Source of the DNA: Eledone cirrhosa
Lineage: Eukaryota
Assembly (NCBI GenBank): GCA_964016885.1
Contig: OZ024743.1
Span: 348,688,001 to 348,752,000 of the forward strand
DNA: 64,000 nucleotides
Reading direction: 5' to 3'
Positions 1-64,000 of the stretch are shown piece by piece. The notes under the pieces were generated by a model that saw only the letters and a program-made list of their open reading frames with translations, searched no databases and was not told the DNA's origin. A program made the position numbers and the translations under genes. Numbering within the stretch: position 1 is the stretch's first letter; each line of letters begins with the position of its first letter.

Positions 1-29
1 AGTACTACTGAGAGTTGAATAGGAGTTGG

Positions 30-480
30 CCCATCGCCAATTCTTTATCAGGTTTGGCCATTTATCAATAAAAGCTACTGTTAATTTATTTATTGTGCCC
101 ATCATTAATTACGTAGTGTGGGTAAGTCGACCTTGTACACATCAGAACAACTAACAATTATCCATTAATATAACACTTAGATACCCGTTAGAATTCTGTC
201 AGACACAATTTAAAATTGCGAGCTGATTTAAAGCAAATTCCTAAAATGTTCGGGTGATAGGCAGATATTTCAGAACTATTAGCAAGAATGTCTACCTAAG
301 GCGAAATCTAATCACAAAATGACCCTTCTCGATTAGGTTCTTCATAACAAAGCACAGACTTTTACTAGTACTAACGAAACATTATCCTAATTAAGACCTT
401 CGGCTAATTGCATTCTCGATTTCGACCTATGGCAGTGTTTTAGGAACGATTCCCAAATTGGTAATTAGGATTAATGTCTG
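30..480 (-). mobile_element. Possible highly decayed PLE N-terminal coding remnant
   Basis: Minus-strand translation by eye gives TNLGIVPKTLP*VEIENAI and KPDKELAM, loosely resembling PLE N-terminal motifs (GLNF..PK..P..EI; K.DKG). Many stops. Confidence 0.2.
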
Positions 481-1476
481 TGTGTCTTTTATTTGGAATC
501 ATTTCTAATTAGTTAAGGTTAATGGCTAATATTTCCACTCACCATTACATTTGTTCAATGAGATTTCTAATTTCTCATTTTGATTTTGGCCTATCGTTCA
601 ATATTTGCCCGTCCATTTGTGGTCACATAATATATACAGCTTGCTAACATTCAGTGATCATCAGAGATAAGTTCTTCTATTAGATGAATGGATTCAATCT
701 GTGGACTGCAAATCAATGCTTAATTTAAAAATAATTCTTCGTTTTTGGTTTCGCGAAAGACAGCTTTCACTGAAAGCATTTAATGAATTACATTTGAGAC
801 ACAAGACATTTTAATTTTTAATGTGGGAGGGTTATAGTAGATTATATCAGCATCATTATATTAATAGCATTTCTTTTATTAACGTTAAGGAATGTCAGCT
901 GAGAATAGTAAAGTACAGAACTAGGAAATTATATATCATTTTATTAGCTCTTTACAAAATCCTTATGATCATTATTTATATTTAGCTGTAATACTGCCAC
1001 AAGAAACGTGCCTTGCAATGGCGTTGCAGATCAATAGTATGCGCCAAAATATTTTACTGATGATACCTTAAGTAATCTAGTTAATCGGAGGTATTTGAAC
1101 TTGAATCATTAACGACCGGAAATATTATTACAAATCAAGCACAGATGTTTTTCGCAATTGCTAAAGTTATTAAGTTATATATCATTACCGCTGCTGTTGT
1201 TTAGTAACTGGTCAGCTCTAGTTAAGTAACAACATAAAAAGATAAATGATGCTCTATTTCTAGGATGAGTGTCCCAGTATGGTCAAACTTCGCGTGAAAT
1301 TACGTTACTCAGAATTTCACAAACCCATGTTACCAGGACGCAATTCGATGTAGAATTCAACCGGAAACACTGGCTCTTTAAATTAGGAGTACAGGGAATC
1401 CGACGAGCTTCCAAACAGTTTCCGTCTACCAAATTTCACTCATGACTCGAAGCCGTTGTAAACTATCCATGAAATT

Positions 1477-1650
1477 ATTGTTTCTACGTTAGGCACAAGG
1501 CCAGCAATTACCCAGTGTATTACTGGTACTTTATTTTATCGACCCCGTAAGGATGAAAGGCAAAGTTAACCTCAGCGGGATTTGAACTCAGAATGGCAAG
1601 GGCCGTAACTCTATGCGTCAAAGCATGGCGTCTGACCCTCTACTAATACT
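1477..1650 (-). mobile_element. tRNA-derived SINE (main family)
   Basis: Matches family consensus: B box GAGTTCAAATCC, core TTTGCCTTTCATCCTTACGGGGTCGATAAAATAAAGTACC, tail GGCCTTGTGCC..AGAAACAAT, all on the minus strand. Confidence 0.9.
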
Positions 1651-2704
1651 TATGCAGTGAGAACAGAAACAGAATCTGAATTTCTTAAACAAATCATTTA
1701 GCCACACTGTTTCTGCATGCTTACTTTCTCTGATGAAATTGGCCTATAACTACATACATTTCAGCTTCTACCTTCCCACCTGTGTGTATCTGATAGTTTA
1801 TGCTGTTAAATACGTTTTAAGAAAGGAGTAGGCGATCTTAATGAAAGTCAATTGAGATTTTTAAAACGTCGAGCAGCTTCATGCAGACCCACATGTAATA
1901 TGGGTTAAAAGAGAAACAAAAGTCAGTATTTTACTATATTTAATTTCGTGTCGTATTGATTTCACCACAAACGTATTAAGCTAAGAGCCCTCTGAGAAAA
2001 TTAATGTCCATGTAGTTGGGTAGGTATATTCAACGTAACCACATAAGAATATATATATATATTCAAAAGAATTAAATATACAAAAGTGTCTAAATATTAA
2101 TTGTCAACGCTCCACCAATTTATTTAACTCCACAACACTCTGTTAACACCAATACCCACTATACACATTATATTTTCCTCTTCTTCTCCTCGACATTCCT
2201 CCTTCGATTTTTCTTTGCTTCCTAGAAATCACATCACTAGGTATATAAATTGTTTCTACGAAAAAATACTCTTACACGCACACATACCGTCACATACATT
2301 CCACCACATTCACATGTATATCATAGCTATAAGAACATTAACAAACAGAGGACAAGACAACGAACGGAAACAAAACAAAACGAAAAACAATGTTTCAAGG
2401 AGAAACCTTAAAACATTATTTAGAAAAAAAAAAAAATACGAACGAAGAACACAACACTCCATGCCCATCGGCCGTTGAGATGGACTTCGGCAATTTCGAC
2501 CCATACCAACGGTTCTGCTGATCCACCCGGGATCATAGTGTCTGAGATAATCCAAACGCTGTCCAGTGGAGTATGTGACGAGAGACGAAACGTTAATCTA
2601 TAGCAATTAATGTACAAAATACAGAAGTTTTTGTGATGTCGGAAAAAATGTGATGCCGCAGAGCAGGAGAAACATGAATGAAACACAGAGAAAAGGAAGA
2701 ACAA

Positions 2705-3170
2705 AGTTTGACAATCATATATGAACATTTATCCTGTCCAAATTCCATTCATATACTCTTCGAGAATGTCGTAACCATGTCAAGATTTTTCGTCATCCCA
2801 TTTATGTTCTTCACATTGAGTTTCTGGTCATCCATAAATACGTTATGGGTTAGGTTTGTTTCTCTGTCCTCTCATGAGCGAATTGTGTATCCTTCACGTT
2901 TTTTGAGCAAAAAGCACAATAACTGTAATGACAGAATATATAGTAACACTGAAAGACTGTGTCCTTGAAATATACCGCTGTGCTGTGATATTCGACTGTA
3001 TCAGTGAAAATATAATGCTCCTCTGTTTTTAACTTTTGCATAGTAGCCCAAGAAGAAGATAGGTTCTCTATGGCTCTGATAGTTTATCTTGAAGATATGT
3101 TCTCTTGCGCCGGCTCATGTAAAACCAAACACAGTTTTCGTGTGTCCCTCGTATCCTGAATATAATTTAG
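2705..3170 (-). pseudogene. Decayed RT fragment of an R4/Dong-like non-LTR retrotransposon
   Basis: Minus-strand frame not in the ORF track reads GIFQGHSLSVLLYILSL...THNVFMDDQKL...LDMVTTFSKSI*MEFGQDKC. It is collinear with GIFQGDSLSPLLF...HLLFMDDLKL...MQFGISKC of the element at 48626-49141. Confidence 0.8.
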
Positions 3171-3450
3171 GAATTTTCAATATATTTTGTAAGAAGTAAT
3201 AAACATATATCTAGATTGTGTGAAATTGTTTAAATAATTTTATACCATTTGACGAGCTCAGTCCGATGAAATGGATAGGGAAATATCTACCTAGCCGTCG
3301 ATTTCAGCACGATATGCATCATGGAGATGAAAATAAATCTGAATACAACTACGTATGGCCTTCGATGTATTTAATGCTACAGCTTGTACCATTCAGCTCA
3401 TTCATAACGTTCAGCGCATCATTTTATATACATGACAGTCAGCCGACTAC

Positions 3451-3620
<170 letters not shown>

Positions 3621-3872
3621 CATTATAAAGAAAGAAGAGACATTAGATATAATTAATAAGATATATCATACCCAAATTCCTTAATTAGTCCTCGACTACG
3701 TAGTTTCGTGGCATATTATGCAAAAACAATTTTGTCCTAGTTATTCAGAGAGCAACATGTGTGAGGTTGGCAGCACAAATTCAGGGATATATGTGGATAT
3801 ATTCATGTATATGTATGTGTCCGCATGTATCTGTGTATTTCTTTATATTATATTATATACATATATATATAT

Positions 3873-5464
3873 GGTAAATTTCTTTAAGTCGTTTGGAAGC
3901 CTCGACAATGCAAATGGGTAAATCTCAAGGTACGTGGACGATATCCTCATCCTCACATCTTCACAAGACACAGCGAACAGAATCTATGAGACGTTCAACA
4001 ACACGGACGAGAACATTGATTTCAGTGTTGAACACCCCAACGAAGACGGGTCACTTGCCCTCCTCGACTTCCGAAGTAACATCACGGAACCGGGAAGGAT
4101 CCACTGCAACTTCTACCGAAAGGCAGCCTGCAGGGACCTGTTCGTCCACTACAAATCCGCCCTCCCTAACAGTGCCAAAAGAGGATACAACACGAACGAG
4201 ATCACGCGAATCAAAAACAGATGCAGCATTCCCGCGAGTGGTGTCACTCATACCAAGCGATTCCTCGAGGTGCTGGAGACGAACGGGTACCCTACCTCGA
4301 TCACTGACAGAGTAGGAGACACCAGAAACAAGAGACAGAGAGGCACCCAAGGCAAGTGCTTCCTTAAAATGCCACACCTGGGCGAGAATACCACCAACGC
4401 TATCCGCAAGGCTATACGGAGGGAGGGCCTCGACATCCACCTGGCCCACTCGGGCCCCTCCCTGCGAAGATGCCTCTCCAGGAAACTCGGGAAATCAACT
4501 GACGCGTGCTCCCTCAGAAGCTGCCCGATACGCCATGCGAACTGTTGCCTACGCACATACGTCGTGTATAAGATAGAATTCAACAAGTGCAACCAATACT
4601 ATATAGGTAGCACAATCCGACCTTTGCACATCCGGATCAAGGAACACACTAAAACCAGGGCCTCGTCTTTCCGGAAATACATAGACAAATGCGGAAACAA
4701 AGACGGAAGGCCCATTGTCACAATTCTAGCGACTGAAAGAAACGTCGGCACGTTACGTATCATGGAAGCACTTTTTATCAAACGCCTAGAGCCGCAAATA
4801 AACAATCGATCGGAGAGAAGCGAAATGAGGTGGCTGGTTTAAGTTAACAAATGTTGCAGCAACACACGCACACACACACACACAAGCGAGACAACAAAAC
4901 ACGCACACACACACAACCACACAGTAGCATTCCACCATACGAACATACTACACTGCCAATACAGAGGAACAAGGCAACAACACACGCACACACACACAGT
5001 AACATTTAACAAATAGGCAGAGAATGGACTAACAGTTAGCGCCACCCCACTCCCACAATTGAAAGAACTACTTCTGACGCTGACCTCTGGCCGACCGAGC
5101 CCATTTCACGCGCACGCGCACTCTGCTGAATACCTCAGATATTCAAAACAACGAAGAGCGGAGGACGCGTTTCGCACCTTTCCGACAGACAACCTTTCCC
5201 CCACCCCGAAAAAAAACCCCAGTTGATGTATTTGAATCCGAAATATATAGGGACAATTAAATCTCTCCCAAGGTAACTCTCTCTCGTGTTGTTATTTCAA
5301 TTTTATCCTTTATGCTCTTTTTTTCATTCCTCTACACGTCTTATACGCGCCACGCATCTCAACGTACACCCACTTACATCTCTCTCTCCACCACCGGATC
5401 TTGTTATCCGGAGATTTATCCATTTGCATTGTCGAGGCTTCCAAATGACTTAAAGAAATTTACC
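3873..5464 (+). mobile_element. 5'-truncated Penelope-like element with inverted terminal duplication
   Basis: RT/GIY-YIG ORF inside. 3873-3926 is the reverse complement of 5411-5464 (54 bp, 2 mismatches). Abuts (TA)n on the left. Confidence 0.9.
3934..4842 (+). CDS. PLE polyprotein C-terminal part: RT palm/thumb plus GIY-YIG endonuclease (5'-truncated)
   Basis: YVDD codons at 3931-3942, then LALLDF, FYRK..DLFVHYKSA.P, and VVYKIE..KC.QYYIGSTIRPLHIRIKEH...RIMEALFIK..EPQIN (GIY-YIG). Open for 302 codons. Confidence 0.9.
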   Translation: MDDILILTSSQDTANRIYETFNNTDENIDFSVEHPNEDGSLALLDFRSNITEPGRIHCNFYRKAACRDLFVHYKSALPNSAKRGYNTNEITRIKNRCSIPASGVTHTKRFLEVLETNGYPTSITDRVGDTRNKRQRGTQGKCFLKMPHLGENTTNAIRKAIRREGLDIHLAHSGPSLRRCLSRKLGKSTDACSLRSCPIRHANCCLRTYVVYKIEFNKCNQYYIGSTIRPLHIRIKEHTKTRASSFRKYIDKCGNKDGRPIVTILATERNVGTLRIMEALFIKRLEPQINNRSERSEMRWLV

Positions 5465-6193
5465 TTATCATTCCACAATGCTTCAAGTAAACTTCAATAC
5501 TCTCTTATATATTTATATATATATATATATATAAATACATATATAAATATATATATATTTAATATACAATAATATACAATTCACTGCAATATATATATAT
5601 GGCTCTGTGTGTGTGAACGCGTGTTTGTGTGTATATAAATAGGTAGATAGCTACGTAGATTGCATGGTTCATAAATATTTATGTATATTGATATGAATTG
5701 ATCGATATTGTTAACAAAAGTTAGAGATATATCTTTATAAATGGATAAATTGATACATAAAGAGAAAATCGAATATCAATGTAGTTACACTCAGATATAA
5801 ATGGATACAAATATCTACACACTGAACGATATGCACAGAGAGTGATATAAAATGTATGATATTTAGATTGATTTATAGTGTCGCAGTTATAACAATATTG
5901 ATGTGTATCATTTTAACTAAATTTTCATAAGCTATTATGCACGATAATATTCGTCTTTTCAACTCAACTTCAGAAAATCATGATGTGAATATTTTGCCAT
6001 AATGTATCTGCAATTCATAAGGCTAGAAGTTATGTTTTCTGTTCATTAAATCCGACTTTATTCGATATGGCATTCATATTCTGTTTTATGTACAGAATAC
6101 ATTTCTTTTCCTTTTTTATCACGTTATAAAGTTTATTTACATATATGTATTTCTTTTATATACATACATACATACATACATACATACATACAT

Positions 6194-6332
<139 letters not shown>

Positions 6333-6800
6333 ATAAATAGAAATATATGTACAAAGAGAGACAGAGAGTGAGAAAGAGAGAGAGTTCCATAACAAATTGG
6401 CAAACAATAGTCGAAGACACGTGTTTCACTGGAGATATTTTCAACTCCGGTATGGTTATGGTGAGAACGGTATAACGGGCGAAGGCTTTAAGAACATCAC
6501 CTTTGTCCGTTCGTTCCCTTGTCGTTTTAATTTGGATTGCCTAGGGAACGTATCCTTATCATGTAAGAATTTGTCCGATGAGATCATGGCACTGGTTAGA
6601 CGGAATTGCGTGGCCACTATTGTCATTGAAATACGTATCACAGACTTATCAAAAAAGAGCTTTAACGTCTGAAACTACTTCGAATTTTCTTATTCTCTCT
6701 CTCTCTCATATATATGTTTATTTCCACGTCCCCGAAGACGTGTATGTGTGTATGTTTATATGTACATATGCATTATGTATATAGGTATTCATATATGTCT

Positions 6801-6866
<66 letters not shown>

Positions 6867-6928
6867 ATAGTGAATGTATGAATTAAGAGATTGTTATTAA
6901 TAATTTCATGTTTGAAATGATTTTTCAA

Positions 6929-7115
6929 ATAATTGTTTCTACTTTTGGCACAAGGCCAGCCATTAACCAGTACATTACTGGTACTTTATTTTATCGACCC
7001 CGTAAGGATGAAAGGCAAAGTTAACCTCGGCGGGATTTGAACTCAGATTGGAAAGGGCGGTAACTCTATGCGTCAAACCATGGCGTTCGACCCTCTACCG
7101 ATACTGCTAATCCAC
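6929..7115 (-). mobile_element. tRNA-derived SINE, full length
   Basis: Consensus match from head GTGGATTAGCAGTATCGGTAGAGGG to tail AGAAACAATTAT. Confidence 0.92.
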
Positions 7116-7431
7116 ATCATATTCGCCCTCAAATTGGAAGGTACTAATGATATTTTTTTACTTGCCTATGTCATAAATGTTTTAATTACCTTTTCCACTT
7201 ACTGATTTAGAGGAAGCGAATGTCTATTGATACCGTGGTCTGTCGTTGCATATGAAAACATATGAATGCGATTTGTTGTGTAATTTTCCACACACAGGAG
7301 ATACTAATAGAACTGGAATTGTAATATATCTTCCAGGGAAGCAATATATAGCTAGCAATTTGAGAGGAACAAATGACATTGTAGAAACCGGAGAAGTTAC
7401 AGAGGTGTACTAATGTTTATCTCTTTATTAA

Positions 7432-7640
7432 GGGCAGTGGCTTGCAAGAATCGGTGGTACGTCGGACAATATGACATGTGCAAATTATTCAATGTCTCTG
7501 TGTTTACAGTTCAAAATCCACCCTATTTAACCTTTCGTCCTTCCGGAGTCGGTAACATACAATTCCAGTAAAAAATTCTCTCGATTTATTCGACTTTACC
7601 CATCGTCCAAATTGCTGGCCTTGTGCAGAAATCAGAAACC
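7432..7640 (+). mobile_element. Older, diverged SINE of the same superfamily
   Basis: Degenerate head, core CCTTTCGTCCTTCCGGAGTCGGTAA and tail AATTGCTGGCCTTGTGCAGAAATCAGAAAC. Confidence 0.7.
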
Positions 7641-7685
7641 TTTATTAGCTCTTTACACTCTTCATTATACATTGGCAAAAGAGCG

Positions 7686-8192
7686 ATGGATTGGCAGTAT
7701 CGATAGAGGGTCGGACGCCATGCTTTCTTGCATAGTTACTCCCTTTATGATCTGAGTTCAAATCCCGCCTAGGTTAACTTTGCCTTTCATCCTTACGAGG
7801 TCGATAAAATAAAGTACCAGTAATACACTGGATTAATTGCTGGCCTTGTGCCAAAAGTAGAAACAATTATTAATTCGGTCTGAGTTCAAATCTGCCAAGG
7901 TTAACTTTGCCTTTCATCCTTACGTGGTCGATAAAATAAAGTACCAGTAATGCGCTGGATTAATTGCTGGCTTTATGCAAAAAGTAGAAACAATTATCAA
8001 TTTGGAGGTGGATTGGTAGTATCGGTAGAGGGTCGGAAACCATGCTTTGCAGCTATGCGTTACAGCCCTTTATGCTCTGAGTTCAAATCTTGCCGAGGTT
8101 ATCTTTGCCTTTCATCCTTACGGGGTCGATAAAATAAAGTAGCAGTAATGCACTGGTGTATTGCTGGCCTTGTGCCAAAGGTAGAAACAATT
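7686..8192 (+). mobile_element. Three head-to-tail SINE copies (about 7686-7872, 7876-7997 5'-truncated, 8008-8192)
   Basis: Core and tail repeated three times, each ending AGAAACAATTA. Confidence 0.92.
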
Positions 8193-8505
8193 AATTGGGA
8201 ATAGCATAAATCACTAAAGGAAAAATCTTATTTTTATATCATCTGCGTTATCGTACTTTCGGTATCTGTCTATCTTCTATATCAGTTCTTCATAACCAGC
8301 TTTCTGGTCGTCGTCTGTATGAATATTGCTGCCATTGTCAATATCTCTTTCCGCCATATAATCATAATCGTAATCAACATATCTACCAACATCCTCACCT
8401 ACACACCACCAGCATTCTCATTATCATGATGATCATCATCTTTTTCGTGATCATCATTATCATCGTCATCGTCGTGTCTTGATCATGATCATCATCATTA
8501 TTAAT

Positions 8506-8615
8506 GCCGCCGGGGTTAACTTTGCCTTTCATCCTTACGGGGTCGATAAAATAAAGTACCAGTAACACACTGGGTAATTTTGCTGGCCTTGTGCCAAAAG
8601 TAGAAACAATTATTA
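8506..8615 (+). mobile_element. 5'-truncated SINE
   Basis: Core plus tail ending AGAAACAATTATTAT. Confidence 0.9.
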
Positions 8616-8654
8616 TCACCGCCACAAACGTAATAACTACTACTACGACAACTG

Positions 8655-8685
<31 letters not shown>

Positions 8686-8727
8686 CACTACTACTACTAC
8701 TGCAACATAAGCAACAACAACAACAAT

Positions 8728-8913
8728 AATTACTGTTTCTACATTTGGTGCAAGGCCAGCCATACCCAGTGTATTACTGGTACTTTATTCTATCGACCCC
8801 GTAAGGGTGAAAGGCAAAGTTAACCTCGGCGGGTTTTGAACTCAGAATGTAAAGGGGCATAACTTTGTGCTGTAAAACATGGTGTCTGATGCTCTATCGA
8901 CATTGCCAGCACC
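8728..8913 (-). mobile_element. tRNA-derived SINE
   Basis: Reverse-complement consensus match; faces the 8506-8615 copy across a (CTA)n tract. Confidence 0.9.
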
Positions 8914-9109
8914 ACACTCATCATCATCATTATCTTCGTCATTGCCTTCAATGTCATTTTAGTTGTAACTAACCCACTCCCCCACCACCACCACTCTTCT
9001 ATTCATCATTTCAATATCAGTTCTTTGATCAATATTCATACAGAGAGAAAAAGCATCAACATTTGATAAGTAGATATTCCTATTAGACACACACATACCA
9101 ACCCATCAC

Positions 9110-10745
9110 CCTCCCCACCACCACCTACACTACCACTAACAGCATAAACACCACCACTACCAACACTTACATTACCACTAACAACATAAACACCATCACC
9201 ACCCCCTCCTACACTACCACTAACAACATAAACACCGGCACCACCACCTTCACTACCACTAACAATATAAACACCGGTACCACCACCTGAACTACCACTA
9301 ACAACCTAAACACCATCAGCACCACCTGAACTACCACTAACAACATAAACACCATCAGCACCACCACCTACACTACCAGTAACAACAAAAACACCGGTAC
9401 CACCACCTACACTACCAGTAACAACATAAACACCGGCAGCACCACCTACACTACCACTAACAACATAAACACCGGCACCACCACCTTCACTACCACTAAC
9501 AACATAAACACCGGCACTACCACCACCACCAACAACAACACTACCACACACCACCACAAACACAACAACTTCCAGCATAATCACCACCACCGCCATCACG
9601 AAAACCACCATCACTAACAACACAAACACTGGCACCACTAACATCACCACCACCTACACAAGGACTACCACACACCACCACCACCACCTATACTACCACT
9701 ACCGGACTGGTGGAGGTGCCACGTCGGCACCTCCACCACCACAAACTATCACTAACACACTTCCCCCCTAACACAACGACTTCCAACATCACCACCACCA
9801 CAAACTACCACTACGACACACCACCACCAACACCCCACCACTTCCAGCCAACAGCCACCATCACCACCACCTATACTTCCACTACTACACACCCCCACCA
9901 ACACAACCACTTTCAACATCACCACCACCACCACCACGTACACTTCCACTACTACACACCACCACCACCACTACTATACACCACCAACAACACAACCGCT
10001 TCCAGCATCACCACCTCCACCACCACCACCTACACTTCCACTACCACACACCACCACCAACACCACCACTTCCAGCATCACCACCTCCACCACCACCACC
10101 TACACTTCCACTACCACACACCACCACCAACACCACCACTTCCAGCATCACCACCTCCACCAGCACCACCTACACTTCCACTACCACACACCACCACCAA
10201 CACCACCACTTCCAGCATCACCACCTCCACCAGCACCACCTACACTTCTACTACCACACACCACCACCAACACCACCACTTCCAGCATCACCACCTCCAC
10301 CAGCACCACCTACACTTCCACTACCACACACCACCACCAACACCACCACTTCCAGCCAACAACCACCACCACCACTACCACTACCACACACCACCACCAC
10401 CACAACCACTTCCAGCATCACCACTCCACCACCACAACAAACTATCACTACGACACACCAACACCCCACCATTTCCAGCCAACCACCACCACCACCTACA
10501 CTTCCACTACCACACACCACCACCACTACCACCTACACTTCCACTACTACACACCACCACCAACACAACCACTTCCAACATCACCACCACCACAAACAAC
10601 CACTACGACACACCACCACCAACACAACCACTTCCAGCCAACAACAACCACCACCACCACCACAAACTACCACTACCTCACACCACCACAAAGACAACCA
10701 CTTCCAGCATCATCACCCCACGCCCACAAACTACAACCACCACAC
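9110..10745. repeat. C/A-rich compound minisatellite (~39-42-bp and 70-bp units)
   Basis: TACACTTC(C/T)A recurs at 10031, 10101, 10171, 10241 and 10311 (70-bp period). ~39-bp units at 9300-9520. Confidence 0.9.
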
Positions 10746-11059
10746 CTTACCTCATATACCCTAGCATCCCTCTTTCTTTGTGTCTAAATCTCTCTATCCC
10801 CCCCCCCCTTATATCTCGCCCTATCCATCTATCTATTTATCTATCTATCTTTCTCTTTATTTCCTTCTATCGCTATTTCGCGTTGATTCAATCTTACATT
10901 CTTTCTCGCCATCATTCTCTCCCCCCCCCCCCTCAGTCTATCTGTCTCAATAATCTCCTTCTCTATTGCTCATTCATAGACTATTTCTCGTCTTCATCTC
11001 GTCTCCCCCCTTTTGTCTCCCCTCCCACTCCTCTCTCTCACTCTCTCCTTCTCTCTCCC

Positions 11060-11133
<74 letters not shown>

Positions 11134-11692
11134 ACCTCCTCTATTATCACCCTCATAATCATCACAACTATACATTGAATTTCTCCGACAGATGACCGCT
11201 AAAACCTCTCTTCGTATTTATAATTCTATAGATATTTGTGTGTTTACCTATGTGTGGAGCAAGATAGGAAGTGTATACATTTATACTTATGTACCATTGT
11301 ATATGCATTATATGGTATATATAAATATATACATGAGTGTGCGTGCGTGTGTGTGAGTGAGTGTGTGTGTGTGTGACTACAAGCTCAAACGGCAGATTGA
11401 TGATTGCCTATAATGTTAAATGTACACGGAAAATGCATTAAGTCTGCTCGTTCATTGCGACTTCTCGAATGCCGTGTCCTGTTAAGTTGCTGGCTTGTCA
11501 AATGTAAATTGCATAGCTGTAAAGAACAACTACCGCATAATACTCAATGACGGAGAGAGCTGACGCGAAGGATGAAAAAATATCTATCGGATTCTCCGTC
11601 ATATCGTCTCTTTTTTATACTCTCACCCACTCTCTCTCACACTCACACGCACATATACACACACACACTCACACAGGCATAATTATATATAT

Positions 11693-11781
<89 letters not shown>

Positions 11782-11884
11782 TATGGGTATGAATGTACAT
11801 GTGTGTGCATATGTGTTTATATATATATATATATACCCATACACATATATGTATATATATATATATACACAAACCCATGCACAC

Positions 11885-11971
<87 letters not shown>

Positions 11972-13025
11972 TGAGTGTGTGTGTATATGGGTTTGTGCGC
12001 ATGCATGTATTTTGTGTAATTTTCTATTCCTCATCGTCTATTAATGTATAGGAGTACCGATCAGCTTCTCTCTACTCGCATGCTATTACTCTATTAAGCC
12101 CTCGGCATGTGCTAACGCATATCCACTTGTTTCTACAATTTATTTACCACATACATGCACACATATGCAAATGCATACAAACACACATACATTTAGGAAC
12201 AGCTGCGCCCATGACCCTTCGGCCTTCCAGGGTCTCTTCGCAAAGATCGATTGGAAGAAAAGAGGAATTAATTTGAATGCAAATGTGCAAATTTAGACAT
12301 TTTTCTATTTGTTTCTTTTATTCAGTATATATAAAAATAAAACGTTATCTTATATTTCGGCTACCCTCTCCCTTTTCTCTCTTTCTCTCTCAGTTATAAA
12401 TATATATCAAAACGAAGTCATTAGAAGAACCGGTGTATCTTCGACAGATTTCAAACTCACTCAATGCTTTAATTAAGCAATCATTATTAAGATACCAATC
12501 AAAAAAGAAGGCTGAGTGCACATTAATACGTTAAATGATGAGAGATACGATTTCGTGTAGGTAGAGGATTTGATTCAGCTGTTTCTGGACTAATGCATTA
12601 GTTTCTGCTACGCCATCTGCCGGCAACAGTCTATGTTGGATTGGCATGCACAGAAATTAGGTAATGCTATTAAACATTACGGAATCATCGAAGAGTAGCT
12701 TCATAGGCTTGAAATCAGCCTCATCGGAATAGGTCGAATATCAGCCCAATGCATTTGATATGGAATAGCCATTACAGTAGTCAGCTCTATCTATAGTGCT
12801 ATGTGACATTGAAGGAGACCTAAACTAGTACTCCCTACTTTAGAGGAACACACTTGCATGCTTTTAGGAATTGAAAATTTAAAGACTCGTCCATTAATCA
12901 ATCAACCAGACATTCTATATAGAAAGCAAAAGCAAAATTGCAAAGAATTAATGAAAACCGAACTTTAATAAAGAGAGTAAAAATTTCAACTTCTAATTTG
13001 TATACCGGTTATCCCTGAGAGTTAA

Positions 13026-13105
13026 AATAATAATTATTTCTACTTTTGGCACAAGGCCAGCAATTACCCAGTGCATTACTGGTACTTTACTTTATCGACC
13101 CCGTA
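13026..13105 (-). mobile_element. 3' fragment of main SINE
   Basis: Tail and half core, (AAT)n-flanked. Confidence 0.85.
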
Positions 13106-13401
13106 ATAATACGGATATTAAAACGAATTCATCGAAGAACCTATACGCACACACACACGCACACACGAACACACACACACACACACACACGCAAACATTG
13201 TTTTACCTGCTGATCATGGGTTAGTGGCAAATCTTCTCTTATTACGAATATAAAGTCGTTACGAATATTAACAAGTCATTTGTCCATTTGTTACTGGGCA
13301 CTATAGTTGTGTCGGTCTTAAAGCATTGAAATAACGCTTTCCTAGCGGTCGACTCATGAGATGTGACTGGCACCAACATCTTTGTATTCATATATATATT
13401 C

Positions 13402-13592
13402 ATAGCAAAGATAGTATGGTAAGAAACCAGGTGGACCATAACGCACTAGAGTACTCGATACTTAGGGTAGTAGAGTGGTTAATAGGAAAAGAGCCAGGTC
13501 CCCGATAGTTGAGCTCCGGTCTTTTCGACAGCTAGATCTAGCTGCCCAAACGTCTGGAGCTCAGCCGTCGGGGTCCTACCACTTTTCCTAAA
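13402..13592. repeat. ~190-bp dispersed element ending in a ~108-bp hairpin (copy 1)
   Basis: Homologous to 41392-41583. Hairpin TAGGAAAAG...CTTTTCCTA at 13483-13590. Confidence 0.8.
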
Positions 13593-13595
13593 CAC

Positions 13596-13649
<54 letters not shown>

Positions 13650-13667
13650 CTGCGCCTGTGTGTGTGA

Positions 13668-13817
<150 letters not shown>

Positions 13818-14129
13818 ATGTGTACAGTGGGCGAACAGACAGAGGAACCACAATGTAAAATGCGACAGTTTACGTTAAATTTAGAGGTTAAAAGTCGCAT
13901 GCATAAGGTATCCTACCGAATCGCTTAGCGCCATGTGACAGCCTTATTTTGCTACGTTAAACTCGCCAAGAAATGATGCTGAAATCAAGTTTAAATCTTT
14001 CTATGACACTATACAACGCAATTCATATTTTGCAAAGCGCGAAACCAAGACACCACTCATAGCAATATGTTAACATACATTTTCATTCTTTACTTCTTTG
14101 TAAATGAAATTTCATGCATTTACATATGC

Positions 14130-14408
14130 TTACTGGCAATATACCACCTATCAGAAGGTTCATACGTAAACAGAGACTCAGATTTGCTGGCCACTGTTGG
14201 AACAGCAAGGAAGAAATAGCAGGCGATGTATTGTTATGGAGTCATTCTCATGGAGCAAGAAACGCTGGTCGTCCCAAGAAGACATACATCAAGCAACTTG
14301 AGGACAGTACTCGATGCACTGCGGAAGAACTGGCAAACGCTATGAGAGACAAAGATGGATGGAGGAAACGTGTCGTAGAAGGCCGAGCAAGCTTGACCTG
14401 ATGATGAG
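14130..14408 (+). mobile_element. 3' fragment of an RTE-type LINE
   Basis: IRKQRLRFAGHCW...GRPKKTYIKQL...RDKDGWRKRV, followed by a (TGA)n tail. Confidence 0.8.
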
Positions 14409-14884
14409 GGTAATATTGATAACACTCCTTATAAGCCTTGAACTTATCTACTAAGCCGTAGTTATCAATGACATTTAATCCCTTGTTTAAGTTTCATCTG
14501 TGTCTAAATATCCCTACAGGAAATATTTAAGGCTACATGCCTTGATATTGGGTACTATATTATCACTGGGAGCAGCTCACATCCAATACTCATGTTTGTG
14601 TACGCATATATCACATATGGAATTTGGGCAAATACTAGTTCCTGAGAATCTCTTGATTGGAAGGCAAGATCTTCGTTGATCTAAAGGCAAGTATATATTA
14701 CATACTAGCACACACATACAAATACACAGATACAAGAACGTTTGTGCAGGCACACATCGTCTCACATACGAACACACACTCAAGCATATATACATATGTA
14801 TGTATGTATTTTTCCTGTGGTTGTAGATATGTAAAGAGGTATAATGGAAATCGTACTGATAATTAGTTATGTACGCATATATAT

Positions 14885-14963
<79 letters not shown>

Positions 14964-15211
14964 CCTACACACATACACACACACACACACACACACGCAC
15001 ACACACACACACACATACACACACACACACACACACACGCACACACACATATATATATATATATAAGGATTAAAATACTGGAGCGTGTTGGAGTTAAACA
15101 CCCTCTTCGTATTATAGAAATGACAGTAAAAGGTATAGCTCAATGTAATTAAACAGAGCCGAAGAATTATGAAAATAAAACAAAGAAGCCTTCAATACAT
15201 CAAAAGTCTTT

Positions 15212-15256
15212 ATTAGCCAACAATGTTTCGTCCTATTAAGGACTCATCAGGGCAAT
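15212..15256 (-). ncRNA. Minimal type I hammerhead ribozyme (family B)
   Basis: Exact reverse complement of 17208-17252. Confidence 0.8.
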
Positions 15257-15476
15257 CAAAACCACAAGAAGCATTATCCGAAAACTCCGAAGAATATGGA
15301 GTGTACATACACTAAAGTATTGGAAGATTATGGGTAAAAATATATAATAAAAATCACTAAGGAGGTGGATAACATGTTGAACCATATTACAAATATAGTC
15401 CAAAGCAAAAAAAAAACTAGAGCTAAACAAAGGTGGTTATATAGAGCGGGAATTATAGTACTATATGTAATACAAT

Positions 15477-15661
15477 ATAATTGTTTCTACTTTAGGCACA
15501 AGGCCAGCAATTATCCAGTGCATTACTGGTACTTTATTTTATCGACCCCGTAAGGATGAAAGGCAAAGTCAACCTCGGCGGGATTTGAACTCAGATCATA
15601 AAGGGACGTAACTCTGCTTGAAAGCATGGCGTCCGACCCTCTACCGATACTGCCAATCCAC
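15477..15661 (-). mobile_element. Full-length SINE inserted in the left inverted repeat
   Basis: Consensus match; absent from the right arm at the equivalent position. Confidence 0.93.
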
Positions 15662-17207
15662 ATACTTGTAACAATATTAAAATTAAAATTAAAATTAAAA
15701 GGCACAATATACATATGTATATATGTACGCACACGTACGCTCATATACATATACATCAATACACATTTCCATCATTAACAGCACAAATTAAACCTTATTA
15801 AGAGTTTAAATATATATAAGCATAATAGGAATAAAAATAAAAATAATACGTATATCTAATATACAGTATAACATGAAGTAATGAAATGATTAAAAGTAAC
15901 ACATATAATATATAATAAACTATATAATTATATAATATATAATATAATATAATAGATAATCTCCGGTTAATTTACATAAACAATATAGATGTCACAATAA
16001 TACTATAATAATAATATATTAATATATAATATATAATGGCATGTAAGTTAACAAATCAATTCATATAGAGTTACAGAGTAGGTGAGAAAAAAATATATAA
16101 ATTGTACAATACCCAAAATTATGATGTGATGATACAAAAATATAAACATCTTACATGATATATAAAATTTAACATATCATAATGGTACATAAAATCATCG
16201 GTAAGTAATAAGGATCAATAGTACATTTACAAAGAGTTGAATAACAACTTCAATATAAAATAATGAACATAATATAATATATAATTACTTATAATTACAA
16301 GGTTGGTAAACAGACACATATGTGAATGAGTGAATAAGGGCCAGACAGAAAATACTATGCACAAATAAAATAAAATCAACCGGAAATTAAAAAACAAAAA
16401 CAAAAGTATTTACTTAGGTCTCACATGCAGTTAAGTAAAAACTTAGGAAACAACCCAGATAAATGACTAGAAAACCATATTTGCTAAATTAATATTGAAA
16501 ATATTTAAAATACCTAATAAGGCAATACAATATTAGCTATGGTTTAAGTAATCAAAATTCCTAAACATTAATATTTCACTATAAATATATATAGAAAGGA
16601 ATGAAATATTCTATCATTTACATAACGATATCTAAAAAACTGACTTAAGCAGAATTATGGTAGGCTAATAGGGACAGAAAAAAAGATATGTATGAGGGTT
16701 ACAAAGGAGCATAAAATCATAATCAATATACTGTATTATATAATAGAAAGGAGCATAAAAAAGGGGGGATTAAATATAATCATAATATATTTGAAGGGGT
16801 TAGCAATAAGTTTATGTGTGCATTAGGTATCCAAAGAAGAATCCAAATAAAATAAAATAAAATGAAATAAAATAATATAAAATATATAATCAGATATATA
16901 CTCGTAAGGTGTTAATAGTGAAAATTTAATTTTAATTTTAATTTTAATATTGTTACAAGTATATTATATTATATTATATTGTATTACATATAGTACTATA
17001 ATTCCCGCTCTATATAACCACCTTTGTTTAGCTCTAGTTTGTTTTTGCTTTGGACTATATTTGTAATATGGTTCAAAATGTTATCCACCTCCTTAGTGAT
17101 TTTTATTATATTTTTACCCATAATCTTCCAATACTTTAGTGTATGTACACTCCATATTCTTCGGAGTTTTCGGCTTGTATTGACCGATAATGCTTCTTGT
17201 GGTTTTG

Positions 17208-17252
17208 ATTGCCCTGATGAGTCCTTAATAGGACGAAACATTGTTGGCTAAT
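17208..17252 (+). ncRNA. Minimal type I hammerhead ribozyme (family B)
   Basis: ATTGCC-CTGATGA-GTCCT(TAAT)AGGAC-GAAA-C(ATT)G-TT-GGCTAAT: canonical core, 5-bp stem II, minimal stem III, followed by AATAAA. Confidence 0.8.
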
Positions 17253-17313
17253 AAAGACTTTTGATGTATTGAAGGCTTCTTTGTTTTATTTATATATATA
17301 TATATATATTAAT

Positions 17314-17466
17314 TATTTATTAAAATAACAGATTAAAGTTTAAGCAAAGAATCGCTGCTTTCACCCTTAGCGGGATCTTCTGAAACTAAAAAAATCAACC
17401 TGTGAACGCGTTAATGGTGAAAACAGCGATGATTTGCTTAAACTTTAATCTGTTATTTTAATAAAT
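17314..17466. repeat. Fold-back element, ~50-bp arms
   Basis: ATTTATTAAAATAACAGATTAAAGTTTAAGCAAA... pairs with ...TTTGCTTAAACTTTAATCTGTTATTTTAATAAAT. Confidence 0.85.
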
Positions 17467-17551
17467 GTTTGATCTAGGATTCGTATATATTTGATATATA
17501 TTTATCCTTATCAAGCCCTCTCCGGATTTTAGTCTTCACATTTATTATTAT

Positions 17552-17600
<49 letters not shown>

Positions 17601-17713
17601 AATAAATATATATATATATATATACATATAGTTGGAAAAGGGGGTAACATTCTATACACATGAAAAGTTATAGTTAAAAAGTAAATGTGAAAATTCACAA
17701 ATATATTGAAATA

Positions 17714-18050
17714 TTAAACGGAAATAATGAAACGAAATTTCATTTCCCACTCTTAGTACGGCTGTTACTTAAATATAAGTATGTACACGTACATACATAT
17801 ATGTATACAGACGTACAATAGTATGTATATATATACATACATGCACACATATATATATGTACGTATGGATTCACCGAACATTTATTGTAATGCTCGGTGT
17901 GTTTATAAACAAACATCCCGTATTAAGCCGTAGTGTCCAGCAACCATCTTTGCTCGTTTGTTCAACACTGACAAAGGAACGCTGTACTAGTTTCAAGCTT
18001 ATTAGCTATCGTCAGCAACGCATACCTTCCTGCCAGATTGTTGAACATAC
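17714..18050 (-). mobile_element. Solo PLE pLTR unit (family A) with hammerhead at 17980-18020
   Basis: Near-identical to 32231-32570; minus strand CGTTG-CTGACGA-TAGCT(AATA)AGCTT-GAAA-CTAG-TA-CAGCG. Confidence 0.85.
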
Positions 18051-18055
18051 TTATT

Positions 18056-19676
18056 GAAATATTATTTTTTTTTTTAATCCGACAGAATGAATAATATTAT
18101 AATGGTTGCATTAAATATAATCGGTTACTATTGTTATATTAATCTTATGAAATACTAAATATCTAAAAATGCCTTTTTCATTTTTTCTGAGTGAAGTTGT
18201 ATTAAAATGTATTCTTATATATATGTTTTTCATGAAGGTGTTGAAGGTGGAGATAGGATTCCACAGATTCGATTGAATTAACTTGTTTAAAAATAGAAAA
18301 TATGTTTACCATTCATACTAATATTGCAGATAGTATTGTTGATGTGTGTGTGCGTGTTTGAGTGTTTTGTGTGGGTATTAAGATGGGGTTAAATGTGTCA
18401 AAATATCTCTATATGGAATTTGGGAAAGTGAAAAACGTTTGCAGTGGAGATAGAATTTATCTTTTGTCTTGTGGTATGAGTGTGTACACCTTGTATCAAC
18501 AAACAAAACCTTTCTATTTTATACGAAGATTAAAAAGGAAATGAATTCTAGAAACGCACAAAATCATCAAGAGTAAAAGGTAGCCTAAAACCCTAAAGCA
18601 TATCCTTACTGGGGCAAAAACCTACACAAATTCTGCAACAGTTACAAAATGTGGAAGAATAAATTTTGGTTCCTGCTTCTATCTAAGTGAAGGGACAGAA
18701 TTAATATGTAAGGATCGACAAGCCATTAAAAAAAAAAGAAAATTTCGCTTACTACTTAGAAAATCTGTCTATATATTTCAATGCTGTGGATACCTGCAAA
18801 TTGTTATACAGACAGGAAGCTCATTACGGAAAAGAATGACCATACATAGCCAACAAATCCGCGAAGAAACCACGGGACAACTCCCCTCAATCAGTCACAT
18901 CGCCACATGTACAACATTTCCCCGCTCTACGAATGCTCAGACTCGTTCACTCAACAACAGATAATAAATAATTAAAGAAAAAAAACAATTCATTAACAAA
19001 TGAAATTAAATATAAAATTGTTCCCCATCAGACAATAAATAATTATCTATGGATGAGAATAACCCATATACGCACACCTATATGCAAACACTTGTAACCA
19101 TATACGCACGCACACGTACACACTAACCTCACAAGTTAAAAGGAAAAACCATAACTCCAAGGAAAACTTCTTCTAAAAAATTTTCCTTCCTTTCCCTCTT
19201 CTATTCTCTCTTTCTTTTCGTCCTTTGTTCCCCTTATCCGCTTCTCTCTTCCTCTCTCCTTTTTATATTATTTTTTATTTTCACTATATTTTCCATTTTT
19301 TATTAACATTGATACTATTTTTTCTTCTTCTTTCTCTTCTGCAAATCCCCCAGGAACTCAACCTCTGCAACACCCGACCAGAACCACATTCAATCATGTT
19401 TCTTCCTATATTTTTATATTTGTAGATTTATCCTTGCTTTCATCTGCAACGCCCATAAATAATTTTGTTATCGTGATACAATATATACGCACACACATAC
19501 ATACATGTACGCACACACACATGCACACACCCACGCACACAAACACACACACACCAAAAGATAAATTATATATCTACCCCTAAATTTGTTCACTTCCACA
19601 AACTACAAATACTGAAGTTTCGACAAAATTGAACCCCTCCATAATGCCACCACACAAAATACACACACACACAAAC

Positions 19677-19707
<31 letters not shown>

Positions 19708-19960
19708 AACACACATGCACTTCAAAAATTCTATTTGGACTAATGGTATGAAGGTTCGAACATTTTCAACCACACTTACACTAGCAACCCTTTACAAGAG
19801 AACATATATATAAGAATAAATTTTGACAAAAAACTCACATATATATTTTTAAATATTTAATGTTTCATAAGATTTTAATACCAATTGAAACCGGTTATAT
19901 TAATGCAACAGTTACAAAATTATTCTTTCTGTGAGATTAAGAAAAATATAGTTCTGTACA
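18056..19960 (+). mobile_element. Old PLE remnant: GIY-YIG fragment between diverged inverted repeats
   Basis: About 18760-19000 encodes QTGSSLRKRMTIHSQQIREETTGQLP..HIATC (frameshifted GIY-YIG). 18056-18470 is a diverged reverse complement of about 19555-19955. Confidence 0.7.
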
Positions 19961-19974
19961 TTTTTACCTTCCCT

Positions 19975-20022
<48 letters not shown>

Positions 20023-20648
20023 TTTGAATGGATACAGTTTAGTTGAAAGGAATTTATTGACACGTGTTTCTATAACAGTTACATATATATATATATATAT
20101 ATATACATATATATAATTACAGAGAGGGGGGGTGATTTAGATATAGATATGTATTGGAATTTTGTATTTCTCAAGGAATATGGTATGTTTATAAACAAAG
20201 ATTGAGAAAGATTGATGCAAAAACACGCGGAGAAATTGCCACCTGTCCAGCACAAGCAAGGGGGAACAATCGTCGATGCATTTCAAACTGAGCTGCTTCT
20301 AATCAGGAGGAATCCTCCCGCTCTTGCAACTGCTGGACTTTGAAAACATATATATACATTCACTCTCTCTCTCTCTCTATATATATAAGAAGATGAGTAT
20401 TGACGTACATACTCATCTTTTTGCATTTCAACGAGGGTTCTTCACCCCACTATCAGGCTAAACTAAATAATTTATTTTCTTTATTTATTCAAAATACTAC
20501 GATAGCTTATATTTATAAGTTCAAACTCGCTCGCTGTTTCGCAAAGATTTTTACTTGAAATTACAGTTACTAAGATTATAGCTTCTAATTTGAATGGGAT
20601 AAGACGGGTGATGTGTCGGTGGAATGGTAGCACAGTTGTCTGGATAAC

Positions 20649-20691
<43 letters not shown>

Positions 20692-20731
20692 AGATGTATA
20701 TATGTTTCACTCTTTCTCTCCGTTTCTCCCC

Positions 20732-20803
<72 letters not shown>

Positions 20804-21405
20804 CGGGAGAGACAGAGAGAAAGAGTGAAACATTCATACATACATGCAAACATACATACATACATATATACATACATATCCATCGTGAGACAGACACATC
20901 CGCAAATCTATATATGTAGTCATGAGTGTTACAAGTGAAATCCTCTCGAGAGAATTCATATTGGTTACGATTTTCACTGGCACCGTCATTGTGGAACGTG
21001 CTCCAATATTAGCACATCGGAATTCTCGTCACAGATCATTCTGAAATCAAATCGTCAAGAAAATATATCAGCAAATAACAAGAAATGCTTTGAAAAAAGA
21101 AATAAAAATAAAAAATAATAATAATAATAGTAACAACAACAACAATGATAACAATAATAAACAATTTTGGTTATACCTTGATCATCAGCAATGGCGAGAG
21201 AAACAATGGCTAATAACAACAACAATAGCGTTGACGGCGACACAAAGATTAACAGCATATACTACCACTAAACAACGACTATAATAATGTTGACGATGCT
21301 GCTGCTGCTGCTGCTGCTTATGATGATGATGATGATGATAATGATAATAATAATATGTTGAATTATTGGCTGTGACGATTAGATGTGCAGTCAGTTTTAC
21401 CATTC

Positions 21406-21452
<47 letters not shown>

Positions 21453-21514
21453 GTATGTATGTATATACATATATATATATATAGTATACAGTATATATAT
21501 ACATATATATATAT

Positions 21515-21556
<42 letters not shown>

Positions 21557-22330
21557 TTGTATGAATGTATATACGTAAGTATGTATATATATATATATGT
21601 ATATATGTATGAATGTATATATGTAAGTATGTATATATATATATGTATGCATGTATATATGTATGTGTGTGCGTACGTATGCATGTATGTATGTATGTAT
21701 GTATGTATGTATATTTGTATGTATGTAAGCTGATGGAATAGCAGTCTCTATAGGTGGAGGAATGTCATGGATGTTTTGTGTTAAAATATCTGATTAGACG
21801 CCCAAGGGAACGAATCTAGTTCTTGATATCTGGAAACGCAATGAATTGTTGTACACCATCAGAATTGAAATTTCCTTATTTTGGCATCTCATGGCGGAAA
21901 TTAGGAAAATAGAGACAACTCTGTCCCTGTAATTAAGTGTAGAAAGTCCTTCTGCTCGATATCTTTTCCTTTCATTCTTTCATTTAATATTTATACCTTT
22001 CTTTCCTTCTTTCTTCTTTTTCTTTCTTTCTTTCTTTCTCTTTCTTTCTTCTTTCTGTCTTGGGTGATTTTATGTACTTTTTTTTTAACTTGTTATTATT
22101 AATTTTGTATTCTTTTTATCATTTTATTGAAAATGCCTTTCCTTATATTTTTACGCTTTCCTTACATCAATTTATACATACAATTTCTTACAACCTTTTA
22201 TTATTATGTTTATTCCTTCTTTATTTTCCAACTACATACAGTTAATAAAAGTATTGTCCATGTATCATCTGCTCTCTCTTTCTCTCTCTCTCCTTCTCTC
22301 TCTCTCTCTCTTTCACTCTCACACTCTCTC

Positions 22331-22418
<88 letters not shown>

Positions 22419-22909
22419 AGCACACATACACACGCACACACACACATACACATACACACACACACATACACACACACACATACACCCACACACATATATA
22501 TATATATATATATACATACATATATTGAAAGATAGGGAAAAATAAATGTTTGAGAAATTCTTTTCTTAATTCTTTTGTTATCATACCGATTTCATTTACT
22601 GTATGAAAAAATGTCAGGTTTTGGTTCCATAATATTTTCTATCTGCCTGTAGACAGTTTGTTTCAAGAAAGACAGAGGTGATATTTTAATTGCATTTGTT
22701 GACTTTACTATGACTGATATTCATAATAGCAATAACGTGTGGACTTGATCTACCCTAGTACTTAAAATACACCTAATTTTCTGATATGCCCCACGAGGCA
22801 TGAAATGTGACACTGGGCTTAGAATATAGGCTATATGACATTGTATGGATTGAAGCTACATTGGGTTTGAAGAAGGTGTTCCAATTGTTCAATTAACGAA
22901 ATAGCGTGC

Positions 22910-23165
22910 TCATGAAACTACCGTGCAAGTGGCTTTCACATACACATGTACCCACAACGTAATTCTCTGGGAGATTCAGTATGAGACACCATATGACAAG
23001 GTTCTCTCTATGAATTGCAACATGATCATATAGATCGTGCTACTAAACAGTTTTGTCTACAGAAGAACTTGAGTTGACAGGTGACTATGGTAAAAAACAC
23101 TTGGTTATGTTGCCATCTAGTAGGATCTAAACCGGGACATTCTTTTTATTAGGAAGCGAACTTAA
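22910..23165 (-). mobile_element. Decayed SINE fragments
   Basis: Similar to 24095-24200 (GTGCAAGTGGCT..ACATGTACCC..AACGTAATTCTC.GGGAGATTCAG). Confidence 0.5.
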
Positions 23166-24034
23166 TGATTCAGAAATTGTGAGACTATGTTATAATGTAA
23201 GGTAACTAAAAGGAAATACATTTTATGTTTCTCTTTAACCATTCCGACATTGATAATCATTTTAAAAACATAATGTATTTTATACATTTTGACCACATTA
23301 ACAACAAGATGGATGAACCTAATGGATTAGAATGCAAAGAGAATTTTTGACAAACCCATAGTGTCATAAAAACATTCTATCTTAAATATATTAAACCTGT
23401 AGATTAAGTTATGGACAGCTCACGTATCATGTAATTAATACGAGCTAAAATATTTTATTTTGTGTAAACATATAATTTGTTCTTTATTTATACATAATCA
23501 ATAGTGTTATTTATCACCGATCAAGGCGGTCTATGATCAAGAAACAATGAAATTATAGGATTTGTAACGTATTCTATGTCGTATAGTACGTAGAATTATA
23601 AATATAGTACAACGCTTAATTCTACAGGTAATGAAGTTGTTAGCTGACATGGAATACTATGTGAGTTTCAATAAATGAGAATATTGCAACATGGCAATCG
23701 TGTAGGTTTAACAATGATGCATGTAGTTGACATGACTATTTGTGGCGTGTTATGTTGATTGTTTGCTGTATTAAATGCACTAGGGCCAGTTATAGATTTT
23801 TGAAGAGTACTTGAAAAAAATGATAAATGAATCTACAGTTACAATGATTTTACTGTTACAAGAGAGGAGAGTTAGAGTTAATAGAAATAGTATGGACAAT
23901 AGTTATTATAAGTAGTCGACATTAAATGCTTAGCAGCAATAAACATTCTAGTTTACAGGAAATGAATTAAATCATTCTAAAAAGAAATGTTCTCCTAAAC
24001 TATAACTATTCGGTTATCACTTATTGGCTGCGTA

Positions 24035-24325
24035 TTTTGAAACTCCACCAGTTCCGACGAGGAATGTTCCAGATCAGCGGAAGAATCTGTTAGTGAAAAT
24101 AACGTGCAACTAGCTGAGTATTCCACAGACACGTGTCCCCTTAACTTAATTCTGGGGGAGATTTAGTGTGTCACAGGAATGTGTCTTTGAATACAGATAC
24201 AACTTATTTTTGCCAAATGAGTCGACTGTTGCGAAGTAAAATAATGGTCTTCTCAAGGACTCAACAGTCTGCAAAAATCGATCCCAAGACGTTGTGATTG
24301 GGAGCCTATGCACTAAGCCACATAC
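24035..24325 (-). mobile_element. Decayed tRNA-head SINE (second family)
   Basis: Minus strand begins TGGCTTAGTG.. and has GTCCTTGAG motif as in 30426-30541. Confidence 0.6.
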
Positions 24326-25902
24326 GTTCACTACCTATATGTATTTCAGTTTTGACTGTCACAAATGCAGACCTTTTTATTAAGAGAGATTCAGTTGCTT
24401 TTGTTTTTGTTGTTTACTTCTATGTCAATACAGATTGAACAGATCTATGATCAATGATAATCTAAACATGGCTAACACGTATTTCTTTTTCAGCCACAGT
24501 ATATTTACGTATCCTTTTAAAAAAATACGGTGTGTGATTTGAGGAAGGTTTGGCTGCTTTTTATATGAAAGTACGTTCAATGACCACATACACACTGCCA
24601 GCATCGCCTCGAACCTTCCGTTAATATAAGGGTATTTTGGCGTCTTACTTAACATAGAGTTCTTGATATGCGTGCAATGACATGAATGTAGAAAATATAG
24701 CTTTACCAATGTCATTTGATCCGATTACATACTGAATGTTTCAGTCGCACGTAAATGAAATTCAGTTCAACTGTGGCAAGATTTGAACTCGCAACGCATA
24801 TCAAATAATTCATTTGATTTTTATCAATTTGACGTCATCCTTTACCTTTATTTTCATTTATGACATAATGAACTTAATGGAGAACAAGTTTTATGGTAAA
24901 TGCAACGGCTACCTTTTAAATGAGAAGTTCAGTACAACTGTCTATGGTTGAGCATTAGTGAGTGAGATATTTTAAATGTTTGTGTTCACTACCAGTTATT
25001 GTAAGTTTAAATGGTATTTGCAACATGTAGATCACTAGGTAAATTAAATACAATTCTAACAGTAGTAATGTTGATGAATGTTTAGTTACAGCTTCTGCAA
25101 TAATAGCTGCAACAGCTACCACAAACATCGCACATGCTATCACATATAAATTATACACAACCGTCATCAGATATGAGATGTTGTTAGGCAAGATAAGCTT
25201 AAAATATGTAAATATGCATTTCACCGTCACATAGACACCGCAACGATGATAAAAATCACCTTTTATTGGCATCCATTCATCTAATGATTCAAACCCATAA
25301 AATATACCCAATTTACGGTTAACTTTGCAATTCTTTATCACATTCACATAAATCCGACCAGATATATTGACAGATTGTCGTTTGAAAATCCCTATAATCA
25401 CCTCATATGTGCCCACAAATTGATATACGTTCTTCTGCATGTGTTTACATATGGTCCATATCAATTACGTGCATGTTTCCATGATGGCAATAACAGATAA
25501 TTGCAGTTAATCACACGTCGATCAGAATCTCTATATACATTAAAAATATGCAAAAGAAATGAAGATAAAATACATTTATAATGAAAACGCTGATTGTCTG
25601 AAACTAATAGAATATTGTTATGTAAAAAGTATAGATTAAAACAGCCTATGTACAGAGTATTCGTAGACTACTATTCTTACAATTCATTTACATGGGAATA
25701 TTATTGGCCTCAGCTATGAAAACAATGCGTTTGAATTAAAGTGACGCCAAAAATATAGTTATATGATATAAAGTCATTAGCCATTCACAATGATTTAGGC
25801 TACATCACCTAATTCTCAATGGCTTTATTAACTGAATTGTAAATAAGTATCATGGTGTGGTGCAATAAATCCGATAGTTTACTATTATTCAATTTTTCTA
25901 AG

Positions 25903-26072
25903 TTGGATTGGCTGTATCTGTAGAGCGTCAGACACCATGCTTTGCAACATAGAGTCATGGCCCATTACGTTCTGAGTTCAAATCCCGTCGAGGTTACCTT
26001 TGCCTTTCATCTTTACGGGGCAGATAAAATAAAGTACCAGTAATGCACTTGGAAAATTGCTGGCCTTGTGCC
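25903..26072 (+). mobile_element. tRNA-derived SINE (main family)
   Basis: Head, B box, core and most of the tail present. Confidence 0.9.
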
Positions 26073-27015
26073 ATTTTTGTGCAATCTTTTTAATATGTAT
26101 ATTTCCGGTATTCTGTTCCAAATCGACCCGTGTCCAATATAATGCAATAGTATAGATTAATTGGTATATAGTCGTTTGAAGTATTATTTGAAAGTCTGAA
26201 GCCGGGGATGACTTCACAACTACTGAACACTTATTAATTATTTGTGTGTATATTAATAATTGATTTGTTTTTAATTTCTATTTTATATGATACTATTTTA
26301 TTGTCAGTGCCTGTTTTTTTTCCATCCATCCTTGATGATCGCTTGTATTCTATCCTGGTTAACATACTGGAAGATCTAATGGTAACACTAGTGAATTGGC
26401 AGAGTCATTAGAGCATAGAACAAAATGAATTTTCAAATTTTCATTCATCCTTTGTGCTCTGATAAAATATATACGAAAAATTGCAGAAAACGTTAAAGCA
26501 TTGGAATTTCTTCTGGCGTTAACAGAAATGGAGAGACGTGTGGCTATGCAAACTTGTAGGAGATTTGATCATGTCCATATTCACTAAAACATGAAACGCC
26601 CGTTTTATGTTCTGAAAGTATCTCTTAATTTGGTATATAACCAAAATCACAACTTTTCTGCCAAAATCTGAGTAAACTATGATAGACCCGATTTTTGGTG
26701 CGAAATTAACGAAAAATTCGAAGCCCAATCACGCGATCTTCCTCAACCTGTCAAATTGTAGTTCAGACATATAGGAATATGAACCACATTTTTGGCATAA
26801 GCTTGAAAGAAATTCCCATCATAAATTAGCTGCGAGTTACAAGTGACATAGCAACACATGTTTCTATCTCTCTTAATTCTTGAAAATTATCATTCATGTG
26901 AAAACGATGAAAATATAATTTATTGTAAACAAACCTTCTTAATGACATCAACAGTATATTGAAAGTTTTTTCAAATATATATATATATCGGCAGTGAAAC
27001 ATATCTAATATGTAA

Positions 27016-27105
<90 letters not shown>

Positions 27106-27193
27106 GAAAAAAGAGTAAGTTTCGTTTACAAATGCATAAGGTCTCGATTTGATACCGATCTCAATAATTCACCGTACTACCTACACTATATAT

Positions 27194-27271
<78 letters not shown>

Positions 27272-27322
27272 ATATATGTATGTATGTATATATATATATA
27301 TAGATATATATATATATATATA

Positions 27323-28965
27323 TAATTGAAAAGATGTGAAGAATAACCTGATCAACAGGACAACAAAGGGGAATTTATTTACAGTCTAACACTTGGTTCT
27401 CTGATTGAGTTGTCTAAAAATTGCTGAACACTAGAAGCAGTGCCACTCAATTTTAAATACGATGCTAGTTCAATCAGCTCATCAGAAACTGTTATAAAAA
27501 TATATATAACCGGCAAATCTACAAATTCAAATTACAGCATCAATAATTATATTAGTAATAGAGGTAGATAGAGAGAGAACAAAATAAAGCAAGAGAGATA
27601 GATAAAGGAAAGAAAGAAAGAAAAAGGAATAATGAAAAGACGAATAAAAATAAAAATAAAAATAAAAATAAAAATAAAAATAAAAATAAAAATAAAAATA
27701 AAAATAAAAATAAAAATAAAAATAAAAATAAAAATAAAAATAAAAATAAAAATAAAAATAAAAATAAAAATAAAAATAAAAATAAAAATAAAAATAAAAA
27801 TAAAAATAAAAATAAAAATAAAAATAAAAATAAAAATAAAAATAAAAATAAAAATAAAAATAAAAATAAAAATAAAAATAAAAATAAAAATAAAAATAAA
27901 AATAAAAATAAAAATAAAAATAAAAATAAAAATAAAAATAAAAATAAAAATAAAAATAAAAATAAAAATAAAAATAAAAATAAAAATAAAAATAAAAATA
28001 AAAATAAAATTAAAAATAAAAATAAAAATAAAAATAAAAATAAAAATAAAAATAAAAATAAAAATAAAAATAAAAATAAAAATAAAAATAAAAATAAAAA
28101 TAAAAATAAAAATAAAAATAAAAATAAAAATAAAAATAAAAATAAAAATAAAAATAAAAATAAAAATAAAAATAAAAATAAAAATAAAAATAAAAATAAA
28201 AATAAAAATAAAAAGGAGAAATGAAAACAGAGAAAGATATATATATATATAACATACAACTAATTAATCAAATAATTAATTAATTATATAATTAATTTAT
28301 TAAAATAACCAATACAGAAATACATATATTTAACATCATATTTAAACCTTCGCATCTCTCTATATTTTAATCACTTTCAATAATCTTTATATGTTTAAAT
28401 TTCTTCGCACATTTTTACTTATTTATTTTCATATTTTCATATTTTCATATTTCATATTTTGTATCATTTATATAATTTGTTTATTTATTCATTTATTATT
28501 TACATTTATTCGTGTATTAACATTTATTCATTTATTAACATTTATTCATTTATTGTTGATATCATCTTTTTCTCTTACGTCATTTCTCCTCTATCCTTTT
28601 CTCTCCTCTTTCTCTCCTCCTTTTTCTGTCTATATCTTTCTCTGTTTTCATTTCTCCTTTTTATTTTTATTTTTTTCTTCTTTTTATTTTTCCTTTATCT
28701 ATCTCTCTTTCTTTCTTTTGTTTTCTCTTTATCTATCTTTATTACTAATATTATTATTGATGCTGTAATTTGAATTTGTAGATTTGCCAGTTATATATTT
28801 TATATAACAGTTTTTGATGACATGATTGAGCTATTTAAAATTGAGTGGCACTGCTTCTAGTGTTCAGCAATTTTTAGACAACTCAATCAGAGAAACAATT
28901 ATTAGACTAAATAAATTCCGCTTATTTGTACTGTTGACCATGTTATTCTTCAGATTTTTTCAATT
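27323..28965. repeat. Inverted-repeat element with an (AAAAAT)n array inside its left arm
   Basis: 27323-27640 plus 28210-28245 is reverse-complementary to about 28630-28965. Confidence 0.8.
27643..28213. repeat. (AAAAAT)n hexanucleotide array, ~570 bp
   Basis: Near-perfect; single variant unit near 28010. Confidence 0.98.
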
Positions 28966-29372
28966 TTATTACTCCAAGAAAAACTTACATAGGAATACAA
29001 GTTAAATCATAAACTCGCCATCTACGTAAACCTCTTGTTGAATCAAACAAAGCAGTACGCTAAACCTATCCATAAAAAGTATTCACAACCTCTAACTGGA
29101 TTACCTATAACGATATTTTGTTATACATATATATATATATGCAGTATTTCCTCTCCCTAGTACGTATAAATCAACCACAGAACAATTCATTTAAACGAGG
29201 CCATAAGTTTAAAATGTAACCATGAAGAAATAATAGACAAATGATACAGACCATCTCCGCGAAGTATAGCCAGATAAATGTTACCAAGTTATTTCTTTTA
29301 GCCCGTAGAAATTGACTAGATAAATGATCAACTACAGGGAGAAAAAATGCTCATAAACTTTACCAAAATTCC

Positions 29373-29462
29373 TCCAGTCCCGACTACTGGTAGTTTCGTT
29401 CCTAATTCGGATATACCCGATCTTGGATCTATCTACGAGGCTTGGAACTCATCAGGACTAAA
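29373..29462 (-). ncRNA. Type I hammerhead ribozyme candidate (family C, long loop II)
   Basis: Minus strand TTTAGTC-CTGATGA-GTTCC(~41 nt)GGAAC-GAAA-CTACCAGTAG-TC-GGGACTGGA; GUC cleavage triplet. Confidence 0.7.
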
Positions 29463-29580
29463 ATGTTCTACCATGATCCCCGCCAGAAATGAATTCAAAA
29501 TGGCTAAGTTCTATCACGTGGCCGGCGGTCATGGCAGAAATGTGTGATTATATATATATATGTATATGTATATATATATT

Positions 29581-29718
<138 letters not shown>

Positions 29719-30171
29719 AAAATAGATAGATAGATAGATATTAAATAAAACAGAACTACGGATTCCAAATATCACATTAATGTTGCCAAACTCACAATAC
29801 TTATTGCTATGGACTGCGTACATCATCAGATCATGGCGTAAGTTATTTGGCAAAGTCGTCAGATGTAAACTGAAAAGATAAAGTAGTTAATTTCTACATT
29901 TCAGTAAACATAATTGAACACCAGATTTGATTCGAAGAAGGTAAACCATACAGTCTCGGTGTCATGGCGTATCCGACCTTTTGTTTTCAGTGATATATTG
30001 AAATCTGATCCTGCACCAACCATAGGTTAATATATCTATGATGGATGACTTGTATAACGTTGGGTGCTTTTGTTATTGCCACATTGTCTGCTCATTGGAA
30101 TGAACAATTCTATCGTTTATTTATTCCCTCTAACATAAGTAGAATATATAAATATATATATTGTTATACAA

Positions 30172-30401
<230 letters not shown>

Positions 30402-30425
30402 CATATAATTATATATATATATGAA

Positions 30426-30541
30426 GGCGTGTGGCTGAGTGGTTAGAGAATTGGATTCGCAATCGTAAGGTTGTGAGTTCGATTCCTGGACCAGGCGATG
30501 CGTTATGTCCTTGAGCAAGTCACTTTATTTCACGTTGCTCC
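30426..30541 (+). mobile_element. 5' part of a tRNA-head SINE (second family)
   Basis: A box TGGCTGAGTGG, B box GAGTTCGATTCC, then GTCCTTGAGCAAGTCACTTTATTTCAC. Confidence 0.8.
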
Positions 30542-31681
30542 TTCTACCTGGAGCTGCGACCGATAGATAGTATTAGCAATTGGAAAGACCAACGGAAACA
30601 TTGTTCCCTCGGTCCGATTTGACGAAAGTCGATCGTTCCTCTATATATATAAATAATTAAATATATATATATATGTATTTATTTATATATATTCGTATAT
30701 TGTATAACAATGTTTTTGTTAGTAAAAATATGTGTGTATGTCGGTGTTCCCGTATAGAGAGAGGATTTTAGATTAGACGATATTCTTTTCCCATTTTTAT
30801 ATTTGTAGTATCTTTCTTTTTTACTTCTCTCCTTCCGAGATAAAAATCTCCGATACAATATCATTTACTGGAGAACGGATTTTGTTTGATAGTCTTTAGA
30901 GTTCTCAGTTATGTTTGCTTTAGAAACAACCTCATTACCTCTGATATATGTATGGTGGTATTGGAAAAACGTAGTGTGGAAATGGAGTCATGTAGTATCG
31001 CGGCGTCGGTTGCTTCTAGGGCACCGTTAATAGAAGTGTGTTGGGGTAGGATGCCGTGGGTAAATTTGAGATGTTTAGTTAACGATTAAAGAAATGAAAA
31101 AAAGGGTAATAGAATAAAAGAATAACAAATGCCAAACGTCAGAACAATTTGAAAGATTCTATCGACACCGAACAGGAATTGTATGTATGTATGCATGTAT
31201 GTATGTATGTATGTATGTATGTATGTATGTATGTATGTATGTATGTATGTATGTATGTATGAATGTATGTACGTTTTTACATATACAGACATTTGTGCGT
31301 CTCCTATAATATACACACATACTCACAGAAATGTGTGGGTATATATATATATATATATATATATAGTTATCTGTGTGTTTGTGTGTGTGTCTGTGTTAAC
31401 TCCTTAACCACACGGCCATGCCTGCCTCTATATTAACTAATTTACCTCATTCGTATCGTGTCTTTTTAAGCATCTACTCCTCTATTGTTTCGTTTGTTAA
31501 TTATTTGTATATATATTGGCTTATTTATTTACCCATTTCCTCTCAGTAATTCTTTGACGAATTTTTCTGTAAGGATTTTTTTTTAAATTTAACATCCTCA
31601 TGCATTCTAGATTCATTATTTATCTGTTTCCATACACAAACGACCCCCCCACCCCGTGCTCGCTCTCTCTCTCTGTATATA

Positions 31682-31745
<64 letters not shown>

Positions 31746-32230
31746 AAATATACAAGAGCTTCTACAGGACTAGAACTCCTATTGTATTGTATTGTATTGT
31801 AATGTCTACGCCATTTTTATTTTATTTATTTATTTCTTCTTGTCTCTGTCTCTACGCATGCGTTTGCGTGTGTGTATAATGTTTGGTGTGTGTGTTCGCG
31901 TTTGAGTGTATGTATTTTGGTTTTTGTATTCTATCTTTAGTTAACTAGTGTGTGTTTATATGTGGTTGTTCTTATTGTAGTCATCTATATATTTATTTAT
32001 TTATTTTTATTTTCCCTACGTCATTATTGAAAAACCCATTTTCAAAAAAGGATCCGTTTGGAGGTCTTAAATTATTCAAATTTGTATTTCCTACTCCACA
32101 ATGCTTTAAGCAAACGACGACGGTCTGTTATATATAGAGAGTAGCTAGCAAATCTGATATCTTATATATATATATATATTTCCATACATGTCGACTGAAA
32201 TGCCCACGCAAGTGTTTATATATATATATA

Positions 32231-32742
32231 TAAATGGAAAAAATGAAACGAAATTTAATTTCCTATTCTTGGTACGGCTGTTACTTAAATATAAGTATGT
32301 ACACGTACATACATATATGTATACAAGCGTACAGTAGTATGTATATATATATACATACATGCACACATATATATATGTACGTATGGATTCACCGAACATT
32401 TATTATAATGCTCGGTGTGTTTGTAAACAAACATCCCGTATTAAGCCGTAGTGTCTAGCAACCATCGTTGCTCGTTTGTTCAACACTGACAAAGGAACGC
32501 TGTACTAGTTTCAAGCTTATTAGCTATCGTCAGCAACGTATACCTTCCTGCCAGATTGTTGAACGTATATACTTACCTTATGCATATTAACGGCTGAGTA
32601 GCCCAATTTGCATATCGAGTGGGTTAATCGGCCGGGTGCACCGAAAACGATAAATGGAAAAAATGAAACGAAATTTCATTTCCCACTCTTAGTACGGCTG
32701 TTACTTAAATATAAGTATGTACACGTACATACTTATATGTAT
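32231..32742 (-). repeat. PLE 3' pLTR, 420-bp unit plus partial tandem copy, hammerhead at 32497-32539 (family A)
   Basis: TAAATGGAAAAAATGAAACG at 32231 and 32651. The hammerhead is on the same strand as the adjacent PLE RT. Confidence 0.85.
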
Positions 32743-32897
32743 ATAAGAGATCAAACAAGGAGTTTATTGATAATTGATTAGTGTGGTCTTTTAATCAAGG
32801 TGTAGTCCTATATTTATGAAGATCTAATTGGATAAATTAAAAGATGGTGGCCTAGTGTTATCTCCGACATTTGTTTTTATTTTTATTATTATTAGTA

Positions 32898-33080
32898 GTA
32901 GTAGAGTGTCGACGTCGTGCTTTCCAGCATAGAATTACGCCCCTTTATGGTCTTAGTTCAAATCCCGCCGAGGGTAACTTTGCCTTTCATCCTTACGAGG
33001 TCAATAAAATAAAGTACTAGTAATGCACTGGGATAATTGCTGGCCTTGTGCCAATAGTAGAAACAATTATTATTATTATT
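32898..33080 (+). mobile_element. Main SINE inserted in the PLE 3' region
   Basis: Consensus match with (ATT)n tail. Confidence 0.88.
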
Positions 33081-33099
33081 AATTACTAGGTTTGAAGTA

Positions 33100-34300
33100 G
33101 TGGAAAGAGAATCTATGGTAATGTGGACACGTGGAGAACATCTCTGATTTCCTATTTCGCAGGCTAAGATTAAAGTGAATAATATTTCTAGACTCGAGGA
33201 TGCAAAGGTTAGGTGGTCCTAACAAAATTTGTTAGGTGGCCTATATGAAGGGGTTTTAGCTATCAGTTCCCATTTTAAGGTGTATTGTATATTGCTTGAT
33301 GTTAATGAGTGTATGTATGTGGATAGTGAGATTACGTTGTGAAATTATATTAGGTTGTCTATGGGTGGTTGACGATTTAGGTTTAAATTTAATTTAATCT
33401 CTATGGCCGGAACGAGCTAAGGCTTCATTATAGTATTGGGTTCATTATAGTTACAGTTAAAAGTAATCTCGCTATAAGAAATACTAGAGATTCGATTAGA
33501 TACTCCGTTAATGATTGAGATCAATAAAGATGTAGGGTAGTTAGAGTTGGTATTAACATAGAAAAGTTTTCATTAGGTTTATGATAAGATGTATATTGTT
33601 TAGAGTGTAACGTCCAGGAAGATAACATTTTTGGTGCTTTTATCTAATGTGATAGCTAAGTTGAAGTTTTTTAATATTTTATGTAATTGTTTTCTAGTTC
33701 TTTCTATATAAATTTTTTTAAAGTCTAAGATGAAAAGTGCGTCCTCTCGATAGAGACCACCGTTAAGGTATGGTAGGTTCTTATGTACTTCGTTTAAGAG
33801 AAATAGACCAACTAAGTCGGTTACCTTTGCCGAGTCGCTAGATCCCATGGTGATATCACATGTTGATATGTTGGGTGTATTCAAATTTAATTATTGTTTT
33901 CCTGGCCGCAAGGATTATATCTACCTGGGATCTAGTGAGTCCACTATGGTTCATGGCCATTATTAATGCTTTATTTAAAAAGATAGGTGAAATCGAGGTG
34001 TAGTAGGAGTTTATGTTGAATTGGATGAATTTCTTATTATTATTTTCATTAATACCATTAAACCATTCGATTACTTCACTAGTATTTCCCCAGGGGTTAA
34101 AATGGATTTTTTGTTTAATTTGGGAGATTACTTTATCTAACATTTTTTTACTAATAATACCAATGTCGGATCTGGATGGGCAAATAAGTCTAATTGAGGG
34201 GTTAGTATTGAAGTTATCGTTTATATATAAAGAGGATTTCCAAAGCTTCAATGGTAGAGATCACAGTGTAAACAATATCGGTTGTTTCTGTCTTTCAAAA
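33100..34300 (-). pseudogene. Decayed PLE RT and endonuclease C-terminus
   Basis: RLICPSRSDIGIISKKMLD, FIQFNINSYYTSI, ITMGSSDSAKVTDLVGLFLL, GGLYREDAL (YRDD-like), IFLDVTL, and C-terminal LSTYIH..LKW...LCILE...KSEMFSTCPH. Confidence 0.85.
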
Positions 34301-36242
34301 TTGTGATACAAACTAAAAGTCATATCAGATTCCTTCTGATAGGATTTCAATCTTCGTTCGTAAGTTTAAGAAAAAATAACATGAACTTTGGGCGTGTTGC
34401 ATATCACATATATTTGGCATTTACCTTCCGCTATACAAACATTTCACGCCGCGCTCGTTGCAAAATACATCAGGTTTAGTAGAAGTATACCATCAGAAAG
34501 ACGCTTTTCTTGACAGATTTCTTGTGTTTGAGATATAACAGGCACTGATCAGTTTTTGTTGACAATTGATTAATCTGATTGAATACAGTTATTTAAAAAT
34601 TCAAGTTTTAAAGAGTTGTATTTTTTGAATTATTATTATTTTCTGAACCCGCGGTCGTGGCTTTTGCAATCAGCAATTAAAGTTATATCTGTAAAGAATT
34701 TAACATAAATTAGATATGTGCATCATACCAAAAATATCTAGGTATTATTCAACCTTAGATTACCAATGTACCATGTTTATATGACTGCTACTTATATTGT
34801 TAGTATAGTCTTTTACACGTATAAAGCAGTAAGCTGGGTACAAGCTCTTCAGTTGCCAATCTGGTCAAATGGATTCAAACGTTCTGTCTTATATATATTC
34901 AACGAAAAATTCTCAGGATTATGATCCACTTAAATTTCTTTTTCTTGCTTATTTATTTATTGTTTTCTATTTCCTTTTTTTTTTCTAGAACCACTGTCGT
35001 CATACAAAATATGTTGTTAAACATAAACTACATCTATTCCGTCAGTGTTAGATGGACTGCATATAGTTACATATGGTTATGTTCTATTCTACACAAATGT
35101 TCGCTCTTCTACATGACCACTCTTCTCAAAATTCTTCTTATACATCTATCGACCTTTCTTTCTCTCTATTTGTGCAATTTACCCCGCATCAGTTCCATCT
35201 TAAGAACTTAGAGTCTAACACGGCCAGATGACATGATTGGCATGCGCCCTGTCGCAAATGTAGTTATATTGTGTCTTGTAAGCAACTATCAGATGCGACA
35301 GGCTGTCACATTATACAAAGCCGCCATCTTAAAATGTCTGATTGTCAATGGGAAATTAATTCCACAGATATCATTATGTATTAGTTAGAACAAGCACTAT
35401 ACAAAATGGTTGCCTTAATCTAGATTATCGCATTTGATTTTCTAACATAGTCTCGCATTTGATTTTCTTTTCCAATAATTTTATCTACCGCTCTTTCCCT
35501 CTATCTCACTCACTTCCCCGACTATGCATCTATCCCTATCTCTGTATTGTACTCTCTCACTCTCTCACTCTTCCATAGTGTTCTTTCTCCTATTTTCTAC
35601 TTCTTCCTTTTACTTGCTACTCTGTTAACTGTCTCCCGTTCTATGTCCATTTCTTACTTTACCTCACGACGATGTTCACCACCACTAAACCACAACAACA
35701 ACCAAAAACACCACCACCACCAACAACAACAACTTCGCTACCACACAAGCGCCACCATTGTCGTCATCATCGTTATCATCATCGTCATTATCACCGTCAT
35801 CAAGGCTTTGTTTTTAAAACATCTCTTCGTGTATTTCATTGAAAGAATCGGTAGAGTGCCTTGCTGTATATGTTATTATGCCTTTTTATGCTTTCTATTC
35901 ATGTACCATCGGTGCTGGCTGTCCCATTCGTCTTTTCAGAGCGGACAAAATAATTACAGGAATTGTAATTCATATTTTACCTATACGATAATGTGATGTT
36001 CAATACATTACATTTGAATGAAACATAAAATGCGCATTTTTAGTACTTTCTTTGTCATAAATCTGCTCAAAATGATCTGATCTGAGTATAAATTACAAAA
36101 AGACCATTAGTACTAGCACCTCCACCACCACTACCACCACCACCACTACCATCTCAACTATAACCCAAAAGAATGACTGCTGCTACTACTACTGCTTCTC
36201 CTACAATTTCTGTCACTGCTGCTGCTGCTGCTGCTGCTACTA

Positions 36243-36314
<72 letters not shown>

Positions 36315-36867
36315 AGCCGTTGCTGCTGGTGAGAAAGGCATGTACTTATTTCAAATTACAATAGTATGTTCATATGTCCTGTTTAATTTTCTAGTGTACA
36401 ATAACGTTTTTACATTTTGACACGAGTGACCTGTGGCAGATCACTTATGGGGGCCACTGGTAACCTGTAATTCAGTACAAACTGCTATAGGGTTAGGATA
36501 TACTTCACTACACTGAGAAAGACTTGTCTTCTTCTTATATACAAGTAACAGTACAAATGAAGTGAGTTGAGTAGCAGGGATGAAAAAAAGTACAGGGTCA
36601 ACGGGTTAATAAGCAATATTTCGGAGCGAGTGAAACAACGTCAGTTCAATTAGCTCATTTAAGAATTTTATTGAGAACATGAAATCCAGTACAGTGTGTT
36701 AATTGACGGGGTCGTCGGTTATTAAATCGGTATCCTGAACCGATGAAAGTCCAATTAGATAATAAAATCGATTTAAGATACTTAACATTCTTGTTTTCAC
36801 TTGCAGGGGAAATTCTTATTTTCTAACATGCTTACATTCCCACATATCAGATACGTATATATAAAGA

Positions 36868-37545
36868 CAATTTCGCTCTAGATGGCTGAATACAATAAAT
36901 GTAATATGAGTATTTCGAATATAAATAATAACATTCGATTCATTTGCAATTTTGCAAACAAGCCTCAATTGTATAGCCATATCAGTAGAATGAACACTTC
37001 ACTCTTGCTCTTGTGTTGGCATGCGAACAGAACTGCAGACACTAATGTTTCTGGGTATCACCCTTCATCAGTATAGCCCACTGTTCACCTGCCAAACTGT
37101 CAGTGCTAGTGAACATGTATGTTATTTTCAAAAATACACAGTGACTGATCGGGCTGGTTTGCATATTAGCAGACTGGCCAGTGAGTTACATTTATACGAG
37201 CGATAAATGGCCGGCTTTGCCAAATTCAAATAAAAAAGAAAATTTCGCTTTACATGGCTGAATACAATAAATGTAATCTGTGTTTTTCGAATATAAATAA
37301 TAACATTCGATTCATTTGCAATTTTGCAAACAAGCCTCAATTTTATAGCCATGTCAGTAGAATGAACACTTCACTCTTGCTCTTGTGTTGGCATGCGAAC
37401 AGAACTGCAGACACTGATGTTTCTGGATATAACCCTTCATCAGTACAGCTCACTGTTCAACAGCCAAACTCTCAGCGCTAGTGAAAATATATGCTATTTT
37501 CAAAAATACACAGTGATTGATCGGCCTCATTTGCATAATAGCAGA
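36868..37545. repeat. Tandem duplication, 372-bp period
   Basis: AATTTCGCT..A.ATGGCTGAATACAATAAATG near 36869 and 37241; about 1.8 copies. Confidence 0.9.
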
Positions 37546-37762
37546 CACTTGGCTGATCATCAGATCTACATATTAGCAGATCCACTAATCATCCAGATTT
37601 GCATATCAGCAGACTGGCCAGACAGTTTACTGTATGACATTCCGACATACAGTCATACATCCTGACAGCCTATTACTGAATCGGTTGCATGGTGTTTAAC
37701 TACATCTTCTTGCTTTTGTGAGTAGGGCAGAGGAAAGGAGGGACGAAAATAAAAGTCACCCA

Positions 37763-37985
37763 GTCACTAAGGAGGTGACAAAATATGTGACAAAAGAGCT
37801 TTGACAATATATAAAGAATCATCCAGTTATTGAAGCAACGAACCAACCGGAAATTTATAATAATCTAAAGTGAAAACCAGCAGGTGCGTGTGATTTTTTG
37901 GCAGCATGACCCTCCAAAAGTATAACGACATGTTTCAACACACGTTTTCAGATAATAAATCTTGCAAAACCAATTAGAAAAGATA
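37763..37985 (+). mobile_element. Diverged copy of family D pLTR-like unit
   Basis: Aligns with 41057-41300 (CATGACCCTCC.AAAGTATAAC...GTTTCAACACACG); decayed hammerhead GTCA-CTAAGGA...TGTGAC-AAAA-GAGCTT-TGAC. Confidence 0.6.
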
Positions 37986-38190
37986 TATATCTTTATACAT
38001 ATAGTCATATACAAAAATAAAAAAAATAAAAAATCACATGCATGATGATTCATATGATGAAGCGTGTAATCTTGATTTTTTCTGGTAAAGTAAAAATGTA
38101 TATATCAAATTCATCTTTGTTATAAACCAATATTATTAAATTATTCTTTCCACAAATTTAGTTATTGTTCAAGCCAACGAAAACATGGTC

Positions 38191-38251
<61 letters not shown>

Positions 38252-38287
38252 TATAAATATATATATATATATATATATTTATAAGTA

Positions 38288-38341
<54 letters not shown>

Positions 38342-38345
38342 AGTA

Positions 38346-38410
<65 letters not shown>

Positions 38411-39149
38411 AATTATATATATGGGCTTGTGTGAATGTCCCTGCATACGTTCATACACAAACACACACAGATACATGTGTATATATATATATGTGCGTGT
38501 GCGCGTATATATGTATACGCTTCTAAATCCTTGCTTAATTCTAAATAAACATAGAACGCAGTCGAGATAAACACACAAAATATAAGGTTAATTAAATAAA
38601 TAATAGCATTCTAAGATAAAATATGATAATGCTATAAGATGAAACACGAAACGTTACTTATTTCCAAAATGGGGTTGGATTTTTTGGAAACCATTTAACT
38701 TTTCACCCTCGGTAGGATCTATCATCGTTTCCATTTGAGTATCCCATATGTCATTTACTTTTATAGTGTGTATTCTACACATATAAACATAGAACTGGCT
38801 ATAAATATAATGTATGTACGTACTTTTCTTTGTATGTCTATTGATATAGATACTTGTATATGCATCTAAGTGTGTGTCTCTGTGTATTAGTTTATACATA
38901 CACACATACATACACACACACACATACACACACTCACACACATATACATATATATAGTTGTACACTAACACACAGAGATATATACGTATCTATAGAAATG
39001 TATATATTTATATTTATATATACGTATATACATACTATAGCGCTTTCAAATCTATAACATCAACATGCATACACCTACATACGCACGCACCACAATCAAT
39101 GTAAACACATACACACACACATATTATATATATATATATATATACATGC

Positions 39150-39300
<151 letters not shown>

Positions 39301-40590
39301 CATACATACACCACATATATATGTATATATATATGTGTGTGTGTGCGTATATATATATATATATATACATACACATGCATATCCAATTATAGGTTTCTTG
39401 AATGATATACCATGTTTGCCCTTTCTATGTTTCTCTAGAGATAACTCAACTATTCATATACAAACATAGTTTCTTAAGCACATTCTAACACACACCGTGA
39501 CACCCCCCCCCCCGCACACACAGACAAATATGTGCGCACGCATACAAAGATGCCACAAACACACACACGTTGACATTTCTATATCATCTGTGTCTTGAAT
39601 CACAATATTGTTTACTTATGACCAATTGTTAATCTCGCAAAATGTTTTACACATATATACACGATATACCCAACAACAACAACAAATAAAACATACAGGC
39701 AAATAAAACATGGTAACACAAACTCGACGCATATGCTGGGAAATATACGATGGGGAAAAAGAGGAACACTCAATCAATCACGTAAACAAACACACAACAC
39801 ACACATTTTCACTAATATATAAAAAACACTGGTTTATTCTATACAAAAACAGATATACCCATATGTTTGTAAATAGAAAAGCGAAGTATGTAGCCCCATA
39901 TAGATGAGTGTTGCCTTGCAACAATTTAGCTTCTTCGAATTGATTTGTTGAGCAAGTTGTAAGCAACAAATCGAAATCATTGTATATCGAAATAACAGTT
40001 ACTATAATTAACTCCCCAATTTGGGGGTTTTTCTTTTATATTTTGGTTGAGAACTTTCATAGGCGAAGGTTGGATCGCTCTTTTTAACACCATATGCCAG
40101 TCTGCTTTTGACAAGTATGTCGTGTTGACTAATTAGCAGTAAACTTGATTCTCACGTTTGAAATACCAGTTTCAAGACGAACATTTAGTAGTATGGTCGA
40201 TATTCTAGAATTCCTCTAATGGACTGGCTCGTTGGTAAGGGCTGTTAGTCCAGAATTTGTTGATTATATGTTTATAATAAATTGTTGATTTGTAGATTCC
40301 TTCTTTATCACAAAATTGTACTTTACCTGCCAATAAGGCGATATATGTAATCTGACAACATTCTGTGTTAAACAACGGAGATACTGGCTTATTCAAACGA
40401 TTCAAAGTGCGAGTACTTTACTGTTTTCCTATGTTAAGCTCTTAAATCATTATTTTTCCTCTGCTTTCACTGCAAGTATTCCTACCTAGGACATTTTCTT
40501 TTCAAAAATGTATCGTATGTGCATGCTCCGAATTGATTTGCTGAACAAGTTGTGAGCAACGAGATCGAAGTCATCGTACATCGATATGAG

Positions 40591-40779
<189 letters not shown>

Positions 40780-40855
40780 TGTGTGTGTGTGTGGATGTGT
40801 GGGTGTTTACGTGCGTGGGGTAGTGTTTTGTATGCTGGACGTATGCTGGTCATGA

Positions 40856-41380
<525 letters not shown>

Positions 41381-41391
41381 GTATATATATA

Positions 41392-41708
<317 letters not shown>

Positions 41709-41816
41709 ATGTGCGTGGTGTAGTGTTTTGTATGCTGGACGTATGCTGGTCATGAGTGATATTCGGGGAACGGTCGGCGCTTTGTGATCTTGAGGAAGAC
41801 ACATTATTTCATGCTG

Positions 41817-42000
41817 GTGGTGGACTGGCAATATCGGTAGAGGGTCGGACGCCATGCTTTCCAGCATAGTTACGTCCCTTTACCATCTGAGTTCAAATCC
41901 CGCCGAGGTTGACTTTGCCTTTCATCCTTACGGGGTCGATAAAATAAAGTACCAGTAATGCACTGGATATTTGCTGGCCTTGTGCCTAAAGTAGAAAGAA
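41817..42000 (+). mobile_element. Full-length main SINE with 14-bp TSD
   Basis: ATTATTTCATGCTG (41803-41816) and ATCATTTCATGCTG (42000-42013). Confidence 0.95.
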
Positions 42001-42319
42001 TCATTTCATGCTGCTTCACTTCACTTAGATGGGAAAAACGAGTGTTGTATATAATTCGAGGGCAGCATTCTCACATTCTCTGAGAATTATATTTATCGTT
42101 CACATGCTAATGGAATCATTGGCCACTTACACATTAATTTTATGAACAGGCTATTTTGTTATCTGAATAAAGCGAAGTACTCATCGTGTACACTCCAGTG
42201 TATATGATACGCAGTTCTGGCTAAGATCTTATGTGGCCTTTTCAACCAGTTATAATTTTTAAAAGCCTTACATAAGAATTGTATATTAATTTTGGTGCAG
42301 CTTGTATGCCAGAATATCT

Positions 42320-43160
42320 TGACGATTCTTGAATTGTCTCGTTAGACCTCCTTGAGATTTGACCACCTTGTGGCATATGTAGCATTGATAAGAGTGAATT
42401 GGCTCATGTATCCTATAGACAGTAGGGACTGTACTATTGTGTGCTCTTATGTGAGTTTGAAGTCCAGACTCTGAAAGGCAGTATCTACCACAGACTTTAC
42501 ATTAGAGAACTTTCCATTAATTTCGTGACCTTTTGTAGCTGTTTTTTTTTTGTTTTTTTTCTTATATTCCTCTTATTAGTTACTTGCACCGCCCCATTTT
42601 GCTCAAAAGTTTTCACACCCCATATTTTTAGTGGGATCCACTATGAGACTTTCCATGTTTTGTGGGTCAATTCCTACATCCTTCAAAAATTCCTGAACGT
42701 TTTCTTTGGCTTACTCTATTTACTTTTACCCTGAGCATGTTCTCAGTAAAACAATTGCTTAGGGATTCGCTCGTCAATTATACAGATGTTTCAAATGTAT
42801 TGTCTGTATGAAACAAATACTAAATGCATGTAGAACGTCAGTCAGTAATCAAGAATATCCAGTTTATCTTCTGAATATTTAGTAAGAATTTTTGATAAAA
42901 TCATTCCAGGAGTCTAAAGTGATATTTGTAACACGTCCAAATTTCAGAAGAGTGCAGAATAGATGATAAAACAAAGGAATTATAATCATATATTTTTGTT
43001 TCATTGTTTACACGTCTCTCTCTATATATAGTGGGACATTCAGATGGATTTAATGCCATAGTCATAAAAGCTAATGCAATTCTCCGATTTTGACTCCTAT
43101 GTAATGGCTCAACGGAGGCTATGGCACGTGGGTAGATAATTCGTTTCGGAACACATCATG
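42320..43160 (-). pseudogene. Decayed RTE/BovB-like LINE 3' region with C-terminal zinc fingers
   Basis: Minus-strand translation by eye: VLSSILHSSEIWTCYKYH..LE, DERIPKQLFY*E..QGK, VCGRYCLSESGLQTHIRAH, YQCYICHKVVKSQGGLTR. Confidence 0.75.
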
Positions 43161-43406
43161 GTGATTCTTTCCTAGGGAATCGCTACCCATATAGAACAAA
43201 TCGCAGATAAAAATCAAAGTTATTTAAGAATTCTAACGGTTACATGAAGAAAGATATACATTTCCATCACCTGGGCCAAAATCACCTCAATATATGTTAA
43301 AACGCTTGTAAGCATATATGTGAGTATGAGTGTGTGTGGGTGCATGTGCGTATGTGCAAATGCGTTTAGGGGATGTGTTTTGTTGTTTGTGTATGTTTGC
43401 AATTTT

Positions 43407-43527
<121 letters not shown>

Positions 43528-43557
43528 TGAGTATGTGTGTATATATGTACATCTCTG

Positions 43558-43622
<65 letters not shown>

Positions 43623-43813
43623 TCACACAAACGCATACATGTGTCTCTGTCTTTCTCTCTCGCTCTGTTTTACTCTCTCTCCCACTCTCTCTCTCTATCT
43701 CTCTCTCTCTGTATATATATATATATATGAGTGCATATATATATATATATATATGCAATTACATACACTCATACATCTGTCTCTCTCATTCTCTCTCTCT
43801 CTCTTTTTCACTC

Positions 43814-43908
<95 letters not shown>

Positions 43909-44634
43909 TAAGCGTAGACCTACCGATGGAGAAGGGCTCTCGCATTTAGCACTCTTAGCCCAGTTAAACGTTAACTATATGAAAACCACGTAATATACTT
44001 TGTTTTCATGTTAAGATATGGCGTTATCTATTTTCCCTCCCCCATATAACTCTAATGTTGTGGTGGTGTTGCAGACAAAGTTGACTACTGCGGTGCGAGG
44101 AGATGGCTGTCAATACTACTACAGCACCCCTGTCTGCTTGAGATGGCTACCTGCAGAATTCATTCCTACAACGATGACTTGCTATTTTCGACATTCAGCG
44201 AAAGTGATGTGAGAAGGGGGAGAGACAATCGCTAGGGTCGTACAAGGGTTTGCTTGTCATAGCAGGGACCTAAACTCATTCTGCCTGCCCCCCGGCATCA
44301 TAAAAAGATTTTCAAGAAAATGTTTTTGAATTTAAAAAAAAATATTTTATAGTTGCATGAAATTGTTTTTAAAGAGTTTTATACCGTCTGACGAGATCAA
44401 GCTAACGAAATGGGTAGGAAGAAAACTTTCTCCCCAAAGACTTCAGGTATTATGTGTCATGTAGATAAAAATGAAAATAAATACAACTGCAATGACCTTC
44501 GATCAATTTAAAATTAACCCTCTCTCTCTCTCTCTTTCTCTCTCTTTATAAATATATATATATATAATTGGATACTTTGTAAAATCGAATATCTGGCGGT
44601 ATGCAATCAGAATCGGCCTACTATATGAAATAAT

Positions 44635-44814
44635 TGTTTCTACGTTTGGCACAAGGCCAGCAATTACACAGTACATTACTGGTACTTTATTGGATCGACC
44701 CCGTAAGGATGAAAGACAAAGTTAACCTCGGCGGGATTTGAACTCAGACCGTAAAGGGACGTAACTATGCTGGAAAGCATGGCCACCGACTCTCTACTGA
44801 TACTGCCAATCCAC
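44635..44814 (-). mobile_element. Full-length main SINE with 10-bp TSD
   Basis: ATGAAATAAT at 44625-44634 and 44815-44824. Confidence 0.95.
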
Positions 44815-44949
44815 ATGAAATAATGAGTTAGCAAATTACTCGATAAGGTAGGTCCTTAGAGTAATAACATACGTTTAAATAGCTTGACAAATCGAACATT
44901 GTAGTAGGCAAAATTTAACGCACAATATGCCAAAGTAACGAAAGAACTA

Positions 44950-44977
<28 letters not shown>

Positions 44978-44980
<3 letters not shown>

Positions 44981-45114
44981 GTATAATAAACAATACAATA
45001 TAATTACCTTATTACCAGATGTTTCCCGAATAAGACGAATACAAGAAACGTCCGCATTCGTTCGTCAGACAAGGCAATAATGAGGCAATTATATTGTATT
45101 GTTTATTATACATT
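44978..45114. repeat. Fold-back element, ~38-bp arms
   Basis: TAATGTATAATAAACAATACAATATAATT... pairs with ...AATTATATTGTATTGTTTATTATACATTA; follows (TA)n. Confidence 0.85.
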
Positions 45115-45189
45115 AAATTTAGCTCTGTAACTTACATAGAGCACTCTTCACTCTTATGACTTTTTCAATTTTCAACGGAAACTTCAATA

Positions 45190-45223
<34 letters not shown>

Positions 45224-45455
45224 AGTATGCATGTATACGTACATACATATATGTATACAGACGTACAGTAGCATGCACATATATATATATACATATATAC
45301 ATACATATGCATACAGGTACACATACATATATGCACGTATCAGTTTAGCGGCGCTAACGTCGCTTTGTTCGTTTGTAAACAAACTGAACAGCCTGAATTT
45401 ATGCCATACGGTGTTAAGGCAACCACGTCACCTTTTTGTTCAACACTGACACGGG

Positions 45456-45500
45456 AACGATGTACTAGTTTCAAGCTTGTTAGCTATCATCAGCACCGTT
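45456..45500 (-). ncRNA. Type I hammerhead ribozyme (family A')
   Basis: Reverse complement of 45751-45795. Confidence 0.78.
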
Positions 45501-45750
45501 TACCCATCTGCCAGATAGTTGAACGTTCGAAAGTATATACTTTCCTTATGAAAATTAACGGCTGAGCAGCCTAATTTGCATATTGAGTGAGTTAAATCGG
45601 TGAAATTTCGTTTTCATTTTGTTTCAATTTATCGTTTTCGGTATGCCTGACCGATTTAACTCACTCAATATGCAAATTAGGCTGCTCAGCCGTTAATTTT
45701 CATAAGGAAAGTATATACTTTCGAACGTTCAACTATCTGGCAGATGGGTA

Positions 45751-45795
45751 AACGGTGCTGATGATAGCTAACAAGCTTGAAACTAGTACATCGTT
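45751..45795 (+). ncRNA. Type I hammerhead ribozyme (family A')
   Basis: AACGGTG-CTGATGA-T-AGCT(AACA)AGCT-T-GAAA-CTAG-TA-CATCGTT; predicted cleavage after GUA at 45788. Confidence 0.8.
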
Positions 45796-46212
45796 CCCGT
45801 GTCAGTGTTGAACAAAAAGGTGACGTGGTTGCCTTAACACCGTATGGCATAAATTCAGGCTGTTCAGTTTGTTTACAAACGAACAAAGCGACGTTAGCGC
45901 CGCTAAACTGATACGTGCATATATGTATGTGTACCTGTATGCATATGTATGTATATATGTATATATATATATGTGCATGCTACTGTACGTCTGTATACAT
46001 ATATGTATGTACGTATACATGCATACTTACATTTAAGTAAGTGCCATACTAAGAGTGAGAAATGAAATTTCGTTTTCATTTTGTTTCAATTTATCGTTTT
46101 CGGTATGCCTGACCGATTTAACTCACTCAATATGCAAATTAGGCTGCTCAGCCGTTAATTTTCATAAGGAAAGTATATACTTTCGAACGTTCAACTATCT
46201 GGCAGATGGGTA

Positions 46213-46257
46213 AACGGTGCTGATGATAGCTAACAAGCTTGAAACTAGTACATCGTT
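46213..46257 (+). ncRNA. Type I hammerhead ribozyme (family A')
   Basis: Identical to 45751-45795, 462 bp downstream. Confidence 0.8.
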
Positions 46258-46553
46258 CCCGTGTCAGTGTTGAACAAAAAGGTGACGTGGTTGCCTCAAC
46301 ACCGTATGGCATAAATTCAGGCTGTTCAGTTTGTTTACAAACGAACAAAGCGACGTTAGCGCCGCTAAACTGATACGTGCATATATGTATGTGTACCTGT
46401 ATGCATATGTATGTATATATGTATATATATATATGTGCATGCTACTGTACGTCTGTATACATATATGTATGTACGTATACATGCATACTTACATTTAAGT
46501 AAGTGCCATACTAAGAGTGAGAAATGAAATTTCGTTTTCATTTTGTTTCAATT

Positions 46554-46706
<153 letters not shown>

Positions 46707-47315
46707 ATACATACATATATATATATGTATATACGCACACACACATACACACACGTATATATATATATATATATAGGTAGAGAAAGAGAGAGATAGCGGG
46801 TGCGAGACTTATATAGTGAGGGAGGGAGAGACAGTGGGTGAGAGAGAGACAGAAAGAACGAGAATGTATATAATATACATTCCTACGTTTTATGTTGCCT
46901 TTCCGTTTTATGCGTGCTTCAAGGCTACCATGAGCTTACGCACCTCGATATGTGTGTAAGCCTTTTGTTTCATTTGTATGTTTAAAAAATGATATATATT
47001 TGTGTGTAGATGCGTGCGTGTACTGTGAGTCTCTATAAAGGTGCTTATTTTTATGTTCTTTTCTTGCTAATACAGGTGGCCGGCATATCTGTTTACATAT
47101 TAACGGAAGTGGCCCCGCACTGAAAACAGCCCCATAAAATTGAAACCCCTGTTGTCAGGGTAATAACATAGCTCCGCTCATTAGTACTGGTAGCAGCGAG
47201 AGATGAATTACGACATCAACAGCTATGCCATGTACCCTTAGGCTTCCTTGAAATACACCTTTATTTCCATATACAAGCTATCAATGAACCTACGTCCACC
47301 ATTTTTCTAATATCC

Positions 47316-47380
<65 letters not shown>

Positions 47381-47390
47381 GTTGTTATTA

Positions 47391-49212
47391 CTCTTTGAGT
47401 TTCAGTCATTGATGTTAGTTAACTGGAAAGTTTGTTGAAATGAATATCATGCCACTACCTGCACCCTCAGATATTCAGGACGTATCGGAGGGTTCTTGCT
47501 GTTTTCAGCAAGCATGCCTTTTGAAGCATTCCAAAAAGCGTGAAGGGGCGAATTTTCTTTAACCATCCCGGGAAACTTTTTGAGATAGTCCCTAGTGCGC
47601 CTATGACAATCGGGATCACTTTGACTTCATGGCAGTTCCAAATCCTTTTTACCTCCCACTTTAAGTCCTGGTATCGGTTAATTTTCTCCCTCTCCTTCTC
47701 TTGCACTCTCGTGTCGAATGGGCAGGCCACATCCACAATCAGGCACGATCTTTTTTCTTTGACCACAACCACCAGGTCAGGTCTATTGTGTTCCAGTTTC
47801 TTGTCCGTCTGTATCCTAAAATCCCACAGCATCTTCACCTGATCGTTTTCTATCACCGACTCTGGCTTATGCTCATACCACTTCTCAGAATGTGGTAAAT
47901 TGTTTACTTTGCGCAGGTGCCAGTGGATCACCCTGCCCATCACATCATGTCTCCAGCCCTTATAGTGAGTCTGGGCTAGGTGTTTACACTCGGATACAAT
48001 GTGAGCCACAGTCTCCTCTCTCTCTCCACAGATTCTGCGCAGTGGGCTAGCCTCCTCCTTGTAGATATGGTGTTTCAACCACTTCGTTTTGAGGGCCTGC
48101 TCCTGCGCAGCCATTAACATTCCTTCTGTAGCCTTTTTAAGGTCTCCTCTTTTCAACCAGTGCCATGTCTGTGGATCTCTAAATTCAGTGTTCTCAAAGA
48201 AGGTACTATGAAGGGATTTTTCCTGAAGGCTGCTCTTCCTCCTTGATGTTATTTCCTCCTTGGACATCCCCTGGCCTATTGTCCCCTCCTTCAGTACAGT
48301 TCTGAGCATTGGCTCCTTACTATCAGTCACGTATTTGTGTAGGTTGTTTTTCTCCATCTGAACACAGTCCTCTATGCTGATAAGACCTCTTCCACCCTCA
48401 GATCTCCTCAAGTAGAGTCTATCGACATTACTCCTCTTGTGGAACATGTTCTAGATAGTCAATAGCTTCCTAGTCTTCCTATCCATTTCTTTTTGTTTAG
48501 CAACATTCCATCTCAGAATTCCCGCACTGTACCTAATAATAGACACAGCTCGGGAATTTACTGCACTCATGGCATTCCTACTGTTCAGATATGACTTTAA
48601 TACGCTCCTTACTCTCCGAATGGATTCAGTTCTTATCAATTCCTTCATTTTTTTTCTTGATGTCATCAGGCTCCAGAACGCCCAAATACTTGTATACTTC
48701 TTCAGAATCAATTTCCTTTATCATCTCACCTGTTGGTACCTGGATTCCGTTACTTCTGCTCAACTTACCCCTCCTCATCGCAATGACTCCACACTTACTA
48801 ATACCAAATTGCATACATATATCATTGCTGAAAATACGGACAGTGTCAAGAAGCACATCTAACTCCTTCTCACTCTTCCCGAAGAGCTTAAGATCGTCCA
48901 TGAAGAGGAGGTGATTGATGGTAAGCCCCCCCCCCCTTCCCAACCTGTATCCTGCTCTCACTTTTCGCAGTACATTGGTCAGGGGCATCAGGGCAAGGAC
49001 AAACAACAGAGGGGACAGACTATCTCCCTGGAAGATACCTGTCTTGATCTTCAGGCTTCCCAAGGATTCTCCAGTTGATGTTAACTCTGTTTCCCAGGAC
49101 TTCATACTTTTGCCCAACAACTGCCTGATGTTATCTGCCACCTTGAAGATCTCCAGGCTTTTGGTGATCTAAGAATGAGGCACTATGTCAAATGCCTTTT
49201 TGTAGTCTATCC
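47391..49212 (-). mobile_element. 5'-truncated R4/Dong-type non-LTR retrotransposon (RT plus RLE), disrupted
   Basis: GIFQGDSLSPLLF, FMDDLKL, RICGEREETVAHIVSEC, RHD, PDLVV..LIVDVACP..EKINRYQDL. (TAA)n on both sides. Confidence 0.92.
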
Positions 49213-49234
49213 ATTATTATTATTATTATTATTA

Positions 49235-49985
49235 CAGTTGCATTTATCTTGCTTTATGTTCATACGAGTTATCACCAAGTCACAACCAGTGACCTCAAGA
49301 GACAACAAGGTCCGCCATGTTCAAGAAAGAACATACATATTCACACATGCATCTTTAGTGTTTAGACTTGTGATGTACTTATATTGACAGAATCTTCCTT
49401 AGTATATGGGCAGTTCCCACTAGTACTATCTTTTGTATTTCTCCTATACGCGGGTTTCCTGGGATTTGCGATAAGTAATCATTAGCTCCCTTAGGTATCA
49501 TTCCCAGAGCGCCTACAACCACTGGTATTGTTTTAGTTCTCAATTTCCACATTTTTCCAATTTCTATCTCCAGGTCCTTATACTTGCTCAATTTTTCAAA
49601 TGTTTTTATAGATACATTCTTGTCTATTGGAACAGACATATCAATTAGCAGGCATACCCTCTTTTGAAAGTCTTTCAATATTATATCAGGTCTGTTTGCA
49701 TCTATTTGTCGGTCTGTTTGGATTCTAAAGTTCCACAAGATTGAGATGTGATCATTTTCAAGTATGGGAGGTGGTTGATGCTCCCACAAATTCTTTTGAT
49801 GGGGCAGGTCAAAATGCTGACACATTATCCAATGTATGTATTGTGCAGCTCTGTCATGCCTGTTTAGGTATTCGGTTGGAGCTATAGGACTGCACATTGA
49901 AATTATATGGTCAATGGTCTCTGGTTGTTTTTTGCATACACGGCATAATGGCTGCACCCATTTTTAATTATGTTGGCTTGGTAAT
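49235..49985 (-). mobile_element. 3' fragment of a second R4/Dong-type family
   Basis: ORF 49379-49957: CRVCKKQPETIDHIISMC, RHD, RPDII..LIDMSVP..EKLSKYKDL; ends at (TAA)n 49213-49234. Confidence 0.9.
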
Positions 49986-49994
49986 TTTTTGTTG

Positions 49995-51130
49995 GCAGAC
50001 ACTGATGCCGTGGCTGATCATGCGCAGGCACGCGCTCAGGCTACGACATCTCCACCTCTTCCTCGACGGTGATCAGGTGTGGTCGCCGTTTGCTAGACAC
50101 GTATTTCCCCAGCTCGTTTCCTTGATGGAGCTGCAGTCCTGGGTCAAGCGAAGACCGAGAGGGAGCGCTTGGAAATTGGAATGTCTTCAGGCGCTCACAG
50201 CCCTCGACCAATCGGACAATGTGATCGGTGGAAACTCCACCTTGGCGTTCTATAGAGGATTAGTGGAGGGGAAGTGTGCGACGTACTTGTGGAAAGTCTA
50301 GACGTCGGCGAAAATCAAATAGCCAATCTCTTCGGAAGAAGTTTCGGGCCGGGTCCTATGGACAACTTCCAGAAATCCCTGGCCTGGCAGTGCTACCGAG
50401 GAGCTTTGCCAGTTCGGGATAAACTCTACAGGCATGGAGGTGCCGTCAGCCGGGCATGTCTGAGATGCGCGCAGGCCGACGAAACCGTCCTGCACGTACT
50501 CGTCCAGTGTCCGAGCATTGCTGACTTGTGGGTTTATGTCGAACACCTGCTGTCGCGTGTGGGACGGATCCAGCTATCAGCTGAGTCCATCGCGAGGATT
50601 GCGCCGCCCTTTTCCTTAAGCCGGGAAGGGCAGGCAGTTTTTATCTGTCTGGTGGCCATGGCGAAAGAGATAGTATGGTGGACACGTTTGAAAGGGCAGA
50701 AGACGAGCACTTATCTCTTCGGTGATGCCCTGATTAACTTTTTCAAATTTCATTTGAAAAGGAAAATCAGGGTAGAAAGGAAGTGCTCTCTTCCCAGCAT
50801 TTTGTTGAAAGATGGGTGAGAGAGGCAAGAATAGCCCGAGTGAATGGGCCTACTCTGAGTATGTGTCTGTAAATTAAAGGTGGAAAACTGGGAGAGGGCA
50901 CTTGCCCTGGTGGTCAGGGTCTATGTGGCTTTTTAATGGGCTTTCTCCACAAATGTCCCTCGGAAGTCTCCCCCCTATTGGGGAATGTTTTCATTGTTCT
51001 ATTATTACATCCTCTGTTTCTTGTTTTTTACACGCAGAAATGCCCATTTGTACGGCCCTGTATTGTCATGCACTGTCCTTAATGTCTACTTTATGTAAAC
51101 CCTTGTAAACCTTTTTATTTTCATTATTGT
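49995..51130 (+). mobile_element. 3' fragment of Tx1/L1-clade LINE
   Basis: MPWLIMRRHALRLRHL..., CLRCAQADETVLHVLVQC; paralogous to 54000-54945. Confidence 0.9.
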
Positions 51131-51267
51131 TTGTCAGACAGAGAAGACGTATTTTTGTGAGCTCCGTGAGCTGGTTAATTTTTGCCTTGCACATAGATCG
51201 TCAGATGTGGACTGCTTTCCCATTGCGTTCCACGTACATATTGTAAGTCATTCACACACACACACAC

Positions 51268-51353
<86 letters not shown>

Positions 51354-51583
51354 ACACACACATACACACACACTCATATATATATATATATATAAATATT
51401 AGAAAAAATGAATCTTGAAAATTAGGAGTGCCTGCCTTCGTATCATTCTGTATCGCTATGTATACTTTTTTCAAAAATCCCCATTCTTTAAATCCATCAG
51501 TCATGTGACCACCATCCACCCTAAACACCATCTTCCCCTACTCCCAGAAAAGGTATAAATACCACCATAACACATTGACAGTC

Positions 51584-51635
51584 GGCTTACCTGATGATTT
51601 CTTTCGAATGAAACAGTTCTAGTTCTGTAGAAGCC
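51584..51635 (+). ncRNA. Type I hammerhead ribozyme candidate (family E)
   Basis: GGCTTAC-CTGATGA-T-TTC(TTTC)GAA-T-GAAA-CAG(TTCTAGTT)CTG-TA-GAAGCC; TATAAATA 30 bp upstream, (TA)n just downstream. Confidence 0.65.
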
Positions 51636-51648
51636 ATTTCTATAACGA

Positions 51649-51693
<45 letters not shown>

Positions 51694-52420
51694 GGTGTGT
51701 GTGTGTGGGTGTGTGTGTGGGTGTTTGTGTGTTTGTGTATGCATGTGTTGTTTATTGAAAATGTAACCAGCTTCAGTTTTACTTTCGGAAATAACGATGT
51801 TGTAGAAATAAATGAATGGCAGCCAGCATATGAAGGGGTGCTTTCACTTAGTCCTCACGTTTTCATTTAGCCCAATTGAGCCAACAGAAATCCTGAGTTT
51901 TTAAGTGGTGTGGGTACCGTTATGTCTCAAAACCACAAATTAGTTGACAAAACTAAAATATCCAATGTCACCAAGGACCCGAAAAGCACGTCACTTGTGG
52001 AGCGATATCTAGATTGGTATGACTGATTTCTCCAACCTCCGAGGCGTTGAGCATCGTAAATACCCACCATAAGAACACACATTTTCAAAAGAATTATATC
52101 AAGGAATCCACCGACGTTTTACTGAACTAGGGAGATGGATCATAACAATGTCTGGCTGACTCGTTGCAGCTGATCCAAGGTTTCTTGTCAAAGCAGGGTA
52201 TTTATCTTATTCTCCATGTTATCTACTCTGTAGGCATGACTTCTTATTTCTTGTATTCTAAAATTAAGATGACGCAAAAAGGATCGGAGTTTGAAATCCG
52301 AACGGATATAATGCGTTCAAGTAAGCCTTCATAGAAGAAAATTAGCAACTTAATCCCACCAAATGCATATGTTTTTCTATCATCTTAATGGCAGAGACCT
52401 TTTCAAGAGTAATTATATTC

Positions 52421-52480
52421 TTTTATTATTTTAGGAGTTTCAGTCATTTGACAGCGGTCAAGCTGGACTCTCACCTTAAA
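52421..52480 (-). mobile_element. Probable SINE 3' tail fragment
   Basis: Minus strand TTTAAGGTGAGAGTCCAGCTTGACCGCTGTCAAATGACTGAAACTCCTAAAATAATAA; head not visible. Confidence 0.45.
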
Positions 52481-53054
52481 ATCGATGGGAGTGCCTTTTA
52501 TTATTTTGTTCTTTTAAGTTGTATCGCACACATTTCGAATTTCTAATGGTCTCATTGGTACTTATATCAACTGTTGGTTATATAACTTTAGTTTAATTTA
52601 TGGTAGAATTAATCAGCAAATATAATATGCGAAGAATGCATTACATGTGTAAATAAGTTCATTTTGGAGATTCCTAATGTTCAAAATATCCATCAATATT
52701 AGGGATTCCAATCGTGATGTGACTGGGAAGACCAAGAAATACGCTTTACAGCTTATTTTCAGTTATACTTAAGATCCGATTAATAATCCGAGCAAGAAAC
52801 TCATATATAGATTGAAGTAATTATGGAATTTTAATTGAATTCATGAGGAATTATAGTATGTTTTTTTTATTGTTTTTTAATTCACAATGATATAATAAAA
52901 TTGATGCATCAGAGTTTTGAATGTTAATTAAAAGTAGTTAATCTATCATACATTGTACTATAGTTATAGAGATTTAATTGAAATTAAAATACACACATAC
53001 ACACACACACACACATACACACACACACACTCACACACATACACACATACACAA

Positions 53055-53129
<75 letters not shown>

Positions 53130-54091
53130 ACAGAACTGGGGATATATAGATATATGTATAAATGTATGTATAAAACAGAAGTGTGGATATATAAATATGT
53201 GGGTGCCACATTGGACTTTTTGAAAAAAGATGGTATATGCAAACGCACACACACACATTCAAAAATCCCGAGCTACCTAAATCCAGTGCCCTAATCAAAA
53301 CATATCTGGGATTTAAAGCGGGATTATATCGATTACACATTTTATTGGTCAGTGTTATAATTCGCCTGCTCATATCAAAACGAAAGACGCTCCGGCAATC
53401 TTCACGTGGTGGAAGTGTTTGTGATTATATCTGTATCGGATCTGTTGAACTCTCGACGTCATAGAATCTTCGACTTCCAACATAAGGCATTAAAAACCTT
53501 CTCTCAGTACCACCCTGACTAGCCTAGGGTTAGGTATTGTATCTCCGTATCCATTCCACACTAATTAACTCACTCCTTACAGCAGATTTCTTTTCGTGGC
53601 CTTTATTTTTTCCCGAATAATTCTATTTCTGATGAAGTGCAAATGAATACATGTAGACTGTTAAATAATTGTGCGGAAACATATGTTAAAGATAGATTAC
53701 ATAGTAAATTATTATTCTTGCCATCGCTTCCTGCATAGTTATTTCTTAATCTTTTATTCCAACCATATAATAATAATAATTATAATAATAATAATGATCT
53801 CTTTATTGGCCACAAGGGCTGACATCAAGAAAAACATTACAGGCGGCACAGGACTGTACATGGCGGTGCGATGTGGGAATTGTGCGTGTAAATATTTTGA
53901 TTATTTATATAAGAAAAGAAAAAAAAAAGGACATATAAACATATATATATATATAAACAATAAAAATGAAAATTGAAACAATTAAAAATTCCCCAATAGG
54001 GGGAGGGGGGGTGAAACCTCCGAGGGTTACTCGTGGCGAAAACCACACAAAAGACCACGGCCACCCTGACAACCAGGGCAAGCGCCCTCTC

Positions 54092-57000
54092 TCAACTTTT
54101 CCATCTCTCAAAATACAGACGTACATTCACGCACCTTTCAACAAACTTGCTAGAAGGCAGCACTTGCCTCTCCACCCTGATTTTGCTCTTCAAGTGAAAC
54201 TTGAAAAAGTTAATTAGGGATTCGCCGAAGAGGAAAGTGTATGTCTTTAACCCTTTTAACCTTGTCCACCACACAATCTCTTTCGCCTTGGCCACCAGGC
54301 AGATGAAAACCGTCTGCCCTTCTTCCTCGAAAGAAGACGGCGAGACCATCTGCACAATGGACTCAGTCGACAACCGTATCAGACCTACACGCGACAGCAT
54401 CTGTTCGACATAGATCCACAAGTCAGCAATGCTCGGGCACTGAACGAGTGCGTGCTCGACGGTTTCGTCGCTCTGCGCGCATCTCGGACAAGCTCGGCTG
54501 ACGGCACTTCCGTGCCTGAAGAGCTTATCTCGAACCGGCAGCGCTCCCCGGTAGCACTGCCAGGCCAGGGATTTTTGGAAGTTATCCATAGGTCCCGGAC
54601 AGAAAGTTCTCCAGAAGAGAGCATACAGCTGATCTTCTTCGACACCCAGAATCTCTCCGAGAATGTCGTCGCACTTCCTCTCCACTAGTTCTCTACAGAA
54701 CGCCGAGGTGGATGTTCCACCGATACTGGTTCCCAGCTGGCAGAGGGCAGTGAGCGCCTGGAGACATTCCAGTTTCCAAGCGCTATCCCTCGGTCTTTTT
54801 CTGACCCAGGACTGCAGCTCCGTCAAGGAGACGAGCTGTGGGAAAACTTGCCTGGCGAACGGCGACCACACCTGTTCACCATCAAGGAAGCACCAGAGAT
54901 GTCGCAGCCTCAGCGCATGTTTGCGCATCATCAGCCATGGCATGCCCACTCCTCCACGCAGCGGGTGTTGACAGCAGATGGATCGTCTGACCATGGGAGC
55001 GTGTCCCTTCCACAAAAAGCGGAAGAGTAGGCGCTCTATTTTGGTGAGAGTTGGGCTGGAGCAAGGGACGACGGTGAGGCGGTAGCAGATGACTGATGTG
55101 ATGTACGCATTCGCCACCTCCGCCCGGCCTTTCAGCGACAGCTTCCTCTCGGCCCATTTCTGGGTGAGGGAGGCCACTCTGCTCGTCGCCTCGTTCCAGT
55201 TTTTCCTCCATCTGGAGGTCCGGTCCGAACCACACCCCAAACAATTTAACCGGTCCGTCCGTCCAACGCCCCTCGACGCTGTCGAACGGCATGGACATGC
55301 CTCTCCATGTGCCGAGCTGCAAGCCCACCGACTTTTCCTGGTTTATCTTTGCTCCTGTCACCGCTTCGTATTCCTAGGGAGCGGTGCCGAGTATCTGGAC
55401 GTGTCTGGTGCTCGACACCACCACGGTGACGTCGTCAGCGTAATCCGACTCGGATTTCCCGCATCCTAGTTCGCATGGGACGCCCCTCATCGCCCCCAGT
55501 TTGTGCAGTAACGGCTCGAGATCCAATACGTACAAGAGGGACGAGAGGGGACAACCTGGCGGACTGAGCGCATGATGATGAACGGCTGCGACAGGTGACC
55601 GTTCACCCTCACAACTGAGCAGATGTCGCTGTACATTGCTGCATTCCAACCCCTGAAAACGGGCCCGAAACCAGCTGCCTCGAGGACCGCCGCCAGGTAC
55701 CGATGGTCGACCCTATCGAATGCTTTGGATTGATCCAAGTTGATAAGGGCCCCACCCTTGCCAGGTTCCTTAACCACCGTCTCTATGATATATCGCATGA
55801 GGTGGAGGTTGTCGTGTATGAATCTGTCCGGAATGGCGCATATCTTCGCCTCTCCCCCCAGACCCTTGACGACAAGCGCCAACCTCGTTGCTAACACATT
55901 GGCCAAAATCTTGAACTCTGCGTTTAGCAGGGCTATGGACCTGAAATTATCGATAACATCCCCCTTGTGCGGGTCTTTTCTCAGCAGCGCCACTGCTCCC
56001 TGGCTCACAAAGCTGGGAATGCTCCCGTTCTGCTGCCAGTTGCAGTAGACGTCTGCCAAGAGGTCACCGAACAAGTCTGGCATAAATGCATAAAGCATGA
56101 AGGGCAAACCACCCACACCTGGCGATTTACCCCTTGTGCAGTTAGCCATCGCTTCCCGTATTTTACCGGCTGTTATTGGCTTTTCGCAACACTGTGCTGC
56201 GTCGTCGAGGGCCGAGGCAGTCCGTCGAGGTACGCACTGAAGTCCATGCCCCGATCCGGGCCGCCGCTGCTCCCGAACAGTTCAGCAAAGTGCTTCTGAA
56301 AAGCTTCACACATCCGCTCGGGTTCGAACATCACGCACACGTTTTGGTCAGACAAAGACCGAATTTAGGCTTTATTGCCACGTCGCGCCTCTGCCATCCG
56401 GTCCCATTGGACGGCTGTCCTAAACACCTTTTCTAGCTTTCTGACTATCTCTCCCTCTACTCTATTTTCCTCTGTCACTACTCCTTTGCTAAACCTAATC
56501 AACTCTACTTTAATTGCCCTCTTCGGTGAATCGCCACCTGTTGTTGACGACCGCTCCCGTCAACGCCCGCTTAACTAATACACTAATCCGGTTTCTGTAG
56601 GTTTGCGCGCCGGGAAAGACGCGTTCAGCTTCCAGTAACCAGGCCCTTGTCTATGAAGTCTGACTATGTCGATCTCACAGATCACACATTTGTGGTCTGT
56701 GTAGTCGACTATATTAAATTGTGGACAACTTATACTAACCTTATCTAGTTCTCTGCAGAATACCCTATCGAGATACGATCTGGATGACACGATGCGGTTG
56801 GTCCATATCCACATTGGCACATTCGGGTGATCCAGTCGATACTTGTCTGACAGTTCAAAACGTCTGAGCAGGTTGGTGACGCTCTTGCACCCTGCTCCCC
56901 TATCCACTAGCCCCACACGATCCCAGCGTGCATCCAAGATACCGTTCCAGTCGCCCACTATCACTAAAGAGCGGGACGTTCCAAGAAAGGTCTCTAGACG

Positions 57001-57373
57001 GCTGAAGAAATCTGGCCGTCCTGCCCCTATTGGGGCGTAGACGGCTACTAGTCTGAAAGCATTGCCTTCGCTGCCGGTCACGTCCAGCACCACCGACTTA
57101 CCTTCTGGGTCTAGGAAGATCGGCCGTATGGCGAGATCCAAGCCATCTCCGAAAAAGGACGGCAACCTCTCCCTCCGATCCTGGACGGCTGGGAGATGCG
57201 TATACATCGTAGCCGCCGAAGATCGGTGCGAAGGCTTGTGCTTCGGAGATTCTGGTTTCACTGATGGCCACCACATCTATGTTTGGTGACCTGAGGTCGT
57301 TGAGCAGGTGACCCTGCTTCCAAGATGACCCCAGGCCACGTGCATTTATACTGCCTATTCTGAGTACGGCCAT
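54092..57373 (-). pseudogene. LINE ORF2 (APE endonuclease, RT, C-terminal zinc finger), multiply frameshifted
   Basis: IGSINARGL..DVVAISETR, GDWN, SYLDRVF, DHK, GYWKLN, KSPG.GGLP, NFRSIALLNAEFKILA, LDQSKAFDRVDH, YADD, CPRCAQSDETVEHALVQC. Confidence 0.93.
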
Positions 57374-57405
57374 GTTGGATGAGAAACGGGGCAAGTGAGA
57401 AAGGG

Positions 57406-59420
57406 TCACTTACCTTGATCGTGTGGTGAAGGGACAGTAAAACCGTCACTTTCGCTGGTCATGGGTGTTTCCAAGAGGATGTCAGTGTATATGCTCTTGG
57501 TAACCGACCCTCTGAAGTCTCCAACTGCGTTGGGGAATTTTTGTTTTATAGGTTTGTACTGTTCTATTGAGATTTCGATGATGCTTATGTTTGTCGGGAG
57601 AGTTCTTGTGTTGGTGTAGTAGTTTTTTTCTGTGATGTCTGTGTGCTGCTTTATATATTGTATGAGTTCTTTTTTTGCCATGTTTATGGCTGTTTACTTT
57701 TGGGGGGAGGGGTGATTTTGTTGCTGTTTTCTTTTTGTTGCTGTTTGGTCTGTGTGTCTTGTAGTGTTTGCGTTGTTGGTGTTTGTGGTGATGCTGTTGG
57801 TGGTGTGGTTGTTGTTGTCAGTTGTGCTTGTCTTGGTGATGTTGGTGGTGTTGCTGCAAGTTTCCTTGCTGCCTTTACCCCTCTTTGTATGCCTTCGCTT
57901 TTGGAGGGTGAATCTAAGGGTTTTTTGTTTTTTGTTTTTTGTGGGAGACCTTTTTCCACTTCACTCCCGCCTCAAACTCCATATCGGATTCTGTGGCGTC
58001 TGGGAGGGGTATGTGCTCCACGGCTGTTGGTGGTTGTAGTGGAGCCCTCTTCGGCAATTTAGTTGCTGGTGTAGCTACTTCAAATGTAGCTATTGGTGTT
58101 GCCGCTACTGATGATGATGCTTTAGTTATCCGTGGCCTTGTTACGGTTGCTACGGTCGTTGCCCTCCTACTTACCGTGGAGGGGCTTCTTCGTTTGTTGC
58201 CTGTCCTGCTCTTGGTAGCAGCGGACCAGGTATTGGAAGGAGAAGGGCCCCTCTTCGCTGTCTTCTGCGGGCAAAAGGCCTTGAGGTGACCCTTCGACCC
58301 ACAGAGATAACATTTTGGCCGTCTTCCTTCTACACTTATAGGGAGTTGCAGTCCTTCTTCGATGTCTATGATATCGAGGATAGCCTCGATACATTCCTGG
58401 TCAGTTTGTATAAGCATTTGCATGCCTATACCTGACTAGTTCTCTCTCCCTATTTTTCTACTTGCAGTATGGCCGCCCTGTTCTCAATTCCAGCAAGGAC
58501 AGACGCGGCGAGCCAAGGTATGGGCACGTCGGGTGGGACCTGGGTCACTTTGACCCTCACAATTTTCTGCCCGCAGTAGGAGGGCACCAAGACTATCTCC
58601 TCACTCTTTAGGGTTTCCAAAGAGTGAGGGGGGTGGTGAAAAGTACGTCTACTTTGGCGTACTTTCTGCCACGTGTGATGTGGGTTTTCCGTGCCCAGAC
58701 GCACCCCAAGGCCTTTGGGATTTGAGCCTCCGTGGCTCTCTCCACTCGATGTGAGACTTTGCTTACGGTGCAGTAAGTCACCGTCCGTAGCTGCTGGTCC
58801 TTGAAAAAATCGGGTGGAGGTTTCAGGGAAACTCTATTTGTGCTTCTTGTCACCATGGCCCTTGCGACTGCCATCTCCTCCTCTGTGACTAACACTGTCT
58901 CGATATTTGGGGCGACACCTGCAAAAGAAGTGGTCCCTTTTTCAGCAGCACCACTATTGCTGCCGCTACTGGTCTTACTGGTGGTGCTGAGATCGCTATT
59001 ACAGGTATCGGTGTCATTGTTGTTGTTTTCGCTGGTACAGTTGTTGGTGTTGTTGTTGTTGTTTTCGTTGATACTGTTGCTGTTGTTACTGTTATTGTGG
59101 CTGTTGTTATTATTGTTGCTTTTGTTGATACTGTTCCTACTATTATTGTTGTTGTGGCTGTTGTTATTGTCATTGTTATTGTCGTTCTCGACTTTACCGC
59201 TGTTATTTTTGTTGTTGCTGTTGTTATTGATGGTGTTGTTGTTGGTGTTGTTGTTGGTGTTATTGTTGGTGTTGTTTGTGTTAGAAATATTTGTTAATTT
59301 TAAATCTGTAACAATCTTTTTTTCCTTTGTAATATTCTCGTTTATATTTACCTCCGCTGATAAAATCTCCCTCTCTCTGTGTTGTCTGACAGCGCTCTCT
59401 CTCTTTCTTGTTTTATCCAT
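57406..59420 (-). pseudogene. LINE ORF1 (gag-like, CCHC knuckle, Asn-rich N-terminus), frameshifted
   Basis: MDKTRKRE start, poly-Asn tract, GRRPKCYLCGSKGHLKAFCP zinc knuckle. Confidence 0.82.
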
Positions 59421-60299
59421 GTTGAAATTTTTCAAAAGAATTTTTTTACACAAATACGAATACGACACCCCGTAAAGGGGTGCCGTATTATTTACTAGTG
59501 AACCCCTGTATTAGGTGGGTCACTTCTTCTAAACTTTTACCTAATTTAAAACTTGAATAAAAGGTTTAGAACGGTTGAAAAAAAGGTAAACCGTTGAAAA
59601 AAATTGGAGGCGATAAGAAGCGTGGCTTCACCAACAATAATAATAATAATAATAATAATAATAAGGGAAGAATACGCACATGGGGTATAGGGTCGTATGG
59701 AATCGCTCCCGTAATTTTTTGATTTTTTACATATTTAAAACAATTGTGATAGAATAATTCTTATTACAAATGGGACATCAGATACCAGTCTTAGCTCTCA
59801 GGAAGTTGCAACGCAAAAAATTATGCTATAGGGCTCCAATATTTAATATTTAATTTTGTATCAGAAATGTTATAGTAAAAAAATAAAATGGTTACAAATG
59901 GTCACAAATGGAAGAAAACAGCCCAAAATTTCACCACCAACACCACCACAACTACCACAAAAAATTTAGCTTGATACAACAACACCATCACAACACAATC
60001 CCTACTTCCCTCGTAGCTAAAATCAAAAATAGCAGCAGCAGCAACAACAACACTAGTAACCGATGTTACTGGTCTTGAAAGACAAAAAGGAAAAAAACTA
60101 AAACTAAATCAGACATTCAAACATTACAATGAAAGTTATGTTTATTTTTTAAAGTTTGTATCTATTTGTTTGTTTATTTATTTATGTTCGTCTACAGTGT
60201 GATGGTGCCACGCTAAAATCACCGGGGGTGATGAAATCACCGTTGGTTATGTAACCGTACATTCACCAATCCTCGATATGAGTGTTTAAATGTCGAATC

Positions 60300-63200
60300 T
60301 AAACAGTTCGAATAACGGTGAAGAGTAGACTGGAACATCATGTGAAAGTCACTCGCCCAGCAAGTGCTTCCTGGCCCAGCAGTAGGGACCTGGCTGCCCT
60401 CCAAATACTGCTGGTGTTGGAGAAAGAAGAAGAAGGATCGGGACAAGAACAAACTGGACGAAATAATTGAATGTTACCTGAAGAGTAACCCCATGGAGAA
60501 AAAGCTATAGGAAACGGATGCATAACATCTGGAACGAGATTGGTCTATTTAAATTAGATGAACAAAAATTGGCCGGGCAGGCTCGGGTAATAAGAACTAA
60601 TGGTTGGATAAGCGTGTTGGAACTGGAGGAACTGAACAGAGAGATTAAGTTGGAAATGGAGAATGGAGTAAGTCAGGCAAGCGAGCCAGTAGGAAATGAA
60701 GGTGAAGAGGTTTAGAGACCTGAGGAAGCATACGAAAGAGACAATGATCTGAATGCTGAAATACATAACTGTTTCTACTTTAGGCACAGGGCCAGCACAT
60801 ACCCAGTGCATTACTGGTACTTTATTTTATCGACCCCGTAAGGATGAAAGGCAAAGTCAACCTCGGCGGGATTTGAACTCAGATCGTAAATGGACGTAAC
60901 TATGCTGGAAAGCATGGCGTCCGACCCTCTACCGATATTGCCAATCCACAATACATAGCATCTGCAACCAAGATACGGCCATTGAGGAAATGAATGCTGA
61001 CGGGCGAGGACAAGATTTGGTTGATATCCTGAACTTAGTGGTAGATGAAATGAACAATGATAGTGGAAAACCTATGAACCTAAGATTTGTAGACAGGAAG
61101 AAGTTAAAAGAAACAAGAGCTAAAGTAAACAAAGTCATCCCATACCTTGAGGCGGGGAACCTTCACAAATGCAACAATATCCTTAAAGCAACAGCAAATG
61201 CGGTGAGGAAATTACTTGGCATAAACCGAGAGGAAACAACAAACAAGAATGATAAGAACCTTGGTGGAAGAAACGACAGAATGGTCAAATCAAGGAAATG
61301 AGAAAAGACATTGGACAACTTGAGTCCCTACTGAATGGGACATTACAAAACATAGACACTAAAAATAGATTGGAAATAATGTACAAAACTAAGGGGAAAA
61401 AGCTAAATATTATCATAGAGGAACTGAAGCAACGCATTGTAGCAAAAAGTGCAAAGATTAGGCGGTATGGGAGCAGAGTCAGTCAGTATAGACAGAACCG
61501 CATGTTTGACAACAGGCAGAATATGTTCTTTGGACAGCTTGAAGGGAAAGAAAGAGGCAACGACTTGATCCCTGAGGCGGAACAGTCTAAGACATTGTGG
61601 AGAGGAATATGGGAGCAGGATGTTGAACATAATGGTCAGGCAGTGTGGATTGAGACAGTACAAAAGCAGATTAGTGAACAAACACACCAACAAACTGATT
61701 TGAGTATCACAGTTGAAACTCTTAAGGGGCAGGCCAAACAACTAACCAACTGGAAATCACCAGGCCCAGATGGTGTGCGGTGGTATTGGATTAAAAATAT
61801 AACATCCCTCCACCATAAACTGACAACAATGTTCAATGACTGCTTGATGTCGGGTGAGGTACGAGAGTGGTTGACAAAAGGTACCATAGTTCTGGTAATG
61901 AAAGACCGAATCAAGGGTAATGATGTTACTAACTATAGACCAACACATGTCTGTCCATAATGTGGAAACTGTTAACAAGCATTGTGTCTGAGGAAATCTA
62001 CCATCACCTCCACATAAACAACTTGTTACCGGACGAACAGAAAGGATGCCGAAAGAAGTCCCGTGGTACAAAAGACCAGTTACTTATTGATAAGATGGTA
62101 ATGAGGAATTGCAAGAGGAGACACACTGGTCTTGCCATGGGATGGATAGATTACAAAAAGGCATTCGACATGGTACCTCATTCTTGGATAACCAAAAGCC
62201 TAGAGATATTCAAGGTGGCAGATAACATCTGACAGTTGTTGAGCAAAAGTATAAAGTCCTGGGAAACAGAGTTAACATCGGGTGGAGAATCCTTGTGAGG
62301 CGTGAAGATCAAGAGAGGTATCTTCCAGGGAGATAGTTTGTCTCTTTGTCCTTGCCCGTTACCCTGACCATGATATTGCGAAAGGTGAGAGCAGGATACA
62401 AGTTGGGAAAAGGAGAGCTTACCATCAACCACCTCCTCTTCCCGGACGATCTTAAACTCTTTGGGAAGAGTGAGAAGGAGTTGGATGTAGTTGTTGAAAC
62501 TCTCCGTATTTTCAGCAATGATATATGTATGCAATTTGGTATTAATAAGTGTGGAGTCCTAGTGATGAAGCGGGGTAAATTGAGCAGAAGCCACGGAATC
62601 CATGTACCAACAGGTGAGATGATAAAGGAAATTGACACTGAAGAAGGATACAAATATGTAGGTGTTCTTGTGGTAGATGACATCAAGAACAAAAAAATGA
62701 AGGAATTGATAAGATCTGAGTATATTAGGAGAGTAAGGAACGTATTAAAATCACATCTAAATAGTAGGAATGTCATAAGTGCAGTGAATTCCCGAGCTGT
62801 ATCTATTATTAGGGAATTCTGAAATGGAATCTTGCTGAACAAAAAGAAATGGATAGGAAGAGTAGGAAGCTAATGACTATCTACAACATGTTCCACAAGA
62901 GGAGTGATGTCGATAGACTCTACTTAAAGAAATCTGAAGGTGGAAGAGGTTTTATCAGCATAGAGGACTGTGTTCAGATGGAGAAAAACAACCTGCACAA
63001 ATACTTGCACAAACACTTGAGCCAATACTCAACATTGTACTGAAGGAGAAGACAATTGACCAGGGATGTCCAAGTAGGAAATAACCTTCATGAAAAACCC
63101 CTTCATAGTACCTTCTTTTAGAAAATTGAATTTAGAGATCCACAGATATGGAACTGGTTAAAAAGAGGAGACCTTAAAAATGCTACAGAAGGAATGCTAA

Positions 63201-63893
63201 TGGCTGCGCAAGAGCAGGCCCTCAGAACGAAGTGGGTGAAACACCATATTTACAAGGAGGAGGTTAGCCCACAGTGTAGGATCTGTGGGGAGAGAGAGGA
63301 GACTGTGGCTCATATTGTATCCGAGTGTAAACACCTAGCCCAGACTCACTATAAAGGTTGGAGACATTATGTGATGGGCTGGGTGATCCACTGGCACCTA
63401 TGCAAAGTAAACAATTTACCACATTCTGAGAAGTGGTGTGAGCATCAGCAAGAGTCGGTGATAGAAAACGATCAGGTGATGGTGCTATGGGATTTTAGGA
63501 TACAGCCAGACAAGAAATTAGCACACAATAAGCCTGACCTGGTGATTTTGGACAAGGAAAAAAGATCGTGCCTGATTGTAGATGTAGCCTGCCTATTTGA
63601 CACGAGAGTGCAAGAAAGGGAGAGGGAGAAAATTAACCGATACCAGGACTTAAAGTAGGAGGTAAAAAGGATTTGGAACTACCATGAAATCAAAGAACTA
63701 TGTCAAAGAGTTTCCAAAGATGGTTAAAGAAAATTGGTCCCGCCCCGCTTTTTGGAACACTTCAAAAGGCATACTTGCTGGGCACAGCATAAACCCTCCG
63801 ATATGTCCTGAATATCTGAGGCTGCAGGTAGCGGCTTGATATTCATTTCAACAAACTTTCCAGTTAACTAACATCAATGACTGAGACTCAAAG
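60300..63893 (+). mobile_element. Near full-length R4/Dong-type element, disrupted (5' boundary approximate)
   Basis: [80 protein letters not shown]; ends at (TAA)n. Same family as 47391-49212. Confidence 0.92.
60770..60949 (-). mobile_element. Full-length main SINE inserted into the Dong ORF, 10-bp TSD
   Basis: AATACATAAC (60760-60769) and AATACATAGC (60950-60959). Confidence 0.93.
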
Positions 63894-63910
63894 AATAATA
63901 ATAATAATAA

Positions 63911-64000
63911 TAATTGTTTCTACTTTAGGCACAATTCCAGCAATTACCCTGTGCATCACTGGTACTTTATTTTATCGACCCCGTAAGGATGAAAGGCAAA
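63911..64000 (-). mobile_element. Main SINE (partial, runs off the window), tail-to-tail with Dong across (AAT)n
   Basis: Tail and core match. Confidence 0.9.

Follow-up and report, generated by a model that had tools for sequence, protein, structure and literature searches.

The window, by which we mean the whole 64-kb stretch of Eledone cirrhosa DNA analyzed here, contains 15 copies of one SINE plus one small fragment, a Tx1-like LINE that is full-length but broken, and a truncated copy of a sister Tx1 subfamily. The two LINE copies and the parts of the first that matter below are listed here.

53796..59635, minus strand: Tx1-like LINE of subfamily A, full-length but broken, with 5' UTR, ORF1, ORF2 and a 3' UTR of ~300 nt
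53809..53819, minus strand: predicted 3' hairpin of the LINE, a 3-bp stem with a 5-nt CUUGU loop
53796..53808, minus strand: fixed-length spacer between the hairpin and ATT, containing AATAAA and a GAAA-type hexamer
~53768..53795, minus strand: (ATT)n that closes the LINE at its 3' end, being tail, target repeat or both
59636..59663, minus strand: (ATT)n adjoining the LINE 5' end
50005..51130, plus strand: 5'-truncated, C-like copy from a sister Tx1 subfamily, its 3' end damaged

As (ATT)n lies on both flanks of the LINE, the element is housed in an ATT array. Read on the minus strand, its predicted hairpin comprises a stem half at 53819-53817, the loop at 53816-53812 and the second stem half at 53811-53809, followed by AATAAA at 53807-53802 and the end of the element at 53796.

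The SINE copies are distributed over both strands as follows.

1473..1653, minus strand: SINE copy
6928..7114, minus strand: SINE copy
7687..8193, plus strand: head-to-tail stack of three SINE copies
8503..8616, plus strand: SINE copy, 5'-truncated
8719..8879, minus strand: SINE copy
13026..13106, minus strand: SINE copy, 5'-truncated
15477..15660, minus strand: SINE copy
25920..26073, plus strand: SINE copy without the last part of its tail
32891..33065, plus strand: the SINE copy singled out in the initial annotation, with its hairpin at 33042-33052 and its end at 33065, then ATT
41821..42005, plus strand: SINE copy flanked by a visible target duplication
44629..44813, minus strand: SINE copy flanked by a short target duplication
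60760..60948, minus strand: SINE copy
63899..64000, minus strand: 3' part of a SINE, facing a Dong/R4-like element tail to tail

The SINE measures ~183 nt, with an older form of 212 nt, and has the traits of its class: it is short, non-coding and present in high copy number, with variable 5' truncation and target duplications. A random sample of 1.2 Mb (120 evenly spaced 10-kb stretches) yielded 231 matches covering 34,211 bp, ~2.9% of the sampled DNA, which extrapolates to roughly half a million copies genome-wide; where we call it the commonest SINE we mean among the SINEs found, the copy count having been made for this SINE alone. Words resembling A and B boxes were recognized by eye in its head, ARAGORN predicted no tRNA in the whole window and an Rfam scan of one SINE copy returned no tRNA match. 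We presume that the SINE is akin to the Nin/Deu group, which has a conserved central domain. SINE tails of ~25-35 nt, truncated at the hairpin, also stand alone in the genome (loci L025, L038 and L066), and a 27-nt Tx1 end, likewise truncated at the hairpin, lies within a SINE tail at L330:~1495-1525.

Further repeats share the window. Near-identical repeats occupy 45216-46780, and pieces related to them lie at 17537-18049 and 32217-32747; they form a direct pair of 494 nt (99.8%) and an inverted pair of 386 nt (99.5%) and are part of a dispersed repeat. At 9104-10759 there is a degenerate tandem repeat of ~1.6 kb, the plus strand of which has long open frames. Two Dong/R4-like families with (AAT)n ends are found at 47372-49214 (minus strand), 49200-50000 (minus strand) and 60950-63914 (plus strand), and elements of this type occupy the ATT runs of SINE and Tx1 copies in a tail-to-tail arrangement.

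The Tx1 lineage and its targets

The broken ORF2 of the window copy retains pieces of an AP endonuclease, a reverse transcriptase (RT) and a zf-RVT domain, in that order (Pfam Exo_endo_phos, RVT_1 and zf-RVT). The best named relative is a coral 'Transposon TX1 149 kDa protein' (32%, E 5e-87); among solved structures, human L1 ORF2p matches an intact sister ORF2 best (E 2e-52). Longer homologues of the C-terminal piece of the window copy were sought as well, which yielded two unnamed proteins. Judged by its predicted ORF1 and by an ORF2 that combines an AP endonuclease, an RT and a zinc motif at the C terminus, the LINE belongs to the L1/Tx1 group. A preference for microsatellite targets is a Tx1-like trait, and here it is ATT for subfamilies A and C and CTAT for D.

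Related Tx1 subfamilies, A to G, were recovered; their 3' termini are (ATT)n in A, B, C and G and CTAT-type repeats in D, E and F, and a hairpin followed by AATAAA is kept in all of them. In an RT tree built without reference Tx1, Kibi, Koshi or L1 rows, subfamilies A-E form one group (support 92/98, not starred). Copies of D, E and F insert into and end in (CTAT)n with the 3' hairpin retained (loci L134, L154, L156, L179 and L070), and this is a target switch inside one lineage. With the last 516 nt of the window LINE as query, all 30 loci retained from the best 40 of 2,834 candidates scored, the window locus included and the tail being part of the query, end at the identical place, and 26 of the 30 carry the exact motif noted initially, so that Tx1 ends do keep it. 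Exact 32-nt 3' ends of Tx1C number 6,284 in a genome-wide pattern search, and one Tx1C copy has open ORF1 and ORF2 of 714 and 1,204 aa. The subfamily G pattern gave 568 matches, 20 of which were examined; copies of G are mostly 79-88% alike pairwise.

Tx1 subfamilies are stacked head to tail, with a spacing of ~6 kb among C ends (G000 C1; L303-L309), and each full-length 5' end directly adjoins the (ATT)n of the preceding copy. Tx1C has two unrelated 5' UTRs. A variant of Tx1C carries a hairpin ~30 nt ahead of the ORF1 start (L248:1736-1767, counted on the minus strand; also L215, L030, L004, L042, L217 and L264), whose loop is identical to that of the 3' hairpin or one letter off and whose GGGC/GCCC stem leads into an A-rich stretch and then ATT; similar hairpins occupy the same place in subfamily B, in the other C variant and in a D-like copy. 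This 5' UTR hairpin might serve as a second site for protein binding or represent a captured tail. As a source of the SINE tail it scores mostly 13.7 bits, inside the chance range of the tail profile.

A shared 3' end

The initial annotation reported that the LINE and the SINE share a terminal motif placed at the same distance from (ATT)n, and aligned the two ends with gaps. The end strings and the motif are real, and the match is better than was noted: MAFFT aligns the subfamily A end to the SINE end in a single register with no gaps, which supersedes the gapped alignment. The strict motif occurs at eight sites in the window, seven of them in SINE copies and one in the LINE. The copy near 33050 reads as described, yet with its AATAG spacer it represents a minor form (5 of 122 short-form tails) and lends no extra support.

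Over the last 24 nt the SINE is identical to Tx1A at 16 positions (15 for the window copy), to Tx1C at 14, to Tx1D at 17-18 and, after a 1-nt shift, to Tx1B at 14. Tx1G, which equals Tx1A but for one letter, agrees with the short SINE form at 17/24 by manual count and with the older long form at 18/24. CR1, a second CR1-like family (CR1b), RTE and two Dong families reach only 3-11/24, so that no sampled CR1, RTE or Dong family betters the Tx1 match. The highest raw identity thus belongs to Tx1D, which ends in CTAT repeats rather than ATT. A match to the SINE tail of at least 16/24 was seen at 5 of 82,880 LINE-body positions and at 33 of 2,394,480 positions in reversed genomic DNA, and over 36 trials (9 families x 4 registers) we estimate a probability of ~0.002, which would put the sequence match beyond chance. 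Significance of a profile score drawn from reversed genomic DNA was too generous a measure; since Tx1 bodies yield chance matches up to 16 bits, above the 14.9 bits of subfamily A itself, it was replaced by plain identity with the LINE-body null. The LINEs were sampled rather than censused (1.2 Mb at random plus targeted loci, surveyed by tblastn), and the comparison covers nine families and further Tx1 subfamilies. Duplicate rows (L001, L203, L211, L218, L268, L271 and L272) were removed ahead of the counts, and L301-L310 were excluded from, or unused in, the spacer comparison and the counts of neighbors at Tx1 ends.

By sequence, the shared terminal stretch is shorter and more diverged than in typical SINE/LINE pairs. 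Bivalve pairs have 35-61 bp in common at 72-95% identity, according to the text available from PMC11481361. The same genome offers a classic SINE/RTE pair, in which a second tRNA-type SINE of ~330 nt with (ATG)n ends (L037:6733, L053, L101, L103, L129 and L179) has 40 nt in common with an RTE family at 95-97%; therefore the SINE/Tx1 match is old or structural and not a fresh capture. A genome-wide search for the SINE stem followed by AATAAA gave 13 matches, all 13 of them SINE copies, and no Tx1 element with the SINE's own stem. As no present Tx1 end has that stem, the SINE tail was probably acquired from an older member of the Tx1 lineage, with the structure preserved.

What the two ends have in common is more evident in structure than in letters. 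A stem of 3 bp is predicted around the CUUGU loop in both LINE and SINE tails, and the distance from the loop start to the first ATT is 21 nt in both; in the SINE forms the letters of the spacer vary and its length is constant. At the middle of the stem the LINE has a C-G pair and the SINE a G-C pair. Among eight Tx1 ends and four SINE forms the three inner pairs are intact in 36 of 36 cells, and two of the three have changed on both sides. The covariation score of 0.405 was reached by none of 500 shuffles and slid controls gave at most 0.133, a result that amounts to about two independent double changes in related sequences, with the structure read from the same sequences. Folding energy was dropped as support for the hairpin, as the tails fold like their shuffles (z -0.63 to +0.25, no excess). 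A predicted stem that is conserved through compensatory changes is what a stringent SINE/LINE pair displays, and its conservation supports recognition of this kind.

Insertion signature and age

Target duplications of at least 9 nt flank 90 of 198 SINE copies (57/127 full and 33/71 truncated), against 4% and 14%, respectively, in shuffled pairs; part of the set comes from loci chosen for their LINE ends, and random stretches or the window supplied 96 of the 127 full copies. Of the 53 duplications that are not simple sequence, 39 begin at the first base past the element; they are 9-20 nt long and nearly all start with ATTA(T). As the duplications begin there, the ATTAT that follows the SINE is mostly target DNA, and the (ATT)n run of the SINE itself has a median of 2 units in the 198 copies. 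Accordingly, the initially noted equal distance to (ATT)n stands as the 21 nt from loop to ATT in both elements, but most SINEs have no run of their own. The shared (ATT)n itself was rejected as evidence of partnership, because a young CR1-like family also ends in it, behind a different hairpin.

ATTAT occurs within 30 nt upstream of 111/198 SINE copies and of 22/37 Tx1 copies of subfamilies A and C (11/20 and 11/17, respectively; p 0.72 for SINE vs Tx1), the background being 5.6% of 11,880 windows. For CR1 the corresponding numbers are 4/34 (p 1e-6 vs SINE) and, for duplications of at least 9 nt, 2/35. Duplication counts for Tx1A and unselected Tx1C were set aside as uninformative (40% vs 37% in shuffled pairs), since ATT arrays mimic duplications in shuffled pairs. 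Outside arrays, Tx1C could be followed at short-tailed ends, of which the genome has 119; 28 were examined and 17 were truncated within reach. Five of these 17 have a duplication from the first base (L274, L279, L282, L289 and L296), two lie in ATT arrays and ten are without a clear duplication. At least three ATT units stand upstream of 14/37 Tx1 copies vs 40/198 SINE copies (p 0.03), the ATT runs of Tx1 being longer, which may reflect a longer AUU tail on the LINE RNA. Of 132 Tx1 ends of the ATT type, 22 precede a SINE on the same strand and 2 a SINE on the opposite strand.

In 96 copies the SINE clusters differ from their majority sequences by 2.2, 4.9-7.6 and 15%. The corresponding divergence is 2.3% for Tx1A, 2.4% for Tx1C and 0.6% for CR1, the Tx1A and CR1 copies being best matches and hence biased towards young ages. 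The ages of the SINE and Tx1 overlap, and the divergence of Tx1G fits the middle SINE waves. Insertion sites and age, the two comparisons that the initial annotation had asked for, thus both agree with Tx1.

The driver of the SINE

We conclude that the SINE is very probably driven by a Tx1-like LINE lineage; that this lineage drives it and also recognizes the shared 3' hairpin we regard as probable, recognition being predicted from the conserved structure. The partner is likely the ATT-targeting Tx1 lineage as a whole and not the broken copy of the window. The partnership put forward initially is therefore supported, with the lineage rather than this copy as driver, and its stringency is deduced from the conserved tails. 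We propose that the SINE would be transcribed from its putative internal A and B boxes and that the Tx1 ORF2 protein would bind its hairpin. The ORF2 endonuclease would then nick the strand opposite ATTAT, the freed DNA end would pair with the AUU past the spacer and prime reverse transcription at a fixed point, and a second cut 9-20 nt off would create the duplication.

A Tx1 protein might instead move the SINE by pairing of AUU with the target alone, the likeness of the hairpins being a relic or chance. We consider this unlikely, and yet it accommodates the low identity of the tails and their ordinary folding energy, and target data reveal the endonuclease that cuts and not the RNA feature that is bound; moreover, SINEU is credited to Tx1-Mar without a common tail in the available text of PMC4494074. 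Against such a relaxed mode, double changes keep the stem in both the SINE and Tx1C, and the spacer holds its length while its letters vary. CR1 RNA likewise ends in AUU and yet CR1 copies are devoid of the Tx1-type signature, and the SINE junction is constant at one base.

It is less probable still that a LINE outside our sample, such as L2, I/Nimb, another CR1-group family or an extinct element, donated the tail and drives the SINE. The number of families compared leaves some room for it, as does the RT search, in which the best 150 of 118,944 candidates were scored and 30 loci proved to be one CR1 family, and the accessible text on molluscan SINEs names CR1, L2, Nimb and RTE as partners (PMC4758252, PMC5786205 and PMC11481361). 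However, no recurring element other than the SINE and Tx1 ranked above the Tx1 ends in 1.83 Mb, among the matches listed; the genome-wide matches to the SINE stem with AATAAA belong to the SINE itself, and a SINE active at ~2% divergence requires a partner that is young and abundant.

The young CR1 family has the identical (ATT)n end and many open frames of 945 aa, but as a driver it is highly improbable: its hairpin differs, its identity to the SINE tail is at most 7/24, at 0.6% divergence it is younger than nearly all SINE copies, and the insertion signature, with few duplications and little upstream ATTAT, largely refutes it. This very young family was seen at loci L071-L100 and L181-L210. 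Dong/R4 elements use the same arrays, follow 28 of 132 Tx1 ends and are known to target TAA repeats (PMC3812793, as far as its text was available), yet they are just as poor candidates, as they insert on the opposite strand with (AAT)n ends (the antisense word upstream in 8/11 copies, ATTAT in 0/11) and match at most 9/24 of the tail.

Returning to a Tx1 lineage that recognizes the hairpin, we lean, by a modest degree, towards a joint reading in which Tx1 would choose its RNA by a tiny hairpin and a fixed-length ruler instead of poly(A), and one SINE would exploit this. The signal would have survived the switch between ATT and CTAT targets, and the SINE would have used it from its oldest (15%) to its youngest (2%) form, coming to ~3% of a 3-Gb genome. 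If true, stringent recognition in the L1 clade would extend to animals beyond plants and algae, and the idea that it is the ancestral state of the clade would gain support. The analysis points to a likely engine for the commonest SINE found here, and the pair offers a compact animal system for asking whether L1-clade proteins recognized a specific RNA end first and poly(A) later. Such a test would be direct, because the signal is ~24 nt, stem variants exist naturally and there are copies with open ORF1 and ORF2.

As far as the accessible texts go, parts of this system have counterparts. Octopus genomes likewise have abundant tRNA-SINEs (OK, OR1 and OR2; tRNA-Deu and tRNA-CORE) and recently active L1-Tx1, CR1, RTE and Dong-R4 elements (PMC4758252, PMC4824008, PMC8967140 and PMC13282606); the octopus repeat literature seen lists L1-Tx1 and SINEs and pairs none (PMC13282606 and PMC8967140), and the portions of the molluscan SINE literature consulted mention no Tx1 tail (PMC4758252, PMC4824008, PMC5786205 and PMC11481361). 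An animal Tx1/SINE pair with a common 3' hairpin was not found in the open literature; repeat databases or supplements could hold one. Kibi, Koshi and the crocodilian Tx1 families are APE-type and insert into microsatellites, as here, but their targets are TC, TTC, TTCC and TTTC as opposed to ATT (A, B, C and G) and CTAT (D and E), and no SINE partner is mentioned for them in the available text (PMC4494074 and PMC3812793).

The nearest animal precedent is crocodilian SINEU, for which Tx1-Mar was named as partner from target preference and overlapping age, as we do here (Kojima 2015, PMC4494074). In the part of that report at hand, SINEU combines snRNA heads with poly(A) tails, and the 3' part of SINEU-1 was found in no LINE, whereas the present SINE has a putative tRNA-type head, no poly(A), a common hairpin and a microsatellite word as target. 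Among 58 pairs three L1-tailed SINEs are described, in maize and a green alga, in the text seen of Ohshima's surveys (PMC3472496 and PMC3747384). Maize ZmSINE2/3 and LINE1-1_ZM have a common 3' hairpin with a conserved loop and compensatory stem changes, as in our elements, and the excerpt available reads this as stringent recognition (Ohshima 2012, PMC3472496). Chlamydomonas SINEX-3 and L1-1_CR share a 3' end, which terminates in poly(A) there and in ATT here (Ohshima 2013, PMC3747384, in the portion accessible). By the same partial accounts the plant and algal pairs have ~50-80 nt in common, while our pair is from an animal, involves a Tx1-like lineage and has ~24 nt. Stringent pairs of the L1 clade and a Tx1-driven SINE are thus already in print, and, as read from its sequences, the animal pair with a shared hairpin would be a new variant in the literature found.
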